Shown: piece after piece, positions 1 to 64,000 of the stretch
Numbering within the stretch: the first letter of the stretch is position 1
Layout of the letters: every line of letters starts with the position of its first letter
From: Candidatus Poribacteria bacterium
GTDB lineage: Bacteria > Poribacteria > WGA-4E > WGA-3G
NCBI GenBank assembly: GCA_965261125.1
Contig: CBDHCS010000005.1
Location: forward strand, 4,902-68,901
DNA length: 64,000 nucleotides
Direction of reading: 5' to 3'
Translations under genes and position numbers: made by a program
The notes under the pieces: model-generated
Told to the model about the DNA's origin: nothing
Databases searched by the model: none
Seen by the model: the letters and a program-made list of their open reading frames with translations, nothing else

Positions 1-419
1 TTGCACCTGATGAAGTTTACCGCCACGTCTATGAACATGTGTCATTAGGGAAGATTCACTTGTTAGCTCAAACCTTGCGGACCTTAGAACTTACTTCTGA
101 TGGTAAGATAGCTTGGGTTTTGGTTACGCAATCGATGCTAAAAGAAACGAAAACAACCATGGATGATATGGAAGGTTTTGTCAATCAGATTAAAGCCATT
201 GAAAGTGTTGAAGTTGCTATCTGTGTTTGCGAGTTACCAGGCGGCAAGACCAAGGTAAGCTTACGCAGCGAAGGTCGTGTTAATGTTGCTGCACTCGCGG
301 CGGAATTCAACGGTGGCGGGCATGAACGCGCTTCCGGATGTCGTATTGATCTTCCTCATGCACCTGCTATAAAGGCACTTTTAGCGAGTGCCAAGCAGCA
401 TGTTCAAGAAATTTGTTGA
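1..419 (+). CDS. C-terminal part of a DHH/DHHA1 phosphoesterase (NrnA-like oligoribonuclease / pAp phosphatase); the 5' end lies outside the window
   Basis: ORF 39..419 is open to the window edge. It carries a DHHA1-type GGGH motif (FNGGGHERASG). Confidence 0.55.
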   Translation, partial: APDEVYRHVYEHVSLGKIHLLAQTLRTLELTSDGKIAWVLVTQSMLKETKTTMDDMEGFVNQIKAIESVEVAICVCELPGGKTKVSLRSEGRVNVAALAAEFNGGGHERASGCRIDLPHAPAIKALLASAKQHVQEIC

Positions 420-500
420 TTTTTGTGTTCGGCTCTAACGGCACTATATCTACTCCGCAAAGTATATTACTGAGGAAGTAACAATTAGTGGAGAAAAGTT

Positions 501-1442
501 TTGCAAACCTACGATAATTTCGAATCTATCACCGAATTAACGCAGAACTCAGTTGTTACATTTGGCGTATTTGATGGATTACATATCGGTCACCAAGATG
601 TACTCAAAACAGTTCGTGCATGCGCTGATGCCGATGAACTTGTAAGCGTTCTGTTTGGGTTTTATCCACATCCCTTGGCATTCCTTGCGCCGGAAAAATG
701 CCCACCCGTTTTAATGTGCCTGCCGAAACGTATAGAAACACTTGAACAACTCGGAATAGACATTGCAATTTTTGTTAACTTCAATGAACAGATCGCATCA
801 ATGTCACCGCACACTTTTGTGAATAGTGTTTTGCTTGAGTCGTGCCGTGCCAAACATGTAGTTGTCGGTTATGCCTGCCAATTTGGAAAAGATCGGGAAG
901 GGAATGCAGCGTTATTGGAATCTATAGGCGAGCAGTTGCAATTTGGTGTTACGGTTGTTCCGCCGACTCAATTAAACGGTTTACCGGTACATAGCACACG
1001 CATCCGACAAGCAATTGCAAGAGGGGACCTCGGCTTAGCAGCGCAGCTGTTAGGAAGGATCTACTCCTTGAGTGGTACTATCATACGCGGCGATGGGCGC
1101 GGTAGGCAACTCGGTTTTCCTACTGCAAACATTGAACCGGGTGAACAACTTTGTCCCCCCAACGGTGTTTATGCTATTCGTGCAAAATTAGTAGACCGTT
1201 GGTTAGATGGTGTTTTAAACATTGGAATCCGGCCAACCTTTAATGGGACAAAATTTCAGGTAGAGAGCCACTTTTTTAATTTTAATGAAGCCATATATGA
1301 CGAAAATATAGAAATATTCTTTATTGAAAAGATTCGTAGCGAACGTAAATTCTCGAACATGCGTGCTTTGGTACAACAGATTCATAGGGATATCGCTGTT
1401 GCTGATGAAATACTTGCGCAGCAACCTAAGACGCATTTATAG
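501..1442 (+). CDS. ribF: Bifunctional riboflavin kinase / FMN adenylyltransferase
   Basis: 313 aa. N-terminal nucleotidyltransferase motif GVFDGLHIGHQ and a C-terminal riboflavin-kinase region. TTG start at 501. Confidence 0.85.
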   Translation: MQTYDNFESITELTQNSVVTFGVFDGLHIGHQDVLKTVRACADADELVSVLFGFYPHPLAFLAPEKCPPVLMCLPKRIETLEQLGIDIAIFVNFNEQIASMSPHTFVNSVLLESCRAKHVVVGYACQFGKDREGNAALLESIGEQLQFGVTVVPPTQLNGLPVHSTRIRQAIARGDLGLAAQLLGRIYSLSGTIIRGDGRGRQLGFPTANIEPGEQLCPPNGVYAIRAKLVDRWLDGVLNIGIRPTFNGTKFQVESHFFNFNEAIYDENIEIFFIEKIRSERKFSNMRALVQQIHRDIAVADEILAQQPKTHL

Positions 1443-1463
1443 TGAATCCAAAATCTAATCATT

Positions 1464-2099
1464 TTATAGTCGGTTTCCTACCCACAGAACGCCTCTGCGG
1501 ACTACCTCTTGAAAACTCGAATTTTCAAGCACAGCCATATCGTGTCCCAAGGCGAAATAGAAAATCCTACCCTCGCCATATTTATGGTGGAACGCCATAA
1601 CATGAGTTTCGTCCTTAGTGTTGTCATAAGCGTGCATCAGATGCTGCGAAGTGTCAGGATTGTGTTTTAGATAGTAGAGTTCATCTGTTACCTCAAAATC
1701 AGTTAACCCAGCGGAAATTGGATGATCAGAGTCGCTTACGTTGACTGTGAAATCCATATAAGGACTATGCCCGTTGAAAAATCCGTTGAGCATGCTGTGA
1801 TAGCCTTCAGATTCTCGGAAGGAAGCAGCTGCAGTGTGCAATCCAAAAAATCCACCACCTGATCGGATATAGTTGAGTAATCCTGCCTCTTGTTCCGCTG
1901 TAAGTTCACCAACATCGGTATAGAAAAGTACAGTGTTATAGATGTTAAGACCATCGGCAAGCACAGCGTAATCTCGTGAAAAATCGGCTTCAATGTTATC
2001 AGTGTTGTTAAGCATCTTTGTTAGGAACTTTCCGTTCCCTTCATGGTCGTGATAAATACCTTCTGTCCCGATAAATACAAGTGATTTAAGAATGTCCAT
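1464..2099 (-). CDS. ThuA-like (trehalose-utilisation, class-I glutamine-amidotransferase-like fold) protein
   Basis: 211 aa. GGGFFGLH motif typical of the ThuA family. Confidence 0.6.
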   Translation of the reverse strand: MDILKSLVFIGTEGIYHDHEGNGKFLTKMLNNTDNIEADFSRDYAVLADGLNIYNTVLFYTDVGELTAEQEAGLLNYIRSGGGFFGLHTAAASFRESEGYHSMLNGFFNGHSPYMDFTVNVSDSDHPISAGLTDFEVTDELYYLKHNPDTSQHLMHAYDNTKDETHVMAFHHKYGEGRIFYFALGHDMAVLENSSFQEVVRRGVLWVGNRL

Positions 2100-2109
2100 T
2101 TTTCTCCTT

Positions 2110-3141
2110 TTAATTGTTAGGCATCACAAGAACTTTTACGGAACCGTGTTCATCCCGTCCCGCTGCAACGGCAAAAGCTTGTGAAATCTCGTCCAATCTG
2201 AAACGGTGTGTGATCAATGGGGTAGGGTCAAGTTTGCGGGCAGCAAGCAGGTCAATAGCAATTTGGAACTCGGTTTTGCCACCACGCCTGCCATAACAAA
2301 ATGACCATAGGACCGTCAATTCACGACTGCGGGCAAACCGTTCTGAAAAGGTGAGTGGCGCGCCATGCCCGCCGACCATACAGACTCGCCCCCGTTTTGC
2401 TGCAATCTGCGTTGCTTGTTCCAACGTGTTTGCCTTACCACCGACTGCTTCAAAAACGACATCAGCCCCGCGCCCGTTGCTCCAATCCATGATGGCTTCC
2501 ACAGCATCAGTTTTATCTACATTAATTGGCACGGCACTGACTGCTTCATGGGCAATTTGTATGGGGGTATCCGGCTTTCCTAAAACTGCAATGGATGTCG
2601 CCCCTGCCACATTCGCTACCTGTGCAATCGTCAAACCGACGGGACCGCTCCCGATAATCGCAACGCGGTCACCAGGTGAGACCATCGCCCTATTGACAGC
2701 ATGTACTGCAACTGCATATACCTCTGCCAATGCACCACCTTCAGCGGAGACGCTATCTGGAAGAGAATAAGCATTTGAGGTGCGTGCAACCATATACTCA
2801 GCAAAACCGCCACCAGCGTGTCGTAAATTTCCACAGATATTATAGTAACCGTTGTAACATTCCGGACAATTGTTACATGGACTAATCGGCTCAATTGCGA
2901 CACGTTCCCCTGCTTTATGTTCGGTAACGTCTTTTCCTATATCTACAATTTGTCCCGTTAATTCATGTCCACCGATGCGAGGTGACAAAGGTTTATCCGG
3001 TTGATGGTGATATCCGTGCAGATCGCTTCCACAGATACCTGCCGCTTCTACCTGTACCAGGACCTGTCCAGTTTCTGGCGTTGGGTCAGGAACTGTTTCA
3101 ACTCGAATATCTTTTCCGCCGTAAAATTGGGCTGCTTTCAT
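2110..3141 (-). CDS. Zinc-dependent alcohol dehydrogenase family (sorbitol/threonine dehydrogenase-like)
   Basis: GICGSDLHGY zinc-ADH signature and a GxGxxG Rossmann motif (IGSGPVG). ATG at 3141 (MKAAQFYGG) is preceded by GGAGGG; the longer ORF extends to 3183. Confidence 0.85.
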   Translation of the reverse strand: MKAAQFYGGKDIRVETVPDPTPETGQVLVQVEAAGICGSDLHGYHHQPDKPLSPRIGGHELTGQIVDIGKDVTEHKAGERVAIEPISPCNNCPECYNGYYNICGNLRHAGGGFAEYMVARTSNAYSLPDSVSAEGGALAEVYAVAVHAVNRAMVSPGDRVAIIGSGPVGLTIAQVANVAGATSIAVLGKPDTPIQIAHEAVSAVPINVDKTDAVEAIMDWSNGRGADVVFEAVGGKANTLEQATQIAAKRGRVCMVGGHGAPLTFSERFARSRELTVLWSFCYGRRGGKTEFQIAIDLLAARKLDPTPLITHRFRLDEISQAFAVAAGRDEHGSVKVLVMPNN

Positions 3142-3218
3142 ATTCCCTCCACATGTGCTAAAAGTCTGTATAAAGCGTAGCACAGATAAAAGATTACGTC
3201 AAAGCGTTTTCTATATCA

Positions 3219-3351
3219 CAGGACTTACGCATTCCCCCCGCTTGCGGGGGGATAAAGGGGGGTAAAACCTTGAAAAGGACAAAAAATCAGGGTTAATATC
3301 CGTGAAAGGACAAAATTCTAAACAGGGATACTTGAATTTGCGTAAGTCCTG
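3219..3351. repeat. MITE-like element, family A copy 1. Terminal inverted repeats CAGGACTTACGCA ... TGCGTAAGTCCTG, with internal core CGCTTGCGGGGGGATAAAGGGGGG
   Basis: Perfect 13-bp TIRs. The same element recurs at 7677, 17150, 20231 and 28289. Confidence 0.8.
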
Positions 3352-3451
3352 TATCAATAGGGTTATTTAGTTTTCTGTCTTTCTTGCGAAGTTTATCACA
3401 AATGTTAATATTATGTAATATTCTGTAGGCCGGGTAGAGATCAGTGGAACC

Positions 3452-3621
3452 CCATAGGTGTCAACTGAAGGAAATATTTCTTGTTCTAAAAACCCTTCTG
3501 AATTAGCATGACGATTCGGACTGTCCCATATTTCAGTCCCGACAAATATCAAAAAGCACATTTGTCGGGACTGAAGAGGGTTGCCCATGTTTAGAAAACC
3601 CTTAAATTGACACCTATAGTG
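3452..3621. repeat. Palindromic intergenic element (family F). Outer inverted repeat CCATAGGTGTCAA / TTGACACCTATAGTG encloses a 14-bp-stem hairpin (3534..3573). It is followed by a REP-like hairpin GTGCGGTTTgaaACCACAC
   Basis: Inverted repeats read directly. The right-end motif (TTAAATTGACaCCTATaGTGCGGTTTCCTAACC) recurs at 7610..7646. Confidence 0.6.
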
Positions 3622-3761
3622 CGGTTTGAAACCACACCTCTGAGTTAGCGGGCCAACTGATACGCTAAACCCACATCTATGGTTGTCAACGTTTACGAAT
3701 AAACACCGGGGTTGTGTCGATCATTGATGAAGGGTTGTTTGCTGGTAATACTGTGAGGCAA

Positions 3762-6068
3762 CTAACGAATCTGCCATAGCAGGATTGTGCCGTCGTAGCT
3801 GCCGCTGACAATAGTGTTTCCATCTGGAGAAAGAGCCACAGTGTGAACACCTTCCGTATGTCCTGTGAGTGTATTTTTGTGTTCTCCAGTATGTGCGTTC
3901 CACAATCGCACCGTCTTATCATGGCTGCCAGTAGCGATCGTCTTTCCATCCGGAAAAAATACTATGGAGAAAACTACTTCTGTATGCCCACTGAGTGTCG
4001 CTATATGTTTACCTGTGCTTGCGTCCCATAACTGCACTGGAGGATTGTCGCCGGTTTCTGTAGGGTCCAGGGTTGTAAGTTCGCCCGTATTTGCGCCCCT
4101 CAAGTGCTGTGGGGCGTTCTCGCCGTAAATTCCGGTAGCGAGAGTGTTTCCATCTGGAGAAAACGCTACAGACTTGACAGCCCCCTTATGTCGTAATGTG
4201 TTTTTGTGTTCTCCAGTCCGTGCGTTCCACAATCGCACTGTCTTGTCAGCACTTGCACTGGCGATAGTTTCTCCATCCGGAGAAAATGCCACGGAATAGA
4301 TCGGACCTGTATGTCCTTTGAAAGTTGATATGTTTTTTTCTGTTTGCGTATCCCACAAACGTACCGTGTTATCGAGGCTTCCTGAAACGATCGTGTTTCC
4401 GTCTGGAGAAAATGCCACGGAATAGATCCCTTCTGTATGTCCTTTGAAAGTTGATATGTTTTTTCCTATTTGTGCGTCCCACAATTGCACTGTATTGTCA
4501 AACTTTCCACCAGTAACTATCATATTCCCATCCGGAGAAAACATTACGGAATCAACATCACCCGTGTTCCGTCCTATGAGTGTATTTTTGTTTTTTCCTG
4601 TTCGTGTGTCCCACAACTGCACTGTTCCATCATGATGACCACTAACAATGGTTTTACCGTCCGGAGATAACACTATGGAAGTGATCGACCACGTATGTCC
4701 TGGGAGGGTGTTTTTGCGTTTTCCTGTTTGTGCGTCCCACAAATGTACTGTATTGTCCCAACTCCCCGTAGCGATAGTTTTTCCGTCCGGTGAAAACACT
4801 ACAGAAGTAACAGCACCTTTATGTCCTGAGAATGTGCTTTTGTGCTTTCCTGTTTGTGCGTCCCACAACCGGGCTCTACTCCAATGCCCAGTAACGATCG
4901 TCCCTCCATCCGGTGAATACACTACGGAGCGGGCACTATCTGTGAGTCCTTTTAGTGTATTTAGTCTACTTTTGTATTCTCCACTGTTTGTGTCCCACAA
5001 ACGTACCGTGTTATCTTTACTTGTAGTAACGATCGTCCTTCCATCCGGAGAAAATGCGATAGCACGGACACTGTCTGTATGCCCAGTAAGTGTATTTTTG
5101 TTCTTTCCTGCCTGAGTATCCCACAACCGCACTGTTTTGTCCTCACTCCCAATCGCAAGAATGTTTCCATTCGGGGAAAATGCTAAAGAAACGACATTAG
5201 GAGGAAATGCTGCAGAAGTGGCATAATCTGGTGGACCTCCTGTGGATACAGCCAAATCTGTACCTCCTGTGAATATAATTTTGTGTTCTCCTGTCTGAGT
5301 ATCCCACAACCGCACTGTGTTATCTCCACTACTCAGGGTAGCGATAGTAGCACTATTAGGGGAAAATGCTATAGAAGTAACAGACGATGTATGTCCTTCG
5401 AGTGTAGCTAAGTTTGTCCCTGTCCGTGTATCCCATAGCCGGACAGTTTTGTCATAACTTGCTGTAACAATCGTTCCTCCATCCGAAGAGAATGCGATGG
5501 CACAGACACTGTCCGTATGTCCAGTAAACAAGTCAATTTCTTTTTCTTTACCGGGACGCGCGTCATAAATCCAAATTCCGATGGAACTTGCAACGGCAAG
5601 CCGAGTACCATCCGGCGAGAAAGCGACATTTCCTGTTATATCACCTTTACCGAGGCGCGCTTTTGCACCTTCGGGCAGCGCCCATTGTGTATAGTCTACT
5701 GAGTCGGATAAACTCTGATTTGATTCCTGTCCCGTGCCATTACCTCTACCGGGAGTATCAGAATTATTTCCAACTATATTTCGAATATCCGGTTTTGCAT
5801 CAATCTCCTGGACTATAGGTGCATCAATAAGTTCTACTGCCATCTCAGACTGCATGTCCAAACTATAAGGTTGCTGGAAGCGCGCTAAATTCTTACTGCC
5901 CATGCCAAGTATGAACACAATCAAAATGGCACCAGATGCAGCCAACACCCACGGCATAAAAGGATTGCTTCCAGAAGGTGCAACAGGATTAAGATGTGCA
6001 ACTTCTCTCATTATGTTTTCAGTTAAGTTTGCGGATATTTGGAAATTGCTGAGTGCCTCTCTAATCAT
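3762..6068 (-). CDS. Membrane-anchored anti-sigma factor with a large periplasmic WD40 beta-propeller domain (about 14 WD repeats)
   Basis: 768 aa. The N-terminal cytoplasmic segment is followed by a TM helix (WVLAASGAILIVFILGM) and then repeated FSPDG...WD units. It lies 14 bp downstream of an ECF sigma gene, with an AAGGAGG RBS. Confidence 0.75.
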   Translation of the reverse strand: MIREALSNFQISANLTENIMREVAHLNPVAPSGSNPFMPWVLAASGAILIVFILGMGSKNLARFQQPYSLDMQSEMAVELIDAPIVQEIDAKPDIRNIVGNNSDTPGRGNGTGQESNQSLSDSVDYTQWALPEGAKARLGKGDITGNVAFSPDGTRLAVASSIGIWIYDARPGKEKEIDLFTGHTDSVCAIAFSSDGGTIVTASYDKTVRLWDTRTGTNLATLEGHTSSVTSIAFSPNSATIATLSSGDNTVRLWDTQTGEHKIIFTGGTDLAVSTGGPPDYATSAAFPPNVVSLAFSPNGNILAIGSEDKTVRLWDTQAGKNKNTLTGHTDSVRAIAFSPDGRTIVTTSKDNTVRLWDTNSGEYKSRLNTLKGLTDSARSVVYSPDGGTIVTGHWSRARLWDAQTGKHKSTFSGHKGAVTSVVFSPDGKTIATGSWDNTVHLWDAQTGKRKNTLPGHTWSITSIVLSPDGKTIVSGHHDGTVQLWDTRTGKNKNTLIGRNTGDVDSVMFSPDGNMIVTGGKFDNTVQLWDAQIGKNISTFKGHTEGIYSVAFSPDGNTIVSGSLDNTVRLWDTQTEKNISTFKGHTGPIYSVAFSPDGETIASASADKTVRLWNARTGEHKNTLRHKGAVKSVAFSPDGNTLATGIYGENAPQHLRGANTGELTTLDPTETGDNPPVQLWDASTGKHIATLSGHTEVVFSIVFFPDGKTIATGSHDKTVRLWNAHTGEHKNTLTGHTEGVHTVALSPDGNTIVSGSYDGTILLWQIR

Positions 6069-6082
6069 CGGTTCCTCCTTCT

Positions 6083-6628
6083 TTAGTCTTGCCTTGCACG
6101 GCTGAGCCTACTCTTAATCGCACTTGACGATACACCTAAAAATCTGCTAATCTCTTCACACGTCATGTTGCCGAAGTAGTGTAGGACCATTACCGTCCGC
6201 TCACTCTCTTTTAGTTTAGAGAGCAACTTTTTGACGACTTCGCGTTGTTCATCTACCGTAACTTTTGCTTGTTCTGTAGCGACATATTGGGAATATGTCG
6301 GTTCTTCTATTATCTCAGTATCTATGTCTTCAAGCGATTCTGTCTCCAGGTGTTTTTTACGGAGCCATGCAAGGCATTGGCGCGTTGCAATTACGTATAG
6401 CCATCCAGAAAACTGATTCGGGTTTTTCAAGGTTGCCAATTTTTGATAGACCTTGAGAAAAGTATCTTGCGTAATTTCTTCAGCGATGTGAAAATCGCCT
6501 ATTTTCCGCCAAGCGAGTGCATGCACCTGTTTTTGGTATTTTTCCACCAAACTGGCAAAGGCAGTATCATCACCTGCAAGGATACTATATATCAGTTCAG
6601 CATCGTTATTTTTCATCAGATACCTCAA
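6083..6628 (-). CDS. ECF-type RNA polymerase sigma factor (sigma-70 family, regions 2 and 4)
   Basis: 181 aa. Region-2-like (DDTAFASLVEKYQKQVHALAWRKIGD) and region-4 HTH (MTCEEISRFLGVSSSAIKSRLSRAR). Confidence 0.85.
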   Translation of the reverse strand: MRYLMKNNDAELIYSILAGDDTAFASLVEKYQKQVHALAWRKIGDFHIAEEITQDTFLKVYQKLATLKNPNQFSGWLYVIATRQCLAWLRKKHLETESLEDIDTEIIEEPTYSQYVATEQAKVTVDEQREVVKKLLSKLKESERTVMVLHYFGNMTCEEISRFLGVSSSAIKSRLSRARQD

Positions 6629-6875
6629 AAAAGTGATAAATTAATGTCCTCTATATATAGTGACGCGGGGAGAGGGCAAAACGGTCGCATAATTCTGAAA
6701 AAAACTGTGGTTCAAGCTGTTTTTTCATGGAATAGATAGATTTCACAGGGGAATTTATTTCACAAACTGGAAAATTTGAAAAGATGTTGAGCTGCTGATT
6801 ATCTCTATGGGGAGGTGTGGTTTCAGCGTGGGGAGACCTATTCAGAAGCAACTTTTTGTTTGATGTGGCACGCAA

Positions 6876-7076
6876 TTAACGTACCTTCCATAGCAGAATT
6901 GTACCATCATCACTACCGCTGGCAATCATGTTTCCATCTGGTGAAAACGCAACGGAAGTGAGGCTAAACGGATCCGCAGAGTGGGTATTAGTGTGTTCTT
7001 TTGTGCGGGTATCCATAGGCGTCAATTTAAGAAAAGTAAGAACGATTTTTTGAAAAAAGTTGTTAAATGAAAACAC
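6876..7076 (-). pseudogene. Orphan fragment of a WD40 gene (last blade only)
   Basis: VAFSPDGNMIASGSDDGTILLWKVR matches the C-terminus of the 3762..6068 protein (VALSPDGNTIVSGSYDGTILLWQIR). There is no upstream propeller. Confidence 0.4.
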
Positions 7077-7129
7077 CTTTTGTATAATATAGAAAAATAA
7101 CCTTTATATTGAACAGAGAGGTGTTTCCA

Positions 7130-7474
7130 ATGAATACATTATCACAAATTCCTGAAAAAATGCAACAGATTCTGACAATGACTGATGATGATGCAGCACG
7201 CAATACAGGTTTTGTCAAAAGAAACCGCAAACTGACAGGCAGTCAGTTCGTGCAAACACTTGTTTTCAGTTGGTTAGAAAACCCAGATGCCACCTATACG
7301 CAACTCACACACACGGCTGGTTCCCTCGGCACACCTATCACGCGTCAAGCGATTGAACAGCGATTTACACCCGAAGCCGCAGAGACCCTCAAAGCAACTT
7401 TTGATGCTGCTGCGGTTGAGGGTATTTCTGCTGATCCACAAACGCTCCCACTTCCGCACGGACAATCACAATAG
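7130..7474 (+). mobile_element. Truncated N-terminal fragment of an IS4-family transposase
   Basis: VKRNRKLTGSQFVQTLVFSWLENPD resembles the conserved N-terminal KRRRRLPA..VVW.VLG..F motif of IS4 transposases. The ORF stops after 115 aa and has no DDE domain. Confidence 0.4.
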
Positions 7475-7676
7475 GTTTTCGCAAGTCTATCATATACCTC
7501 CGAGAAGTTTTTGATAAAATAAAACGAGCCTTTCAAAACGGATGCTATATTGAGGGCGGGCTGATAGAAACACAACATTGGAACATCTTGAAAATGCTAT
7601 ACAAAATCATTAAATTGACGCCTATGGTGCGGTTTCCTAACCGCACTTATTAGGGTGTTCACATGTTTCAAATTTA

Positions 7677-7795
7677 CCGGACTTACGCATTCCCCCCGCT
7701 TGCGGGGTTAGGGGGGTAAAATAGGCAGAAATTGGAGTTTTTAACCCTCTAAAACCCTTATCAGGGGAACTTTTAAACACATTACGTAAGTCCTG
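7677..7795. repeat. MITE-like element, family A copy 2 (shorter variant)
   Basis: TIRs CCGGACTTACGCA / TACGTAAGTCCTG, with the CGCTTGCGGGG core. Confidence 0.7.
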
Positions 7796-7842
7796 TTTAC
7801 TATAAGTTTTATAATACCACATTTTACAAATAAGGAATTTTT

Positions 7843-8637
7843 ATGGACATCATTTGTGCTTCTATCTGCTACCGAGGCTATGCTGAAGACGAAGTCACCG
7901 CAACCTTGAAATACGCGCCAAAAATCGGCTACCGCGCTATGGAGATTCACGGACCGCTTATCTGGAGCGTTGATGCTGTCCACGCATTTGACGTGGATGG
8001 CATGAAAAAGGAAATTGAAAAATCTGGCATGAAGTGTGTCGGTCTCTATCCTCCCGGTTGGGGCGGTAACGATAATGCCGATGTGAAAACACGTGCCGAA
8101 GCAATAGCGAAATGTGTAAATATTGCCGAACAACTCGACGCTACACATTTGACAACCAGCGGTGCACAACGTAGAACTGAACCTGGTGCATTAGACAGAG
8201 TGATTGCTTGTGTTCGCGAGGTATTGGCACGAATACCAGCTGAAAGTCACATCAAATTGACACTTGAACCACACCACGGAAATGTGCTTGAGCAACCAGA
8301 AGATTTTCAACGAGTATTAGACTCTATTCCTGATGAACGAGTAGGTGTCTGTATAGATACCGGACATTTCCACACGTCCGGTGTAGATACGCTTGCTGCT
8401 ATTCGTCAGTTCGGTGCACGTATCTATGCGGTGCATCTCAAAGATCATATCGGTGCTGTATCTGTCGGCATCGGGCGCGGTGAACTCAACCTTCAAGAAA
8501 TTATAGCAACACTCCAAGACGCAGACTATCAAGGCGATCTCACACTTGAACTGGAGGTAGAAGACCCAGAAAACCTACCACGCTATACTGAAGAAGCGTA
8601 TTTCTACCTTAGCGGGATGTTAGGTTTGCGTCTATAA
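7843..8637 (+). CDS. Sugar phosphate isomerase/epimerase (xylose-isomerase-like TIM barrel)
   Basis: 264 aa. Family-typical length and E/H/D-containing segments; RBS AAGGA. Confidence 0.7.
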   Translation: MDIICASICYRGYAEDEVTATLKYAPKIGYRAMEIHGPLIWSVDAVHAFDVDGMKKEIEKSGMKCVGLYPPGWGGNDNADVKTRAEAIAKCVNIAEQLDATHLTTSGAQRRTEPGALDRVIACVREVLARIPAESHIKLTLEPHHGNVLEQPEDFQRVLDSIPDERVGVCIDTGHFHTSGVDTLAAIRQFGARIYAVHLKDHIGAVSVGIGRGELNLQEIIATLQDADYQGDLTLELEVEDPENLPRYTEEAYFYLSGMLGLRL

Positions 8638-8655
8638 TAAGAATGGAAATAAAAC

Positions 8656-9879
8656 CTACTGCTGCCAACTTTCAATGAAATCTGAAACGCTATAATTTGG
8701 CGGCATCTCATTGAAATAGTACCGCATCGGTCCTGATTGAAAACCTGGCAAAAAGTGTTCTTCGTCCGTTTTCAGGAGTGCATCAAGCGGTTTGAAACGT
8801 TCCCAAAGAACAACTGCTTCCTCCCGCGTGAAACGTTCCTCAGCGAAGGGCGGTCCCCAATTAAGCGTGATGGAATGAAATCCTTTTCCGCGGTTTCGCA
8901 GGTCATCGGGAATATCTTCAAGTTCACATCCATGTGTCAGTGCCACAAAACATGCAGCTTTACATAAAAAGACTGTAGATAACAATTTTCCTTTCTCACC
9001 TCTATCTGGGTGTAATTTTTCAAGTGCTATGTGATAAGCGGTGGCATTCTTTTGAATCACAGCTTGAAGTGCGTATTCGGTCCACATTTGCATCTGATGG
9101 CTCCGTTTTTCCCACCGATCAAACATCTCTTGCACACGGGGTGAGAGATAATCCATATAATTTAGATTTGGATAGTGAGTAAAATTTGAAAACCCACCAT
9201 GTATTGTGCGGCGCATCTTCTGGCTGTAGTTGCTTCCCCAATGCAAGATTGGCAAAATATAGACCACACCATCACCTGCATTGAGATGTGTTTGCACTCC
9301 ATCTGGCAAAGGTACTCGCGGATCCGTCAACAATTGTTGGTTTTCCTCATCTGTGTTCACTCGTAGGTGGCTACCAGGGATAACCCATAAAACACTATCA
9401 TCGTAGAGTGAAAGATTCCACTGTACGTAGCGCGGTCCCGTTTCCAAAATATCATCAAGATAACCTTGTAGGGGTGCCGTATCAATCGGGTGATGATCGC
9501 GATGCCAAGCAGCAGGTCCTCGGTCACTCACTGGATTACACATAAGCATCATTTCGGTAACACCAGCATCCTCCACACCGAGCAGCTCACTACTAACGCC
9601 TTGCATGTTCTCGTGTGCCCAAATTTCAATGGCACTCGCTGTTTTTTTGTCTACAAGACCAGCGAGCGGTTCGCGTCCGAGAATTAAACGGGGTTGCGCC
9701 GAAGCCTCCCACACGCCTCCCGGTGGGTCATGTGGCTGCCGTTCCTTCACCCATATATCGAGCTGCCGTGATACCATCAGTTCATAACTTTTCCGAAGTT
9801 CATCCAGTTCATCTGGAGGAATTACTTCTCGCAGGACGAGATACCCTTCTTCGATGAATTGAATCCGATTTACTTTCAT
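8656..9879 (-). CDS. Putative Fe(II)/2-oxoglutarate oxygenase, PhyH-like
   Basis: 407 aa. HxD motif (WHRDHH) and a later His. Assignment is tentative. Confidence 0.4.
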   Translation of the reverse strand: MKVNRIQFIEEGYLVLREVIPPDELDELRKSYELMVSRQLDIWVKERQPHDPPGGVWEASAQPRLILGREPLAGLVDKKTASAIEIWAHENMQGVSSELLGVEDAGVTEMMLMCNPVSDRGPAAWHRDHHPIDTAPLQGYLDDILETGPRYVQWNLSLYDDSVLWVIPGSHLRVNTDEENQQLLTDPRVPLPDGVQTHLNAGDGVVYILPILHWGSNYSQKMRRTIHGGFSNFTHYPNLNYMDYLSPRVQEMFDRWEKRSHQMQMWTEYALQAVIQKNATAYHIALEKLHPDRGEKGKLLSTVFLCKAACFVALTHGCELEDIPDDLRNRGKGFHSITLNWGPPFAEERFTREEAVVLWERFKPLDALLKTDEEHFLPGFQSGPMRYYFNEMPPNYSVSDFIESWQQ

Positions 9880-9939
9880 AGGTTCTTTCCTAATGTGCGT
9901 TGCCCAGCGCGTTAACTAAGTCTCTTTAGTTGCTAAACG

Positions 9940-10671
9940 TTACCCACGTCCAACATAGAGTTGTCCAACGGGTAACACCGTTGCCTCTAACATATTGATA
10001 TTAGGTGGCAGCGTTGCCATGAGGACAGCAGCTTTAGCAAGTTCGTCAACATCCATCATCGGCTCAGACGGAGGAAATGGATGGTTCTGAATTCGTTCAA
10101 CATAAGTATTGCCGGGTTGCAAGCAGCTCGCCGTAATACCGTGGGCTCTACCTTCCAATGCTATTACCTGCGTCAATCCCCATATCCCGAATTTACTTGC
10201 ACTATAAGGCGCGCTACGTGGACGCACACGGTGTGCAGAGATACTACCGATATTGATAATACGTCCGCCTTCACCTTGTGCTTTCATAATCCGTATCGCT
10301 TCACGCGAGCAGAGAAACGGTGCACGGAGATTCACACCTATCACCTTATCCCATGCTTCCGTTGAAAGTTCGTCAATCGGACCGCCATCAAACGAACCAG
10401 CATTGTTAACAAGGATGTCTAAGCGTTCATATTCAGCCATCGCTTTTTCAAAGAGGACCTTAATTTGTTCCTCATCAGTAACATCAGTCGAGACAGCAAG
10501 AACTTTAACATTCATTTCGCGTAGTTCATTAGCAGTTTGCGAAAGCTGTTCAGCATTCCTTGCGGCAATAGTCAGACTTGCGCCTTCCGCAGCAAACCCT
10601 TTCGCTATGCCTTTCCCAATTCCTCTATTGCCCCCAGTAACAATTGCAACCTTTCCTTCTAATTGACCCAT
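9940..10671 (-). CDS. SDR-family short-chain dehydrogenase/reductase
   Basis: TGGNRGIGKGIA cofactor motif and YSASK catalytic motif. Its start overlaps the stop of the upstream gene (TAATG). Confidence 0.85.
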   Translation of the reverse strand: MGQLEGKVAIVTGGNRGIGKGIAKGFAAEGASLTIAARNAEQLSQTANELREMNVKVLAVSTDVTDEEQIKVLFEKAMAEYERLDILVNNAGSFDGGPIDELSTEAWDKVIGVNLRAPFLCSREAIRIMKAQGEGGRIINIGSISAHRVRPRSAPYSASKFGIWGLTQVIALEGRAHGITASCLQPGNTYVERIQNHPFPPSEPMMDVDELAKAAVLMATLPPNINMLEATVLPVGQLYVGRG

Positions 10672-11391
10672 TACGGATTCTCCTTTAACAATTCTAATAA
10701 CAAACTTTCTGTTCTAATTGCTTGCACCTTATTTCCTGCAAGGCGCATTGCAGCGAGATGTGCATGTAAAAATGCTAAATCTTCAGGTGTATCTACGTCG
10801 TACCAAGGGGGTAGAAGCTTGAGCGTAGCTTCTACGGTCTGAATACGTTTTACTGTCTGTTGAAAAACCTGCGGCGTACTCCACGCAATTTCCTCAAAGA
10901 TAAACGGAACTATTTTATTGAGATTTTCTATTGAAAAACCGATAAGATAATAACCGCCATCTACACTTGGACCAATAACAATATCGCGCGAGTCGAGACC
11001 TGCAACCGCTTCAAGAATATATGAAAGGGGAAGTGTCGGACTGTCGGAACCGACCAGTAAAATCTTTTCATATCCATTTTCGGATGCCCATTGCGTGGCA
11101 GAAGTAAGACGCACGCCCCAAATCTACGCCTGTTTGTGGAATGTAGGTAACATCGTTCCCAATTAACGCTTGTAAATCGCTTTGACTCTCTGGCGGCGTA
11201 TATGTGATAACCAAATCTATATTCGGGAGTTCAGCAAGGTTTTGGCACCAATCCAGGAGAAAAGCACGATATAACGATGCCGCTTGCTCTGGAGATAATA
11301 TTGGAAGTAGCCGCGTTTTTACCTGATTCGGGATCGGGTTTTTCGCGAAGACAATTAGACATGGACTCGATTCAGTATTCATCTGATGCAT
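10671..11391 (-). pseudogene. DUF2064 / TIGR04282-type glycosyltransferase-like gene split by a frameshift near 11105..11115
   Basis: ORFs 11068..11391 and 10671..11114 are consecutive parts of one family in different frames. The break is at a CCCC run. Confidence 0.5.
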
Positions 11392-11859
11392 CTCTCGTTT
11401 TAATAAACTTAAACAAGTTCACGCACCTCCAATTTATCAGATAACCGGGCAAAACGTCAACATAGAGTTGGATGTGTAAAGTTTTGGTTATATAATCTAA
11501 GTTGCCACATAGTAGCACAATTTGTTAGATTGTGTCTGTAAGGGCACAAACTAACAGATTGTGGGACAACTACTGTTATCCGCTATATTTCCGAAACAAG
11601 TTTATGAAAATGACCAATAACCTGAAAGTTCGCTGTATTAGGATAGGATACCATTTTTTATTATTCCCCCGCAACATCTCTGAACATCAGTGTTTCTACA
11701 AAAACTTTACACACTCCCTCTCAGGGTTATTTATAGTAAAGCCCATAATTATTTGGACACTTTTGTCCTTGTCCGCTCTCCCCCCGCTTGCGGGGGGTTG
11801 GGGGGCGGGATAAAGGAATATTTTCGTGTGTCCACTTAATTGTCGATTCTACTATAATG

Positions 11860-12250
11860 GGACACTTCTGTATCGCACCCTGTATGAAGATTAATTTATT
11901 AATTCGGTAATTTTCTATCCGTACGAGGCAAGTGTACTCCCCCGCTGGCGAGGCGGGGAATGCCTAAAGACGAATGCGCCTATGGCATTCGCCATGATTC
12001 ATACCCGGGGAATGCCAAAAGGCATTCATACCGTTGATTTCTTGATTTCTTCCTAACCTCGCCCAATTACCGAAATATTTTCTTAATCTTCATTTAGGTT
12101 GCGGACTCAGATGCACAACCTAAATGAAGATTAAGTTTTTAATTGGGTAATTATAATTTACTCCAAACCCCGGTAGGTGCGGTTTCCTAACCAATATATC
12201 TCCACGAATTACCTAATTTATTTTTTTATCTTCATATAGGTTGTGCTACA
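11860..12250. repeat. Composite family-D MITE (about 250 bp, long TIRs of the form TATGAAGATTAAtttattAATTCGGTAATT ... AATTACCGAAATATTttCTTAATCTTCATtTAGGTTG) plus extra solo TIR copies
   Basis: Internal GGAATGCC..GGCATTCC palindromes. The same architecture recurs at 24444, 37389, 43018 and 49570. Confidence 0.7.
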
Positions 12251-12384
12251 ACTTCTCTTGTCCGTTATGTTTCTGAAATAGGTTTATGAAGTTGAGATCG
12301 GTATTTGATTAGTTTTGTCGCTGACACCTTGCTGCGTGAGGGTAACGCCTAACTCATGAGAAACGACAGAGAGCAAGTGGCTTG

Positions 12385-12750
12385 TTAGCGCACCCCACTT
12401 TTTCGTGAGGCACGCATCGTTTTGCCATCTATAGCAACTGCGTCAAGACATCTTGTCAAATCGGGACAGCTTTCTATCATGATGTGGACCCATTGTGTCA
12501 GGGTTTCTTCTAATACCACAACATTTAATCTTTTCAATAGATTATGAATAGTTGCAGCACAAGGTGTTTTCTTGTGTGTCCATCCGAGTGCTTTTGCGAG
12601 TTTCGGTTGGGTTCGTGCCTAAGTTGCGATGGAGGTATACCCTTTATGTCCACACATCAATCCGATAACGATAAGGGCAAGAATGGATTTCAACGGATGT
12701 CGTCTTCCTTTATTCTTGCGTAGGTCTTCAAGTTTTGCTAACATATTCAT
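12385..12750 (-). mobile_element. Relic of an ISAs1-family (H-repeat) transposase, N-terminal third only, with an in-frame TAG
   Basis: The minus-strand translation MNMLAKLEDLRKNKGRRHPLKSILALIVIGLMCGHKGYTSIAT*ARTQPKLAKALGWTHKKTPCAATIHNLLKRL...AIDGKTMRASRK matches the ISAs1 N-terminal pattern (RHPL..IL...I.A.L.G; AIDGKT.R.S). Confidence 0.5.
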
Positions 12751-13023
12751 CAAGTGGCAAGATATTCTTCTTGTCATTGTTCACCTCAAAATAGGTAGTT
12801 TTAAGGTGAAGTATAGCAGGTATGGTGTCCAAAATCACGCTATATCTGCTTTTCATAAATAATAACAAATGTGATAAAATCTACCCGAAAAACCTAAAAC
12901 TAAATAACCCCGCGTGAAGATAGAAAGAGTTGAAAAAAGTTAGCAGATTTGATAAGCTGCGTTTGCATAGGATAGCCTCCTAATGCATAATGAGTCCTCA
13001 GTTTTTATCAATTAGGATGATGT

Positions 13024-13166
13024 CTTACTGGTTTACTCGCTAAACATTTATTATATACAAACTTACGTAATAGGTTCAAAAGCCTTCTCCCCTCGCTTGC
13101 GGGGGGATAAAGGGGGGTGTATTTACGGAATTCGAAACACAAAAACTTACCGAGTGAACCACTTAC
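13024..13166. repeat. MITE-like element, family B copy 1 (TIRs TAAGTGGTTnACTCG / CGAGTnAACCACTTA; shares the GCGGGGGGATAAAGGGGGG core with family A)
   Basis: Also present at 22588, 26218 and 26421. Confidence 0.7.
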
Positions 13167-13317
13167 GCTAAATGTCAAGCGAAATCTTCAAAACAAAACG
13201 CATTTTCATAATTCACCATATCGATTGAATTGAAAAGTTGTTAGCTTGTGTTATTGTACCGATATTTAGAACTTATCTGTAAACAGGTATAGAAATTTTC
13301 CGACAAAGGAGAAATCA

Positions 13318-14473
13318 ATGGAAAGATACCGAGTTGCTATTTTGGGTTGTAGAGGACGTGGAACAGCAGCTGCACGTGCATATCACGCGCACCCACGCAC
13401 CAAAATTGTTGGGCTTTGCGATTTGATTGAAGAAAGACGCAGAACATTAGGCGATGAAGTCAACGTAACAGCACAGTTCGCCGATCTTGATGAGATGATT
13501 CAACAAACGTCACCTGATATCGTTGCGATACCTACTGGTACTGAGTTTCACTACGATTTGTGTATGCGTGTTTTAGAACACGGCGTGCACATTGAAGTGG
13601 AAAAACCGATGTGTGTTGATCTTATGGAAGCTGATGCTGTGATAGCAAAGGCTGAGGAAAAAGGAGTGCAGGTAGCTGTGCATCATCAAGGGAGAGTTGG
13701 AGCATCTATGCAAGCGATTGCGCATGCCTTCAATGCCGGCAAAATTGGTGAATTGCGCTATATGTACGGCAGTGGAAAAGGATACTACGGTGGTTATGGC
13801 TTGATGAATATCGGCACGCATATGCTCAATAACATGCTACATTTTGGGAAGCGATGTGAAAACGTTGTCGCACAATTGACAACCGGCGGAAAGCCAATCA
13901 CACCCTATGACGTTGCCCCATCACCAAGTGGCATGGGAACTATTGCAGGTGAATATATCACGGCAACGATGCAGTATGAAGGCAACGTTACCGGCACATT
14001 ACTGCAACACCGTTTCGGCAAGATGGACACCAACGCTTATGCTATGGAACTCTTTGGCACCGAAGGCAGACTCTTTTGGAAAAAGCGGTGGTGCATGGCA
14101 CTTACCAACTCCACATTACCTTCCCGATGGCACAAACGACAAGTGGGAAACGCTGGAACTTATCTACCCTGACCACTATGACCCGAAAAGCAGTGCGGCT
14201 GAAGCCGATTACTGGTTTGTTGAGGAATATATCAATGCTTTAAATGAAGGTAGAGCACATACCTGCAGCGGTTATGCCGGACGACATATCATTGAGATGA
14301 TGATGGGCATCTTTGAATCTGCAGCTTATGGCATACGTGTGAATCTTCCCCAGAAAAACCGAAAACATCCATTACTACGGTGGCGTGAGGAATCAGGATT
14401 ACAACCACCAACAGAAATGCCACGCGGTTACGGTGAGTGGTTAACGTTGGAATCTAAGCGAATCCGTCAATGA
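13318..14473 (+). pseudogene. Gfo/Idh/MocA-family oxidoreductase interrupted by a frameshift near 14078..14090 (A5 run)
   Basis: ORFs 13318..14172 and 13907..14473 carry the N-terminal Rossmann part and the C-terminal family part in different frames. Confidence 0.6.
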
Positions 14474-14634
14474 AATCGTGTAGTAGCTGCGGTTTCCTAA
14501 CCGAACTAAATACTTTACACCTATTTTTCTACTATTGACAATTTAGTGGCGCTACGTTACAATAACAACTACTCGTAAAACAGTTGTTTAAAGAAGCGGA
14601 ACAGCAAGCAGTATAAAAATTACAAGGGGACAAA

Positions 14635-15462
14635 ATGAAGTTCAAACGCGAAGAAATTTTAACGCATTTACGCAACAACATTGATGCAGGCAAACCCATC
14701 ATCGGCGCAGGAGCAGGGACCGGTATTTCTGCGAAATGTGAGGAAGCTGGCGGCATCGACTTGATTATCATATACAATTCCGGCAGATTCCGAATGGCAG
14801 GCAGAGGTTCACTCGCAGGCATGATGCCTTACGGAGACGCAAACCAAATTGTCGTTGAGATGGCAAGCGAAGTGCTCCCTGTTGTCAAAAATACGCCTGT
14901 CTTAGCGGGTGTCTGCGGGACCGACCCCTTTCGTTTGATGGATATATTTTTAGCGCAAATAGATGCTGTCGGATTTTCCGGTGTACAGAACTTTCCAACA
15001 GTCGGATTGATTGATGGCACATTCCGCCAACTCCTTGAAGAAACCGATATGGGATACGGCCCCGAAGTGGAAATGATTCGCACAGCACACCAGATGGGTT
15101 TGCTTACCACACCGTATGCATTTAACGAATCTGAGGCTGAACAGATGGCAGATGCAGGGGCAGATATTCTCGTCGCGCACATGGGACTTACGACGAAAGG
15201 TTCTATTGGAGCAAAAACTGCTTTTACGCTTGAAGATGCTGCAAAACGGGTGCAAGCCATCCATGACGCTGCAAAAGGTGTTAACCCTGAAATCCTTGTA
15301 ATCTGCCACGGTGGCCCAATCGCTGAACCTGAAGATGCCACCTACGTCCTTGAAAACACCAAAGGCGTTGTCGGATTTTATGGTGCGTCAAGCGCTGAAC
15401 GCCTCCCGACAGAACGTGCAATTACGGAACAAATTGAAGCTTTTAAAAAAATAAAGTTATAG
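14635..15462 (+). CDS. Phosphoenolpyruvate-hydrolase-like TIM-barrel protein (PF09370-type; usual partner of UPF0261 proteins)
   Basis: 275 aa. [49 protein letters not shown] is characteristic of this family. Confidence 0.55.
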
Positions 15463-15565
15463 GACTCAATACCTTCGCCAATTATATTGAAAGGAATTTT
15501 ATTTGCGAAGTCTCGCAAACATCACAGAAAAATTAGATATAAACATATTTTGGGAGTAGTAATTT

Positions 15566-17059
15566 ATGGCAGAAACGAATGAACGTGTTGACGGCGGCAC
15601 ACTTCCCGATTGGGAAGTCGCTGAATTACCAGCACCGCCACGATATAAATTTGGTAGAGCGTTTAGAAGTATCTTAGGACCAGGAATCATAGCACTTGGT
15701 GCTTCAATCGGCAGTGGGGAGTGGTTACTGGGGCCTAAAATTACGGCACAATATGGTGGCACGCTACTCTGGATTGCGACTATAGCAATCGTACTTCAAG
15801 CAGTTCTAAACACGGAAGCAATCCGTTACACCCTTTACACCGGCGAACCGATGCTTAGTGGATATATGCGTAGTAAACCGGGACCACGGTTCTGGGCTAT
15901 TTTCTATTCAAGTATAGATTTTTTCGCCATTTGGCCTGGATGGGCGATGGCAGCTGCGACCGCGCTTGCTGCTGCATGGCTGGGGTTTATGCCCACAGAT
16001 GCTGAGCAGAACACTGTTCGCATCTTTGCATATCTCATCTTTTTCGGTTGTCTTGCCATTGTCATGTTTGGTGGAAAAATTTACAACGCACTTGAAAAAG
16101 TGTTACTCTTCATGGTTGTTTGGATTATAGGATATTTGGTAATCGTAGACGTGTTTATGGTACCGCTAAATGTGTGGTGGGCCGTCATAAAAGGTTTCTT
16201 TAGTTTTGGTGTATTGCCACCAGATGTACGTTCAGAAGACTTTGATTGGTTGTTACTCGGTGCGTTTGCTGCTTATGCAGGAAGTGGGGGTTTAGGCAAT
16301 ATCACGATTTCTAATTACGTCCGCGATAAAGGATGGGGCATGAGTAGCCTGGTGGGGGCAATTCCATCTATCATCGGCGGAAAAAACGTCAAGCTATCTC
16401 ACCTGGGGAAAGTGTTTCGCATCAGTCCTGAAAACCTTGAACGTTTTCGTGAATGGTGGAAATATGTCCGATTTGAACAGTACTATATCTGGGTGATCGG
16501 TTGTTTTATCGGTTTAGCACTTCCTGCAATGTTAACATTGGCTTATCCACCTGAAGAAATAATGAATGATTGGTCTGCTGCAGCATACCAAGCAGATGGC
16601 CTTGCAGCTAAAGGTGGTAGAATCATGTGGTACCTCACACTGTTATGTGGGTTTTGGGTGCTTTTCTCAACACAACTCGGCAGTGTGGACGGCGTTCCAC
16701 GACGGTTTACAGATATTATTTGGACAGGTTTCAAAAGCGCCCGAAAAATGGGTGACCACAACGCAAAATGGATATACTATCCGATTCTCATCGTCTATAT
16801 CCTGTGGGGTGTTATTGCAATGTATTTGGCAAAACCGTTACTAATGATAATAGTATCCGCAACGGTGGGCGGTTATCAACTTGTGATTTGTGCACTTCAC
16901 ACATTATATGTTAACCGAAAATTCTTGCCGAAAGAGATACAACCCCCGATATGGAAACAGATAGGTCTGCTGTTGTGTGCGGGGTTCTATTCTATTTTCG
17001 GAACAATTACGGTTTACCAAAAAGTACTTGAGCCTTATATTTTACCGATTTTTCAGTAA
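15566..17059 (+). CDS. mntH: Nramp-family divalent metal (Mn2+/Fe2+) transporter
   Basis: 497 aa polytopic membrane protein with the N-terminal Nramp signature region (GPGIIALGASIGSGEW). Confidence 0.75.
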   Translation: MAETNERVDGGTLPDWEVAELPAPPRYKFGRAFRSILGPGIIALGASIGSGEWLLGPKITAQYGGTLLWIATIAIVLQAVLNTEAIRYTLYTGEPMLSGYMRSKPGPRFWAIFYSSIDFFAIWPGWAMAAATALAAAWLGFMPTDAEQNTVRIFAYLIFFGCLAIVMFGGKIYNALEKVLLFMVVWIIGYLVIVDVFMVPLNVWWAVIKGFFSFGVLPPDVRSEDFDWLLLGAFAAYAGSGGLGNITISNYVRDKGWGMSSLVGAIPSIIGGKNVKLSHLGKVFRISPENLERFREWWKYVRFEQYYIWVIGCFIGLALPAMLTLAYPPEEIMNDWSAAAYQADGLAAKGGRIMWYLTLLCGFWVLFSTQLGSVDGVPRRFTDIIWTGFKSARKMGDHNAKWIYYPILIVYILWGVIAMYLAKPLLMIIVSATVGGYQLVICALHTLYVNRKFLPKEIQPPIWKQIGLLLCAGFYSIFGTITVYQKVLEPYILPIFQ

Positions 17060-17149
17060 TGGCAACTTGTTTCAAAACAGCTTGCCCATAAAGGCATGAA
17101 TTACGTGAGGATGTGCATAAAGTGGTTTCCTAACCACACTTTATACATC

Positions 17150-17309
17150 CAGGACTTACGCATTCCCCACGCTTGCTATTCTTAGCCCCTCGCTTGCGGG
17201 GGGTTGGGGGGATAAAGGGGGTAAAACCTTGAAAAGGACAAAAATCAGGGTTAAAATCCGTGAAAGGACAAAATTCTAAACAGGGATACTTGAATTTGCG
17301 TAAGTCCTG
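17150..17309. repeat. MITE-like element, family A copy 3 (carries a 21-bp internal duplication CGCTTGCTATTCTTAGCCCCT)
   Basis: TIRs CAGGACTTACGCA / TGCGTAAGTCCTG. Confidence 0.8.
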
Positions 17310-17345
17310 ACATCAATTTAAGAAATTATTGAAAGGAGAACAGTA

Positions 17346-18659
17346 TTGAAACAAAAGATTATTAGGGCATTTCTATCGTTGTTAACACTTCCGATTGTTG
17401 TTGTGATGAGCATTACCTTTATGATGATTGTTGGTTGCGATGAAGGAATGAATATGATTGATCCGGTGATAACAGAGCCGGGAGAGGAACCAATGACGCC
17501 TGACGGTCCGATAACGACTAATGGCGATATGAAACAACCGCCGGAAGAAATTCCTGGCGACAACAAAAATCTCGGATCAGAACAGCCGGAACTAACACCG
17601 GAACCGGATCCCGAGAAACCAGAGACATCGGAACCAACGTCAACCGTGACAATTACCGCGGTGACGCAGGCGAGTGACACATCAGTCACCGTCTCCGGTA
17701 CGAGCACCAATATCCCCGAAAGGGCGAAAGTAACTATCGTGCTGGGCGATGGCGCCATCACCGTGAAGGCAGTCGTTACTAAAGACGGCACCTGGACAAC
17801 AACCGTGCCTGCTAAAAAGACAGCACGGCTCAGCCCGGGAACCATAATGGTGAAAGCAACCGCGAAAAAGGTAACAGCCAAAAGCTCGTTTGAGATTGCG
17901 CCGCCGCCAGAACCGACACTGACGATTGACACCGTGGTACAAGCAGACGATGGCTCAGTCACCGTCTCTGGTACGAGCACTGAGATGCCTACAGGAGAAA
18001 CAGTAACCGTCACGTTCGCCGGTACTCTCATCGTGACAGCCACTGTTGACAACACCGGTGCCTGGACAGCGATGCTCGCCGGCACGAAAGCGGCGAATCT
18101 CGTCGTAGGGACTGTAGGGGTGAAAGCCGCCGCAGGCGCAGCAACGGCAGCAAGCTCATTTGAGAACAACCCGCCTGATCTGGCACACGGCATTCCTGTT
18201 TCTACGGATGTGGAACGCATCAAGATAAACATCGTTGCTGATGTCTACGGAGCGGATGATCCGCATTTCCAAGAGACATATCAACGACTTGATGCAGAAT
18301 ACGGCTCATTCTTTGATTTGGAGACCGAAGAAGGACAGGCGTATTTTCGCAAATTTGTTGTGTACAGATACAAAAACATAGGACTTGGAAACAGGGTTCC
18401 TGACGCTGATGAAAGGTGGGCATTGCGAGACCAATACTTTGAGGAGGCCTATGGCTTCTCTGCTGATTTCGCAAGGTGGTTGGTCTTTGAAATCTACCTC
18501 AAAGAAACCGGAGAGAAAATCACCGGGCTTTGGCAGAAAAACGGTATTGCCATGGAATACCTGCTACTCCAGATAGCCAATCCGGATGCGACCGAGGAAG
18601 AACTTTTGGAACTCCTGCGAGAATCCATTAGGGCGGGAAATGTGAGTATTGCTTTCTAA
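17346..18659 (+). CDS. Lipoprotein with two tandem Ig-like repeats of about 85 aa and a C-terminal domain of unknown function
   Basis: TTG start with an AAAGGAG RBS. Signal peptide with lipobox MMIVGC. Two near-identical modules (TVSGTST...TVKA...TAKSSFE), roughly 17640..18165. Confidence 0.6.
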   Translation: MKQKIIRAFLSLLTLPIVVVMSITFMMIVGCDEGMNMIDPVITEPGEEPMTPDGPITTNGDMKQPPEEIPGDNKNLGSEQPELTPEPDPEKPETSEPTSTVTITAVTQASDTSVTVSGTSTNIPERAKVTIVLGDGAITVKAVVTKDGTWTTTVPAKKTARLSPGTIMVKATAKKVTAKSSFEIAPPPEPTLTIDTVVQADDGSVTVSGTSTEMPTGETVTVTFAGTLIVTATVDNTGAWTAMLAGTKAANLVVGTVGVKAAAGAATAASSFENNPPDLAHGIPVSTDVERIKINIVADVYGADDPHFQETYQRLDAEYGSFFDLETEEGQAYFRKFVVYRYKNIGLGNRVPDADERWALRDQYFEEAYGFSADFARWLVFEIYLKETGEKITGLWQKNGIAMEYLLLQIANPDATEEELLELLRESIRAGNVSIAF

Positions 18660-18681
18660 ATTATTCTTCAACTATACATAG

Positions 18682-18714
18682 CGACCTACAAAATTGTAGG
18701 TCGTTATTTCTTTT
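18682..18714 (+). terminator. Rho-independent terminator between convergent genes
   Basis: Hairpin CGACCTACA-aaat-TGTAGGTCG followed by TTATTTCTTTT. Confidence 0.6.
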
Positions 18715-18753
18715 ACCAAGAACTGTCACTCGTATCACATAGTGCTGTGCCTC

Positions 18754-20037
18754 TTACTTGCAGATACCGCCGGCTTTGAAATCACATTCCTGAGGATAAG
18801 TGCAATGATTGTCATGGTAGCATTCTACACAAAAGCCAAATGCACAAGTTGGTGTAGAACCAGAGCAATCAGAATTAGATGAACACTCGGTAAAACAATG
18901 GGTTCCAAAAAGATTGTCTGCGCTGCACGACATTCCTGAACCGCAAGATTCTTGTACTTCCGCTTGACAACTGGAAGAAACATCCACTACAGCAGTATTA
19001 TCACTATTACATATAACCCCTGAATTACAACAATATGGTTTGTCATTGGTACTATCATCCGCACCGCCAAAAGCACCATCACAAGTCCAGGAAACATCAT
19101 CGTCGTATTGGTCGGTGGTATAACAAGTGGCAGCACTGTTAGTACCCTCGTCGCAGCCGCTTGCCTGCACTGTCCTGTCAGCACTGCCGACCGTCACCGT
19201 CCCAGAGCCGCTTGCGGTATCCGATCCGCAAATTTTGTTGTCAAGCTCACAAGTTACACCAACTGAACCACTATGGTAGTCTGAATCCAAACTTGTGGGT
19301 CTGTAGTAATAATAATCTGTTTCACCTGAAGCGTTTGTAGCAGTGTACCGGTAAGAGCAGAAATGGTAACAACCAAGGAAAGTGGCGTTAGCACAAATAC
19401 AGCTGGAAGAAAATGAAGTACACTCCTCATAAACGTCAGATTGAGTCGCTTGGGCATAATCAACACACCAAAATCCTCCACCGCAGTCTGCGCCTGTTGA
19501 GCAGGAATTCCCAAAACTAAAACTGTAGTAACCTATGCTCTGTGGTGCCGCATTGCCACACTTTCGATTAGCAGGAGGAACCACACAAGAGCCGTTAGCA
19601 TCAACACCAACAATCTTAGCACCTTCTTGATAATCGTAATAACTACTCATGCTCACCATGGTACCGGAACTGTTTTTATAGAAATAACTTATTACAGGAG
19701 ATGAATAATCATCACACCAAGAAGAATAATCATCATCAACAATGTTTGTCCCTGCGGTTGTGGCGAGACAAGACACACAAGAATTACTACTCTGCGACCA
19801 AGAGCCATTACTGCAGGTGTAAGAGCAGGAACCGGTATAGCCGGTGGCACAAGTGCCGCTCGAAGAGCCGCTTGCGGTGGCAGCGAGGGAACAGTTTGAA
19901 ATTGTTTGCGCAGTGCAGGAGGAAGGGGTGGGGGTGGGGGTGGGGGTGGGAGTAGAAGGTGCAGCAGGCGTACAGGTCACACTACTGTCTATTTTTTCAT
20001 CAGAAGTGTCCAAAAAATAGGCAATTTCACCAAACAA
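18754..20037 (-). CDS. Cysteine-rich (about 15% Cys), Ser/Gly/Tyr/Asp-rich protein with a (PT)5 linker. No recognisable signal peptide
   Basis: 427 aa ORF from a TTG start. There is no in-frame ATG or hydrophobic leader upstream before a stop. Knottin/EGF-like Cys spacing appears at the C-terminus (CSSNSDCSGSTPTCAFGFCVECYHDNHC). Confidence 0.55.
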   Translation of the reverse strand: MFGEIAYFLDTSDEKIDSSVTCTPAAPSTPTPTPTPTPSSCTAQTISNCSLAATASGSSSGTCATGYTGSCSYTCSNGSWSQSSNSCVSCLATTAGTNIVDDDYSSWCDDYSSPVISYFYKNSSGTMVSMSSYYDYQEGAKIVGVDANGSCVVPPANRKCGNAAPQSIGYYSFSFGNSCSTGADCGGGFWCVDYAQATQSDVYEECTSFSSSCICANATFLGCYHFCSYRYTATNASGETDYYYYRPTSLDSDYHSGSVGVTCELDNKICGSDTASGSGTVTVGSADRTVQASGCDEGTNSAATCYTTDQYDDDVSWTCDGAFGGADDSTNDKPYCCNSGVICNSDNTAVVDVSSSCQAEVQESCGSGMSCSADNLFGTHCFTECSSNSDCSGSTPTCAFGFCVECYHDNHCTYPQECDFKAGGICK

Positions 20038-20230
20038 ACCGCCAAAAACAACCCTTTTCCGTTGGCATAAAAATTGCTTAACGTTAGATATGCCTCCTTA
20101 GGTGAGTCGGAACTACAATCTCTGCAAAGCAAAATTGCATGCGTTAGGTTAAGATCCCTGATATTTCTCAACCATTTAGAGATAGAGTTTCCGACTCTTT
20201 TTTATCCCCAAACAGACATCCTATATTCAA

Positions 20231-20354
20231 CAGGACGGACGCATTCCCCTCGCTTGCTATTCTTAGCCCCTCGCTTGCGGGGGGTTGGGGGGTCGGGATA
20301 AAGGAGGGTGTATTAGAGTATTCAAAACACAAAAACGGACCGAGTAAACCACTA
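20231..20354. repeat. Chimeric A/B-family element (A-type 5' TIR CAGGACGGACGCA, B-type 3' end CGAGTAAACCACTA) that abuts the thrC stop codon
   Basis: The last 3 nt of the element (cta) form the thrC TAG stop on the minus strand. Confidence 0.65.
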
Positions 20355-21674
20355 AGAATCCAAATGTGTGTCTATCTGCTTAAGAACGTTTTCATAATCC
20401 GCTTCTAATTCCAGTGGGGTGTTAAAGTAGCGCGGTTTCGGTTGATCGGTAACGCTGTGATAAGCCACCTTGAAATCCGGGAATTTCAGTCCGTTAGCAG
20501 TAGAAATCACAATAACCCGATCATCTTTTTGGATCTGTTTGCGTTCAACCATTTTTATAAGTACAGCCAACGCAACCCCTGTATGTGGGCAATTGAATAA
20601 CCCTGTCCTATCTGCTCTGGCAGCGGCGTCAGCCAACTCCTCTTCAGATGCCTGATCTACGATACCATCAAACTGACGTAAGACACGGATAGCACGATGA
20701 ACAGAAACAGGATTACCAATCTGAATTGCAGTAGCTTGCGTGGATTGTGCAGTAATCGCGCTAAACTCTTTGAACCCCGTTTGAAAACTACGATAAAGCG
20801 GATTGGCGCGTTCAGCTTGCGCGCAGGCAATGCGCGGCAGCTTATCTATCATACCTAAATCACGCATCATCAAAAAACCTAAGCCAAGTGCAAACACGTT
20901 GCCAAGGTTACCGCCCGGTATAATAATCCAATCTGGCACCTCCCAATTAAACTGCTGCACAATTTCAATACTGATCGTTTTTTGTCCTTCAACGCGAAGT
21001 GAGTTGATAGAATTAGCAAGATAGAAATCCTTCCGCGCTGCAAGTTTTTGAACAATTGCCATGCATCCATCAAAATCTGTCTCAAGCGAAAGTGTTAATG
21101 CCCCATTCGCAATCGGTTGGATAAGTTGCTCGCGAGTCACTTTCTCTTTAGGTAACAGAATAATAGCAGGGATTCCCGCGGCTGAAGCATACGCAGCCAA
21201 AGAGGCGGAGGTGTCACCTGTTGAAGCACACATCACAGCACGGATATTGCCAGATTCAGAAATAATCTGATTTACCATTGAGACAAGCACCGTCATCCCA
21301 AGGTCTTTGAAGGAACCCGTATGACTGTTTCCACACTGTTTTATCCAAAGATCAGAGAGACCGAGTTGTTTACCGAAACGTTCTGCCCAAAACAAATTAG
21401 TACCACCCTCATACATAGAGATGATATTTTCATTATCAATATTCGGGCAAACAAGCTCCTTTTTACCCCAAACACCGCTTCCGTAAGGATATTCTGTCCG
21501 CATATAACGCTGTTCAAAAAGAGATTTCCAATCTGCCGCGCTACGTTGTTTCAACACGTCCAGGTCATGCCGAACCTCTAATAACCCATTACAATTTCTG
21601 CAGCGATAGATAATTTCAGTGAGTGGATAGGTGCATCCTTTTTCGCACTCAAACCATGCATTGTAATTCATCAT
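20352..21674 (-). CDS. thrC: Threonine synthase with an N-terminal zinc-ribbon
   Basis: 440 aa. PLP-lysine motif FKDLGMT. Cys4 ribbon CxxC...CxxC at the N-terminus. Confidence 0.9.
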   Translation of the reverse strand: MMNYNAWFECEKGCTYPLTEIIYRCRNCNGLLEVRHDLDVLKQRSAADWKSLFEQRYMRTEYPYGSGVWGKKELVCPNIDNENIISMYEGGTNLFWAERFGKQLGLSDLWIKQCGNSHTGSFKDLGMTVLVSMVNQIISESGNIRAVMCASTGDTSASLAAYASAAGIPAIILLPKEKVTREQLIQPIANGALTLSLETDFDGCMAIVQKLAARKDFYLANSINSLRVEGQKTISIEIVQQFNWEVPDWIIIPGGNLGNVFALGLGFLMMRDLGMIDKLPRIACAQAERANPLYRSFQTGFKEFSAITAQSTQATAIQIGNPVSVHRAIRVLRQFDGIVDQASEEELADAAARADRTGLFNCPHTGVALAVLIKMVERKQIQKDDRVIVISTANGLKFPDFKVAYHSVTDQPKPRYFNTPLELEADYENVLKQIDTHLDS

Positions 21675-22300
21675 TCTATATCTTCCTGAATAGCACCGAG
21701 ATGTTCCGGACTGTTTGATGTGGACAAGAGTTGTTCAATCTCTTCAAGAGATGGTAACTCAGACGGATTTTTTAACCCGAATTGCTGAAGAAAAGTATCG
21801 GTAGTAGAAAAAAGCAGTGAACGTCCTGCCCCCTCTTTTCTACCCGACACGCAAACAAGGTCTTTCTCTACAAGCGCATTGATAACACTATCACTGTTTA
21901 CACCGCGAATCGCTGATACATCACTGCGTGTAACAGGCTGTTTGTATGCAACAATCGCAAGCGTTTCTAAAGCAGAAGGGGACAACGTTACACGCACCTG
22001 CTGGATATAAAACTTTCGAATCCATTCCGAAAATTCTGGACGGGTACAAATTTGATAACCGTTCGCGATTTCAACCAGATGAAAACTGCGGTGCATCTGT
22101 TCATACTCATCACGAAGTTCGGAGAGCACTTTCCGAACTTCTCGAGCGTTTATCCCCGGCATTGCGTGCTGAAACTGTTTCACCGAAATCGGTTCGCTTG
22201 CAGCAAACAGAATCGCTTCTAATATCGATTTTATATTCTCTTCTGGTGCCACATCTGAATTGTTCACCAGCTGTTCAGGCGCAACATTTTCCAAATCCAT
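21671..22300 (-). CDS. scpB: Segregation and condensation protein B
   Basis: LEAILFAASEPISVKQ N-terminal winged-helix signature. 4-bp overlap with thrC. Confidence 0.85.
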   Translation of the reverse strand: MDLENVAPEQLVNNSDVAPEENIKSILEAILFAASEPISVKQFQHAMPGINAREVRKVLSELRDEYEQMHRSFHLVEIANGYQICTRPEFSEWIRKFYIQQVRVTLSPSALETLAIVAYKQPVTRSDVSAIRGVNSDSVINALVEKDLVCVSGRKEGAGRSLLFSTTDTFLQQFGLKNPSELPSLEEIEQLLSTSNSPEHLGAIQEDIE

Positions 22301-22394
22301 TTTCCGATAATTCCTATACTTTCTATAGACATTATAATGATTTAATTTGAATTATAGTAAAATCTAAAAATACGTGAGCACTTCGAATGACAAC

Positions 22395-22545
22395 CTACCT
22401 TTACACCCACTGCTGGCGAGGCGGGGAATCATGGCGAATACCATACGCGTATTCGCCAAATGGCATTCATACCCGGGGAATGACTAAATGTCATTCATAC
22501 CGTTGATTTCTTGATTTCTTCCTAACCTCGCCAATGTCCAGATAA
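22395..22545. repeat. Partial family-D element (core without TIRs)
   Basis: CTGGCGAGGCGGGGAATCATGGCGAATACC...CGTTGATTTCTTGATTTCTTCCTAACCTCGCC. Confidence 0.6.
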
Positions 22546-22587
22546 TTGTGGATTTTACTATAAGGTTTACCGATCGTCTTGGACCTC

Positions 22588-22755
22588 TTTAGTGGTTCAC
22601 TCGCTAAATATTTATTGTCCATAGAACTTACGGCATAGATCTAAAAGTCCCTTCCCCTTGCCATCGCATGCGCGTGTGGCATGCGAATTGGGGGGATAAA
22701 GGGGGGTGTATTTTCGGATTTCAAAACACAAATACTTACCGAATGAACCATTTAG
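22588..22755. repeat. MITE-like element, family B copy 2
   Basis: TIRs TTAGTGGTTCACTCG / CGAATGAACCATTTAG. Confidence 0.65.
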
Positions 22756-22826
22756 TCCCGTAGGGACGATATGTTTATAGAAAACGTTTGTCCACGGGAT
22801 CTTTAGTCCCGTAGGGACGATATGTT
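22751..22826 (+). promoter_or_regulatory. Paired-hairpin motif, locus 1: two identical 25-nt units TTTAGTCCCGTAGGGACGATATGTT separated by a 26-nt spacer that begins TATAGAAAAC
   Basis: Read directly. A second locus at 53729..53798 has the same architecture and spacer start but different, still self-complementary, hairpin arms. Confidence 0.5.
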
Positions 22827-22899
22827 ACTATAGCACAAAACCCAAAATCTGTGAAAACAACAAAAACAATTAGTTAACTGGTACAAGTCGTTATACTTT

Positions 22900-23685
22900 C
22901 TATGCAGTAGATGTCGTCCTCTCTCCATCAACCGCTTTGACAATATATATACTTTCAAATAAACCTGTTTGTACAGTTACAATCTTCCCTATTCGGATAA
23001 GTTCTAAAACAGCGAGAAATGTAACGATAAGATCAAGTTTGCTTGAAGATAATAGGAATAGACTTTCGAAAAGCAATTGGTCTGCACTCTCTAATTGGTT
23101 CTCAATAAAGGCTATTTTATCCTCAACAGTAATCGTTTCTTCTTCAACTGTCTCATACTCCTCATCCGGTTCAACCTGAGTAATTTGGTCATTGATATTC
23201 TTAAAGGCAGTGAGCAGGTCAAACAGTGTAGCTTTAATTTCATAAGTCCGTGTCCCATCTAAATCCGCATGTGACTTTGAACTTCTGTTGTATATTGAGG
23301 TGCGCCGTTCAGCATAAATATCCAAAACTTGAGCTGCTTCTTTATAACGTTTGTACTCTAAAAGTTGTTGGACAAGTTGTTCTTGATTGCCTATCGGATG
23401 CTCAGTATCTGAGACAACTTGCGGCAAAATGCTTTGTGATTTTATATACAGAAGGGTTGCCGCCATCACCAAAAAATCGGATACTATATCCAAATCTAAC
23501 CGCTCCATCAGATTAACATATTCCAGATACCGATCCGTAATTTCGGCAATCTGAATATCGTAAATATCCATCTCCTCCCTCTGAATCAGATGGAGGAGTA
23601 GGTCAAGTGGTCCCTCAAAACCGTCTAATTTGACAGCGTAAATAGGATGTTTGCTTGAATGGGTGGGTGAAATATCTGCTAACAT
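22900..23685 (-). CDS. scpA: Segregation and condensation protein A
   Basis: 261 aa. LDGFEGPLDLLLHLI kleisin N-terminal motif. Confidence 0.85.
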   Translation of the reverse strand: MLADISPTHSSKHPIYAVKLDGFEGPLDLLLHLIQREEMDIYDIQIAEITDRYLEYVNLMERLDLDIVSDFLVMAATLLYIKSQSILPQVVSDTEHPIGNQEQLVQQLLEYKRYKEAAQVLDIYAERRTSIYNRSSKSHADLDGTRTYEIKATLFDLLTAFKNINDQITQVEPDEEYETVEEETITVEDKIAFIENQLESADQLLFESLFLLSSSKLDLIVTFLAVLELIRIGKIVTVQTGLFESIYIVKAVDGERTTSTA

Positions 23686-23728
23686 TTGTTTTTATTTAAT
23701 TTATATCTATAGCATCATTCATACTTCT

Positions 23729-24415
23729 TTATCGGACTCCGACAATTTTTCCGATAAAATCGAGTGTTTCAGTACTTATGTAATGTAGAAATATGAATAT
23801 ATAATTTGGTATCCCTATTAAACTGGGTAAAAAAATAAGAGCAATAAGAATGGGCATTCCATAAGGGGCAAGTTTTGAAAATTGGCGTGATGCGCTTTCA
23901 GGTAACAAGCCATTCACCACACTAAAACCATCCAGCGGAAAGAGCGGGAGCATGTTAAATGCCGCGAGAAATACACTAATAAATGCAGAAAAAACCAATT
24001 CTCGCTTAATTCGTAAATGTACTATAGATTCAGTTACGTCTAAAAACCCAAAAACTAATAACAATTTAAGGATGCCCAAAATAATGAAAGTGAGGACAAT
24101 ATTCATAAAAGGACCAGCAGCTGCAATCAGCATTATATCTCTTCTCGGATGCCTGAGATTATATGGATTTACCGGCACAGGTTTTGCCCAACCAAAGAAT
24201 CCTCCACCGAAGATCGAACCAATCAAAGGTAAAAACAGGGTCCCAATGGGATCAATATGTACTGCTGGATTTAAGGTCATCCGTCCCTGGTCGCGCGCAG
24301 TTGAATCGCCCAACATATTGGCAGATTTCGCATGTCCCCATTCATGAAAGGTTAACAGAATGATGAACTGTGTTACGATTAGAATTGCTTGCCATATTGC
24401 GTTTGGATTAAACAT
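23729..24415 (-). CDS. Site-2-protease-type (M50) zinc metalloprotease, membrane-embedded
   Basis: HEWGHA HExxH motif inside a polytopic membrane protein. Confidence 0.75.
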   Translation of the reverse strand: MFNPNAIWQAILIVTQFIILLTFHEWGHAKSANMLGDSTARDQGRMTLNPAVHIDPIGTLFLPLIGSIFGGGFFGWAKPVPVNPYNLRHPRRDIMLIAAAGPFMNIVLTFIILGILKLLLVFGFLDVTESIVHLRIKRELVFSAFISVFLAAFNMLPLFPLDGFSVVNGLLPESASRQFSKLAPYGMPILIALIFLPSLIGIPNYIFIFLHYISTETLDFIGKIVGVR

Positions 24416-24443
24416 ATTTAGCTATACTTACGTGAATATTTTG

Positions 24444-24690
24444 TATCACACCCTGTTAGGTTGTGTCCGATGTATTTTGTGTCACAACCTATATGAAGAT
24501 TAATTTATTAATTCGGTAATTTTCTATCCGTACGAGGTAAGTGTACTCCCCCGCTGGCGAGGCGGGGAATCATGGCGAATACCATACGCGTATTCGCCAT
24601 GATTCATACCGTTGATTTCTTCCGAACCTCGCCAAATTACCGAAATATTTACTTAATCTTCATTTAGGTTGTGTCCGATGCTTTAAGGAA
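24444..24690. repeat. Family-D composite MITE, copy 3. The cca stop codon lies inside its right TIR
   Basis: Left TIR CTATATGAAGATTAATTTATTAATTCGGTAATT, right TIR AATTACCGAAATATTTACTTAATCTTCATTTAGGTTG. TTAGGTTGTGTCCGATG is directly repeated at both outer ends (24455 and 24664). Confidence 0.7.
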
Positions 24691-26115
24691 CTGAAAGTGT
24701 GAATATGCTTCCGATTTAGAGTTAATTTTCCCATCCAATTGTGCCGCAAACATATCCCAAAGTATTGTTGCAAAGGATTTTCCTGGCTTTTCACCCCACT
24801 GAATCAGATCATCGCCCGTAATAAAAGGCTGTACCTTCCGCAAAGTCCAAAGGTAATCTCCAATACTTTTACGTTGCGCATCCGAATATCCTAAAACAAG
24901 TGCTTCAAGCGAAAAAGGTTTTAGAGTTTGATAAATTTTGCTGGGTGCAGTTGTTTCCGTAAAAGAATCCACGACACCTAACAATTGGCGATATGCGGTT
25001 AGTGGTGTCTGTACTTTATATATGGTTTTATTTTCATATACGTAAGTTAATCTGTTTTCGGCATCAACAATGCCCCATTTTCCGTTATGATCCCAAATAG
25101 AAGCATTTTCAGATAGTTCCAAACCAAGTTTCTCAAAAACGAATCGGACTGTTTTTTTAGAAGGAATTTCTTGATTCAACACTTGCGTTGCGCTTGCTAT
25201 GCGGCGGAGTTGATGCTCCAATACAAGTCTGAAACAGAGAGCCTCAATCTGATATATCGGCATTCCATGCAAGTTGTTTATGCCGAATAACGACATCCAT
25301 CGCACAATATTTGGCTGAAAATCTTCTCCAGTAATATGCTCTGATGCCCATGAAATTGCTTGTTGTGCGGTTTGAAAATCAGACGAGAAAGTCCGAGAGA
25401 TTTTCCAGCCCGGAAAAATTGCCTGATATGCACCCAATTTCGCAAGTGCTTGAACAATTTGGGGCGCGTTGTTTTCAAGTAAGACTCTGTCAATTTCGTT
25501 CCGTATCCGTTCACCACTAAGCTGCGCTAAAAGTCCGATTGCCTCTTTAATGAGCAGTCCATCAGTCACCGCAATACCGAAGTCATAACGTCCCGCATAT
25601 CTGCAAGCACGAAAGATACGAGTTGGATCATCTGTGTAACTCTGGTCGTGGAGAACCCGAACGGTGCCGGTCTTAAGATCGGCAAGTCCACCCGTTTTAT
25701 CAATAACGTCCCCAAAATGAGTGGCATCTAGCCGCATTGCTAATGCGTTGATAGAAAAATCTCTCCGCCGTAAATCCTCTGTTATCGTGCCATTTTCTAC
25801 CTTAGGTAACGTTCCAGGCTTTTGATACGTTTCACGCCGTGCAGTGACAAAATCAACTTTCGGTTTAGTCGGATTTGCTGGTGTGACGGTTGCTGTGCCA
25901 AACTGTTCATGCACCTGCAAGGTACCATCCCAACGGTTTTGCATCTCTTTTGCAACGCTGATTGCATCTCCTTCCACCACAATATCAATATCAAAAGTGG
26001 GGCGTTTTAGTAGAAGGTCTCTGACCAATCCGCCAACAAGATAGACATGCTTTCCACCGACTTCACCGATTTCGTGTAATATGTCTAAAAGCAATTCAGG
26101 GATATCAGGTGTCAT
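24664..26115 (-). CDS. cca: CCA-adding enzyme / poly(A) polymerase family tRNA nucleotidyltransferase
   Basis: YLVGGLVRDLLL...DIDIVVEGD head-domain motifs. Confidence 0.8.
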   Translation of the reverse strand: MTPDIPELLLDILHEIGEVGGKHVYLVGGLVRDLLLKRPTFDIDIVVEGDAISVAKEMQNRWDGTLQVHEQFGTATVTPANPTKPKVDFVTARRETYQKPGTLPKVENGTITEDLRRRDFSINALAMRLDATHFGDVIDKTGGLADLKTGTVRVLHDQSYTDDPTRIFRACRYAGRYDFGIAVTDGLLIKEAIGLLAQLSGERIRNEIDRVLLENNAPQIVQALAKLGAYQAIFPGWKISRTFSSDFQTAQQAISWASEHITGEDFQPNIVRWMSLFGINNLHGMPIYQIEALCFRLVLEHQLRRIASATQVLNQEIPSKKTVRFVFEKLGLELSENASIWDHNGKWGIVDAENRLTYVYENKTIYKVQTPLTAYRQLLGVVDSFTETTAPSKIYQTLKPFSLEALVLGYSDAQRKSIGDYLWTLRKVQPFITGDDLIQWGEKPGKSFATILWDMFAAQLDGKINSKSEAYSHFQFLKASDTT

Positions 26116-26136
26116 TTTCTTTTGTAAGGGAGGTTC

Positions 26137-26550
26137 TTAGTGGTTCACTCGCTAAACATTTATTATATAACCTAAGTTGCCACCTTCTTTGTAGCATAAT
26201 CTGTTAGATTGTGCATCTTAAGTGGTTTACTCGCTAAACATTTGTTACATATAGAGTTTACGGCATAGATCCAAAAATCCCCTCCCCTCGCTTGCGGGGG
26301 GATAAAGGGGGGTGTATTTAGGACGTTCAAAACACAAAAACGGACCGAGTCAACCACTTAGCGCAAGCATCGCTAAAGGATAACGTCTTTATGTAGCATA
26401 ATCTGTTAGATTGTGCATCTTAAGTGGTTGACTCGCTAAACATTTATTATGGACAAAACTTACGGCATAGATCCAAAAATCCCCTCCCCTCGCTTGCGGG
26501 GGATAAAGGGGGGTGTATTTAGGACGTTCAAAACACAAAAACTTATTAGC
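26137..26550. repeat. Cluster of family-B MITEs (one solo TIR at 26137, full copies at 26218..26346 and 26421..26548) interleaved with the GTAGCATAATCTGTTAGATTGTGC motif
   Basis: Two full copies in tandem within 400 bp; near-identical internal sequence. Confidence 0.7.
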
Positions 26551-26586
26551 GGAACATCACTAAGGATAACGTCCGTTGCTGCAATC

Positions 26587-27267
26587 TTATACAAACGCGA
26601 AAACGCGGGTCGGTGCACCAGAGCTTCTTGCCAACTTTAAAGGCGCAATGACTACATAAAAATGTGTCGGCAGTTGACTCAAATTGCACAAATCTTCTAC
26701 ATGCGGGATACCTGCTCCCAGAAAAACGAGGTGCGCAGGTGGCAAACCGTCATACAACGGGGGATGCCCTGCCACAGCATCAATACTGCATGCATCTGTA
26801 CCGATAACCTTAATCCCTTTTTCAACAAGAAATTCAGCCGCATCTTCACTAAAACCGATCCATTCACGGTTAAAATTGTCTTGATAGACAAATCTATCCA
26901 TTCCTGTTCGCATAAAGACGATGCTGTCTTGCGGAATCTCTCCGTTTTCTGTTATCCATGCCGCAACATCTTCGGCAGTCACTGCATCATTCGGTTTCTT
27001 AATCGCAGAAAAATCCATTAACACCGCATGCCCCATCAATTTTTCCTTCGGAATTTCGGCAACAGTAAACCCGTCTGGATACATCAAGCAGGAAGCGTCA
27101 ATATGTGTGGAGCAGTGACCAGACATATCAACACGGCTCTCAAAGTAACCATCTTTTTCTAATGTTGCTTGATCGTAGATGTGAACGGGATCAATCGGCA
27201 ATTCTCGCGGACTATTTTCGTCAACGACGTAAGACAGATCCAGCACGTTTTGAAAGTCAAGATGCAT
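26587..27267 (-). CDS. Cyclase-family protein (kynurenine-formamidase-like metal hydrolase)
   Basis: 226 aa with HxxH...D/E-type cyclase-family motifs (SGHCSTHIDA). Confidence 0.65.
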   Translation of the reverse strand: MHLDFQNVLDLSYVVDENSPRELPIDPVHIYDQATLEKDGYFESRVDMSGHCSTHIDASCLMYPDGFTVAEIPKEKLMGHAVLMDFSAIKKPNDAVTAEDVAAWITENGEIPQDSIVFMRTGMDRFVYQDNFNREWIGFSEDAAEFLVEKGIKVIGTDACSIDAVAGHPPLYDGLPPAHLVFLGAGIPHVEDLCNLSQLPTHFYVVIAPLKLARSSGAPTRVFAFV

Positions 27268-27462
27268 TTTGTTCTCTCATTCTTTTTGTCTATTATAAAT
27301 ATAGTATAGCACATTTCGCATCACAATTCAAGCAGTAAAAAACTATGCGTTATCCTAAAACCTACCTTTCCCGCAAACCTATTGGATATCTATGGGATAT
27401 CTATTGTTCTCCGCATCGGTTTTCCGCCAAATGCTGTCCCATTATCAGATAAAATATAACGT

Positions 27463-28080
27463 ATGAAAAACAGAGAAAAACCTACACCCTCAGAACATGA
27501 GACGCGTACCGAAGACGATAACAAACGCACTATCAATCGACTCCTCAACTTATACGATACAATGCTGGAGGAATACACCGATGTCATGCAAGTACCGGAA
27601 GACGAGGAGAGTCCCACGTACGCAGACAAACTTAACCTGCTCAAGCAACTCACCGCTATTGCCGATCCACTCATGCGACGTTGGAATATCACGCATCAAG
27701 GATACGACAGCAGCGTCCGCAAAGCACAAACCAAGCAAGACGACAGTCCCACCGACACGCCACCAGCCAAACCCACTGAGCAAAACAAGACAAACGAACT
27801 TCTCCATGCCAGAGAAATCGAACCCGGTGTGATGGAAACATTTACCCTCTCCCCATCTGGAGAAGAACAGAATAACCAAATTGTCAAAGTCAAAGAGATT
27901 GAACCCGATCTGTATGAGGTGATAGACCCATCTGGGCAAAACGAACAAGTCCGTCTGCGCATCGTCCAAAGTTTCCATCCAGATATGTTAGATACAATAA
28001 AAAGAATGATGATCCCATTCCCAGAGGAAGAAGACGAATCCGAATCGACAGCTGTCACCCCAAACATCCCAGATACTTGA
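27463..28080 (+). CDS. Hypothetical acidic protein
   Basis: 205 aa ORF with no recognisable motif. Flanked by repeats. Confidence 0.35.
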   Translation: MKNREKPTPSEHETRTEDDNKRTINRLLNLYDTMLEEYTDVMQVPEDEESPTYADKLNLLKQLTAIADPLMRRWNITHQGYDSSVRKAQTKQDDSPTDTPPAKPTEQNKTNELLHAREIEPGVMETFTLSPSGEEQNNQIVKVKEIEPDLYEVIDPSGQNEQVRLRIVQSFHPDMLDTIKRMMIPFPEEEDESESTAVTPNIPDT

Positions 28081-28124
28081 CACCACAGTAATATAACCTA
28101 ATGGAGTGTCCATCTTTATATTAC

Positions 28125-28195
28125 AGGTCGCGATTCGGAGATCGCTCCTACAAAAATCTTGTCCAGGGTAGGAGGGAACTCCGATTCCCGACTAT
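28125..28195. repeat. Family-C palindromic element (GTCGCGATTCGGAGATCGCTCCTAC ... GTAGGAGGGAACTCCGATTCCCGAC)
   Basis: About 70-bp imperfect palindrome. Other copies at 33036..33085 and 60100..60180. Confidence 0.65.
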
Positions 28196-28288
28196 TGCTT
28201 ATACCTACAATTTTAGACTGGACTATCCACTAAGTTGCTTCTTATGTCCCACAATCTGTCCGGAGATTAAGAAAATATTTCGGTAGTA

Positions 28289-28452
28289 TAGGACTTACGC
28301 ATTCCCCTCGCTTGCTATTCTTAGCCCCTCGCTTGCGGGGGGTTGGGGGGGGATAAAGGGGGGTAAAGCCTTGAAAATGACAAAAATCAGGGTTAAAATC
28401 CGTGAAGGGACAAAATTCTAAACAGGGATACTTGATTTTGTGTCCGTCCTGA
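28289..28452. repeat. MITE-like element, family A copy 5
   Basis: TIRs TAGGACTTACGCA / TGTGTCCGTCCTG. Carries the same 21-bp internal duplication as copy 3. Confidence 0.75.
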
Positions 28453-28457
28453 CGGTA

Positions 28458-29225
28458 TCATTTTTTAAAGTAGTTTAATACGGTATCATGCAGAATCCCA
28501 TTCGTTGCCACCAGTGAAGCAGTATCTTTTGTGATGGCTTGCCCCTGGATATCTGTCACCGTCCCACCCGCTTCTCGTACAATAACTGTAATCGCAGCGA
28601 TGTCCCAGATACTAATCGCCGCTTCAATTACAGCGTCTACTCTACCAGAAGCGACAAGGTGATACATATAGAAATCGCCAAACCCTCGGGTACGGGCAGC
28701 ATTGTTGATAAGGTTATAAATACCGGGGAAAGTGCCTTTTTCCACAAACCACTTTAGTCCGCCATGGCAGATCATCGCCTCTGCAGGCTCTGAAACAGTG
28801 GAAACTTTTATCGGTTCACCGTTTAGGAATGCGCCTTTGCCTACTTCAGCGTACAGTACCTCATTTAATAGTGGTGCATTGGAAACGCCCAGGATAAGTG
28901 CGTCATCCTTCATCAGTGCAATCTGTGTACCAAAGATTGGAATTTTCCGAATGTAATTCTTAGTGGCATCAATCGGATCAATAATCCATAGATAAGGTGA
29001 TGTTCCCTCTTGTGTACCATATTCTTCGCCCAAGAATCCGTGGTCGGGAAATGCCTGCGTGATGGTTTCGCGTATCGCTTTTTCCGCTTCGGTATCAGCG
29101 CGAGTAACCGGGGTATCGTCATCCTTTAGTTCAACATTCAATGCATCGGTTGTGTAATAGGACGTGATAATTTCTTCAGCGTTTTTGGCTGCCTCAAGTG
29201 CCACATCTAAAAAAAGACTTGTCAT
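28458..29225 (-). CDS. suhB: Inositol-monophosphatase-family phosphatase
   Basis: WIIDPIDATKNY metal-binding motif. Confidence 0.8.
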   Translation of the reverse strand: MTSLFLDVALEAAKNAEEIITSYYTTDALNVELKDDDTPVTRADTEAEKAIRETITQAFPDHGFLGEEYGTQEGTSPYLWIIDPIDATKNYIRKIPIFGTQIALMKDDALILGVSNAPLLNEVLYAEVGKGAFLNGEPIKVSTVSEPAEAMICHGGLKWFVEKGTFPGIYNLINNAARTRGFGDFYMYHLVASGRVDAVIEAAISIWDIAAITVIVREAGGTVTDIQGQAITKDTASLVATNGILHDTVLNYFKK

Positions 29226-29483
29226 GGATTCTCCTATGCGACATACGGTTTATTTTAATAACGTGAGTTCGGAAATAAAGAAACGGGAGCTGAATGTCCG
29301 AAATAACTTGAATTTGGGGTATAGGTATGTGAGTGTTTTGCCTATTGGACCATCTAAAACCTTCAAATAGGGAAACAAACGACTGTCCCACGAACTGTTA
29401 GTTTGTGGAGCAACTACTGTGTCCGTTATATTTCCAAAACAGGTTTATGAAAGCGTCCCAATCATTTCAAGGTTCACCATAAA

Positions 29484-31616
29484 TTACCTGAGGATACTAA
29501 ATTTGCCAATTTGTCGGACAACCGAATCTGCTTGCGTTGCAGCGATGTGGTAAATGTAGATACCCGAAGCGAGCGGCACGCCACGAAGGTTTGAACCGTC
29601 CCACTGAAATTTTCCAGGGGCAAGGACATTCTGATGTGTTTTGTTATAGACCTTCTCCCCTTTAATAGTAAAAATTTCAAGGGACACAGTGTCTGCGGAC
29701 TGGGAGGCAGAGAGTTGATACGCAAACGTCATTCCCGATGCTGATGGACGAAAAGGGTTCGGGTAAACACGGATCTGTGCAAGCGCGAAAGATTCGGGTT
29801 CTATCTGTTCGATTAACAACTTGTATGACGCAACACTGCTGAATCTACCGTCGGATGTTACCACAAGATATAACGTCTGTTGAGCAGAAGGTTGGTAAAG
29901 AATTTGGTAGCCGAGTAGATCAGGTGCTTTTTCGCCTATTGCTAACGTCTCTCCTGTCATCGTCAAGAGCGATAAACGGTAATCCAGATTTGCTGGAAAA
30001 TCTGATAGTGTTGCGCGGACTGTTACACCGCCAGCAGCTTCAATTCTATAAGAATCCTGGGTATCCGAAGCGTCGTATAGAAAAGAGTAATAGGGTTGGG
30101 CATAAAAGATTGGGAATGCCGTTCCTATAGTATCATTCGGTTCATAAGTATCACCAAACGAAACGAGCATCTTCATGACTGGGCCTTCAGGGCCAATGTT
30201 AGTTATAGATATACCGGTTGGCGTTCCATCGTTTGCACTACTGTTCGGCAAAGTGCCTGGCGTAAAGGCAGTTTGGTTATCATCTGCAGAGTAGGCTGCG
30301 CCTTCCGTGATGGTTTTGATGTTTATGATGTTCGGATCATCGGGATGAATGCCGAAATGTTCAGGATCATTAGGGTCTTCAAGCCAAATCTGTTGTGCGG
30401 CATCATAACTACGAAGGTCACGCACCTGTGTCTCATCAATGTGCCAAATGAGGATGCCGGATTCAGGCAGATAGGTATCAAAGGTAGCACCGGAGGCTTT
30501 ATATCGGTTTTCTATGAGAAAAAATTCTCTGTTAGTGGTAGCAAGTGCATCCCGGCCCTGTGGAATATCGATTTTAAAAAGTTTATCTGTTTTGGGTGGC
30601 AGTTCGAAAGCTGGAACAGATATCTGGCCACTTTGAGTGATGTTAACAGGCTTAATCCAACCAACGCGACCATTTTCTGGGCGGGCATCAAAATCCCATT
30701 TCAGGTACCCCATGATATGGCTGGGTGCTAATCCGTCCCCTAAACTAAAAACTTCTCGACCTTGATATGGACCGAATGCTCCCATCAATCCCCATTTATG
30801 ATCGCGAGCATCTGTGTAGGTAAACGCGTAGACATCTGGCGCGCCGAAGTCGTGGAAGAATTCGTGAAAGTAGATGCCTAAATGAGGTTTTTCAAAATCT
30901 GGTTCTTCGGCGACAACAACGGCAGTATCAACTCGAACACCGTCTACGATAACGTTGACATCTGGCGTTAAGATTGACCAGATATCATTAACTGCCTTAA
31001 CCGGGTCTATTGCACTGTAGGATGCTTCGTCATTCCCCGCATGAATGAGAAATAGGTGGTCAACGACTCCGTCTTTATCACGATCGTACTTTGAAAAATC
31101 GACGGTTGCATCTACAGCATGGCACGCTTCGGCGATTAGTTCTCGATAACGTTGTACTGGTCCTGGACCTTCAATTTCTCCATAATAACGCATCGGTTTC
31201 TTTGCGCGAATCCATTCGTTGCCTGCGGGCAGAACACCTCCAGCGGGTCCTGGCTGCACATCCATCTGGCCGTAAGAATTTTCGCGAAAGTAGGTTTTTA
31301 GGGAAACACCGGTTTCTGCAAATAGATATTCATTGAATTCAGCGCTGGTTCTTTTGCCCGGTTGATCGCTGAAATCAATTTTCAGGGCGAGGACATATTC
31401 AATACCGTCCGGTTGTAGTACGCTCTGTTCTCTGGCGAAGCAACAGCCATCCAACGCTTGTAAATATTTTGAGACACTGAGTTCAGAATTCTGCCCGGCG
31501 GAAGGTTTCGGCTTCATTTCACCGGTAACCGGATCTATGTCAAAATAGAGATACGGATTAGGCGGAGCAGCAAGACTAAATGTTGTAGCCGTGAGGAGGT
31601 ATCCCACGCAGAGCAT
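29484..31616 (-). CDS. Secreted M6-like (immune-inhibitor-A-type) zinc metalloprotease with a C-terminal beta-sandwich sorting-type domain
   Basis: HEFFHDFGAPDVY zinc-binding motif. Probable signal peptide MLCVGYLLTATTFSLAAP (start 31616; the ORF is open to 31850). The C-terminal about 90 aa resembles T9SS/Por-type secretion domains. Confidence 0.55.
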   Translation of the reverse strand: MLCVGYLLTATTFSLAAPPNPYLYFDIDPVTGEMKPKPSAGQNSELSVSKYLQALDGCCFAREQSVLQPDGIEYVLALKIDFSDQPGKRTSAEFNEYLFAETGVSLKTYFRENSYGQMDVQPGPAGGVLPAGNEWIRAKKPMRYYGEIEGPGPVQRYRELIAEACHAVDATVDFSKYDRDKDGVVDHLFLIHAGNDEASYSAIDPVKAVNDIWSILTPDVNVIVDGVRVDTAVVVAEEPDFEKPHLGIYFHEFFHDFGAPDVYAFTYTDARDHKWGLMGAFGPYQGREVFSLGDGLAPSHIMGYLKWDFDARPENGRVGWIKPVNITQSGQISVPAFELPPKTDKLFKIDIPQGRDALATTNREFFLIENRYKASGATFDTYLPESGILIWHIDETQVRDLRSYDAAQQIWLEDPNDPEHFGIHPDDPNIINIKTITEGAAYSADDNQTAFTPGTLPNSSANDGTPTGISITNIGPEGPVMKMLVSFGDTYEPNDTIGTAFPIFYAQPYYSFLYDASDTQDSYRIEAAGGVTVRATLSDFPANLDYRLSLLTMTGETLAIGEKAPDLLGYQILYQPSAQQTLYLVVTSDGRFSSVASYKLLIEQIEPESFALAQIRVYPNPFRPSASGMTFAYQLSASQSADTVSLEIFTIKGEKVYNKTHQNVLAPGKFQWDGSNLRGVPLASGIYIYHIAATQADSVVRQIGKFSILR

Positions 31617-31635
31617 TATGAATGCAAAAGATCTG

Positions 31636-32955
31636 TTAATCAAATTCACCACCACATTTTCTGCACAAAATGTAGAACTGGATGTCATCAGAATGGGCGT
31701 GTTGTTTAATAAGATCCACTGCTTGGTCCGGCAAATCTGCTTCACATTTTTGGCATTTATAGAGCGAACCTTCGGGTTCAGGAAATTTTCTGATATCGCC
31801 CCAGATGTCATGAAGCCAGTATTTAAATTCCCATGGAAACTCGGTCTCAACAGCTTTAGATATTTCTACTGCATGACGAATTAATTTTTGGCAATCTTCA
31901 AAGGTTGCAGGTTCATACGGGTGAGGTTCTGTGTGGAGGGGAATCGGTTTGCCTTCGGATGCGGTTTCTGGGTTAAACCTGCGCGAACGTGTCAGCAAGA
32001 TTTGGTCTAACCGTGTGCCTGGTTCTCTCCCTTTTGACCAGACGCGGTAATAACCTCGTCTTTTGACGTTAAAATAACCAGGGGTTGACTTCCCCAGTGG
32101 GTGTGTTGAAGTATCCCATAGCCAACGGTTCCATTTGGAATCGTCGCCAGGAACTGCCCAAATTTTGATTGCATTCGGCCCACCTTGTTCATCCCAAGGA
32201 TAAGGTTCTACATCTTCAATGCCGACCCAGTAAGAGTCTTGGCTGCCCGATTTATAATAGGTGCGAATCCATACGTACCACTTACCAGTTTTTGGGATGT
32301 AAACTTCATAAATACTGCGAGCCCCTCTGGCACTGTCGATGGCTTTGCCGTTAGAGGCTTCTGCCTCATCTACAATTTTTACACCGTTATCAAAATGTAT
32401 TGCAGTTTCTGCTTCAATAATAAGCGTATTTCTTGGAACACGGATCAATTCCTGTCTTGTATTTTTCTCTTCTCGCTCAGTTTCTTCTTTTTCTTCTTCT
32501 TCTGGCAGTGCTTGTTCTGGTTCAGTATAACTATTTCCGAACCGTTGACATGCGCGTTCAAACTGTTTTTCGGAAAGGTTTGCATCGTAAAAGCAATCCC
32601 GGACTCCTTTCTTCCAGAGGTCCAGAAGCAGAAACATAGCTTTTAGATTCCCATCAGGTCGTTTACGGGTGCCGACAACAATCAGCATACCGGTATCTCG
32701 TGAACGACTGACAAGACACAGATGGAGTGGATATTCAGGTGGTGCAACTTTTCGGCTTTTTACGATAAGCGGACTATAATATTTACAGCGATGGTCACAT
32801 CCGGGTATTTTTGCCCGTTTAGCACTACAACATTCTGGGCAAATGATCATGCTGCTGAGAGCAGGACATGTACGCTTACCATTACCGGAACGGCATGTAC
32901 GGCATCTGTGTTGTTTGGTACGTTTTTGTCTGGTAGAAAATCTCTGATGGCGCAT
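31636..32955 (-). CDS. Hypothetical protein with Cys clusters at both termini (zinc-ribbon-like) and an acidic linker
   Basis: 439 aa. N-terminal CRTC...CPEC...CDHRC and C-terminal CQKC...CRKCGGEFD. No family recognised. Confidence 0.45.
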   Translation of the reverse strand: MRHQRFSTRQKRTKQHRCRTCRSGNGKRTCPALSSMIICPECCSAKRAKIPGCDHRCKYYSPLIVKSRKVAPPEYPLHLCLVSRSRDTGMLIVVGTRKRPDGNLKAMFLLLDLWKKGVRDCFYDANLSEKQFERACQRFGNSYTEPEQALPEEEEKEETEREEKNTRQELIRVPRNTLIIEAETAIHFDNGVKIVDEAEASNGKAIDSARGARSIYEVYIPKTGKWYVWIRTYYKSGSQDSYWVGIEDVEPYPWDEQGGPNAIKIWAVPGDDSKWNRWLWDTSTHPLGKSTPGYFNVKRRGYYRVWSKGREPGTRLDQILLTRSRRFNPETASEGKPIPLHTEPHPYEPATFEDCQKLIRHAVEISKAVETEFPWEFKYWLHDIWGDIRKFPEPEGSLYKCQKCEADLPDQAVDLIKQHAHSDDIQFYILCRKCGGEFD

Positions 32956-33029
32956 AGTTTTTTGTGTAAATTAGGCAGTTGTCCTGTCTGAATCGTTATG
33001 GTAAATTATGTAAATAAGTTTACATATAT

Positions 33030-33310
33030 TCTGTAGGAGCGATCTCCGAATCGCGACAAAACGAATAATAGTCGGGAATCCAAATCAACGGTATGGATGC
33101 CTTTTGGCATTCCCCGGAGTTCCCATCTACATCTCAGATGTCCAGTTAATTGTAGAATCCATTATAATTATCTGAACCAAGATGGACAAGATTATAGGAT
33201 TTTCAGGATGAGTCCAATCCTATGCGGAGACTCCAATCCTGACCATCTTGTCCTCCCGGGGAATGCCTAAATGGCATTCCCCGTATGGTATTCTGCATTG
33301 GTTAGGAAAC
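33030..33310. repeat. Family-C partial copy followed by a divergent family-D copy
   Basis: CTGTAGGAGCGATCTCCGAATCGCGAC, then a region with GGAATGCCnnnnGGCATTCC palindromes and a terminal GGTTAGGAAACCG hairpin. Confidence 0.55.
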
Positions 33311-33394
33311 CGTACCTACCGTCGTATATAAATAATTATAGATTTTACTATAAACAAAACTGTTAACTGATCAGTTAACAAGACGTTCTGCGAT

Positions 33395-35740
33395 TTATTC
33401 GGTATCTACATCTACATCCACATGCACATCGGGCGCATCACTTGGGCGGTTAACCAGATCAGCGAGATATTCTGCGATCTTGTCTGCGATTTGTCCGGCA
33501 TCCACATCGGCAAAGTTAAAGAGTTCCTTGAGCATCGGTGAAATTGCACCTGTGTCAAGCAACGTATTCGCAAACCGTCCCATGCTGCTTCGGTTGATAC
33601 CGCCTTTGCCATCATTATTGCCCATATCAAGAATTTTGATGCTGTCAATTTGCTCTACAGGACGCATCATTTGTTCAACAATGTCTGGAGCTTCTTCAAT
33701 TAATTCTAAGATTGCTTCTTGAACAAGGACACGTTGTTCAGCAACGTTGCGGGCTTCATATTCCGCCATTTCACCTTGTGCTTTGGCTCGTGCTTCCGAC
33801 AACACCGCATCAGCGAGACGTTCAATCGGCTGTGCTTGTGCTTCGGCACCGAGGATTGCAACGTCACGTTGCCATTCCGCACCTTTTATCTGTTCGGTGG
33901 CAGTAACATTGACTTCCGCCCCCATGCGTTCTGCTTCAGCCTCTAACTGTTCTTTCTCTGCAAGTGCGGTAAGCTGCTGTTTGTTGGCAACATCAATCTT
34001 CCTATCTTCGTCAGTAAGTGCGACGCGTAATTCTTGACCGATACGTGCCTGCTCCACCGTCAACATTTTATTAATTTCAGTAAGTTCCACCTGTTTGTTT
34101 TGGTCAATTTGTGCGGTTTCAACAACAAGGTTTTTCTCAATCTCGCGCTGTTGCACCTGCTGTTCTTGTGCGAACTTGGCTGTCTGCACAGTCAACTCAC
34201 GTTCAACATCTCGCAATTCAACACCCTCTTCCTGAACAATACGGGCTTTTTCTACGAAGAGTTGTTTCTCAAACTCACGTTCTTGTACCTGTTGTTCTTG
34301 GCTTATTTTATTGACTTCAACGGCTAACGTCTTGGCGATCTCAGTAAGTTCCACCTGTTTGTTTTGGTCAATTTGTGCGGTTTCAACAACAAGGTTTTTC
34401 TCAATCTCGCGCTGTTGCACCTGTTGTTCTTGGGCGAATTTCGCAGTTTGCACAATTAAGTCTCGCTCAACATCTCGCAATTGGACACCCTCTTCCTGAG
34501 CGATGCGCGCTTTTTCTACCATGAGCTGCTTCTCTATCTCGCGAACTTCAATTGTCTGTTCCTGTTCAATTTTCTCCATTTGCACAGTGAGATGTTGTGC
34601 AATTTCAGCAAGCTGAACAACTTTGGTTTGGTCAATTTGTGCGGTTTCAACGACGAGGTTTTTCTCAATCTCGCGCTGTTGTACTTGTTGTTCTTGGGCG
34701 AATGTCGCAGTTTGAACTTCTAATTCTAACTCAACTTCTCGTAATTGGACACCCTCTTCTTGAGAAATACGGGCGCGTTCAACCTCCAACTTCATTTCAT
34801 ATTCACGTTCTTGGACGCTCTGTTCCATCTCAAATTGGAACTTTATGGTTTCAGCTTCACGTTCTGCAGCATAAATAGCGATATTTTTCTGTTGATCAGA
34901 TTCTGCCCATGCTTGCTCTTGTTCTGCTTCAAGTATCTGAATACGTGCCTCAACATTAATTTGTTCGATGGCAACTTCTTTTGCTTTAATGGCAGCTTCT
35001 TTATCTCGCTCTTGTTCGGCAGTGATTTCAGTAATTTCTCGGATACCGACAGCGTCAAATCGGTTGTCGGGATTGAGCGTTTCAATGGGAGTTTGATCAA
35101 CCTGGATAATGGAAACGGTATCAAGTGTCAATCCATTATGGAGTCTCAGGTTTTCTCCGCAAGCATCCTGAACGTTCTCAGCGAATTCAAGACGTTTCTG
35201 TAGCAGGTTTTGAATTTCGCTTTCGGCAGCAACGCTTCTTAACGCACCATCCAACATCGGTTCAATTAATTCACGGATAGTTTCTGGTGTCATGGATTTA
35301 TCGCCGAGGGCTTGGGCAGCTTTTAAGATTTCATCATCATCAGGATTAACTTTAATATAGAAAACGACTTCAACGTCAGCGCGGTTGAAGTCGTTGGTAA
35401 TCAAGGAATCAGAGGCTTCGCGAACCACCTCAATTCGCATGGTATTCAGAGAGATCTCTTTGATTTCATGGATAATGGTGTTAACCCAGAGACCACCCGT
35501 AATACGAATCTTTTCCCTTGCACCACCTGTTCTGACCAATGCTACATCTGCTTTCGGTATCCTATAGCGGATAACAGAGCCTATAAAAGCAGCCAACCCC
35601 CCAATGAATACAACTGCTATAACACCCATCCAGCGCAGAACGTTAGTTTGGTTTTCAGCATCAATTAGTCGATCATAAGCGAAATACCCAATAACACTTA
35701 CAACAACAATTAAAAAAATAACAGCCAGAATAAGACGCAT
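33395..35740 (-). CDS. Flotillin / SPFH (band-7) family membrane protein with a very long coiled-coil region
   Basis: 781 aa. N-terminal TM plus SPFH domain, then a Q/E-rich coiled coil made of 88-aa repeats. Confidence 0.75.
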   Translation of the reverse strand: MRLILAVIFLIVVVSVIGYFAYDRLIDAENQTNVLRWMGVIAVVFIGGLAAFIGSVIRYRIPKADVALVRTGGAREKIRITGGLWVNTIIHEIKEISLNTMRIEVVREASDSLITNDFNRADVEVVFYIKVNPDDDEILKAAQALGDKSMTPETIRELIEPMLDGALRSVAAESEIQNLLQKRLEFAENVQDACGENLRLHNGLTLDTVSIIQVDQTPIETLNPDNRFDAVGIREITEITAEQERDKEAAIKAKEVAIEQINVEARIQILEAEQEQAWAESDQQKNIAIYAAEREAETIKFQFEMEQSVQEREYEMKLEVERARISQEEGVQLREVELELEVQTATFAQEQQVQQREIEKNLVVETAQIDQTKVVQLAEIAQHLTVQMEKIEQEQTIEVREIEKQLMVEKARIAQEEGVQLRDVERDLIVQTAKFAQEQQVQQREIEKNLVVETAQIDQNKQVELTEIAKTLAVEVNKISQEQQVQEREFEKQLFVEKARIVQEEGVELRDVERELTVQTAKFAQEQQVQQREIEKNLVVETAQIDQNKQVELTEINKMLTVEQARIGQELRVALTDEDRKIDVANKQQLTALAEKEQLEAEAERMGAEVNVTATEQIKGAEWQRDVAILGAEAQAQPIERLADAVLSEARAKAQGEMAEYEARNVAEQRVLVQEAILELIEEAPDIVEQMMRPVEQIDSIKILDMGNNDGKGGINRSSMGRFANTLLDTGAISPMLKELFNFADVDAGQIADKIAEYLADLVNRPSDAPDVHVDVDVDTE
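34077..34790. repeat. Intragenic tandem repeat, about 264 bp x about 2.7 copies, inside the flotillin gene
   Basis: Near-identical DNA copies start at 34077, 34341 and about 34600. They encode ETAQIDQ...QQREIEKNLVV units. Confidence 0.8.
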
Positions 35741-35780
35741 TAATTTCTCCTATTATAAACATCACTTTCAGAAATTGTTT

Positions 35781-37196
35781 CTATTGGAAGATTATGTCAC
35801 TGTTTTCGTGTGTCCTATAACGTCCCTTGAGTGGTTGGCGTGGAGAGGTTTGCCATGCGAGACTTGCAAGATAACAGAGTGTATTTTCAATTAAAGGTTT
35901 AGCGACAGCGGTTTTATGGGCATCCCGTGTATCTACGGCAAAACCGACGTAGTATCCGTCCCCCCACTGTAACTGGATGCCGATTGGACCGCCATTGTCT
36001 TCTCTAACAACCAACTTTCGATAACTTGGGTCATTGGTAACCCAATGGTCATCCGTCACCAAATTATCAACATTGATCTTATGGGGCCATGTAAACATAC
36101 CCGTTTTTTGACCGTCTTCGGTAATCGTCACATTGGCATCTCCAGCCTCAACGACATCAATAGGATGGCGTTCCACAGGTAGCCAGTCGCCACGCCATGC
36201 GGATTCAGATGCGTGGACACCATCAGGTGGTACGATATTGTTATCCATAGCGGATGTCCACACAACACCGCCTTTTCTAACGAAGTCTTTGATCGCATCG
36301 TCAGCGTCTTCAACAAAATACTCTCCGTCATGCCCCGTGGCAAACCAAGTGAACCAAATAATATCATAATTGGTGAGTGTAACGTTAGAGAGTTTTACGG
36401 CATTATTTGGGTCGCCTCGGTTATCAGGGTTATCGTTAATATGGACTGTTGTATATTGAAATTCTAAACCTTCAAGCGTCGTGAGAGATTGCAAAACGGC
36501 AGGTTCGCCTGTCATATTATCACCTACAACAATTAGCACGCGGAAGACACCTAACGGCACAATCTTTATAGATGACATGATGTCGGAAAACGATTGTGAG
36601 TGTGGCAAGTCACGAAGATTTCTTATTGATTTCTTGAATTCCCGAGAGTTTAAGTCTAAGTTGATCCTCCGTCCTTCGAAATTCACATGTTCGTAGAAGC
36701 TGATATGGCATCCACTAAAAGGGAAATTCGGACCGCGCTGAATACGAACAGAAGAGATCATATCGTTCATGCCGATTTCGAATATTGAACTGATATCACG
36801 CATGATAAGACTCCGCTGCCCGCTGAAATCCACATCGCGAAATACCTCTATGATAACAGGGACTGCCCCATACACCGGCGGGGTCGGATGCGCAGCTGGA
36901 CTAAAACTTATAGATGTAATTGCATCACCAAAATTGTAAGGTATCTCATGGATGTTTGGATAGAATCCTGGTGCTAAAACCAATCGCCTTCCTTTATAAT
37001 TAGCATGTTCATGAAAAATTGCCTTGTAGTTCGGAGACGCAGTGAAACCAGGTCCTTGGTATATCTTAATAGAAGATATTATATCCTGGACACCTATTTC
37101 GGTTGTATTCGGGATGGATTCTACGAGGGTTATCTTGCGTCCTTGATAATTAACGTGCTCAAAGACTTCAACGACTAACCTCGGTGTGCTTGCCAT
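35781..37196 (-). CDS. Protein with four N-terminal beta/gamma-crystallin-like Greek-key repeats and an uncharacterised C-terminal domain
   Basis: Repeats FEHVNYQGRKITL / FHEHANYKGRRLVL / FRDVDFSGQRSLIM / FYEHVNFEGRRINL. Lies immediately upstream of flotillin on the same strand. Confidence 0.45.
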   Translation of the reverse strand: MASTPRLVVEVFEHVNYQGRKITLVESIPNTTEIGVQDIISSIKIYQGPGFTASPNYKAIFHEHANYKGRRLVLAPGFYPNIHEIPYNFGDAITSISFSPAAHPTPPVYGAVPVIIEVFRDVDFSGQRSLIMRDISSIFEIGMNDMISSVRIQRGPNFPFSGCHISFYEHVNFEGRRINLDLNSREFKKSIRNLRDLPHSQSFSDIMSSIKIVPLGVFRVLIVVGDNMTGEPAVLQSLTTLEGLEFQYTTVHINDNPDNRGDPNNAVKLSNVTLTNYDIIWFTWFATGHDGEYFVEDADDAIKDFVRKGGVVWTSAMDNNIVPPDGVHASESAWRGDWLPVERHPIDVVEAGDANVTITEDGQKTGMFTWPHKINVDNLVTDDHWVTNDPSYRKLVVREDNGGPIGIQLQWGDGYYVGFAVDTRDAHKTAVAKPLIENTLCYLASLAWQTSPRQPLKGRYRTHENSDIIFQ

Positions 37197-37388
37197 TTAT
37201 CTCCCCTTCGCTGAAGGTCATTATGTCTATTTTAGTTTGATAATTTATTATATCATTGAATTAAAGGGGTTGTCAAGGTAAAAGAAGGCAAATGTTACTT
37301 TTTGTCCTTGACACCTCAAAAAAAATATGATAGGTTTTTATAGTGAACTTGATAAACTTGTTTTGGAACATTACGGACAAGAGAAGTT

Positions 37389-37583
37389 GTAGCATAACCT
37401 GTTAGGTTGTGCATATTAGTCCGCAACCTAAATGAAGATTAAGAAAATATTTCGGTAATTTGGCGAGGTTAGGAAACCTCGCCAGCGGGGGAGTACACCT
37501 GCCTCGTACAGATAGAAAATTACCGAATTTATAAATTAATCTTCATACAGGTTGCGGTACAGAAGTGTCCCATTAATTATAGG
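37389..37583. repeat. Family-D composite MITE, copy 5 (reverse orientation)
   Basis: Same modules as 11860 and 24444. The element creates an artificial 5' extension of the downstream ORF (37552). Confidence 0.7.
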
Positions 37584-37661
37584 TTTTATTATAATTTCTA
37601 CTGAGCCATTCGTGACCTCATATTTCGACAAACCTGTTACTCAAAGATTGAGGGTAACACC

Positions 37662-38535
37662 GATGCGCAATAACAAAATTTTCGTTTTATGTTGCTTTAT
37701 GTGTATCAGCGCGATCCTGGTCTACCTTCTCATAAGGATAGAAGAAGCTGATCGGGAAGAGAAAGCTGCCTTGATACCGATTGAACTTCCGTATACTTGG
37801 GTGGGCAATATTAGCAAAACACCCATCACTGAACCGTCCGGTGTAACCTATCACCCAGGACGAAAGACGTTGTTCGTTGTAGATGATGAGGGACATATTC
37901 ATGAAATTCGACCAGATGGTACGGTTATCCAAACGAAGGCGTTACAAGCACGCGACCTTGAAGGAATTACGATTAATCCGATAACGGGATGGCTTTACGC
38001 AGCCGTTGAGGATGACGAAACCATTTTGGAAATTAATCCGCAGACACTTACAATCCTTCGGGAATTTAAAATCAATCGTACTTTTGAGGGGAAACCACTC
38101 CTAAAAAAGGGGGGTATGGGAATAGAGGCAATAACCTTTGTTCCGGACGTATTACACCCGGAGGGCGGAACCTTTTGGATTGGTAATCAATCATTTAGCC
38201 GCAAACCTGGCGGGGAACCCTCTATTATATGTGAGGTCGTTGTACCGCTTCTCACTTCTAACGCAACAGAGGCTGAAGGCACTATTATTCGTTTTTTTGA
38301 GATGAATCTTTTGGATATTTCTGGACTTGCCTACAATGCAAAAGCAGATTCTCTTGTGCTAATCAGTGATACAACAAACCTTTTGGTAGAACTCAAACGA
38401 GATGGTACACACCTTCAGCGCTACCTATTGCCGGGTGATGATCAGGAAGGGATAACATTAGATGGACTCGGTTATATGTATATTGCGCAGGAAAATGGGC
38501 AAATCATTAAGTTGGCTGATAGAAGGCTTCGTTGA
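37662..38535 (+). CDS. Membrane-anchored SdiA-regulated / phytase-like beta-propeller family protein
   Basis: Start MRNNKIFVLCCFMCISAILVYLL (TM). Then YHPGRKTLFVVDDEGHIHEI..., typical of the SdiA-regulated family. Confidence 0.5.
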
Positions 38536-38551
38536 AGAGAAATCGCTATAT

Positions 38552-38755
38552 TCACTCGGAATCTTGAAGTCGGAGCACGACGACTCCCGGCATCAAATCT
38601 AAAATAGGGTTAAGCGAAGCATATTGTTCAGCAGTGTATCCACAATCTATTCGCCATAACACCTGAACATTACCCTCATCGTAGATAACACCGGTGGCAA
38701 GTTTATTCCCTTCGGCATCTTCTAACTGAAAACTTCTGCGGCGTTTTGTGTCCAT
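38552..38755 (-). CDS. Small hypothetical protein (67 aa)
   Basis: ORF only. Confidence 0.2.
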   Translation of the reverse strand: MDTKRRRSFQLEDAEGNKLATGVIYDEGNVQVLWRIDCGYTAEQYASLNPILDLMPGVVVLRLQDSE

Positions 38756-38811
38756 AGCAGGACCCTCTGAATTCAGAACTTCTAAAAGCCAATTGTTTTA
38801 TAATATACACA

Positions 38812-39651
38812 TCAAAGTTCAACAAAATCGGCATCTACGTGATGAGAGATTACGCCGGCTTCATGGCCACGGTTGAGCAATTCCTGCACCGCTTTTCTGC
38901 CGCTTTCTCCATAATCCAAAGTATAATCATTAACATACATGCCAACGAACTTATCCGCGAGATCGGTTTCCATGTCTCGTGCATAAGTCATCGCATATTC
39001 AAGCCCGCGCTCCCGATGTTCAAGTGAATATTGAATACTCTGTTTTAACAAAGAGGTAATAGCGTGAATTTTCTCGTCACCAAGATTGCGGCGGATAACA
39101 TTTGCGCCAAGAGGGAGTGGCAATCCGGTTTCTTCGTGCCACCATTCCCCTAAATCAACTATTTTGTGTAGCCCTTCCCGTGCGTAAGTCAGTTGTCCTT
39201 CATGAATAATGAGTCCTGCGTCAACTTCACCTTGTTGGACAGCCGCAATAATCTTGTCAAAGCGGTACGTTTTTGTTTCAACCTGGGGCTGGTAAAGTTT
39301 CGTTGTGAGATATGCAGTCGTCATCTCTCCCGGTATTGCGATACGTTTGCCGGTGAGGGTTTTCATTGGTGTTTTGGAAACGATTAGAGGACCGTACTTA
39401 TCCCCAATGCTTGCCCCACAGGGCATAAGTGCGTAATTATCTGCAACATACGCATAGGCATGAACGGAAATCGCTGTAACTTCAAGTTCAGCTGCGAGTG
39501 CACGTTTGTTCAAGGTCTCAATGTCTTCTATAACGTGAACAATTTCAAACGGTTCGGTGGCAATAAGCCCTTTTGCGAGGGCATAAAACATGAAAGCATC
39601 ATCAGAATCAGGGCTATGCCCAATCCTAATTTTTTCAGTCTCTGGCATCAA
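38812..39651 (-). CDS. Futalosine-pathway menaquinone biosynthesis protein, MqnA/MqnD family
   Basis: 279 aa. IGHSPDSDDAFMFYAL N-terminal signature of the MqnA/MqnD periplasmic-binding-like fold. Confidence 0.65.
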   Translation of the reverse strand: MMPETEKIRIGHSPDSDDAFMFYALAKGLIATEPFEIVHVIEDIETLNKRALAAELEVTAISVHAYAYVADNYALMPCGASIGDKYGPLIVSKTPMKTLTGKRIAIPGEMTTAYLTTKLYQPQVETKTYRFDKIIAAVQQGEVDAGLIIHEGQLTYAREGLHKIVDLGEWWHEETGLPLPLGANVIRRNLGDEKIHAITSLLKQSIQYSLEHRERGLEYAMTYARDMETDLADKFVGMYVNDYTLDYGESGRKAVQELLNRGHEAGVISHHVDADFVEL

Positions 39652-39694
39652 ATGTTCCTTTCTAACATTGTTGTTTCCGTATGTTTATGTTATC

Positions 39695-40639
39695 ATGCAT
39701 AACATGGTAACACAAAAATATCTCTATCTTATGGCGATTCCGTCTCAACTGACAGAACTGGCATCAGCGGAATCGGTTGCGTTAACGGGTGCTGCTCCAG
39801 ATGCGTCCGGTATTACGGTTTCGGATACGTGTACTGATGTGTGCCGAGGTGCTTATCTCAAAAGTTGTACCGAAGTTCTCTTTGAAACCGGAAACGTATC
39901 AGAACTCTATGCAAATATTCGGTCTGCAGATTTGCATGCAGATGGATTTCGGGTGTCAGTTATCAAAAAGCCGCGCAACCTGAATGTTGACTCAATGGCA
40001 TTAGCCCGCGAGTTAGGCAGTTTCATTGAAGGCAAGCCAAATTTGTCGTCTCCGCGAGTTGTTTTTTTAACCGTTATTACCCCAGATAAAATTTGGTTCG
40101 GTAGACTTCTCTCTGAATCTGATGGCATGTGGGTTGCACACGATCAGCGTCCACATGTGACTTCCAGCTCATTACCTGCAAGACTTGCGCGCGCCCTCGT
40201 TAACCTTGTGGCTTCTCCCGGCGAACATCTGCTTGATCCGTGTTGTGGCACCGGTACGATTGTCATGTCGGCAGCACATTGCGGTGTGCAAGCATCGGGC
40301 TATGATATTAACCCGCGTATGGTCGGCGCAACAACCAAGAATCTGAAGCATTACGGACTTACAGCTGACGTGCAATTATGTGATGCGCGGACGATACAGC
40401 GGCAGTTTGACGTGATTGCTACAGACCTACCTTATGGCATAAGTCTTGTTAAAGATACTGCCGTGACTACTGAAATTTTAGGAAATCTACGGACGCGCGC
40501 GCCAAAAGCAGGGTTTATTGATATCCGTGACCTTAGCCAGCCGCTTACTGATTTAGGGTATCAAGTGGATAGCATTATTCCCGTTCCGAAGTTGCGTCTT
40601 GTTCGGCGTATTTTTATTACTTCCAGCGGCGATCAATAG
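39695..40639 (+). CDS. SAM-dependent RNA methyltransferase (UPF0020 / Trm11/RlmL-like, N6-adenine/guanine-N2 type)
   Basis: SAM motif LLDPCCGTGTIVMSAA and a DLPYG catalytic motif. Start uncertain (ATG at 39695 or 39704; the ORF is open from 39590). Confidence 0.65.
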   Translation: MHNMVTQKYLYLMAIPSQLTELASAESVALTGAAPDASGITVSDTCTDVCRGAYLKSCTEVLFETGNVSELYANIRSADLHADGFRVSVIKKPRNLNVDSMALARELGSFIEGKPNLSSPRVVFLTVITPDKIWFGRLLSESDGMWVAHDQRPHVTSSSLPARLARALVNLVASPGEHLLDPCCGTGTIVMSAAHCGVQASGYDINPRMVGATTKNLKHYGLTADVQLCDARTIQRQFDVIATDLPYGISLVKDTAVTTEILGNLRTRAPKAGFIDIRDLSQPLTDLGYQVDSIIPVPKLRLVRRIFITSSGDQ

Positions 40640-41079
40640 TCATCAATATTTTCGTAAAAATCAGTCTCCGGTAGGTACTCACCTTCGTCAAGCTCCTCCT
40701 CTTCATAGTCTTCATATTCGTCTAAATTCAAGAGTGAGTCAAGTTCACTCAGATTATCGATGTAGATTTTGCAAATCCAACCATCACCTTCCGGTACACT
40801 GTTGATGATTTCAATATCTTCTTCAAGTGCTGTATTGACTTCGTAAATCTCGCCAGCAACGGGTGCATAAAGATAAAAGTTTCCCCCGGTTTCGGTTTCA
40901 ATTCTACCAATAATTTCGCCTTGTTCGCACTCTTGTTCAGGGGACACATCAACAAAAATAATTTCGCCGTAAAGATGTTGGGCGCGTTCTGTGATGCCAA
41001 TAGTTCCCTCTGTGTCAACAACTTCAATCCATTCGTGCGTAGTTGTATATTTTACTGTGCTCAACGTGCATTCCTCCAA
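40633..41079 (-). CDS. Glycine-cleavage H-protein-like protein that lacks the lipoyl-lysine and has an acidic C-terminal tail
   Basis: HEWIEV...GITE...APVAGEIYEVNTALEEDIEIINSVPEGDGWICKI matches the GcvH fold. The ESVKA lipoylation motif is replaced by ETETG. Confidence 0.65.
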   Translation of the reverse strand: MEECTLSTVKYTTTHEWIEVVDTEGTIGITERAQHLYGEIIFVDVSPEQECEQGEIIGRIETETGGNFYLYAPVAGEIYEVNTALEEDIEIINSVPEGDGWICKIYIDNLSELDSLLNLDEYEDYEEEELDEGEYLPETDFYENIDDY

Positions 41080-41091
41080 TAAGCTAAAACC

Positions 41092-41694
41092 TTACTGTAA
41101 TTCTGTTTCTGTAATTCCAATACTTTGAAGCTGTGCTTTGAAAGTTTTTAACTCTTTTTGCTGAATCTGAATTGCGATATTTGGGGTTGGGTCATATTCA
41201 ATGTTTGTTACTTGACCTCCCAAGCGTTTACATAGTTTGACAACTGCACCTATATGAGAATAGGGGACACTTACGTCTAAGTTGTGATAAAAAGTCCGAG
41301 TTTCTAAAGTTGCATTTTTAAGGCATGCGCGTGCGCATGTGCCATAAGCTCTAATTAATCCACCAATTCCAAGGTTGGTCCCACCATAATACCGTGCAAC
41401 AACGATTATCGTATTAGATAATCCGGTAGCACGAATTGCAGTGAGGATAGGGGTTCCTGCGGAATGTATCGGTTCACCTGCATCAGTTGCATATTCAAGA
41501 TTTTTATTGCCACTACCGATGCGATAAGCATAACAGTAGTGTGTAGCTTGACGGATCCGCGCTCTAACATCAGCAACAAACTTTTTGACTGCATCGTGGC
41601 TATTTACTGCTGATGCTTCTCCAAAAAAACGAGACTTTTTCACTACATGTTTAGCGGTAGCGATTCCGACAATTGTTTGGTACTCGCTTGACAT
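41092..41694 (-). CDS. yigZ: IMPACT / YigZ family protein
   Basis: 200 aa. UPF0029 N-terminal motif (FFGEASAV....HYCYAYRIG). Confidence 0.75.
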   Translation of the reverse strand: MSSEYQTIVGIATAKHVVKKSRFFGEASAVNSHDAVKKFVADVRARIRQATHYCYAYRIGSGNKNLEYATDAGEPIHSAGTPILTAIRATGLSNTIIVVARYYGGTNLGIGGLIRAYGTCARACLKNATLETRTFYHNLDVSVPYSHIGAVVKLCKRLGGQVTNIEYDPTPNIAIQIQQKELKTFKAQLQSIGITETELQ

Positions 41695-41842
41695 AATTCT
41701 TGTTTTTGTAATATTGGATACTGTATCTATATAAAAGTTTGAAAGTTTTGTAGAGCAAACTGTCAGTTTGCGTTTTCACAAGCACAATCTCACAGATTAT
41801 GCTACAAAGAGGGCAACTTAGGTTAAAATGATCAAAGAGTGT

Positions 41843-43030
41843 TTAAAAATCCTGTCCGATTGAAAAAGTATAGACTGCAGTGCCTTGGACGATATGAATG
41901 CGTTCATCCTCAGACACACTCGGCTTGAATTGAGGGGTATAAGCGGCATTTAGTGTAATGTTTCCGAACCGTGCCCCAAATCCGAAGCAGAGACCTTCTG
42001 CTTTCCAATTTCGCTCCTCCATTTCAAACGTAGCATCTTCCAAAAGAAAAACCGAAGCGTAACGCTTTTCAGTGTCCCTAAGGTATCCGATTCTACCGCC
42101 GATACGGTCGTGAAACCAAACTTCAGCGCCAAGGTTCGCTCGGACACCATCACTAAAAGGAGGGTGTAAATCAAATCCGAGCCGTAAAGACACGTTTGAA
42201 ATTTCGCGTTGGTAAGTTATACCCGCAATAAGATTGCGGCGAATTTTATCTGGAATAACGGGATCAACAAACGACAATCCATTACTTAAATTACGGATGA
42301 CAATGCCTGCCTGAAGTGCATTTCCAAATTTCTGAATGAGTCCGATATCATAGACGTAACCACGTCCGAGATGCTCGGTTTCCGACGGATCGGTAACTTT
42401 AGACCGCAACCACTTTGCATCAAATCCAATGAAGGTGCCTCTGAAACAATTTACACCGTAACCGAGTCCAATAGCAAGGTTATTTTTTGGAAAACTATTG
42501 AGTGCTTTTCCTTCGTGGTCGACACGGCGAAAGGATCCTTCATGTGCTGTAGATAAAGCAAAACCTATAGTGCCGAATCTGCCTATTGGAAATGCGCAAT
42601 TCAATGTTTCAATACCGGCAGCACGCTGTTCATACTGGCTATAATCCTCGTAGTTTGCATTGAAATTCGGTTTAGAAAGGAGGGCAACGGTCCGTGGAAA
42701 ACGTGCCATGTGAATTACAAATTGATCTCCCTTAGCAACACCGATACCAGCGGGGTTGTTACCAAGCGCGTTTGCGCCAGTGGTTGCCCCGACAAAACTT
42801 CCACCCATTCCACGATGCTCAGCACCAAGCAACTGTTTGAGAAATCTGTCTGCTTCTGCAGTTGTATTTGCCACTGAGGCGGTACCATTTGAAACATAAA
42901 AACAGGAAACAAGGTAGAATAGGCAAATCAACAAAGATATTTTTAAATACTGTAGTGACTGAATCTGGCAGAGCGAGGATCGTAAATTTCTTTTCACTTT
43001 CTTACTTACTCCAAGGGCATATTGTAGCAT
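41843..43030 (-). CDS. Putative outer-membrane beta-barrel protein
   Basis: Signal-like segment, alternating amphipathic strands, C-terminal ...YTFSIGQDF ending in Phe. The ATG at 43030 lies inside a repeat; a GTG at 42997 is an alternative start. Confidence 0.45.
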   Translation of the reverse strand: MLQYALGVSKKVKRNLRSSLCQIQSLQYLKISLLICLFYLVSCFYVSNGTASVANTTAEADRFLKQLLGAEHRGMGGSFVGATTGANALGNNPAGIGVAKGDQFVIHMARFPRTVALLSKPNFNANYEDYSQYEQRAAGIETLNCAFPIGRFGTIGFALSTAHEGSFRRVDHEGKALNSFPKNNLAIGLGYGVNCFRGTFIGFDAKWLRSKVTDPSETEHLGRGYVYDIGLIQKFGNALQAGIVIRNLSNGLSFVDPVIPDKIRRNLIAGITYQREISNVSLRLGFDLHPPFSDGVRANLGAEVWFHDRIGGRIGYLRDTEKRYASVFLLEDATFEMEERNWKAEGLCFGFGARFGNITLNAAYTPQFKPSVSEDERIHIVQGTAVYTFSIGQDF

Positions 43031-43300
43031 AATCTGTTAGATTGTGCTTATGAGTGCGCAAACTGAATGAAGTTTAAGAAAATAAATCGGTAATTTGGCG
43101 AGGTTAGGAAGAAATCAAGAAATCAACGGTATGAATGACATTTAGTCATTCCCCGGGTATGAATACCATTTAGGTATTCCCCGCCTCGCCAGCGGGGAGT
43201 ACACCTACCTCGTACGGATAGAAAATTACCGAATTAATAAATCAATCTTCATACAGTTTGCGCTACGAAATTTCGTGAATTGTGTCTGTATATTAGGTTA
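43018..43300. repeat. Family-D composite MITE, copy 6, with outer GTAGCATAATCTGTTAGATTGTGC flank
   Basis: Same internal order as copy 7 (49570). Confidence 0.7.
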
Positions 43301-43301
43301 T

Positions 43302-43697
43302 CTAAGCTGAACATAGTGTCACCTGTGCGACAGCATAATTAACTGTGTGCGACAGGCTAACAAAGGTTGTGACAACGCCGAGTTCTGATGCATATTGCTT
43401 TACTTTTCCGTGCAAAACAAGCGAAGGTTTTCCAAGAGCGTCCGCGCAAATTTCTACATCCTGCCAATTCATTCCAGTGGTTAAACCGGTACCGAGTGCT
43501 TTAAGGGTTGCCTCCTTTGCAGCAAAGCGGGCGGCAAGCCGTGCGTAACGCGTTTGTGTTTCTCCGCAATAGGCAAGTTCTTGAGGCGTATAGACGCGAT
43601 GCTCAAACCTACTGCCCCATCGAAGCGATAGATGCCTAATCCGTTCAACCTCAATAATATCAATACCAATTCCTTGGATATTTTGTTGGAGCATCAA
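43302..43697 (-). CDS. acpS: Holo-[acyl-carrier-protein] synthase
   Basis: 131 aa. GIGIDIIEVERI motif. Confidence 0.85.
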   Translation of the reverse strand: MMLQQNIQGIGIDIIEVERIRHLSLRWGSRFEHRVYTPQELAYCGETQTRYARLAARFAAKEATLKALGTGLTTGMNWQDVEICADALGKPSLVLHGKVKQYASELGVVTTFVSLSHTVNYAVAQVTLCSA

Positions 43698-43718
43698 TTT
43701 TTGTGAGTTGTTTACGTT

Positions 43719-44546
43719 TCACCGATAAAGAGTATCTATCATCCGTGCTGCACGGACTGTAGCCTTAACATCATGGACGCGTACAATATCTGCCCCATGT
43801 GTGATTGCCCAACAGGCCGTAGCGAGAGAGCCTTCAACCCTTTCAGTTACAGGAAGGTCTAATAAGTTGCCAATAAAGGATTTTCGTGATGTGCCGATTA
43901 ATATCGGCTTGTTTAGTTGTCTGAATACGTCAAGATGTTTTAAAACCTGTAAATTCTGTTTGATAGTTTTGCCGAATCCGATGCCAGGGTCTACAATTAT
44001 ACGGTTTGGATCAATGCCATTTTGTATTGCATCGTCAATCCAACTTTCTAATGCCTCGTAAATTTCTTTCACGACATTTTGATACTGTGGTGCCTGTTGC
44101 ATTGTACGTGGTGTCCCCTTCATGTGCATAAGTATAACACCCGCTTCCATTTCTGCTGCAACGTGTGCCATCGCGGCATCCCTACGAAGTGCGGTAATAT
44201 CGTTGATGATATGTGCCCCAGCTTCAAGTGCTTGTTGTGCTACCACTGCTTTTGTAGTATCAATGGAAAGTGGAACATTTAGTTGTTCAGAAACAACTGC
44301 ACGGATAACCGGTAATATCCTTTCTAATTCTACTTTTGCTGTCACCGGTTCCGCCCCTGGGCGCGATGATTCCCCGCCGATGTCAATAATAGTTGCCCCT
44401 TCTGCTACCATGGTTTTGGCATGCGCAACAGCAGTGCCAACATCAAGATAAGCACCGCCATCCGAAAATGAATCGGGGGTAACATTTAGAACACCCATGA
44501 TGTGGGTGCTGTCGCCAAAAGAGAGCGATTTACCACGGCAGTTCAT
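43719..44546 (-). CDS. folP: Dihydropteroate synthase
   Basis: [14 protein letters not shown] pterin-binding signature. Confidence 0.9.
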
Positions 44547-46454
44547 ATAAGAGGCTTAGCGGGCAACTGCGGCCGGGGTCCGAGTATCTCTTCAATTTCT
44601 TCAGTAATTAACGTTTCTCGTTCTAACAAGGCATCGGCGAGTAATTTCAAACCCTCAAGATTCGTTTCTATAATCTCTTTTGCCTTTTCGTAACACTCCG
44701 TTATGATGTCAAAAACAGCTTTATCAATAGCAATTGCTGTTTCTTCACTGTAATCCTGGTGTACTGCCAGTTCTTTGCCCAGGAAGACCTGTTCATCTCT
44801 TCTGCCGAAAGCCAATGGTCCCAATGGACTCATCCCCCATTGTGTGACCATTCGACGGGCAAGATGGGTTGCTTGTTCAAAATCGTTTTGTGCGCCAGTC
44901 GTCTGCTCACCGAAGATAATTTCTTCAGCTACACGCCCACCGAGTGCAAAAATAATATGTGCAAGGAGTCCCTTCTTATTTAGATTATGTCGTTCTTCCA
45001 GGGGTAGCTTAGCTGTTACGCCCAACGCTCTCCCACGCGGAACGATTGTACATTTATAGTTAGGGTCACTTTCTGGCACAAAATGCAACATGAGCGCATG
45101 TCCTGCTTCATGATAGGCAGTGATGCGCCGTTCTTCGTCACTAATCACCAAACTACGACGTTCAGGTCCCATCAGAACGCGATCTTTCGCTTCATCAAAG
45201 CAGCTCATATCAATCGTTTCTTTGTCTTGCCTCGCGGCAAGGAGCGCGGCTTCGTTCGCCATATTTTTCAGGTCCGCTCCTGAAAATCCAGGTGTCGCTT
45301 TCGCTAAGATCTCCAAGTTGACATCTTCAGCTATTTTATAAGGTTCTTTTGTGTGAACGTCAAGAATCGCTTGCCTGCCTCGAACATCGGGTAAATCAAC
45401 GATAATCTGACGGTCAAACCTGCCGGGGCGCAATAGGGCAGGGTCAAGAACATCCGGACGGTTTGTAGCTGCGATCACGATGACACCTTCAGACGACTCA
45501 AAACCTTGCATGCCGACAAGCAGTTGATTTAAAGTTTGTTCGCGTTCGTCATGCCCGCCGCCGATGCCAGCCCCTCGATGGCGACCCACAGCATCAAGCT
45601 CATCAATAAAAATGATACAAGGTGCGTTCTTTTTACCCGTTTCAAATAGGTCACGGACTCTGGATGCACCCACCCCGACAAACATTTCAACAAAATCGGA
45701 TCCGCTGATGGTAAAAAATGGGACATCTGCTTCACTTGCAACGGCTTGCGCCAGCATTGTTTTACCCGTACCGGGGGGGACCGACTAACAACACACCTGT
45801 AGGAATTGTTCCACCCAGTCTCTCAAACTTTTTAGGTGCTTTGAGAAATTCAATAATTTCTTCAAGTGCCTCTTTTGCCTCATCTACCCCTGCGACATCT
45901 TCAAACTTTGGTAACTTTTCGTTTTCCGTATGGAGTGTGGCACGACTTTTACCAAAGGAAAGTGCGCGGTTTCCGCTCCCTTGCATCTGCCGAGATAGAA
46001 AAATCATCAACCCCAAAAATATCAATAACGGAACTATTGTTGTGCCGAAAACGAGTAACCAATTAGGAAAATTAGAGGCAGGTTTGGCATTGTACGGGAT
46101 GCCGACGTTATCAAGTCTTTCCTGGATTCCATAATCGTCATTTGTATCACGGCTTGCCTTAAATTCTCCTGCCCATTTTTCAGGCACCACCATATTTGGG
46201 CTTTCCAATTCTATCCTAATTTCCATCAGATAATTCTCGTGAAACTTACCTTCAATCCACTCGTCATCAAGAATCAAATGCCCATCAAAGCGGTTACCTT
46301 TATCCTTTACGTAGTTTGGATCTATGTAGTTATGAAAGTCGGATGTTGCTAACTGGATAACAAGGTCGCCACGGTTGATAAGTTGGTAAATAGCGACAAC
46401 AACAACTAACCCCAAAATAAACCACACAAACATGTTTTTTGTGTTCTTGTTCAC
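44543..46454 (-). CDS. ftsH: ATP-dependent zinc metalloprotease FtsH, interrupted inside the Walker A motif by a 1-bp insertion in a C7 run (plus-strand G7 at about 45769..45776)
   Basis: N-terminal ORF ends ...LLVGPPRYG*. Removing one C restores [16 protein letters not shown]-terminal ORF has the AAA and HEAGH protease domains. ftsH-folP synteny as in other bacteria. Confidence 0.85.
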
Positions 46455-46783
46455 AACTTATTGCCTCGTTTTGATTAAAATTTACCACACTTTGAGCGAT
46501 GCCGTAGACCATAGCACGCATTCAGAACAACCACTCAAATTATGCACGCTCACGTAATTTTAGCGGCAATCTGCTTCTTCTGTGTCTGTTTTTAGAAAAG
46601 ATGTTTAAACTTTGTGAGTAAATTATAACATACTTTTTGCTTAATATCAACTGAAATTTTAAAATTCCTTCTCATGACCATTCTTCACTATATTTCTATC
46701 CCCATCAATAACTTATTGCAAATCCGCTATATTTTAAGATATACTGTAGGAAAAGATAAACAGATAAATAGGATTTTGATAAA

Positions 46784-47962
46784 GTGCGTATTATTTTTTA
46801 TACGGGCAAAGGTGGTGTCGGCAAAACGACTATCTCTGCTGCGACAGGCATGAAGTTGGCATCGCTTGGATATAAGACGCTTGTTATCTCACTTGACGTA
46901 GCACATTCGCTCCGCGACTCGTTTGATAGTGAAGCGTCCCTGATAGCAGAGCGTACCGAAAAACAGATACACATCTGCGACAATCTCTGGATACAGGAAA
47001 TTAACGTTCAAGAAGCGATTACTGAATATTGGGATGAGGTTTACAACTACATCCGTTCTTTACTGAATCGTTCTGGTCTTGAAACGCTTGTAGCAGAAGA
47101 GATAGCTGTATTTCCGGGGATGGAAGAGATCTGCGCGCTGCTTTACATCAACCAGTATGTCCGTGAAAACACATACGACGTTATTATCCTTGACTGTGCG
47201 CCGACAGGTGAATCGTTGCGGTTTGTTAGTATCCCTACTACGCTTGAATGGTATATGAACCGCATCTTCAAATTAGAGCGGAATCTTGCAAGAATCGCAG
47301 GGCCTGTGATTGAAAAGGTCAGTTCTGTCCCATTACCAAAGGATGCTTATTTCCAAAATATCCAGAACCTCTTTGATAAATTAGAAGGGATTGATACAGT
47401 ACTAACGGACCCGAAAATTACAACTGTGCGCTTGGTAACAAACCCAGAAAAAATTGTCATCAAAGAGACACAACGTGCATTTATGTACTTCTGTCTTTAC
47501 GGGTTATGTATTGATGCGGTCATTATTAACCGTATTTTTCCTGAGGGTATTGATGTAAAGTTTTTTGAAGCTTGGAAACAGACACAACAGCAATATATTG
47601 AAGAAGCCGAGAACTATTTTTCGGATGTGCCAATTTGGAAGGTTAATCTTTTTGACGATCAGATTGTTGGGGAAACAGGACTCCGTAGGTTAGGAGATGT
47701 CCTCTATCCTGACATTGATCCTGCAGAAAAGTTCTCGGATCAAAGTCCGTATCAATTTCGGAAAGTTGACGGTATTTATCAACTTGTGATGCAGCTTCCA
47801 TTTTTAACCAAGCAAGAAGTTAACCTTGCCAAGCATGGTGATGAATTAATCGTTACAATTGGCGGTTTCAAGCGACATGTTGCTTTACCACGCAGCCTTG
47901 CAAGCACTAAAGCAACAGGAGCAAAACTCACTGGACAGCAACTTGTTATTACCTTTCAATAA
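46784..47962 (+). CDS. ArsA/Get3-family P-loop ATPase fused to a C-terminal Hsp20/alpha-crystallin-like domain
   Basis: GTG start. GKGGVGKTT P-loop and DCAPTGESLRF signature. The C-terminal about 90 aa form an HSP20-like beta-sandwich (GDELIVTIGGFKRHVALP). Confidence 0.75.
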   Translation: MRIIFYTGKGGVGKTTISAATGMKLASLGYKTLVISLDVAHSLRDSFDSEASLIAERTEKQIHICDNLWIQEINVQEAITEYWDEVYNYIRSLLNRSGLETLVAEEIAVFPGMEEICALLYINQYVRENTYDVIILDCAPTGESLRFVSIPTTLEWYMNRIFKLERNLARIAGPVIEKVSSVPLPKDAYFQNIQNLFDKLEGIDTVLTDPKITTVRLVTNPEKIVIKETQRAFMYFCLYGLCIDAVIINRIFPEGIDVKFFEAWKQTQQQYIEEAENYFSDVPIWKVNLFDDQIVGETGLRRLGDVLYPDIDPAEKFSDQSPYQFRKVDGIYQLVMQLPFLTKQEVNLAKHGDELIVTIGGFKRHVALPRSLASTKATGAKLTGQQLVITFQ

Positions 47963-48039
47963 ACTTTTTGTAAATTCATACGTCTCATATTGCGCTTTAA
48001 AGGAATGAATCTCAATACAGATAAGAGCGTATTAACCAA

Positions 48040-48813
48040 ATGATGATATTTCCAATTCCGAGAAGGAAAAAAGGTGAACCATTTAGTGACGAACAAACTC
48101 CGCCACGCCATTACTTAGTTAATACCCTCACAGATAAAGCCGTACTTACTGTAGCCTTTACCACATTTTTAACGTTCTTATTACTGTTTTTATTACCGAT
48201 CAGGTCGTTAGGTATCGGCGCTATCTGGTGGCTTTACCCAAACCTATTGATTGCAATCGGATGGTTTGGCTATCTCATCCGATTAAATAGAAATATCGCT
48301 GAGGATGAATCGTCCCAATTGTTATTCCATAGTGTTTTATTTGGATCGGCAGCTACAGCAACATACTTGCCGTTGGACTGGTTATTTTCGAGAGAATTGC
48401 GGTTTATCGTCTACACCAGTTACGATTTTTGGGTAAATGTAACGACACCTATTGGCTTGATAATGACTTGGGTGCTTTTCGCAACATTAGCCGTTTACTG
48501 CTACCATCGGCTTGAAATGTTCGGTCTGCACCGTTTCGCTGCTTCAGGGATAACAGGGATTGCCGCTGCGATTGGAAGCATCGTTATCTACGGACTTGGA
48601 AAAGAACTATGGGAATGGAATGTCCTGCGTGTTGATAATATTCCACACATTGCAACCGTTCCAATTTTTATCCCAATTACATTTTTACTTACCTACACCC
48701 TCTATCCTTACTACTTTCACCGTAGGCAACATGCATTGATAGCTGGGATACGGTGTGGGCTTTTCATGGGAATGGTGATGTTTTTGAGTTTTTTCGTCTT
48801 TTGGCGTATATAA
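48040..48813 (+). CDS. Polytopic membrane protein, unknown function
   Basis: 257 aa with about 6 predicted TM helices. Immediately downstream of the ArsA-Hsp20 gene. Confidence 0.45.
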   Translation: MMIFPIPRRKKGEPFSDEQTPPRHYLVNTLTDKAVLTVAFTTFLTFLLLFLLPIRSLGIGAIWWLYPNLLIAIGWFGYLIRLNRNIAEDESSQLLFHSVLFGSAATATYLPLDWLFSRELRFIVYTSYDFWVNVTTPIGLIMTWVLFATLAVYCYHRLEMFGLHRFAASGITGIAAAIGSIVIYGLGKELWEWNVLRVDNIPHIATVPIFIPITFLLTYTLYPYYFHRRQHALIAGIRCGLFMGMVMFLSFFVFWRI

Positions 48814-48927
48814 AAGTAAGAAGCAGGATAATTAACGTTTGACAAATCATAGATTAGGCGCGCGGATGTAAACTCAACCTCTTTAGAAAATATGGCATGA
48901 AAGGATTCGTTAGCATTAGGAAAAAAC

Positions 48928-49488
48928 ATGGACTTACTTGAAAAGAAAAGGATACGTTCAACAACGATATTGGCGGTACGTCGTAACGGGCAAATCGCTA
49001 TTGGTGGAGATGGTCAGGTTACGTTAGGTGATACGGCTATTAAACATAGTGCTCGTAAAATTCGTAAGATTTATCAGGATAGTGTTCTTATCGGGTTCGC
49101 GGGGTCTGGTTCAGATGCGCTTACCCTCTATGAAAATTTAGAGAAGAAATTGGAACAGTACCGAGGCAACCTGCAGAAAGCTTCGGTGGAGCTCGCAAGA
49201 GATTGGCGTAGTGATCGTATTCTTAGACGTGCGGAAGCTTTGATGATAGCGATCAATGAAAACGATAGCTATCTGATTTCTGGTAACGGCGATCTCATCA
49301 TCCCTGACGACGATATTCTCGCTATTGGTTCAGGTGGTTCAATTGCGCTCTCTGCTTCCCGAGCTTTACTTAAATACTCAGAGCTGACCGCCGCTGAGGT
49401 TGTCGCTGAAGCATTAAAAATTACGAGTGAAATCTGCATCTACACAAACGCGCAGATTGAAATTGAATCAATTGAAACTGAAGAATAG
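48928..49488 (+). CDS. hslV: ATP-dependent protease subunit HslV
   Basis: TTILAVRRNG...GGDGQVT N-terminal Thr active-site region. Confidence 0.9.
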   Translation: MDLLEKKRIRSTTILAVRRNGQIAIGGDGQVTLGDTAIKHSARKIRKIYQDSVLIGFAGSGSDALTLYENLEKKLEQYRGNLQKASVELARDWRSDRILRRAEALMIAINENDSYLISGNGDLIIPDDDILAIGSGGSIALSASRALLKYSELTAAEVVAEALKITSEICIYTNAQIEIESIETEE

Positions 49489-49569
49489 GATAACCCAAGT
49501 TGCTACCTATAAGTTTTTAGACATGCAAATACCGTTTTTTATTGAGAATAGTTCGTTATAGGTGAACTA

Positions 49570-49826
49570 TTGTAGAGCAACCTGTTAGGTTGCGTCCGCT
49601 ACGGCACAACCTAAATGAAGTTTAAGAAAATAAATCCTAAATGAAGTTTAAGAAAATAAATCGGTAATTTGGCGAGGTTAGGAAGAAATCAACGGTATGA
49701 ATGCCATTAAGGCATTCCCCGCCTTGCCAGCGGGGAGTACACCTACCTCATACGGATAGAAAATTACCGAATTAATAAATTAATCTTCATACAGATTGTG
49801 CTACAGAGATGGCAACTTAGATTAGG
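49570..49826. repeat. Family-D composite MITE, copy 7, inserted between hslV and hslU. Contains an internal 27-bp tandem duplication CCTAAATGAAGTTTAAGAAAATAAATC
   Basis: Read directly; same module order as copy 6. Confidence 0.75.
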
Positions 49827-49894
49827 ATATTCAAAATTTCTGTTATTTTGGTTGCGGCACAGCGGATGTGCCACCACCTTTTTAGGAGGTTACA

Positions 49895-51394
49895 TTGGAG
49901 AAATCAACTGTTGAAACGAAAATTTTGGCGGACGCGTTAACCCCCCGGCAAATTGTGGAAGAGCTGGATAAGTATATTATTGGGCAGTTTGAAGCGAAAC
50001 GGAGCGTTGCGATTGCGCTGCGTAATCGCGCCCGTCGGCAGATGCTTGCGGACGATATGCAAGATGAAGTTTCACCGAAAAATATCATCATGATCGGCTC
50101 AACGGGTGTCGGTAAAACAGAAATCGCCCGTCGCCTCGCGCGCCTTGTTGATGCACCATTTATCAAAGTCGAAGCCTCTAAATATACGGAAATCGGTTAC
50201 GTTGGGCGTGATGTTGAATCAATGATTCGCGATCTTACGGAACTCTCTGTCAGCAGAGTGAAAGTAGAACAGACCGCCTCTGTTGAAGAAGAAGCATTAA
50301 AATTAACCGAAGAACGTTTATTAGACAGCTTATTCCCGATGCCTCGGTCTTTAAAAAGTCAACCCACTCAAGAACCCCCCGATGACCTTGATATAGATGA
50401 AGATATAGATATAATAGATGAAGATATAGATGAAGACGACATCCCATTTCCGTTTGATTTAGTAGACACAACTGACGAACAAAATGAGGCGTTAGAAAGA
50501 CAACGCGAACGACACCTCAAGACGCGTGAAAAATTACGGCAGCAATTGAAGGATGGTAAATTCGAAGATAAAGACGTTGAAATCAACATGAAAAGTCGAA
50601 GTATGCCGTTTGTGGAGATATTTTCGCCGGGTGGTATTGAGGAGATGGACATTAACTTTAAGGATATGTTCAGCAGCATTCTCCCGAATCAGACAAAAAA
50701 ACGGCGGGTGAAGGTATCCGAAGCACGACAAATTCTGGTGCAAGAGGAAGCGGAAAAACTAATTGATATGGATGCTGTCATCAGTGAAGCGATTGAACGC
50801 GTTGAAAACTCTGGGATTGTCTTTTTAGATGAAATTGACAAAATTGCAGGGCGCGAATCTCGACAGGGACCGGATGTGTCACGCGAAGGTGTACAACGTG
50901 ATATCCTGCCAATTATTGAAGGGAGCACCGTCACAACGAAATATGGTGCAGTGCGTACACATCACATCTTGTTCATTGCTGCGGGTGCCTTTCATGTCTC
51001 TAATCCGTCAGACCTCATTCCTGAACTTCAGGGGAGGTTTCCTATCCGCGTTGAACTCAAAAGTCTAAATAAAGATGACTTCAAATCTATTTTGACCGAA
51101 CCGAAAAATGCATTAGTCAAGCAGTATACGGCACTCCTCCAGACCGAGGGAATAGAAGCAGATATTACTGAAGATGCGATTGACGAAATCGCTGCGCTCG
51201 CGTTTCAAGTAAACGAGTCTGTGGAGGATATCGGTGCCCGTCGTCTACACACGATCATGGAAAAACTTTTTGAGAACCTGTTTTTTGACGCGCCTGATCT
51301 TGAGGAGAAGGGTGTTACTGTTGATGCAGATTATGTCAGAGGTGAATTGGCAGAAATCGTTAAGGATCAGGATCTGAGTAGGTATATTCTTTAG
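49895..51394 (+). CDS. hslU: ATP-dependent protease ATPase subunit HslU, with an acidic [17 protein letters not shown] insertion in the I-domain
   Basis: TTG start after AGGAGG. Walker [16 protein letters not shown]. Confidence 0.9.
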
Positions 51395-51417
51395 GTTGCA
51401 AAACTCAGTTCGTAGGT

Positions 51418-52305
51418 TTATCTATCTCCCGATGTCTGACGCATCCGTTTTGCAGCGAGATATTGTTTTTCAAATCGGGCTATACCTTCAGCCTTTTGAA
51501 GAAACGTGTCTAAATAGCGGTGCATCATGACGTGATCCTCTTTCTTCTGATATGCCAGCGCAAGACGATAATATGCCTCTACTTCATCGGCATCCAGAGA
51601 TACACCTTTTTCATAGGCTCGGATAGCACTGAGCAGTTCATCGGTTTCTTCATAAGCGAGACCGAGGTTAAAATAGACCGTAGCATCGCCTCCATCAAGT
51701 TCTATTCCTGCTGTGTAATACTGAATAGCCTCCGAATATGATTCCCGGTTGAGATAGGCATCCGCAAGATTGTAATAGGTATCCACGAACGCTGAGTCGG
51801 CATTCAAGGCGTTTTGATAAGCCTCCAATGCTTCATCAAACCTGTCCGACATATCGTAAGCATAACCGAGATTATTATAAAAGGCGGGATTTTCCGGTTC
51901 AATTTCAAGCGCAGCCCGAAACATTTCTATCGCAAGGAGAAACAGGCGGAGATCAATATAAACTAAACCCAGATTGTTATAGGCGTGCTGATGTTTTTCG
52001 TCAAGGGAAATTGCTGCTTGAAAAGACTCTATCGCCTTCTCGTGCTCACGCAATTGATGATAGATTTTTCCTAACGCAACATGCCCTTCCGGATCAATGG
52101 GATTGAGTTCTTGTCCCATTTCAAGTTTTAAAGCCTCACGCTGCAGTTCTCTGCGCTGCTGTTGTGCTTCATCAGGAGCAGGACATCCATATAGAAAACA
52201 GGTTAGCAATAGAAGGAACCACCCTGCCCCCCTTATCAAGTGGGAAAAGAGGGCTGGTTTCCCTACAACGTTTAGAAAGGAATACTGATGATTATTGATA
52301 CACAT
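51418..52305 (-). CDS. TPR-repeat lipoprotein
   Basis: Multiple 34-aa TPR units (AYNNLGLVY...). Lipobox-like FLYGC. Start uncertain: the ORF is open to 52473 and overlaps the next gene. Confidence 0.6.
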   Translation of the reverse strand: MCINNHQYSFLNVVGKPALFSHLIRGAGWFLLLLTCFLYGCPAPDEAQQQRRELQREALKLEMGQELNPIDPEGHVALGKIYHQLREHEKAIESFQAAISLDEKHQHAYNNLGLVYIDLRLFLLAIEMFRAALEIEPENPAFYNNLGYAYDMSDRFDEALEAYQNALNADSAFVDTYYNLADAYLNRESYSEAIQYYTAGIELDGGDATVYFNLGLAYEETDELLSAIRAYEKGVSLDADEVEAYYRLALAYQKKEDHVMMHRYLDTFLQKAEGIARFEKQYLAAKRMRQTSGDR

Positions 52306-53124
52306 ACGCATTTTTATGACCCGACACGACCTGAAGGCGTGCCGTGGCCAAACCCTAATGACGATCTGCTTTACCGCACCGTTATGCCAGACGACTATAA
52401 AAAACTTGCTGTGCCTGAAGGCGTAACGGGCACTGTAGTCGTTGAGGCAAGCAGATGGGTTGAAGATAACCAATGGATTCTTGACCTTGCGGCGAATGAA
52501 CCGTTTATTGTTGGGTTCGTTGGCAATTTAAACCCAAACGATGCCGATTTTGAAAAAAACCTAAATCGGTTTTCTGCCAATCCGCTTTTCCGGGGAATAC
52601 GTCTCGGTGGTGGACACTTGCAGTCACTTGGTGATGCAGACTTCATGAAAAATATTGAGAAATTGGCAGAGAAAGAACTTACCTTAGACCTCCTCATAAA
52701 TCCTGATGCGTTACGGAACGTACCTGCCTTGGTTGAACATACACCGACAATGCGAGTTGTGATTAACCACATCGCTGGCGTTCGCGTTGATGGTAATCCA
52801 CCTGATGCCGCGTGGGTTTCAACAATCCAAGAAGTTGCGCGCTATCCGAATGTCTACTGCAAGGTATCGGGTTTAGCGGAACACACAGGACAAACTCCCG
52901 CCCCTGAAGATGTGGCATACTACACGCCAACAATAGACGTTTTATGGAAAGCATTCGGTGAAGACAGACTCATCTACGGCAGTAACTGGCCTGTGTCCGA
53001 ACGTTTTGCTCAATATAAAGTCGTGCAAAAGATTGTAAACGACTACTTCAGTCCGAAAGGTGATGAAGTCAAGACGAAATTCTTCTGGCAAAATGCAAAG
53101 GCAGCGTACCAGTTATCGGTTTAG
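52288..53124 (+). CDS. Amidohydrolase-2-family (TIM-barrel metal-dependent hydrolase)
   Basis: MIIDTHTHFYD metal-binding start and a conserved C-terminal His/Asp. Confidence 0.7.
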   Translation: MIIDTHTHFYDPTRPEGVPWPNPNDDLLYRTVMPDDYKKLAVPEGVTGTVVVEASRWVEDNQWILDLAANEPFIVGFVGNLNPNDADFEKNLNRFSANPLFRGIRLGGGHLQSLGDADFMKNIEKLAEKELTLDLLINPDALRNVPALVEHTPTMRVVINHIAGVRVDGNPPDAAWVSTIQEVARYPNVYCKVSGLAEHTGQTPAPEDVAYYTPTIDVLWKAFGEDRLIYGSNWPVSERFAQYKVVQKIVNDYFSPKGDEVKTKFFWQNAKAAYQLSV

Positions 53125-53690
53125 TCGACCCATCGGATAAACTCCGCTGCGGGTTTGCGTTTCGGTTCTTTAATCTCTGCGGGATAGCCTGTATAGAAAA
53201 AGCCGATGATATATTCCTGCGATGAATCTATTCCAAGCAACTGATAGGTCTTTTCTTCCATCGTGATGCTGCCCGTGCTCCACTGCATGCCGACACCTGC
53301 ATCCCACGCAGCAAGTTGGACATTCTGCATCGCACAACAGGCAGCGGCGTAATCTTCACGCTGACGTTGTTCGTCTCCATCTTGGATACAGGACACAGCG
53401 ATAATCGTTGGCTTGGACATGAATTTTTCGTAAGCCAATTCGCCTATCTTTGCCAGATTCTCGGCATCCACGTGGTCTGGCGTATCCTCCATCTTTATTT
53501 CTCGGTAACGTTGTGCAAGAATCAACTTTGTTTTTTCACCGATGACGGTGAACCGCCACGGTTCTGTGACATGGTGATTCGGTGCCCATATCCCGTAACT
53601 GAAAATTTGTTCAATTACGTCATTTGGTACGGGTTCCTGTTTGAATTTGAAAATGGTTCGTCTTGAGATAATTGCATCTTTTACGTCCAT
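53121..53690 (-). CDS. Nitroreductase-family flavoprotein
   Basis: AIISRRTIFKF...VPNDVIEQI nitroreductase N-terminus. ATG at 53690 is preceded by AAAGGAGG. Confidence 0.75.
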   Translation of the reverse strand: MDVKDAIISRRTIFKFKQEPVPNDVIEQIFSYGIWAPNHHVTEPWRFTVIGEKTKLILAQRYREIKMEDTPDHVDAENLAKIGELAYEKFMSKPTIIAVSCIQDGDEQRQREDYAAACCAMQNVQLAAWDAGVGMQWSTGSITMEEKTYQLLGIDSSQEYIIGFFYTGYPAEIKEPKRKPAAEFIRWVD

Positions 53691-53728
53691 AAAATCCTCC
53701 TTTATATATAACACCAAAAGTATTCAGT

Positions 53729-53798
53729 CGCTCCAGCGGAGCGATATGTTTATAGAAAAATGTTAGTCCTCTCTACCGCTCCAGCGGAGCGGTATGTG
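53729..53798 (+). promoter_or_regulatory. Paired-hairpin motif, locus 2: CGCTCCAGCGGAGCGATATGTT, then a 26-nt spacer TATAGAAAAATG..., then CGCTCCAGCGGAGCGGTATGTG
   Basis: Same architecture as 22751..22826 with compensatory arm changes (GTCCC/GGGAC to GCTCC/GGAGC). Lies 40 bp upstream of the nitroreductase start codon on the minus strand. Confidence 0.5.
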
Positions 53799-53939
53799 CG
53801 GAATCCACTTGCAGCCTCAAATGGATGTTTTTCCAAATTATGTTATCCTTGTTCAGGCAGCTACTTGCGTTACATTAGAGATTCTGGCACCAACTTACGT
53901 GTCCATTCACATACAACCTAACGGGTGTCTACTACCATG

Positions 53940-54743
53940 TTAATTCCATCCAGTCAATTGCAAGTATTTTTCCCAGAGCGGATCGCCCCACAGCAGCACA
54001 ACCACAGCAGCGCTTGCAAGGAAAGGACCATAAGGAATCGGACTTTGCCGACTTTTCTTGCCAGTTGCGATAAGCAGTGTCCCGATAACAGCGCCACTGA
54101 AAGCAGACAACGCTATCACCATAGGCAGTGCGGGCCACGCTCCGAGAAACAATCCGATGATCGCCATAAGTTTGATGTCTCCGCCTCCCATCGCTTTTTT
54201 ACGCATAATTGCGCTGCCAACAAACGCAATTATCCATAATACCAAACCGCCTGCTACAAACCCAATAAGTCGCATCTTTAGATAATCTAAATCTTTATCA
54301 TGATAAGCAATTGTACACACTATTCCTAATCCAAGCACCAATCCTGTGAGACTTATAACATTTGGAATAATGTAGTGCTGCGCATCAATCACAGCAATCG
54401 GTATCAACACAGACACAAAAATGAGTGCATGTACTAACTCAAGCGTCTTGCCAAATTGGTAGAACATCATGAGAAACAGCACTGCGGTTGCCAGTTCAAC
54501 TATCGGATAAAGGACAGATATTTTCACTTTGCAATGCCGACACTTACCGCGTAAAAACAGATAACTTAAAAGTGGGATATTGTCGTAAAACTTTATTGAC
54601 TGATTACATTCAGGGCAAAAGGACCTGCGCGGCGAATAGATAGACATATCCGAGCGGGGAATGCGGTAAATACAGACATTGAGGAAGCTGCCAATTGCCA
54701 ATCCTAACAGAAAAATGATGATTTGTATCCAGATTTCGTCCAC
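53940..54743 (-). CDS. pilD: Prepilin peptidase (A24 family)
   Basis: N-terminal CxxC...CxxC zinc motif and polytopic membrane domain (LGLAIGSFLNVCIYRIP). Confidence 0.85.
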   Translation of the reverse strand: MDEIWIQIIIFLLGLAIGSFLNVCIYRIPRSDMSIYSPRRSFCPECNQSIKFYDNIPLLSYLFLRGKCRHCKVKISVLYPIVELATAVLFLMMFYQFGKTLELVHALIFVSVLIPIAVIDAQHYIIPNVISLTGLVLGLGIVCTIAYHDKDLDYLKMRLIGFVAGGLVLWIIAFVGSAIMRKKAMGGGDIKLMAIIGLFLGAWPALPMVIALSAFSGAVIGTLLIATGKKSRQSPIPYGPFLASAAVVVLLWGDPLWEKYLQLTGWN

Positions 54744-54746
54744 AGA

Positions 54747-55166
54747 TTACCACCAGTATTTTTCACCTTGTGCAGCGTCCGCGTGATAAACCCTGCTGAT
54801 TTCAGCGATGCCGCCTAACCGATATTTTGTTGGCACACGCGGGTGATTTTTCGCAATTCCGACTTTATAGTTTTCTTGGACCAGGGCATAGTTTCCACCC
54901 CAAGGCGTTTTTGGAACGGATTTTAGATAGGCGCCACGCCACCCTTCTATGCCAGGATCGGTTAAGAGTTGATCCAAACGCGTTGGATACGTCTGGGTGT
55001 GTTTGTAGTATTTCTTGATTGCTATGGCGAGCACTTCAACGTCTACATCTGCTTGGCTAACTTTGCGATATTCTGCCCAGGGTGGATAAGAAAGGACCCC
55101 GATAATAATTACTATTGCAACCAAAATAAGAAGTTGAATGCGGGTCATGCCGCTGTTTTTGTGCAT
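54747..55166 (-). CDS. GspG-like pseudopilin (type II secretion / type IV pilin superfamily), with Gln instead of the conserved Glu at position 5 of the mature pilin
   Basis: Leader MHKNSG | MTRIQLLILVAIVIII. C-terminal ...WRGAYLKSVPKTPWGGNYAL matches the GspG domain. Confidence 0.65.
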   Translation of the reverse strand: MHKNSGMTRIQLLILVAIVIIIGVLSYPPWAEYRKVSQADVDVEVLAIAIKKYYKHTQTYPTRLDQLLTDPGIEGWRGAYLKSVPKTPWGGNYALVQENYKVGIAKNHPRVPTKYRLGGIAEISRVYHADAAQGEKYWW

Positions 55167-55169
55167 TTC

Positions 55170-56552
55170 TTAATTATCAGAATCTGGGCGGGCGATACTG
55201 TATTTATTCATCTTTTTATACAAATTACTTCGCTCAACATCCAACACTTCGGCAGTTCGCTTGATGTTCCAATCATTTTCTTTCAAGGCTGCCACAATAC
55301 ATTGTGCCTCAGCTGAATCAACCATCGTACTTAGCGGTGTATTGGACTGATAAGCTGCCGTAGTGTCTAATATCTGCGCTTCATCCTTTTCGATCGGTAA
55401 CACATCTGCAACATCAGTCGGCAAAATAATATCCCTATTCACCATAATAAGTAGTCGTTCAACAATATTTTTGAGTTCACGAATGTTGCCGGGCCAGCGG
55501 TAAGATTGGAAAACAGGATATGCTTCCGCAGCAAAGGTTTTCGGTGTAGATGCCATATTCATCTGTAACCGTTCAGCAAAGTATTTTGCGAGTATTGGGA
55601 TATCCTCACTTCGGTCCCGCAGCGGTGGCACCTCAATAGGTACAATTTTGAGACGGTAATAGAGGTCTGTTCGGAATTGCCCGCGCTCAATTTCTAAAGG
55701 AAGATTCTTGTTTGTTGCGGCGATGATTCGGACATCAACATTGCGAATCTGCTGGCTGCCGAGTCTCTCCACTTCTCCATATTCAAGCACGCGTAGGACT
55801 TTTGCCTGTGCTTTTAAACTCATATCGCCTATTTCATCAAGGAAAAGTGTGCCGCCATCAGCGAGTTCGAATCGTCCCTGCCGCATAGAATCAGCACCTG
55901 TAAACGCGCCGCGTTCATGTCCAAAGAGTTCACTCTCAACAAGTTCTTCAGGTAACGCTGCACAGTTTAATGGGATAAAGGGTTTGTCAGCACGTTTGCT
56001 ATGTCTATGGATTGCATTCGCAACGAGTTGTTTACCAGTACCATTTTCGCCAGAAATAAGCACCCCCAGATCGCTTGCTGCTACTTGACGTATTTCGGAG
56101 CGAAGTTTGAAAACCGCCTCACTCTCACCTACCATTTCGTCATCAACAACAATCTGTGACTTAAGAATCTCATTCTCTTTTGCTAAACGCGAGAGTTCTA
56201 AAAAAGGTTCGATATTGGATAGAATTTCATCCACACTCGCCGGTTTTGTGATGTACTGCTTCGCGCCGAGCGCCATCGTTTTAACGGCGATTTCAATATC
56301 CTGCTGTGCGGACATCATTACGACATTGAGATGCGGGTGCTGCTCAAGTAATTTTGTCAACGTTTGGACACCATCTATGCCTTTTTCCATCATTATATCT
56401 AACAGTACAAGATCAATATCCTCAGACATACAAAGTTGTAACGCCTCTTCTCCACTCGATGCGGTCAAGGTCTTGTACCTTTTCAGTTTCAATCCTTGGG
56501 AAAGCTGTTTCAAAATGTTCTTTTCGTCATCTACAATAAGGATAGTATTCAT
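55170..56552 (-). CDS. Sigma-54-dependent response regulator (NtrC/PilR type)
   Basis: REC domain (LIVDDE), AAA+ sigma54 activator (GESEAV...GENGTGKQL; GAFTGA) and a C-terminal HTH. Confidence 0.9.
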   Translation of the reverse strand: MNTILIVDDEKNILKQLSQGLKLKRYKTLTASSGEEALQLCMSEDIDLVLLDIMMEKGIDGVQTLTKLLEQHPHLNVVMMSAQQDIEIAVKTMALGAKQYITKPASVDEILSNIEPFLELSRLAKENEILKSQIVVDDEMVGESEAVFKLRSEIRQVAASDLGVLISGENGTGKQLVANAIHRHSKRADKPFIPLNCAALPEELVESELFGHERGAFTGADSMRQGRFELADGGTLFLDEIGDMSLKAQAKVLRVLEYGEVERLGSQQIRNVDVRIIAATNKNLPLEIERGQFRTDLYYRLKIVPIEVPPLRDRSEDIPILAKYFAERLQMNMASTPKTFAAEAYPVFQSYRWPGNIRELKNIVERLLIMVNRDIILPTDVADVLPIEKDEAQILDTTAAYQSNTPLSTMVDSAEAQCIVAALKENDWNIKRTAEVLDVERSNLYKKMNKYSIARPDSDN

Positions 56553-56605
56553 ATTTCTGTGCCTCTAAACTGAGATAGTTCGTAAGTTATCCATCTCCTA
56601 ACCTC

Positions 56606-58519
56606 TTACACGTTAGTTGTTGGCTCGGCCTCAGGCGGTATCATGGCAGGTGTGCTCTCGGTGAGGTATGATGTTTCGTTAAAGGTAATCCGTATCGTTG
56701 TTCCAACGTTTTCAGCTGATTCAACTGCGATTTCTCCACCGTGGACAGTGATAATGCGGCGTACAATTGCCATACCGAGGCCGGTGCCATAGGGCTTAGT
56801 TGTGTAGTCGGATGCAAAAAGGTTTTGTTGGGTTTCTTCGGACATGCCGTGTCCAGTATCTTTCACTTCAAGCGAGATATTCCTACCCTTTTCGAATGGT
56901 ACCGAAAAAGTTCCAAGGGTGAGCGTTCCACCGTCTGGCATCGCTTCAATTGCATTCTTAACAAGATTTCCCACTGCACGTTCCATCTGTTCTTGGTCTA
57001 ATGAGAGTAGTGGCAGCGGGCTCAACTGTTTTTCAACCTTAATATGCTGCGCTTGAGACAATTCCATATACAATTTCAAAACAACATGGACAATATCGTT
57101 CAAATTAACTGGATGTCTATCAGGAACAGGTAATCGGGCATATTGATGAAACTCATCTATTAGTCCACGTATACGGTCAACTTCTTCAATAATTGTTTCC
57201 GTGCATTCATCAAAAATTTTCTCAAAAATTTCCGGTTGATCTTTCGCAGCTTGCAGGTTCTCTACAGAGAGCCGAATCGGAAATAGTGGATTTTTGACTT
57301 CATGCGCGAGTTGGCGCGCGACATCCTGCCACACGGCAACCCTTTCGGCTGCTTTGTGCTCCTCCAAACTCTGCTTCAATGCAAGGGCCATCTGGTTGAA
57401 TCCATCAGCAAGTGTTCCAACTTCGCCCTTAGATTGAACGGTGATTTGATACGCAAGGTTTCCAGCACCGATTTCGTTTACCCCTTGCTTAAGTTGAGCA
57501 ATTGGTCGCGTGATTCGTCTGCTTACAAGATAACTGCTGCAGTATACAAGGACAGCCCCGCCGCCTATACTCAACAATAATATCACCCTCATTTGCCTCT
57601 GCCATTGGATTCTATTTTTATGTGAGTAAGCAATGATCAATTCCACAAAAGGCAATCTTTGCGTATCCGAGAAAGGGATGTTTAAGATGTCTGTACGGAC
57701 AACAGTAAAGGTAGGCGTCCATGTCTCATTATCTGATACTTCTACCGTATCAGATTGCGGAATATCTTTCAAAGTGACCACTAACTCCTTAACAGGTTCC
57801 CCTTCCGCCTCCTTCACCTGCTTCTGTCGTTCCCATTCATCTTTTAAAGTCGGTGTATGTGCAATATAGTTTAAGGGAATCCACTCCTCCTGTTCATCCT
57901 TTCTTTTTACAAGAAAAATCGGATGTTCCTCTGGTTGGCTAAGCATTGCCCCTTCTAACCAATTTTGAAGGGATTTACCACCGGTGACAAACCCCCAATC
58001 CAACCACTGAGTCACCTCAACGACTAACTGCGGTTCCTCATCGGTCTCAATAATCCGCTCACGAATTGTGCCTTTCCCTTCTTTGTATGTCACATCCGAT
58101 TTTGCTTCAGATGCATCTAAAATTTTGCTGCCGATACGTGGGTCATCTCTCCGTTTGCTCAACAACAATATACCCTCGGTATTACCACATTCAAAAACAT
58201 TAAAATTGGTTGGAGGTATGTTTCTGCCACCGCCCCTTTCTACTTCCCGGATAGCACTACGCAAAACCCTATCTTCACCTTTTGCTTTCACCTCGTTTCG
58301 AATAGCATTAACGAATTGTGCATACATCTTGGAAATACGAGATTTCAAGGCTACTACGTCTTTATCAAGTTGTTCATTAAAAGCACGGTCAATCAGTAAA
58401 CTTGCAATCCCAAAGATAACGGCAAACATGAGCAGAAACACCAGGCTATAAGTGAAGAAAATCTTGTTCTGGAGCCGTAGCGTGGATAATTTGTTGAGAA
58501 CTTTTTGCGCATATCTCAT
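56606..58519 (-). CDS. Sensor histidine kinase (membrane, HAMP-like linker, HisKA, HATPase)
   Basis: H-box LAHEVKNPL and ATP lid GTGLGMAIV. 4-bp spacing to the regulator. Confidence 0.85.
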   Translation of the reverse strand: MRYAQKVLNKLSTLRLQNKIFFTYSLVFLLMFAVIFGIASLLIDRAFNEQLDKDVVALKSRISKMYAQFVNAIRNEVKAKGEDRVLRSAIREVERGGGRNIPPTNFNVFECGNTEGILLLSKRRDDPRIGSKILDASEAKSDVTYKEGKGTIRERIIETDEEPQLVVEVTQWLDWGFVTGGKSLQNWLEGAMLSQPEEHPIFLVKRKDEQEEWIPLNYIAHTPTLKDEWERQKQVKEAEGEPVKELVVTLKDIPQSDTVEVSDNETWTPTFTVVRTDILNIPFSDTQRLPFVELIIAYSHKNRIQWQRQMRVILLLSIGGGAVLVYCSSYLVSRRITRPIAQLKQGVNEIGAGNLAYQITVQSKGEVGTLADGFNQMALALKQSLEEHKAAERVAVWQDVARQLAHEVKNPLFPIRLSVENLQAAKDQPEIFEKIFDECTETIIEEVDRIRGLIDEFHQYARLPVPDRHPVNLNDIVHVVLKLYMELSQAQHIKVEKQLSPLPLLSLDQEQMERAVGNLVKNAIEAMPDGGTLTLGTFSVPFEKGRNISLEVKDTGHGMSEETQQNLFASDYTTKPYGTGLGMAIVRRIITVHGGEIAVESAENVGTTIRITFNETSYLTESTPAMIPPEAEPTTNV

Positions 58520-58617
58520 ACTTACATTCCCGAAAAGACACAATGAATTGGGCCATTACGAACGCGGTTATTTCGAACAAACGGACAGACATTTATGTAT
58601 TTGACTATAAAATACCG

Positions 58618-60051
58618 TTAACGCCTTTTCATTTCGCGTGCGATTTGTTCAGTGCGCTTTTTATATCCTTCAACAGCCGATTGATGATAGGTTAACTCTT
58701 CTGCAAGCATTGGAACACCATTGATAAGATGAAGTTCCTGCAATCTGCCTTTTACAGCGACGGTATCCATTAGAGTCCGCATCAATTGGCACAGATTGCT
58801 GATGTCTCGTTTTGGGATCGTTAACGTAACATTCGGAATTCCCTTCTCTGTAAAATCCATCTCTGTCCCACGATACGAGGCAGTTTGACTGTCATTCATA
58901 GAAAGCCCTTCAAATGCCTCTAATCCACTTTTTTCATCTCCATACGGGATTGTTAAGTCTGCACCAAGGTTCTCCCAATGGATAAACATAACTGCCTTAT
59001 CTCTCGGTCCAGCAAGAATACCGTTGAGTATAGAATGATTGCTCGTGGGGCCTTTTGCAGCAATAACGTTAGAACCGATGCCGTTTTCTTGAATCGATTC
59101 AGTATAGAGTTGAACAAACCATTCACCAAGGCGACTGTTGTCTGCATAATTATAGAAAACAATACTACTTGCCCCGTAATATTTCTCAACAGAGTCAAGC
59201 CATAGTGCCAAGTGGGACGCGGTATTATTGGGATGTGTGTATGGCAGCTGAAAACTCTCATCTGCGCGTTGGACACCATCAACCGCAGCATTTATCCTAT
59301 TTTCTGGAGTCTCGTCAATTCCTGCTGTCATCGCTAAAAAGAATAAACCGACAGGTGAAAAAGCAGAAAAACGACCACCGACACCTTCGGGAACAGGAAG
59401 TATACCGTAGAACGAAGATTCTTGATGGAATTGATAGAGAAGACTTTTTTCAGTTAACCCCGTGGTTGCGATAATCTGGTTTCGCCACTCTCCGAATTCT
59501 TGTTGGAGTCTATCCCGAATAATCATTAGCGTTGCGAGGGTTTCACCTGTTTTTCCCGATTTGCTGATGACATTGAAAAGTGTTTTGTGTAACAAGTTGC
59601 GCGATTTCAACATATCAAGTAACGCTTTCAACCGAACTGGATCGAAGGTATCACCTGTGAAGTAGACCTCTGGTGCACTACCTCGTTCAGAAGTTGACAA
59701 TAGGTTGTGATACGGATGATTGGCGGTTTCGTGAAACACACGTGCGCTTAAATCAGACCCGCCTATGCCGACAGTTACAAAAACAGCAAAATCGCCCCTC
59801 GCTTTGGCAGATAAGGCAAGTACCTGTTGAATATGTTCTTTTTGAAGATGGGCGCGTGTCCATGCACGCAAATTTTGCTCTAATACGGATAGCGGCGCAT
59901 CTACCTCCTCTTTAAACAGTGCTTGGATATTCTCCAAACGTTTATCAACTGGACTACCTTCATCTTCCCCATCTGTCTCTGCACAAACAAGCATTTTGAG
60001 TCTCAAACCTGAATCGCTTCCTAATTCTATCTGTTTTACACTTGAATTCAT
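58618..60051 (-). CDS. pgi: Glucose-6-phosphate isomerase
   Basis: VGIGGSDL and ISKSGKTGET motifs. Confidence 0.85.
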   Translation of the reverse strand: MNSSVKQIELGSDSGLRLKMLVCAETDGEDEGSPVDKRLENIQALFKEEVDAPLSVLEQNLRAWTRAHLQKEHIQQVLALSAKARGDFAVFVTVGIGGSDLSARVFHETANHPYHNLLSTSERGSAPEVYFTGDTFDPVRLKALLDMLKSRNLLHKTLFNVISKSGKTGETLATLMIIRDRLQQEFGEWRNQIIATTGLTEKSLLYQFHQESSFYGILPVPEGVGGRFSAFSPVGLFFLAMTAGIDETPENRINAAVDGVQRADESFQLPYTHPNNTASHLALWLDSVEKYYGASSIVFYNYADNSRLGEWFVQLYTESIQENGIGSNVIAAKGPTSNHSILNGILAGPRDKAVMFIHWENLGADLTIPYGDEKSGLEAFEGLSMNDSQTASYRGTEMDFTEKGIPNVTLTIPKRDISNLCQLMRTLMDTVAVKGRLQELHLINGVPMLAEELTYHQSAVEGYKKRTEQIAREMKRR

Positions 60052-60099
60052 CTCTATATTATCCTTTTATTACCTCCAAAAATTGTTGTCAACGTATTA

Positions 60100-60180
60100 T
60101 TGTCCGTCGCAATTCGGAGATCGCTCCTACCGATGGACTGCTTATGGTAGGCGGGAACTCCGATTCCCGACTCCTATTCA
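60100..60180. repeat. Family-C palindromic element, copy 3
   Basis: GTCGCAATTCGGAGATCGCTCCTAC...GGTAGGCGGGAACTCCGATTCCCGAC. Confidence 0.65.
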
Positions 60181-60214
60181 AGATCCATCAATTAGCACTT
60201 GATAAAGCAGTAGT

Positions 60215-60625
60215 TTAAACTCTCCCATACTTATCGTCAAGCCGGACAATGTCTTTCTCATCAAAATGTCCGAAAGCGATTTCCAGGACCCTGTAGTTTT
60301 GAGATTCGCCGATGAGTTGATGTTTTGCACCTTGCGGAATAAAAACCGGCTCCATCGGATCGGGATGGACCACCTTATCCTCAATCCGAATACATGCACC
60401 TTCGTCAAGCGGGATCCACAGTTCACTCCGACGGTGATGATACTGATAACTTACCTGTTCACCAGCACGGATCTCCAAAATCTTGACTGTCACCGGTTGG
60501 TTCAGGACATATTGAATAAAACGTCCCCACGGTTTTTCTGTCGTCAATATCTCTGATAGCACTTTAGATGGGTCTGTTATAGGTGCAAATGCGTGTTCGG
60601 CATTTGCAATAATCTGTTTCTCCAT
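60215..60625 (-). CDS. Cupin-domain protein (type-II phosphomannose-isomerase-like cupin)
   Basis: 136 aa. YQYHHRRSELWIPLDEG cupin motif 1. Confidence 0.65.
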   Translation of the reverse strand: MEKQIIANAEHAFAPITDPSKVLSEILTTEKPWGRFIQYVLNQPVTVKILEIRAGEQVSYQYHHRRSELWIPLDEGACIRIEDKVVHPDPMEPVFIPQGAKHQLIGESQNYRVLEIAFGHFDEKDIVRLDDKYGRV

Positions 60626-61056
60626 TGGTCACCTACGCCAACAGTTTGCTATAGTTTAGCACAACTTGAATGGATAAGGCAAGCAGAAAAACGCGTGAAT
60701 CAGAGGCATTCAATTGTCACAGAATACTCTCGTGGGATGGTTTTCTAAGTCCGATATTATAAAATTTCCGCTTTGTCTGAACCAAGATTCTCATGATTGA
60801 AGATTTTGTCCCAACAGATCATTCACAGGGCGCAAAGTTTATGATGCATTGTGCTAAATCCGCAAGAGGCACCTTGATGAAAAATAATCTTGGTAATCTG
60901 CTAATCCTGAAAATCCTGGTTCAGACAATAAGATTCAGAGATTGACATTTAATCCAACCTATAGTAGAATAAATACAACGTTAAAATGATTTATATATTG
61001 CCCACGTTTTTCTATCCAGACAGGTGTTTAGCACAACGCAAAAGGAGAACAAACCG

Positions 61057-62151
61057 ATGAAAAACACGTTGTGTTTAATTTTGACAGCACTGTTGATAGC
61101 ATTCACATTTACATTTAACAGTCTTGCCCAAACCCCACAGGATGATCCACAACAGGGGGATCCACAACAAGGGGATCTCCCTGATGGCGCGGAAGTGCGG
61201 TCCGGGCCTGAGCAAGGTAGGATCAGAGATATAAAGTTTTCCCCCGATGGCACACGCCTTGCAGTGGCGAGAAGCCGCGGTATTTGGCTCTTGGATGTCC
61301 AGACAGGTGACGAACTTGTGCAATTCACAGGTTTTGCGGATTCTGCTGCTACTATTGCATTTAGCCCGGATGGCAATATGTTGGTCGGTAGTAGCATAAA
61401 GGACAATACCGTTCGTTTGTGGGATGTACACACAGGTAGGAACATCCGAGCATTCAAAGGACGCAGTAAGAAGAATTGGGTAGGGGACGTAGCGTTTAGT
61501 CCGGATGGCAAAACTATCGTAATTAGGCGTTGGAACAAAACCCTCTGTCTATTGGATCTGAACACAGGCAAAACCCTCCGAATATTCAAAAAGGATACAG
61601 AAAAGATATCACGTGTTGCGTTTAGCCCGGATGGTAGGACTATCGCAAGTAGCGGTGAGGATAAAACTGTGCGTCTGTGGGATGCACACACGGGCAAAAA
61701 CCTTCACACACTCACAGGGAATACGGAAAGGATATGGCACGTAGCATTTAGTCCGGATGGCAAAATGATAGCAAGTAAAAGTAATGATGATACTGTGCGT
61801 CTGTGGGATACGCACACCGGACAACCCCTACGCACAATATATATGTCTTCTCTTGGCTTCAACTTTGCGTTCAGTCCGGATAGCAAGATGATCGCATGTA
61901 TCGGTTTCGGTACTATCGATCTATGGGATGTGAACACGGGACAACACTTACGAAAACTCATAAAAACCTACAGACGACTAGCTTCTACACTGAATATCGG
62001 ACGCTTGATTGCGTTCAGTCCGGATGGCAGGATGATCGTAAGTGCTGGTCCATTTGAAGTCCATCTGTGGGATGCAAACACAGGACAACTCCTCCGAAAA
62101 CTCATAAGTCATCCCAAAGGCACTGATGTACGATCATTCCAAAGGAACTAA
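61057..62151 (+). CDS. Secreted WD40 beta-propeller protein (paralog 1)
   Basis: RBS AAAGGAG. Signal peptide MKNTLCLILTALLIAFTFTFNSLAQ, then about 7 FSPDG...WD blades. Confidence 0.75.
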   Translation: MKNTLCLILTALLIAFTFTFNSLAQTPQDDPQQGDPQQGDLPDGAEVRSGPEQGRIRDIKFSPDGTRLAVARSRGIWLLDVQTGDELVQFTGFADSAATIAFSPDGNMLVGSSIKDNTVRLWDVHTGRNIRAFKGRSKKNWVGDVAFSPDGKTIVIRRWNKTLCLLDLNTGKTLRIFKKDTEKISRVAFSPDGRTIASSGEDKTVRLWDAHTGKNLHTLTGNTERIWHVAFSPDGKMIASKSNDDTVRLWDTHTGQPLRTIYMSSLGFNFAFSPDSKMIACIGFGTIDLWDVNTGQHLRKLIKTYRRLASTLNIGRLIAFSPDGRMIVSAGPFEVHLWDANTGQLLRKLISHPKGTDVRSFQRN

Positions 62152-62154
62152 CCG

Positions 62155-63417
62155 ATGAAAAATAGATTGTTTTCAATTTTGACAGCACTTTTGATAATAG
62201 CATTCACATTTACATTTAATAGTCTCGCCCAAGATTCACCGCAAGAGGATATAGAGGATTTACTTGAATCAATACGAGAGAAAGCAAAGGATTTAAGTAA
62301 GGCCGAGAAAACGGGCGCGGTCAATAAACTTGTTTATTCTACCAACGATATAAGTTTTTCCCACGATGGCAAACGGCTCGCGTTGGCAGGGAACTACGGC
62401 ATTTTGATCTACGACATTCAGAGAAATCGCAAAAACGTTCAGGCAAGTTACAAACCTACCAAATTGAGAGAACATCAGAGGAGAGGGTGGCGGGTAGCGT
62501 TTAGTCCAGATGGCAAGCTAATCGCAAGTGCGAATGCTACAGGCACCCTTTACCTATGGGATGCGAAAACGGAAAAACTCCTTCGGACAATCGAAGGTGA
62601 GCCAGGATATTCACCTTTCTCGTGTATGGCATTTAGTCAGGATGGCAGGATACTCGTTACCGGAGGGAACAAGATTATCACAAGGGATCCTTGGATAAGC
62701 GAGGGCATAGTGCTTTTGTGGGATGCACAGACAGGAGAACACATCCGAACCCTAACAGGACATACGAGACATGTCGATAGTGTGGCATTTAGTCCGGACG
62801 GCATAACTATCGCTGCGGGTGACTCCGTCACTATCAGGGCAGATGGTAAAGACAGTGGAGATGCCACAGTGCGTTTATGGGATGCACGGACGGGAAAACT
62901 TCTTCGGACCTTAATGAGACATGGGGGTGAGATCAAATGCTTGGCGTTTAGTCCGGATGGAAAACTGCTCGCAAGTGGTGGGCCGTTCGACCCTGTTCGT
63001 TTATGGGATGTAAACACCGGACAACACATCAGAACACTCGCAAGTGATAGGACAAGAACTCCGAAGGATCTGGATCAAGGGAGGCCGTCGTTTGATTCGG
63101 TAGATAGCATTGCATTTAGCCCAGATGGTAGCACACTTGCAAGTTCCAGTATACTGCGGGCCCGCCTATGGGATGTAAAACGGGGACGACTCCTCCTAAA
63201 ATTCAGAGACCAAAATTCAGGCAATGGTCCTAGTGTAGTGGCGTTTAGTCCAAATGGAAAGACTATCGCAATCAGTAGAAGTTATGAACTTGAGCAAATA
63301 GTTCCCAAAAGCAATGGCGTTAAAATTACGAAAGAAATAGAACTGTGGGATGCGGAAACGGGAAAACATCTCCATAGGATCAAGTTAGAAAGGTACAGAT
63401 TCCAAATTTACCGATGA
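62155..63417 (+). CDS. Secreted WD40 beta-propeller protein (paralog 2)
   Basis: Signal peptide MKNRLFSILTALLIIAFTFTFNSLAQ is nearly identical at DNA level to paralog 1. It starts 3 bp after the paralog-1 stop. Confidence 0.75.
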   Translation: MKNRLFSILTALLIIAFTFTFNSLAQDSPQEDIEDLLESIREKAKDLSKAEKTGAVNKLVYSTNDISFSHDGKRLALAGNYGILIYDIQRNRKNVQASYKPTKLREHQRRGWRVAFSPDGKLIASANATGTLYLWDAKTEKLLRTIEGEPGYSPFSCMAFSQDGRILVTGGNKIITRDPWISEGIVLLWDAQTGEHIRTLTGHTRHVDSVAFSPDGITIAAGDSVTIRADGKDSGDATVRLWDARTGKLLRTLMRHGGEIKCLAFSPDGKLLASGGPFDPVRLWDVNTGQHIRTLASDRTRTPKDLDQGRPSFDSVDSIAFSPDGSTLASSSILRARLWDVKRGRLLLKFRDQNSGNGPSVVAFSPNGKTIAISRSYELEQIVPKSNGVKITKEIELWDAETGKHLHRIKLERYRFQIYR

Positions 63418-63512
63418 AAAACACGTTGTGTTCAATTTTGACAGCACTGTTGATAGTACTCACGTTTACATTTGATAGCCTTACCCAAACTCCGCAGGAT
63501 GATCCATAACAA
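63414..63512 (+). pseudogene. Third copy of the signal-peptide cassette, ending at a stop after 32 codons (MKNTLCSILTALLIVLTFTFDSLTQTPQDDP*)
   Basis: ATGA overlap with the paralog-2 stop, exactly as between paralogs 1 and 2. Followed by a GCGGTTTCCTAACC hairpin. Confidence 0.4.
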
Positions 63513-64000
63513 GAGCATTAAATATGTTTACACTCCCCGGTAGATGCGGTTTCCTAACCAATGCAGAATACCGGACGCTTATGCTGCCGGAGTTTTCTCC
63601 AAAATTACAGAAATGATAAATTAATCTTTGGACAGTTTTCTCTACAGAAGTGTCCCGTTAATTGTAGGTTTTTCTATAGCGGATGTATTTAGGGCGTTCA
63701 AAATAGAAATCCACGATAATTAGCGTTACGTTCCAATACCGTCAGTTTATCACAAAATTAGCTACTGTCAATCTGTTTTACAAAAATAAACTATAGAAAA
63801 AATGTTGCATGCCTGCTGCAAACGTGGTATAATTACTATAATTTGATCACATGTCCAAAACGATATTACCAGAGATACACACCTCCAGATTTGCACAGCG
63901 GGTTCTCTCGTCATGAGAGTCTGATGCAAATATGAAGGGGGTGGACGTATAAACCCAATGCGGAGTCTTGCGGCTCCAGTAAACCCAGGAGGTTATTTTT

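Follow-up and report, generated by a model that had tools for sequence, protein, structure and literature searches.

The window, a 64-kb stretch of Candidatus Poribacteria DNA, carries on its minus strand a gene for a protein resembling GcvH, the H-protein of the glycine cleavage system (Table 1). The ORF list gives this frame as 40633..41079 (minus strand), equal to 148 aa. Judged from the sequence, however, the protein probably starts at TTG 41064 and is 143 aa long, because its relatives begin with MSTVKY and a GGAGG motif precedes this codon by 8 nt. The gene is probably co-transcribed with yigZ. On the minus strand, a scan of 40300-43400 for promoters and terminators gave no signal beyond chance level. 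The convergent methyltransferase is likely to start downstream of the annotated position, since its orthologues have 310-313 aa. Protein X gave no Pfam match; a functional tie between X and the GcvH-like protein was considered and judged unlikely, because X belongs to an outer-membrane barrel family and the N-terminus of the GcvH-like protein, MSTVKYTTTHEW, reads without a signal peptide.

Table 1. Features of the GcvH-like locus and its neighbours (positions refer to the window)
Feature	Position	Strand	Remarks and basis
Lysine-less GcvH-like CDS	40633..41064	-	143 aa from TTG at 41064; stop TGA 40633-40635; ORF list, Pfam GCV_H
In-frame upstream TTG of the GcvH-like ORF	41079	-	Would give 148 aa
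Shine-Dalgarno-like GGAGG	41073..41077	-	8 nt upstream of TTG 41064; sequence reading
GcvH-fold domain, residues 1-123	40696..41064	-	AF2 pLDDT ~94; top Foldseek matches are GcvH structures
Hairpin tip E56-T57-E58-T59-G60 (GAA ACC GAA ACC GGG)	40885..40899	-	Replaces E-S-V-K-A; alignments, differential conservation
Disordered polyanionic tail, residues 124-143 (ELDEGEYLPETDFYENIDDY)	40636..40695	-	Tyr last; pLDDT <50, family statistics
yigZ/IMPACT-family gene	41092..41694	-	27 nt upstream of the GcvH-like gene; UPF0029 112 bits (Pfam), TIGR00257 159.8 bits
Protein X, PorV/PorQ-family outer-membrane beta-barrel	41843..43030	-	NCBIfam NF033709 79.3 bits, E 3.8e-22, under the cutoff of 90; start codon uncertain
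acpS (holo-ACP synthase)	43302..43697	-	Pfam ACPS 70.9 bits; upstream member of the acpS-X-[yigZ]-gcvH-like unit
UPF0020/TIGR01177-type (putative RNA) methyltransferase	39590..40639	+	Convergent; 7-nt overlap with the GcvH-like 3' end

The motifs GITE, PVAGEIYEVN, PEGDGW and ETETG, quoted in an earlier note on this DNA for a GcvH-like protein, were all found in the ORF, and the fold was borne out by a match to Pfam GCV_H (PF01597) that spans residues 10-128 of the 148-aa ORF and scores 89.3 bits where the cutoff is 22.2. Residues 1-123 of the AF2 model were predicted with confidence (pLDDT means of 88-97 per block and about 94 overall), and Foldseek superposed the model on T. maritima GcvH (1zko) with a TM score of 0.88 and an rmsd of 1.1 Å. 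In a phmmer search against PDB sequences, 'rIETETGGnfyLYAPvaG' of the query was paired with 'sIESVKAA-adVYAPLSG' of T. maritima GcvH (E 1.5e-25), so that Thr-59 falls in the lipoyl-lysine column and is followed by a one-residue insertion. The same hairpin register was obtained with MAFFT and E. coli GcvH, so that the ESVKA lipoylation site does read ETETG, as had been claimed, and has no lysine to bear lipoate. The 143-aa protein, in which 40 D/E stand against 4 K/R, contains just two lysines (K5 and K99). As no lysine lies at or near the hairpin, the protein is predicted to be incapable of lipoylation at the canonical site.

The best 120 relatives retrieved in a first search were all without the lysine, as were all but one of 120 further relatives from a profile search. 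The pooled set of relatives with both features, the missing lysine and the acidic tail, comprised at least 327 unique members, and an alignment-based count of the hairpin gave D 178, T 103, E 18, S 14, N 10, A 3 and K 1 in the lysine-equivalent column of 327 members. The alignment that the earlier note had proposed as a check on the lysine position thus shows Thr in the window protein and residues other than lysine in 326 of 327 members; since a change from ACC to AAA or AAG would moreover require two substitutions, a sequencing error was ruled out as the cause. The nearest relatives (P0001) were 97% identical to the window protein, and distant ones at 40% identity (P0121, P0123, P0128, P0130 and P0138) also lacked the lysine and had acidic tails. 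The lipoyl-lysine of H-proteins is essentially invariant, being missing in just 12 of 147 aligned rows; the canonical comparison set consisted of 134 representatives chosen as lysine-bearing, so that in these it is present by selection. The best 80 genome loci all belonged to Candidatus Poribacteria, and at the locus of the most divergent member (L006) the adjoining FtsH had Poribacteria-named relatives only. Every member to which a taxon could be assigned belongs to Poribacteria.

Relative to canonical GcvH, conservation was lost only at S-V-K and at one Leu. The Glu at K-3, the Gly at K+11 and the HEW motif were kept, and an invariant Gly follows the tip residue of the hairpin. Sixteen positions were conserved in the lysine-less family only, including R27, E45/E47/Q48, G60, E72, E92-G93-D94, E103, Y120/E122 and the C-terminal Tyr. 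Many of these residues are Glu or Asp. As a set they indicate that the interaction surface is new and not the ancestral one, which weighs against the reading preferred below. We propose as signature of the subfamily the GCV_H fold, a hairpin E-x-x-[D/T/E/S/N]-G with a one-residue insertion, T-H-E-W, R27, G-x-E-[F/Y]-E-Q and S-P-E-G-D-G-W, and a tail that begins Y-E-x-Y-E-E and ends Y/F. The window protein shows most of this signature and was counted as a member; it departs from the consensus at three positions, where S is replaced by V90 (NSVPEGDGW in its sub-clade), F/Y by C46 and E by D103.

The poly-acidic C-terminal tail described earlier is present, but not at the length of 40 residues given for it. 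About 20 residues (124-143) were disordered in the AF2 model (pLDDT <50), or 26-27 if the tail is measured from the conserved Tyr, and the YEDYEEE stretch pairs with the acidic helix in which GcvH normally ends (YEALLEDE in E. coli). Across the family the tail consists of 53% D/E and 0.7% K/R, with Tyr as the final residue in 77% of members. The pN/pS ratio was 0.19 for the tail and 0.32 for the domain, with synonymous sites saturated; purifying selection acts on the tail at least as strongly as on the domain. A search of about 1.9 Mb of Poribacteria DNA found no other ORF with a comparable tail.

Synteny over 88 related loci revealed a conserved arrangement of acpS, PorV-like outer-membrane protein, [yigZ] and lysine-less gene; the PorV-like X was found in 85 loci, the methyltransferase in 64 and yigZ in 63. 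The genes ftsH and folP also occur in this neighbourhood, and a PrmA-like gene lies downstream in locus L089. The position of the window gene between a methyltransferase and a YigZ/IMPACT gene, from which a non-catalytic role had been suggested, was found as described. It carries little functional weight, because both flanking genes are dispensable, and the constant neighbour is the PorV/PorQ-like protein. Since the neighbourhood (ftsH, folP, acpS, barrel, yigZ, RNA methyltransferase) is functionally mixed and all loci lie within one phylum, it may represent inherited gene order and not shared function. No candidate for a modifying enzyme was consistently adjacent. The statement that the gene is not next to gcvT or gcvP also held: gcvT, gcvP and a second GCV_H gene were absent from the 64-kb window, and neither gcvT nor gcvP was listed in the gene tables that accompany 12 of the loci (L001-L008 and L089-L092). 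No second GCV_H gene was found within ±10 kb of the lysine-less gene in the 88 loci, the canonical gcvH of Poribacteria thus being absent from these regions as from the window.

Published kofamscan counts for Entoporibacteria (PMC8546597 Table S7) give at least two K02437 (gcvH) genes in 17 of 29 genomes and a single call in 10 of 29, with gcvT in 26 of 29 and gcvP in 26 of 29. Because most of these genomes have two gcvH-class genes together with gcvT, gcvP and lpd (PMC8546597 Table S7), the likeliest view is that the lysine-less protein is a paralogue accompanying a normal glycine cleavage system. Seven MAGs are common to Table S7 and the lysine-less loci; six of the seven carry 2-3 K02437 genes, and only one GCV_H lies within ±10 kb of the lysine-less locus. 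Three MAGs without gcvT and gcvP keep one gcvH-class gene (PMC8546597 Table S7), among them PCPOR1, in which the lysine-less gene is our locus L023. If the losses are real and not gaps in the MAGs, the lysine-less protein persists there without a glycine cleavage system, which would argue against a glycine-cleavage-specific regulator. The canonical GcvH representatives closest to the family were of Sycon sponge mitochondrial type or from Thermoanaerobaculia and Bacteroidales, not from Poribacteria.

The window protein is 39-41% identical to the GcvH of T. maritima and E. coli, which like it are acidic overall, and shares with canonical GcvH a core of HEW, G23, G33, E56, P68, G71, N77, N88, P91, G95-W96, L111 and Y117. 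It differs in the missing lipoyl-lysine, the one-residue hairpin insertion and a tail of about 26 aa compared with 8 aa in E. coli GcvH; the usual, though not obligatory, association with gcvT/gcvP was likewise lacking in the 64-kb window and the 12 loci with gene tables. It also fell below the curated NCBIfam cutoffs for the equivalog TIGR00527 (89.7 against 115.85) and the subfamily NF002270 (100.6 against 117). The absence of the acceptor lysine predicts that the protein would neither be lipoylated nor shuttle aminomethyl groups between the P-, T- and L-proteins.

Other H-protein homologues work outside glycine cleavage. GcvH-L of Streptococcus pyogenes and Staphylococcus aureus (PDB 5a35; Foldseek E 5.4e-7, phmmer E 0.16, marginal) is likewise a second H-protein paralogue with a role other than glycine cleavage, encoded away from gcvT/gcvP. 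It keeps its lipoyl-lysine, however, and is ADP-ribosylated by SirTM. Its operon contains SirTM, a macrodomain protein and LplA2, none of which was found near the lysine-less genes in the 12 loci with gene tables, and it is not described with an acidic tail such as the lysine-less family has. In PMC12440151 GcvH-L is described as a lipoic acid carrier. The chlamydial 'not_gcvH' (TIGR03077) and the Desulfovibrio-type GcvH-related protein (NF045810) are curated homologues outside the glycine cleavage system; they differ from the lysine-less family in taxa and gene context, and their equivalog cutoffs were missed by far (51.9 against 144.05 bits and 30.3 against 150 bits, respectively). LbpA of the sHdr sulfur-oxidation system is a further single-domain GcvH-like protein recruited beyond glycine cleavage; LbpA proteins are described as binding lipoate, with their genes accompanying hdr-like sulfur-oxidation genes (PMC6067878). 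The lysine-less family differs from them in having no lysine, and no hdr-like gene was among the neighbours at the 12 loci with gene tables. Lysine-less 'lipoyl' domains are present in membrane-fusion proteins. Abitram/Simiate (FAM206A), compared here by description only, is a eukaryotic GcvH-derived protein that works outside glycine cleavage and binds actin. Simiate is about 20% identical to GcvH, is reported absent from bacteria and archaea, and is noted for a conserved group of hydrophobic and acidic residues that distinguishes its better-conserved C-terminal part (PMC3859600). Literature searches on lysine-less GcvH paralogues and on glycine cleavage and lipoate in Poribacteria found no account of the present family.

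Acidic C-terminal tails with an aromatic end recruit partners in E. coli SSB (...DDDIPF), T7 gp2.5 and T4 gp32, and also as -EEY in tubulin/EB1. The folds and contexts of these proteins are unrelated to those of the lysine-less family, and the likeness is an analogy of docking mechanism only. Long, negatively charged C-terminal tails of the SSB type are described as interaction modules (PMC2965674).

The reading we prefer, with a probability of about 40%, is that the lysine-less protein is a non-lipoylatable pseudo-H-protein, i.e. a Poribacteria-specific, vertically inherited GcvH paralogue that serves as a protein-binding module, carries no covalent group and is possibly a decoy for enzymes acting on the H-protein. 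The barrel-sandwich body has been retained, the lipoyl-lysine tip has given way to a tight polar turn in which one residue is inserted besides [D/T/E/S/N]-Gly, and the acidic C-terminal helix has been lengthened by a disordered, polyanionic tail some 26 residues long with Tyr or Phe at its end. Such a protein would shuttle no covalently bound group. Its body, with Glu(K-3), Gly(K+11) and HEW kept, might present a surface known to H-protein-binding enzymes, and its tail might dock with the terminal aromatic anchor in a basic groove of a partner. In the most specific version, enzymes that bind the H-protein or similarly acidic carriers (GcvT, GcvP, Lpd or the octanoyl/lipoyl transferases) would be regulated by it or would meet in it a competitor that cannot be consumed. 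The three kept features are compatible with a regulatory decoy, but they may have been kept for folding alone. A bolder proposal, which we regard as improbable, is that the protein is a dedicated pseudo-substrate regulator, whose body mimics the apo-H-protein and whose Tyr-anchored tail mimics an acidic carrier such as ACP, so that either the enzymes of lipoylation or the glycine cleavage complex would be tuned in Poribacteria, or else that the tail constitutes a new docking motif in bacteria, for which a dedicated receptor exists.

Several observations could also be explained by a neo-functionalised adaptor outside glycine cleavage and lipoate metabolism, with the GcvH fold as scaffold and the acidic, aromatic-ended tail binding a basic partner, e.g. 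a nucleic-acid-binding or ribosome-associated protein. The 16 family-only positions and the lower pN/pS of the tail than of the domain would fit such a role, as would the absence of gcvT, gcvP and lip genes near the lysine-less gene at the 12 loci with gene tables and the recurrence of translation-flavoured neighbours (yigZ/IMPACT in 63/88, the UPF0020 RNA-methylase-type gene in 64/88 and the PrmA-like gene in L089). The persistence of a gcvH-class gene in three MAGs without a gcvT or gcvP call (PMC8546597) points the same way, and both the GcvH-derived Simiate (PMC3859600) and the SSB-type tails, established as interaction modules, offer precedents. The neighbours are, however, individually dispensable and one of them is convergent, and the ancestral H-protein determinants are retained in the body, so that we consider the adaptor somewhat doubtful. 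The composition of the protein and its many family-specific Glu and Asp residues suggested a cation-binding or buffering protein in which acidic, Tyr-rich carboxylate clusters sequester Ca2+, Mg2+ or Fe3+. This is very unlikely: no recognisable metal-binding motif was seen, the terminal aromatic residue fits docking better than chelation, and canonical GcvH is also very acidic, yet is not known as a metal-storage protein.

The earlier note had further suggested a carrier for a different modification, which the retained hairpin geometry and the invariant Gly after the tip residue would allow. A carrier of another covalent group at the hairpin tip is nevertheless disfavoured and still less probable than cation binding, because the residue in place of the lysine is not fixed (Asp, Thr, Glu, Ser, Asn or Ala) and no single attachment chemistry fits the set; no modifying enzyme is consistently adjacent either. 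Least credible of all is that the lysine-less protein is the sole H-protein of the organism or a decaying relic of one. In the glycine cleavage system the intermediate is carried on the lipoyl-lysine, so that a lysine-less H-protein could not serve. The absence of a canonical Poribacteria copy from the window and from ±10 kb of the 88 loci, and the single K02437 call in 10 of 29 Entoporibacteria MAGs, would be in line with a sole copy, but 17 of 29 have at least two (PMC8546597). Nor is the gene decaying, since purifying selection is strong over roughly 40% sequence divergence and the tail has been gained and conserved.

Poribacteria, a sponge-associated phylum, keep a lysine-less copy of a textbook swinging-arm carrier. 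Because purifying selection maintains this copy across the whole phylum, and because its tail and one conserved surface are new, the family shows what appears to be recruitment of the H-protein fold for a cofactor-free job. Automatic pipelines label these proteins 'glycine cleavage system protein H'; they are probably counted as K02437 too, which would inflate the functional glycine cleavage copy number in reconstructions of sponge symbionts. Should the protein regulate lipoylation or glycine cleavage, these pathways would be subject to a novel form of control, and a pseudo-substrate regulator, if true, would be a protein-level control of lipoate and one-carbon metabolism undescribed in any organism. 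If its partner lies elsewhere, the family would be a bacterial parallel to the eukaryotic GcvH-derived Abitram/Simiate.

The lipoyl-lysine of the GcvH-like protein is missing, as the earlier note had claimed. A phmmer search against PDB sequences retrieved T. maritima GcvH (E 1.5e-25), with IETETGGNFYLYAPVAG of the K-less protein opposite IESVKAA-ADVYAPLSG. This alignment places Thr-59 (143-aa numbering) in the lipoyl-lysine column, with one residue inserted after the hairpin tip, and MAFFT alignment with E. coli GcvH gave an identical register. Of the only two lysines, K5 and K99, neither is near the hairpin; on this sequence, lipoylation at the canonical site would be impossible. The GcvH fold proposed earlier was confirmed by a Pfam GCV_H match of the 148-aa ORF (89.3 bits, cutoff 22.2, residues 10-128) and by an AlphaFold2 model made from a 27-sequence family alignment, in which residues 1-123 are modelled with confidence (pLDDT about 94) and residues 124-143 are disordered. 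Foldseek matched the model to GcvH crystal structures: 1zko came first (TM 0.88, rmsd 1.1 A), closely followed by the E. coli, human, bovine and pea proteins. Scores of 89.7 for TIGR00527 (cutoff 115.85) and 100.6 for NF002270 (cutoff 117) were, however, below the curated level for genuine GcvH. The ORF described in the earlier note exists, but the true start is probably the second in-frame TTG at 41064, giving 143 aa, since relatives begin with MSTVKY and this codon lies 8 nt after GGAGG.

A poly-acidic tail is present, but the 40 residues assigned to it were too many: YEDYEEE aligns with the ordinary acidic C-terminal helix of GcvH, and the true extension comprises about 20 residues, or 26-27 if counted from the conserved Tyr. 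The whole protein contains 40 Asp+Glu versus 4 Lys+Arg. Counted from the same Tyr, the tails of 327 unique full-length family members average 26 residues, compared with 8 in E. coli GcvH, and consist of 53% D/E, 0.7% K/R and 21% aromatic residues, ending in Tyr in 251 members and in Phe in 29. A generic sorting or degradation tag was rejected, because a comparable tail was not seen on any further ORF across about 1.9 Mb of sequence from Poribacteria. The eukaryotic -EEY motif is a similar acidic, aromatic-ended docking peptide. Disordered polyanionic tails with a terminal aromatic residue serve as docking peptides for basic grooves in SSB, T7 gp2.5 and T4 gp32 (PMC2965674).

All 120 best database relatives (62-97% identical) carry IETETGG or IETSDGR in the hairpin, and those with an organism name are Candidatus Poribacteria. 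In an exhaustive HMMER scan covering 1.84 billion cluster representatives, the clade of the window protein formed a single 50%-identity cluster. The next-ranked matches, at about 40% identity (P0121, P0123, P0128, P0130 and P0138), are likewise K-less with acidic, Tyr-rich tails, and their profile yielded at least 120 further members, all except one without the lysine. Among the 327 pooled members the Lys column is occupied by D (178), T (103), E (18), S (14), N (10), A (3) and K (1); Glu at K-3 is found in 313 and Gly at K+11 in every one. When 65 non-redundant K-less members were compared with 134 canonical representatives, conservation had been lost only at S-V-K of the lipoylation motif and at the Leu of 'LG', while 16 positions were conserved in the K-less family alone (T9, E14, R27, E45, E47, Q48, G60, E72, S90, E92, G93, D94, E103, Y120, E122 and the C-terminal Tyr). 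For the domain, pN/pS against the window gene was 0.32, and for the tail 0.19, with synonymous sites saturated, indicating that purifying selection acts on the entire protein, tail included.

When one genome from each GTDB species was scanned, 343 confirmed matches were obtained, of which the best 80 were all Candidatus Poribacteria; identity did not exceed 68%, because the scan pattern missed the NSVPEGDGW sub-clade of the window protein itself. The FtsH encoded beside the most divergent member (locus L006) also had named relatives exclusively in Poribacteria, and the family thus seems confined to this phylum and inherited vertically. K-less GcvH homologues outside this family are sporadic and all tailless: P0223, P0253, P0260, the tandem two-domain P0263 (287 aa) and the multi-domain P0125 (1391 aa, several K-less GcvH-like repeats).

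Conservation of neighbouring genes was determined by tblastn with window proteins, within 9 kb of the K-less gene at 88 related loci.

Features of the window, with the number of the 88 loci at which a gene lies near the K-less gene
Feature	Coordinates	Strand	Remarks	Loci
K-less GcvH-like ORF	40633..41079	minus	148 aa if started at upstream TTG	
X, putative PorV/PorQ-family outer-membrane barrel	41843..43030	minus	NCBIfam NF033709, 79 bits	85
folP				82
ftsH, split into two ORFs	44543..46454, break near 45757-45765	minus	frameshift	81
acpS	43302..43697	minus		at least 65
Putative RNA methyltransferase	39590..40639	plus	convergent	64
yigZ	41092..41694	minus		63
M6 peptidase	29484..31850	minus	CHU_C type IX secretion sorting domain	
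WD40 beta-propeller protein	3762..6628	minus	768 aa, directly downstream of ECF sigma factor	
ORF-poor stretch	about 11400..13300		about 1.9 kb, slightly AT-richer	
Three consecutive long ORFs	15566..20037		497, 304 and 427 aa; no Pfam match at E <= 1e-5	
Flotillin/SPFH protein adjoining beta/gamma-crystallin-domain protein	33395..37196	minus	781 aa and 471 aa	
Small ORF	38552..38755	minus	67 aa, downstream of MqnA-like gene	
ArsA/Get3-like ATPase with HSP20-like C-terminal domain, ORF without Pfam match, hslV-like (proteasome-type subunit), hslU-like (AAA_2 ATPase)	46784..51394	plus	in this order	

The methyltransferase and yigZ do flank the gene, as had been noted, but their placement carries little functional weight: both are dispensable, since the deepest-branching members keep the order acpS-X-gene but have different flanks. 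Downstream lie an Omp85/BamA-like gene in L005, L090 and L091, a TPR gene in L006, and PrmA-like and plsY genes in L089, where ftsH and folP are absent. L089, a contig of GCA_900174595.1 with a divergent family member, also carries a RuBisCO-large-subunit-like gene (16650..17957, minus strand) 6 kb downstream of its K-less gcvH. No Pfam match was found for X; it is classed as an outer-membrane beta-barrel from its PorV/PorQ family match (E 3.8e-22, under the cutoff of 90 bits). The K-less protein lacks a signal peptide and is therefore unlikely to be a direct partner of X. Between yigZ and the K-less gene no promoter or terminator signal rose above chance. The constant neighbours, housekeeping and envelope genes, yield no coherent functional clue.

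Taken together, X and the CHU_C-bearing M6 peptidase hint that this genome encodes an export system resembling T9SS. The ftsH frameshift falls at a run of seven C within Walker A, where GPPGTGKT needs six, and orthologues have one 638-aa ORF; an error in assembling the homopolymer is the likeliest explanation, rather than a pseudogene. The WD40 protein exemplifies the repeat proteins of eukaryotic type that sponge symbionts typically encode, and the flotillin and crystallin-domain genes are both syntenic in other Poribacteria loci. The ORF-poor stretch contains neither an Rfam family nor a tRNA, and no tandem repeat of note; it might represent a gene in decay or an extended intergenic region. 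Counterparts of the 67-aa ORF (68-74 aa) occupy the same position in loci L001-L004; it encodes a conserved small protein.

The K-less gene stands apart from the glycine cleavage genes, as the earlier note had stated, with no gcvT or gcvP in the window or among the genes called at 12 of the related loci. The search for a canonical gcvH revealed no second GCV_H gene within the window and no second H-protein gene within +-10 kb at any of the 88 loci, but published counts point to further copies. The kofamscan per-genome KEGG counts of Waterworth et al. 2021 (Table S7, PMC8546597) list, for the 29 Entoporibacteria MAGs analysed, at least two K02437 (gcvH) copies in 17, one in 10 and none in 2; K00605 (gcvT) and K00281 (gcvP) are each present in 26/29 and lpd in nearly all, and Tethybacterales have exactly one gcvH in 17/17 genomes. 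Seven tabulated MAGs are also among the 88 loci (PCPOR1, PCPOR2b, PCPOR4, PNGco_C_bin3, PNGco_C_binSS2, SB0670_33 and SB0675_22), and six of these have 2-3 K02437 genes each, just one of them at the K-less locus. Where gcvT and gcvP are both missing, in three MAGs including PCPOR1 (K-less gene at L023), exactly one gcvH call is left in each, as would be expected if the second copy accompanies gcvT and gcvP. Judged from these tabulated counts, which are indirect evidence, by far the likeliest reading is that the K-less gene is a paralogue coexisting with a normal glycine cleavage system; that it encodes the sole H-protein or a relic of one has a small probability.

The tip residue ranges over carboxylate, hydroxyl, amide and methyl side chains (D, T, E, S, N, A), from which we infer that no covalent group of another kind is carried. 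The 'carrier for a different modification' of the earlier note is accordingly disfavoured, and alternative modification is improbable. The fixed hairpin element is the Gly after the tip, a sign that the geometry of the turn is conserved. Also retained in the body are Glu(K-3), Gly(K+11) and the HEW motif; mutagenesis and structural work on H-proteins ties these to recognition during enzymatic lipoylation and to the holding of the loaded arm, though a structural reason for their retention is just as plausible. Because the tip varies, these determinants are kept, and the tail resembles docking peptides, the K-less protein is predicted to be a non-catalytic binding module. It might still engage enzymes that bind H-protein, acting as a competitor that is not consumed or as a regulator (probability about 0.4), its polyanionic tail and terminal aromatic residue docking into a basic groove by analogy with SSB-type tails; the decoy first suggested is possible. 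Somewhat less probable is an adaptor that has been neo-functionalised for an unrelated basic partner, and cation binding is a slight possibility.

By fold and Pfam score the protein shares the GCV_H superfamily with canonical GcvH, from which it differs in the missing lysine, the curated NCBIfam scores and the gene context. It is also far under the cutoffs of the 'GcvH-related' families TIGR03077 (51.9 versus 144 bits) and NF045810 (30.3 versus 150 bits), and lacks the defining features of GcvH-L and LbpA. Full-text literature searches turned up no account of a bacterial H-protein that lacks the lysine and has an acidic tail. The nearest conceptual precedent would be eukaryotic Abitram/Simiate, which is described as GcvH-derived and absent from bacteria (PMC3859600). 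The family is an apparently phylum-specific pseudo-H-protein subfamily, defined by its tail and new within the GCV_H superfamily. No long-standing questions hinge on it; a cofactor-less carrier under conservation is a curiosity that matters for annotation, its members being labelled 'glycine cleavage system protein H' in databases.

Follow-up and report, generated by a model that had tools for sequence, protein, structure and literature searches.

What does a Get3-like ATPase with a C-terminal alpha-crystallin domain do in a bacterium, and is the membrane protein encoded next to it its partner? The question is raised by a locus of Candidatus Poribacteria, a sponge-associated phylum, in which the gene for such an ATPase (arsA-αCD) is directly followed by a gene for a multi-pass membrane protein. 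The role of bacterial Get3 homologues that bear an alpha-crystallin domain is an acknowledged open question, to which the locus gives leads and no answer. The first-pass annotation of this DNA read the pair as a possible module for membrane-protein targeting or rescue.

Layout of the locus

The window is the whole stretch of DNA that was analysed, 64,000 nucleotides in length. Its features are collected in Table 1. The ATPase and membrane-protein ORFs lie on the same strand with a spacer of 77 bp. On the 5′ side of arsA-αCD, the genes ftsH, folP, and acpS are found in divergent orientation (Pfam). Four polytopic ORFs occur in the window, namely a 497-aa protein without a family, an M50 peptidase, the 257-aa protein of the pair, and a prepilin peptidase. 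Directly 3′ of the pair lie hslV and hslU, which were missing from the first-pass annotation.

Table 1. Features of the Poribacteria locus, with positions counted from the first nucleotide of the window.
Feature	Position	Strand	Details	Source
Putative sigma-70-like promoter	46716..46745	+	TTGCAA, 18 nt spacer, TATACT	Consensus scan
arsA-αCD ATPase ORF	46784-47962	+	GTG start, 392 aa	ORF list
ArsA/Get3-fold ATPase domain	46784..47707	+	Residues 1-308	Pfam PF02374
Alpha-crystallin/Hsp20-like domain	47750..47962	+	Residues 323-391 and stop codon	PF17886, AF2
Membrane-protein ORF	48040-48813	+	ATG start, 257 aa	ORF list
hslV	48928-49488	+	Proteasome-like peptidase subunit	Pfam Proteasome, E 2e-23
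hslU	49895-51394	+	AAA+ unfoldase of HslVU protease	Pfam AAA_2, AAA, ClpB_D2-small

ATPase domain

The 392-aa protein was first described as a single-domain ArsA/Get3-family ATPase fused to an Hsp20-type domain, and the matches to PF02374 and PF17886, the TIGR00345 model, the AF2 structure, and Foldseek all bear this out. The Pfam match to ArsA_ATPase has an E of 6.3e-96, and the protein scores 264 bits against the NCBIfam model TIGR00345 (GET3_arsA_TRC40), which has a cutoff of 135. The P-loop motif GKGGVGKTT at residues 8-16 and the motif DCAPTGESLRF at residues 137-147 are present as they had been claimed. The former contains the deviant Walker A sequence GKGGVGKT (8-15) and the latter the switch II sequence DCAPTGES, of which DCAPT is invariant throughout the alignment of the ATPase family. 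The switch I aspartate is kept as Asp38. A CxxC zinc motif is absent from the 392-aa sequence, in which cysteines are found at positions 65, 117, 138, 237, and 242.

The AF2 model of the protein, made from an alignment of 55 homologues, has a pLDDT of 85 and a pTM of 0.85. It comprises a Get3-type alpha/beta core and two long helices, 142-179 and 187-208. By sequence, the closest solved relatives are two archaeal Get3/TRC40 structures, 3ug6 (E 3.5e-48) and 3zq6, which also lead the Foldseek list for the ATPase part (E 3e-23 for 3zq6). Region 150-205 aligns with the TRC40 insert of MjGet3 with one 5-residue gap. This putative client-binding region, which lies within the predicted helices at ~142-208, is 45% hydrophobic and has only one Met; a hydrophobic groove would be a feature of the dimer.

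Alpha-crystallin domain

The C-terminal region matches ArsA_HSP20 (PF17886) at residues 329-391 with an E of 5e-20, and the Pfam model is matched over its full length. In the AF2 model this part of the protein is a seven-strand beta-sandwich. When isolated, the C-terminal 76 residues match by sequence the alpha-crystallin domain of NosGet3d (3igf, 308-366) with an E of 4e-5. Foldseek alignments of about 400 columns that include the sandwich were obtained only with the Get3d structures 8egk, 3igf, and 8elf. The Hsp20-type fold proposed for the C-terminus is thus upheld, and its proposed size of about 90 residues is not, as the domain has about 70 residues with a 15-residue linker before it.

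Family and distribution

The protein is a member of the bacterial and archaeal single-domain Get3/ArsA-fold ATPases with a C-terminal alpha-crystallin domain. The fusion of PF02374 and PF17886 is a known and very widespread architecture and is not special to this locus. It is not new because the C-terminal part has its own Pfam domain, because it defines Group 6 of Farkas 2019, because Get3d proteins are its kin, and because a profile of distant representatives finds at least 8000 clusters (90% identity) at E<=1e-30. At the 50% identity level, 673 clusters are found with E<1e-30. The 120 clusters listed contain PF02374 with PF17886; Chloroflexota, Actinomycetota, and Methanosarcinales are among their sources.

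Group 6 proteins join one Get3 domain, which has a TRC40 insert and an intact nucleotide site, to an alpha-crystallin domain, and they lack CxxC (Farkas 2019, PMC6593721). They occur in many non-photosynthetic phyla and are listed without the residues that bind Get1, Get2, and Get4. The authors suggest a general chaperone and state the function as unknown. The same survey, which does not include Poribacteria, found no correlation between the load of tail-anchored proteins and the presence of bacterial Get3 homologues. Get3d binds transmembrane domains and hydrolyses ATP, and the active sites of NosGet3d and AtGet3d are degenerate and lack A-loops (Barlow 2023, PMC10248533). Partners and roles are called unknown in both papers. 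A literature search found no functional study of Group 6 proteins, and searches for Poribacteria with HslVU, ArsA, or Get3 returned general Get3 papers only.

Membrane protein

A 257-aa multi-pass membrane protein of no assigned family had been reported directly after the ATPase, and the ORF list, the AF2 model, and the family searches are in line with this. The ORF is a real gene, since it has 170 homologous clusters and since 28 columns are invariant among 57 sequences with 41-88% identity. The invariant motifs include PxDWLFSR, LWxWN, and GIRCG. AF2 predicts about seven long helices for the protein (pLDDT 78, pTM 0.75), in agreement with its hydropathy. Most homologues are shorter, at 223-249 aa, and begin close to residue 27 of the window protein. 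The sub-lineage of the window has no start codon there and uses an upstream ATG, as do the homologues P0002, P0020, and P0028.

The sole family match is DUF6989 (PF22497), which is subthreshold with 23.1 bits against a cutoff of 27 (Pfam). DUF6989 is matched by 28 of the 57 relatives at E<0.1, with a best value of 1.7e-7. On these sequence scores, the protein may be at most a distant DUF6989 relative. A Foldseek search of the model against the PDB gave nothing below E = 1, and the mycobacterial Insig homologue MvINS (4xu4) has a weak structural resemblance to it. No match of the model to Get1, WRB, EMC3, YidC, or Oxa1-like proteins was found among PDB structures. The locus therefore lacks the marks of a Get3-TRC40 tail-anchor targeting factor, namely a CxxC motif in the ATPase and a membrane protein that matches receptors or insertases such as Get1, WRB, or Oxa1. 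Literature searches on DUF6989 and AF_1253 gave nothing relevant.

Conservation of the block in Poribacteria

The membrane protein was used to retrieve 80 genome loci, and in 76 of these the ATPase gene is directly 5′ of the membrane gene (tblastn). The same number have the complete block of arsA-αCD, membrane gene, hslV, and hslU. The gene hslV is directly 3′ of the membrane gene in all 80 and also in L081-L083 and L091-L098, which belong to the loci added later (L081-L083 and L091-L100); in L099 and L100 the sequence ends at the membrane gene. In 79 of the 80, hslU comes after hslV (tblastn). Two metagenome scans for loci were carried out, of which the one with lineage-specific N-terminal patterns gave none and the second gave 8.

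Identities across loci are 80-96% for the ATPase, 60-94% for its alpha-crystallin domain, 42-89% for the membrane protein, and 75-96% for HslU. A housekeeping-like chaperone thus adjoins a fast-evolving membrane protein. The flanks are variable, as the genes immediately 5′ of arsA fall into 29 clusters among 71 loci and those immediately 3′ of hslU into 9. The ftsH neighbour of the window is unique among the 71. Gene order is better kept inside the block than around it. Its conservation is confined to one phylum, and shared ancestry contributes to it. All 80 genome loci, and all homologues of the membrane protein with names among the best 120 of 170 clusters listed, are from Candidatus Poribacteria.

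Breaks in the pairing and the PF27253 gene

Outside Poribacteria the neighbourhood of the ATPase is different. In all eight independent non-Poribacteria contexts of the family that were examined, the gene directly 3′ encodes a soluble PF27253 (AF_1253) protein of 59-88 aa, as assigned by precomputed Pfam labels. Among the eight are an actinobacterial context with WhiB, one that looks archaeal and has F420 genes, and one from Dehalococcoidia. Neither a DUF6989-like gene nor hslVU is present in any of the eight. The pairing that the first-pass annotation expected to recur in other genomes is therefore conserved within Poribacteria and not outside them. The ancestral partner of the ATPase is the small PF27253 protein, and its regular place after the ATPase gene makes it a strong candidate for the missing cofactor.

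The PF27253 gene is also present in a few Poribacteria loci (L040, L092, and L093). In L040 an intact 67-aa copy lies between the ATPase and the membrane gene, and L037 has a frameshifted copy. The deep lineage L092 has the order ATPase, AF_1253, metallophosphoesterase, membrane gene, hslV, and hslU. The ATPase and membrane genes are thus split by one gene or two in L040 and L092. The Poribacteria-type PF27253 protein comprises 20 clusters, compared with the 170 of the membrane protein. A six-frame search found no PF27253 gene in the window, where the spacer between the pair is too short for one.

The membrane gene and hslVU also occur without the ATPase at the locus, in L003, L004, L055, L081-L083, L091, and L093. 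Of these, L003, L004, L082, and L083 adjoin IS elements. A metallophosphoesterase takes the place of the ATPase in L081 and L091, and AF_1253 is kept in L093. Since the membrane gene stays with hslVU when arsA is absent, the membrane protein and HslVU form the invariant pair, which can do without the chaperone, at least in cis. In gene order, the 7-TM protein is primarily the partner of hslVU and not of the ATPase.

Promoter and transcription

The putative promoter lies about 35-38 nt before the conserved GTG with which arsA-αCD begins. Its -35/-10 block (TTGCAA-N17/18-TATACT) is kept in 10 of 11 aligned Poribacteria loci, among which the sequence further 5′ and the upstream genes differ. The counts of promoters and terminators in the consensus scan are not above the shuffled expectation, and only the arsA promoter gained support, because of its conservation across species. 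The spacer between the membrane gene and hslV has no conserved promoter, and only the bases near the RBS are conserved there. A search for the CIRCE heat-shock operator, with up to 3 mismatches, gave no match. The consensus promoter, together with the finding of no conserved promoter or terminator inside the block, suggests that the four genes are probably one transcription unit.

Interpretation

The four-gene block of Poribacteria is somewhat more probably than otherwise a protein quality-control operon headed by a Group 6 Get3-like ATPase. This reading builds on the observed domain identity, fold, and family membership of the ATPase and on the observed gene order and its conservation. In the Poribacteria sampled, arsA-αCD usually shares a block with hslVU and the gene for a 7-TM protein private to the phylum, which points to proteostasis and not to arsenic or to dedicated tail-anchor targeting.

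By analogy with the family, the ATPase would homodimerise through its deviant Walker A site. ATP binding would shut the dimer, and the helices at ~142-208 would form a hydrophobic groove that could shield transmembrane segments or other hydrophobic stretches. The alpha-crystallin domain would lie against the ATPase core, as it does in NosGet3d, and may be a regulatory or a holdase module. In the triage that this suggests, the chaperone would hold hydrophobic or aggregation-prone clients, which would then be released or degraded by HslVU. The 7-TM protein may localise or modulate the HslVU arm at the membrane, and the four proteins may be in physical contact. Several findings sit less well with a quality-control operon: the loci without arsA keep the membrane gene with hslVU, the window lacks the PF27253 partner seen in every context outside the phylum, the helical client region has a single Met, and the conservation is all within one phylum.

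Some of these findings fit a serious rival, which is adjacency without function. In this case the pair of arsA-αCD and AF_1253 would have come to lie by chance beside that of the membrane gene and hslVU in the ancestor of the Poribacteria, with inertia keeping the order since. The two pairs do separate cleanly, as arsA occurs with AF_1253 everywhere else and the membrane gene occurs with hslVU without arsA in several lineages, and the evidence comes from one phylum alone. Inertia is nevertheless judged unlikely, though far from negligible. The block persists where the membrane protein is down to 40-50% identity, and over at least 29 changes of the gene 5′ of it. Moreover, a conserved promoter is found before arsA only, and the four products plausibly all serve proteostasis.

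The idea of the first-pass annotation, a Get3-like targeting factor with a 7-TM receptor or insertase for the targeting or rescue of tail-anchored or other membrane proteins, is improbable. The adjacency of the ATPase and membrane genes in most Poribacteria loci, the retention of the block while its flanks shuffle, and the Get3 fold with its TRC40-insert-like helical region are what such a module would predict. So is the lineage of the window, which lost the small partner gene and has the membrane gene directly after the ATPase. However, the pairing is absent from every non-Poribacteria context, the membrane gene remains beside hslVU in lineages without the ATPase, and one or two genes come between the pair in two loci. 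The membrane-protein model gives no match to Get1, WRB, EMC3, or YidC, and the lack of a correlation with tail-anchored protein load (Farkas 2019) also argues against targeting. The idea is weakly supported; the fold of the membrane protein, the distribution outside the phylum, and the pattern of gene loss give it no support. There is nothing unusual in the fusion as such, and beyond the gene order of one phylum nothing supports the proposed receptor link. A proteostasis operon is the better reading of the two.

A bolder form of the quality-control operon makes the 7-TM protein a membrane-side adaptor, which would link the Get3-like chaperone to the soluble HslVU so that clients are held, reinserted, or degraded, and which would functionally replace the PF27253 cofactor that the ATPase has in the other phyla sampled. 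There is a small chance that this is the case. If it is, Poribacteria would have a membrane-protein triage or extraction pathway.

That the 392-aa protein is a true ArsA, driving an arsenite/antimonite efflux pump as its catalytic subunit, is refuted and has next to no probability: for it speak only the Pfam family name and automatic 'arsenite-transporting ATPase' labels on homologues, and against it speak the single domain without tandem A1-A2 halves, scores of 108.2 bits for TIGR04291 (cutoff 650) and 130 for NF041417 (cutoff 800), and the neighbourhood. Pfam scans of the four polytopic ORFs of the window, of the ORFs on either side of the pair, and of most small ORFs matched none of ArsB, ACR3, ArsR, ArsC, and ArsD, and no ars genes are among those called in the related loci listed. 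The view of the first-pass annotation that ars genes are absent nearby and that the protein is not an arsenite pump therefore holds.

Comparison with known systems

E. coli ArsA: The Poribacteria protein shares the P-loop NTPase fold and the Pfam family with E. coli ArsA (1f48; 88 bits). The latter is a 583-aa tandem duplication encoded in ars operons, whereas the Poribacteria protein has a single domain and no ars context. Because of the single-domain architecture, the three-Cys metalloid site (Cys113/172/422 of E. coli ArsA) is impossible in one chain.

Archaeal and eukaryotic Get3/TRC40: The archaeal proteins of M. jannaschii (3ug6) and M. thermautotrophicus (3zq6) are the best match for residues 1-319 and have a helix 7-9 insert of comparable length. 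In contrast, they lack the alpha-crystallin domain. MjGet3 has CDFC and the switch II sequence DTAPTGHT, and in the Poribacteria protein VKFF stands in place of the former and DCAPTGES of the latter. The helical client region differs from that of eukaryotic Get3 in its single Met.

Get3d: NosGet3d (3igf/8egk) and AtGet3d (8elf) have the same two-domain layout as the Poribacteria protein, homologous alpha-crystallin domains, and no CxxC. The Poribacteria protein keeps the P-loop, the switch I Asp, and switch II, while the sites of NosGet3d and AtGet3d are degenerate. Its ATPase domain is nearer to archaeal Get3 (168 bits) than to Get3d (78 bits), and its score of 148.2 bits against the cyanobacterial NosAFP/Get3d equivalog NF050088 (NCBIfam) is below the cutoff of 325. 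Unlike the setting of Get3d, the 64-kb window has no sign of photosynthesis.

Group 6: The Poribacteria protein fits Group 6, with a single Get3 domain, an intact P-loop and switch regions, predicted TRC40-insert-like helices, a cytoplasmic location, no CxxC, and a C-terminal alpha-crystallin domain. It differs from the rest of the family in its gene context, as the gene in the window is not followed by the usual PF27253 gene and instead heads a block with the 7-TM gene and hslVU.

A conserved small gene beside the ATPase

The gene of a soluble PF27253 (AF_1253) protein of 59–88 aa lies directly 3′ of the Get3/ArsA ATPase with an alpha-crystallin domain in 8/8 contexts examined outside Poribacteria. 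The protein has the core motif H-L-x-x-A-x-x-E-x-L-x-x-x-R, with CPxC pairs in some copies. Because of this constant position, and because neither main paper on the ATPase family, Farkas 2019 (PMC6593721) and Barlow 2023 (PMC10248533), mentions a genomic partner, the PF27253 protein is a candidate cofactor of the ATPase. Contexts of actinobacterial type have a further membrane-protein neighbour, found only in that lineage: an Rce1-like CPBP intramembrane protease, whose gene ends 27 bp 5′ of the ATPase gene.

Coordinates of features in the window and in related loci (L numbers)
Feature	Locus	Position
PF27253 gene, outside Poribacteria	L084	6198-6449
	L085	6217-6396
	L086	6194-6460
	L087	6201-6428
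	L088	6184-6414
	L089	4119-4349
	L101	2975-3196
PF27253 gene, Poribacteria-type	L040	7730-7933
	L092	1739-1933
	L093	2646-2840
Rce1-like protease gene	L086	4240-4974
	L090	4240-4974
Metallophosphoesterase gene	L081	7186-7926
	L091	5176-5916
	L092	2131-2868
	L093	3035-3808
Transposase regions, no ATPase upstream of membrane gene	L083	5258-6017; 11352-12383
	L082	11352-12383
ATPase gene in two pieces	L092	504-1718
ftsH ORFs	window	45762-46454 (-); 44543-45757 (-)
ftsH frameshift	window	45757-45775 (-)
497-aa ORF	window	15566-17059 (+)
395-aa ORF	window	41843-43030 (-)
hslV-hslU spacer	window	49489-49894
Tandem duplication	window	49610-49661
Inverted repeat	window	49641-49670 / 49761-49790
Palindromic motif, copy 1	window	41750-41771
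Palindromic motif, copy 2	window	49572-49593

Variation upstream of the membrane gene, hslV and hslU

In deep-branching relatives, a metallophosphoesterase (PF00149/PF12850) directly precedes the trio of membrane gene, hslV and hslU, with the AF_1253 gene on its other side. The window lineage has no metallophosphoesterase upstream of the trio. The ATPase gene of L092, a short Logan contig, is called as 204 aa and 171 aa pieces, which is a frameshift or assembly error. In the genomes of L082 and L083, where the ATPase is not upstream of the membrane gene, transposase genes (DDE_Tnp_1, DUF4096, DDE_3) flank the trio on both sides, which suggests that the ATPase was lost or relocated through IS-mediated rearrangement.

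An ftsH gene adjoins the block in 0/80 related loci. The copy in the window is broken into two ORFs by a +1 frameshift at a seven-C run within the Walker A codons, which turns GPPGTGKT into GPPRYG*; either the homopolymer was misread in sequencing or the gene is a genuine pseudogene.

Other features of the window

Two ORFs lack a Pfam match, the 497-aa ORF at E<0.001. This ORF has at least seven predicted transmembrane segments. The 395-aa ORF has an N-terminal hydrophobic segment and lies between a UPF0029 (YigZ-like) gene and acpS.

The hslV-hslU spacer measures 406 bp in the window, compared with about 70 bp in relatives. An exact 26-nt tandem duplication and an inverted repeat of 30 nt lie within it, which suggests a small insertion. 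Separately, the short palindromic intergenic motif GTAGAGCAA(A/C)CTGT(C/T)AG(T/G)TTGC has two copies in the window against 0 expected by chance, and may be a REP-like repeat.

Follow-up and report, generated by a model that had tools for sequence, protein, structure and literature searches.

A tandem array of predicted exported WD40 propeller genes with a shared 5' segment and a probable terminal gene stump in Candidatus Poribacteria

The vlp genes of Mycoplasma hyorhinis and the vsp genes of M. bovis are clustered paralogs in which the promoter, the 5' UTR and the signal peptide are conserved and the mature parts differ. These clusters are reshuffled by recombination between the conserved 5' segments. 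They switch by means of a poly(A) tract within the promoter, or through inverted sites and the site-specific recombinase that acts on them; the encoded proteins carry a lipoprotein signal peptide and surface domains with internal repeats. Gene conversion and unequal crossing-over are also known as the cause of concerted evolution in bacterial paralogs such as tuf, the rRNA operons and the opa genes of Neisseria.

Our literature search for conserved signal peptides combined with gene conversion in bacteria returned eukaryotic cases only. In conotoxins and in the antimicrobial peptides of amphibians and mussels, the signal sequence is far more conserved than the mature part, as in the WD40 family described here. 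However, those genes are eukaryotic and exon-structured, with demonstrated diversifying selection on the mature peptide, whereas the WD40 family consists of bacterial genes. Kamke et al. (2014, PMC3909097) have shown that WD40 domains are highly abundant in Candidatus Poribacteria, that poribacterial repeat proteins in general frequently have signal peptides or transmembrane helices, and that many of the WD40 proteins bear a Por-type C-terminal sorting domain.

Here, we explored a WD40 locus in a 64,000-nt stretch of DNA (the window) from a Candidatus Poribacteria genome. The locus appears to be the head of a tandem array of exported seven-bladed WD40 paralogs. The reading that we prefer, with a probability of roughly 75%, is that the array belongs to a family of tandem paralogs specific to this lineage, in which unequal crossing-over, conversion and deletion bring about an ordinary turnover, with no dedicated variation system. 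The features of the locus are as follows.

60774-60927, no strand assigned: inverted pair of the dispersed motif AATCNTG..ATCTTGGTTCAGACA, MITE-like, just 5' of the promoter
60942-60970, + strand: sigma-70-type promoter, TTGACA-17-TAGAAT (11/12 match)
60977-61056, + strand: AU-rich leader of ~80 nt with GGAG at 61044-61047, conserved across array heads; predicted transcription start
61057-61131, + strand: signal-peptide cassette of gene 1, MKNTLCLILTALLIAFTFTFNSLAQ
62136-62154, + strand: junction of gene 1 and gene 2, carrying the leader 3' end AAAGGAACTAACCG with a Shine-Dalgarno-like AAGGA; alignment from -16
62155-62232, + strand: signal-peptide cassette of gene 2, MKNRLFSILTALLIIAFTFTFNSLAQ, one codon longer than that of gene 1
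63414-63509, + strand: probable stump, remaining from the 5' cassette of a third unit now lost, with 31 sense codons and then TAA at 63507-63509
63537-63574, + strand: REP-like hairpin, a dispersed element with the core CGGTTTCCTAACC
63601-63712, + strand: degenerate dispersed intergenic repeats of families D19 and D12, MITE-like (repeat matches)

Gene 1 (61057-62151, + strand, 364 aa) ends with TAA, gene 2 (62155-63417, + strand, 420 aa) ends with TGA, and the spacer between them is CCG (62152-62154). Both proteins matched the WD40 profile PF00400 (gene 1, E = 6.7e-42, 140.6 bits; gene 2, E = 6e-35, 118.6 bits; cut-off 27), and seven FSPDG-type blade motifs were found in each, which confirms the first-pass annotation in its description of two complete WD40 genes 3 bp apart. 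The AlphaFold2 models of the two proteins alike contain 28 strands, corresponding to seven blades, with pLDDT above 85 in most 10-residue blocks of both propellers; a helix after the signal peptide of gene 2 is a low-confidence prediction. The nearest PDB structures found by Foldseek were seven-bladed propellers (E down to 1e-22, target-normalised TM-score 0.82-0.88), and identity was 30-35% for the best of the bacterial and designed ones. By sequence and model, gene 1 is an exported seven-bladed WD40 propeller of type G1 and gene 2 is one of type G2, the export being predicted.

Structure prediction and the PDB fold search gave no functional clue for either protein beyond a generic WD40 propeller. 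In NCBIfam, genes 1 and 2 had generic propeller matches only, all of them sub-threshold, and neither matched TIGR04183, the Por C-terminal sorting domain of type IX secretion cargo. No identical protein was returned for gene 1 or gene 2 by an exact-protein look-up. The products are most likely periplasmic binding scaffolds, a putative role. They share the seven-bladed WD40 fold with 5yzv (Thermomonospora curvata), 2ymu (Nostoc) and WDR5; however, those three are cytoplasmic domains of larger proteins, whereas genes 1 and 2 encode stand-alone propellers behind a signal peptide.

The N-terminus, as read by eye, consists of MKN(T/R), a 16-residue core (mean Kyte-Doolittle hydropathy 2.4-2.5; 2.5 for the h-region of gene 1) and S-L-A before Q. 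The sole Cys of the signal peptide is residue 6 of gene 1, after N-T-L; no lipobox was seen by eye in the translations, and no Cys is present near the cleavage region. In the AlphaFold2 models, an N-terminal helix (residues 3-23 in gene 1) is followed by a disordered linker in both proteins. Our nhmmer analysis found exactly three cassettes in the 64-kb window, and BLAST gave no further significant match (in-window E = 4e-23 for gene 1 against gene 2 and 1.7e-34 for gene 1 against the third copy). From -16 to +75/78, 80 of the 94 aligned columns were identical between gene 1 and gene 2, with a 3-nt indel included. The first ~95 nt had been described as nearly identical and the propellers as different; the bodies are indeed divergent (52% nucleotide identity), but "nearly identical" is too strong for signal-peptide codons with 89% identity, which differ by 4 synonymous substitutions, 3 replacements and one codon indel.

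The array promoter occurs only once in the 64-kb window, and its -35 box, spacer and -10 box were almost unchanged across 10 array heads of related loci, as was the leader; most heads of the family's arrays have this module. The arms of the inverted pair lie at 60774-60798 (- strand) and 60903-60927 (+ strand), and a third copy of the motif was found at 33169 (chance expectation 0.00). In the alignment, the proximal arm and the adjoining GATTCAGA were kept upstream of several related array heads. We rejected a structured cis-regulatory RNA (a riboswitch or similar) in the leader, because the consensus fold was weak (-1.5 kcal/mol, with an unfavourable covariation term) and Rfam gave nothing relevant for the whole window at the gathering threshold or for 60600-64000 at E <= 1. 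Judging from the sequence alone, the strong promoter and the unstructured leader (60942-61056) would transcribe gene 1 and gene 2 together.

Each unit opens with a putative Sec-type signal-peptide coding segment of ~75 nt, in front of which stands the 3' end of the leader, from a few to 20 nt long. Because the units carry the leader end and the common segment, they abut (TAA-CCG-ATG) or overlap (ATGA), and adjoining units are probably translationally coupled. The junction at 62136-62154 keeps the leader 3' end, so gene 1 finishes, in its final codons and its stop, on leader-derived sequence. The ATGA overlap that had been called the same at the third copy is present between gene 2 and that copy, but the junction between gene 1 and gene 2 has the 3-nt spacer instead.

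The ATG of the third copy overlaps the TGA of gene 2, and 91 of 102 nt from -4 to +98 were identical to gene 1. The copy noted at 63414-63512 with 32 codons is therefore real, but it ends at 63509 after 31 sense codons. Where gene 1 has CAA, the copy has its stop TAA, and similarity is gone by about +108 (~63521). A sequencing error as the origin of this stop was rejected, since similarity is lost a few bases later anyway. No WD40 similarity was found in any frame of 63500-64000, and the last 490 nt of the window contain no propeller remnant. We consider it likely that the third copy is a non-functional stump left after deletion of the unit downstream of gene 2. Truncation by repeat insertion had been offered as an alternative, and dispersed repeats do fill the site now; however, the body is absent, not displaced, within the 490 nt available. 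Because the body is missing and five other loci also have a stump of 35-77 nt behind this gene, the site is better described by the deletion of a unit that lay downstream. Of the stump, only the ATGA would still be needed, as the stop codon of gene 2.

The gap left by the deletion would since have been filled by dispersed REP-like and MITE-like repeats. The 116-nt segment at 63505-63620, which contains the hairpin, folded at -26.1 kcal/mol (z = -2.9). A blastn-short search located 7 copies of the CGGTTTCCTAACC core in the window, the others lying at 33287-33321, 12168-12195, 14483, 7628, 17124 and 37467, and the core was also present in related loci (L001, L002, L003, L008, L009 and L010). Because it recurs in the window and in six related loci, the label "REP-like" is justified, and the hairpin reported 3' of the third copy stands. 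Like REP elements, it is a short and imperfect intergenic palindrome that is dispersed in many copies per genome; it has no sequence relation to the enterobacterial REPs. The neighbouring repeat at 63601-63712 is 82% identical to 37516-37593, with further matches at 11855, 49760, 24496 and 26310, and it resembles MITEs in having long inverted arms in other copies.

Among the GTDB species representatives, the cassette pattern matched only in Candidatus Poribacteria MAGs. We found ~30 cassettes in 13 related loci with nhmmer, and wherever the ORF behind a cassette was read, it was a WD40 gene or a stump. The relatives are MAGs or metagenome contigs, and at least one is from a TARA sample. In the JGI metagenome scan, the promoter pattern had no match and the cassette pattern had 8 loci, of which the two LXNJ01 contigs (L014, L019) alone belong to the family, the others matching by chance. 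Two fragments were all that a search with the N-terminal 50 aa returned.

Orthologs of gene 1 and gene 2 in other genomes had 85-88% nucleotide identity. The ortholog of gene 1 (L008a, 87-88% in the body) lies elsewhere, at an ECF-sigma-linked locus, and at the 3' end of this gene L008 has the junction seen between genes 1 and 2. The orthologs of gene 2 (P0003-P0010) had 61-76% amino-acid identity. One lies at the syntenic site in L006, L009 and L021, and L020 is syntenic on the downstream side. Relative to L006 and L009, the flanking genes were 81-94% identical and gene 2 was 70-75% identical at the amino-acid level. A G1-type gene is absent from the syntenic site of L006 and L009, where the best match to gene 1 is the paralogous G2 ortholog (33-34%). 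The content of the arrays thus varies between related genomes, as the copy-number comparison proposed in the first-pass annotation brought out. Its suggestion of a recent duplication is contradicted by the 52% identity of the bodies and by the fact that each gene has its own ortholog elsewhere.

A stump with the ATGA overlap is present in each of the six arrays whose last gene is of the gene-2 type. Stumps equivalent to 63414-63509 were found in L006, L009, L010, L020 and L021, and L007 and L011 have an intact gene at the stump position with the same overlap. The cassettes of the stumps are 35-77 nt long, their ORFs have 10 to 40 codons, and the hydrophobic cores are degraded in some. The left breakpoints are all within the first ~165 nt of the lost unit, a clustering that is not predicted by a purely random deletion model. 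At the syntenic site, the stumps of three genomes belong to three different cassette subtypes; a single ancestral deletion fits this result only if later conversion overwrote the stumps. The DNA 3' of the stump had no similarity to what follows the stumps or terminal genes in the relatives, except for the dispersed hairpin core.

We then compared cassettes and bodies across the family. In L004, two paralogs share 114 nt at 100% identity with divergent flanks, and the tract runs past the signal peptide into the linker. Two paralogs (P0010 and P0013) have chimeric bodies, and P0007 has an internal conversion tract. Nucleotide identity between paralogs was 0.69-0.93 for the signal peptide and 0.52-0.69 for bodies of different types. 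The distances of signal peptides and bodies were uncorrelated (Mantel test, r = 0.17, p = 0.13, at the low power given by cassettes of only 75 nt). Between orthologs, the signal peptide (0.85) was not better conserved than the body (0.87-0.88), and orthologous cassettes were no more alike than paralogous ones. On the sequence comparisons, gene conversion is real at the family level, as indicated by the identity tracts, the chimeras and the uncorrelated distances.

In the window itself, identical residues of gene 1 and gene 2 have the same codon in 17 of 21 cases in the signal peptide and in 62 of 113 cases in the body (p = 0.02), and many other pairs pointed in the same direction, with synonymous sites more conserved in the cassette. 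Because the cassettes of the window differ by 11%, both between gene 1 and gene 2 and between gene 1 and the stump, any conversion here must be old. Conversion in the window is modestly supported by the codon result and by the contrast between cassette and body. Thus, the proposal of gene conversion of the 5' cassette is borne out in L004 and by the decoupling of cassette history from the bodies, but the signal in the window is old and modest.

Much of the cassette similarity in the window could be explained by purifying selection on the signal peptide alone. In its full form, this explanation states that the family needs the signal peptide or the 5' coding sequence for export or regulation, with no conversion in the window and a young stump. 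One signal peptide has been kept over many genomes and gene types, the promoter and leader are conserved as well, which suggests constraint on the whole module, and nothing is freshly homogenised, as seen in the 4 synonymous differences between gene 1 and gene 2 and the 11 of 102 nt between gene 1 and the stump. However, selection on the protein would not by itself predict the greater conservation of synonymous sites in the cassette than in the body, orthologous cassettes no closer than paralogous ones, a tract with zero differences that extends into the linker, or the retention of cassette sequence by non-coding stumps. We therefore regard selection alone as rather unlikely. The "recombination-driven variation system" of the first-pass annotation, read here as antigenic or phase variation in which cassette recombination changes the propeller that is expressed and the stump serves as partner, agrees with the conserved 5' module and divergent downstream parts, the different unit content of related genomes and the chimeric paralogs. 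However, no recombinase or invertase gene adjoins the array here or at the syntenic loci; its neighbours encode a mannose-6-P-isomerase-like protein, PGI, a histidine kinase and a sigma-54 regulator. The inverted pair lies wholly upstream of the -35 box and does not enclose the promoter, and no long simple-sequence tract that could slip is visible, the longest run in the spacer, the leader end and the first codons being five A at the start codon. The only silent element (63414-63509) carries a conserved signal peptide and no variable propeller sequence, one promoter ahead of both genes leads us to expect joint expression, and the identity of orthologs across genomes is as under vertical descent. 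We consider such a programmed system very improbable and do not uphold this claim.

For the stump, an assembly or sequencing artefact would mean that a repeat was collapsed or wrongly joined in the third copy, or that errors interrupt a full-length gene there, and frameshifted family genes do occur in low-coverage long-read contigs of relatives (L001a, L002, L004b). However, the stump ends by a substitution followed by full loss of similarity, not by an indel, no propeller sequence follows it up to 64000, and the same architecture was obtained in independent assemblies of five other genomes; an artefact is hardly credible. The stump might instead be functional, as a homology anchor for the capture or loss of units or as a short translated ORF that tunes the termination of gene 2. 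Its presence with the ATGA overlap in every gene-2-ending array would fit, as would the three subtypes at one syntenic site, as if overwritten repeatedly, and the varying locus of gene 1 among genomes, with breakpoints inside the cassette or leader. The variable lengths, the damaged cores and the unrelated downstream DNA are a pattern of neutral erosion, and one or two ancestral deletions with decay explain most of the observations; we find a function of the stump improbable. About as doubtful is the further idea that the shared 5' segment and the terminal stump form a recombinase-independent cassette exchange system. If it were true, each WD40 unit would be flanked on both sides by the same ~80-nt homology, ordinary homologous recombination could remove whole units cleanly or copy them from one of the genome's two conserved array sites to the other, and the stump would be maintained and repeatedly overwritten as the downstream anchor. 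Such an exchange would account for the stumps in six of six arrays, the mixed subtypes at the syntenic site and the presence of gene 1 at different loci.

Ordinary turnover of a tandem family, the preferred reading, would work as follows. Because all units have the common 5' segment, homologous recombination there would add, remove or swap whole units, and the segment would now and then be homogenised by gene conversion. Such recombination and conversion would explain why the copies of the segment resemble one another much more closely than the propellers do, and why their relationships depart from the propeller phylogeny. The diversity of propellers would then arise on an evolutionary time scale and not from a programmed switch. 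The locus is a concrete and well-delimited case of the way in which Poribacteria may assemble and reshuffle their large sets of WD40 proteins: recombination within the common 5' segment would duplicate, delete, convert and fuse units made of a promoter or leader end, a signal peptide and a propeller. In annotation, a recurrent type of pseudogene is to be expected, an ORF of 10-40 codons overlapping a WD40 gene at its stop codon, and the near-invariant promoter-leader module could be used as a family finder.

The array resembles the vlp and vsp clusters in its conserved 5' module and divergent mature parts. However, the switching device, lipoprotein signal and repetitive surface domains of those clusters were not found in the WD40 array. 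A new mechanism is not revealed by it. The likeness to concerted evolution lies in the bounded identity tract of L004, the chimeric paralogs, and the gain and loss of units with breakpoints in shared sequence; the difference is that the WD40 family is homogenised mainly in its short 5' module, whereas the bodies are mostly separate orthologous lineages. The WD40 proteins reported by Kamke et al. (PMC3909097) belong to the same phylum and domain family as genes 1 and 2, but the Por domain is a feature of many of theirs and not of genes 1 and 2. What is new relative to that study is the subfamily itself, with its shared promoter-leader-signal-peptide module, its tandem arrays and its terminal stumps.

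The tandem WD40 genes, gene 1 (type G1) and gene 2 (type G2), share a 5' signal-peptide segment, here called the cassette, a third copy of which follows gene 2. This much of the first-pass annotation was right, with small corrections. The main features are as follows (gene coordinates from the ORF listing of 60800-64000).

60774-60798 (minus) and 60903-60927 (plus): 25-nt motif AATCNTG..ATCTTGGTTCAGACA, present here as an inverted pair; a third copy lies at 33169-33193
60942-60970: array promoter
61057-62151, plus: gene 1, 364 aa, stop TAA
between the genes: 3-base spacer, CCG
62155-63417, plus: gene 2, 420 aa, stop TGA
63414-63509, plus: third cassette copy (the stump), a 31-codon ORF whose ATG at 63414 overlaps the TGA of gene 2; TAA at 63507-63509
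63601-63712: degenerate repeats from two further dispersed, intergenic families

Both genes match PF00400 (WD40), gene 1 with 140.6 and gene 2 with 118.6 bits (cut-off 27), and each carries seven FSPDG-type blade motifs. In AlphaFold2 models built from family alignments, each protein has a helix at its N-terminus, a disordered linker, and 28 strands that are predicted to form seven four-stranded blades. Their top structural matches were generic seven-bladed propellers, namely the designed WRAP-T, a Thermomonospora curvata WD40 domain and WDR5. Neither gene encodes any additional domain or a C-terminal sorting domain of the Por type.

We compared the three cassettes within the window. Between −16 and +75/78, a stretch that takes in the leader end AAAGGA..ACCG, genes 1 and 2 agree in 80 of 94 alignment columns (BLAST E = 4e-23), and gene 1 agrees with the third copy at 91 of 102 nt from −4 to +98 (E = 1.7e-34). 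No further significant BLAST match to the segment was present in the 64 kb, and a profile search found exactly three copies. Nucleotide identity between the propeller bodies of the two genes is just 52%. Thus the cassettes had been correctly described as alike, but the term "nearly identical" was too strong for a segment that is 89% identical. Likewise, the third copy has 31 codons rather than 32 and ends at 63509, and the reported ATGA stop/start overlap exists only at its junction with gene 2, not between genes 1 and 2.

At the position of a CAA codon in gene 1, the third copy reads TAA; its similarity is gone by about +108, and tblastn with both propellers detected no WD40 body in 63500-64000. 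In the related loci L007 and L011, an intact paralog of 377-392 aa comes after the gene-2 ortholog, again with the ATGA overlap. By comparison, in all six arrays ending in a gene-2-type gene (the window, L006, L009, L010, L020 and L021) the ATGA is followed by 35-77 nt of cassette alone. These stump ORFs have 10-40 codons, some with damaged hydrophobic cores, and the DNA downstream is unrelated. Even shorter remnants lie behind the last genes of L008 and L003, and the L008 remnant and L010 have a common breakpoint. Considering the intact paralogs and the bare cassettes together, the third copy is the leftover of a deleted unit rather than a truncated gene with a displaced body. Deletion of a unit leaves two facts unexplained. 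One is that the syntenic-site stumps are of three cassette subtypes, namely gene-1-like TPQDDP (window), P0049-like DSPPGYSPIPD (L006) and L003-like ALPFM.C (L009); the other is that no stump has its left breakpoint more than about 165 nt from the start of the unit. We consider it quite improbable that the stump is retained to serve as a downstream homology anchor by which arrays exchange units. The tally omits L001 8710-9826, L002 6773-7803 and L004 2692-3749, genes split by single frameshifts that are probably sequencing errors in low-coverage long-read contigs (2x-8x) and not pseudogenes. Another decayed array end is L001 10001-10400, a gene-1-like unit cut after 55 codons and joined to an apparent CDP-alcohol phosphatidyltransferase gene fragment; an intact gene of this kind lies downstream of the L007 array.

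The exact proteins of genes 1 and 2 are absent from the public gene index. Among GTDB species representatives, a degenerate DNA pattern of the segment matched three Candidatus Poribacteria MAGs only, and further loci were obtained from protein searches and context look-ups. Upstream synteny with L006 and L009 comprises a sigma-54 regulator, a histidine kinase, PGI and a minus-strand mannose-6-P-isomerase-like gene, followed by the WD40 array; L021 has the PGI and isomerase portion, and L020 resembles L009 and L021 on the downstream side only (beta-lactamase, NamZ, AnmK). Gene 2 is 70-75% identical in amino acids to its syntenic orthologs, whereas the adjoining housekeeping and regulatory genes reach 81-94% (L006, L009), which indicates that the propellers evolve faster than their surroundings. 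The gene maps of L006, L009 and L021 have one WD40 gene each at the syntenic site and none of the G1 type; the best match of gene 1 at the L006 and L009 site is the paralogous G2 ortholog (33-34% aa). Its own ortholog (body 87-88% nt) heads another array in the genome of L006, adjoining an ECF sigma gene and having the same 3' junction, CATTCCAAAGGAACTAAC. A different WD40 gene precedes the gene-2 ortholog in L020. Thus it is whole units that vary between arrays, and their junctions fall in the shared leader end and signal-peptide segment.

After the array, a conserved beta-lactamase-family gene and NamZ occur in L009, L020, L021 and L004, with AnmK in the first three; NamZ and AnmK are MurNAc recycling genes. 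L006 has an OmpR-type regulator there instead, and in the window the gene downstream of the array falls past position 64000. Elsewhere in the window, two minus-strand genes (3762-6068 and 6083-6628) are one for an ECF-type sigma factor and, following it, one for a 768-aa protein. This protein combines an anti-sigma-like region at its N-terminus with a single membrane span and a long WD40 domain, and belongs to a separate WD40 subfamily without the cassette; in L019 the cassette precedes a propeller whose N-terminal region resembles that subfamily.

Gene conversion of the cassette, as previously proposed, is supported at the family level. The clearest event is in L004. Two paralogs there, of unlike body type and with an unrelated gene between them, are 100% identical over 114 nt (+12 to +126; 6276-6150 and 3749-3623, minus strand), with divergent sequence on either side. 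For 13 complete genes, paralog nucleotide identity was 0.69-0.93 in the signal peptide versus 0.52-0.69 in bodies of different types. Between orthologs the values were 0.85 (signal peptide) and 0.87-0.88 (body), so the signal peptide is no better kept among them. Signal-peptide and body distances were not correlated (Mantel r = 0.17, p = 0.13), and the nearest signal peptide belonged to the nearest body in just 2 of 13 genes, the reciprocal pair of gene 1 (W1) and its ortholog L008a. Identical residues of genes 1 and 2 used the same codon at 17/21 sites in the signal peptide versus 62/113 in the body (Fisher p = 0.02). Any conversion in the window itself is old, with about 11% difference between its cassettes, and part of their likeness could be due to selection on the signal peptide. 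The propeller bodies recombine as well: among family proteins from related loci, P0010 is a chimera (first half gene-2-like, second half P0013-like), P0013 has a G2-like N-terminus and a mostly P0012-like body, and P0007 (L007 10001-11287) contains an internal tract that is 86-97% identical to P0012, its downstream neighbour, and was copied from or to it.

In 10 array heads from related loci (L001, L002, L003, L006, L007, L008 and L010; window copy with leader, 60942-61056), the promoter TTGACATTTAATCCAAC..ATAGTAGAAT hardly varies, its 17-nt spacer included, and the window promoter matches the consensus at 11 of 12 positions. The leader of about 80 nt is conserved across array heads, without an Rfam match or a conserved fold, and most heads share the upstream motif GATTCAGACAGAAC. 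The genes behind the near-invariant promoter and first leader part are merely 35-88% identical, which suggests a common regulator site or a module spread by recombination. In heads L004a and L021 the same leader end adjoins a promoter of a second type, TTGACATGTAATCAT..TATACTATAG. Of the leader, internal genes retain only the final few to 20 nt, with either a Shine-Dalgarno-like AAGGA or the ATGA overlap, and cassette-bearing ORFs with downstream sequence read were WD40 genes or stumps.

The REP-like hairpin noted behind the third copy is indeed a dispersed element. It occupies 63537-63574 within a 116-nt segment (63505-63620; −26.1 kcal/mol, z = −2.9), and its core, CGGTTTCCTAACC, recurs at 33287-33321, 12168-12195, 14483, 7628, 17124 and 37467 and in six related loci. 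No canonical intrinsic terminator was predicted on the plus strand. The inverted 25-nt pair encloses about 105 nt in the stretch that separates the isomerase-like gene from the array promoter, and it resembles a small MITE; its third copy lies near the hairpin copy at 33287-33321. Dispersed intergenic repeats are unusually plentiful, with many copies of families D10 and D12-D20 in the 64 kb (D10 at 3228-3267, 7686, 11774, 13083, 20261, 26278, 26480 and 28319). Among them are G/C-rich palindromes (CCCCCCGCTTGCGGGGGG...) and longer palindromes, about 90-140 nt in size, with arms ATGAAGATTAA...TTAATCTTCAT. The last stretch, 63840-64000, has no Rfam match. It holds one imperfect inverted repeat, with arms at 63882-63895 and 63925-63938, and its final bases are AGGAGG followed by 8 nt, which would fit a gene starting just beyond the window.

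A recombination-driven variation system and a recent duplication had also been suggested. Neither is supported. No recombinase gene flanks the array in the window or the syntenic loci; the promoter is not enclosed by the inverted pair, which sits upstream of the −35 box; the promoter spacer and first codons show no long simple-sequence tract (longest run, five A); and the sole silent piece holds the conserved part of the gene. The family instead evolves by unequal crossing-over, gene conversion and deletion within the shared 5' segment. The array is an ordinary but dynamic member of a lineage-specific family of exported WD40 propellers in operon-like arrays, and the abundance of WD40 proteins in Poribacteria has already been described (PMC3909097).
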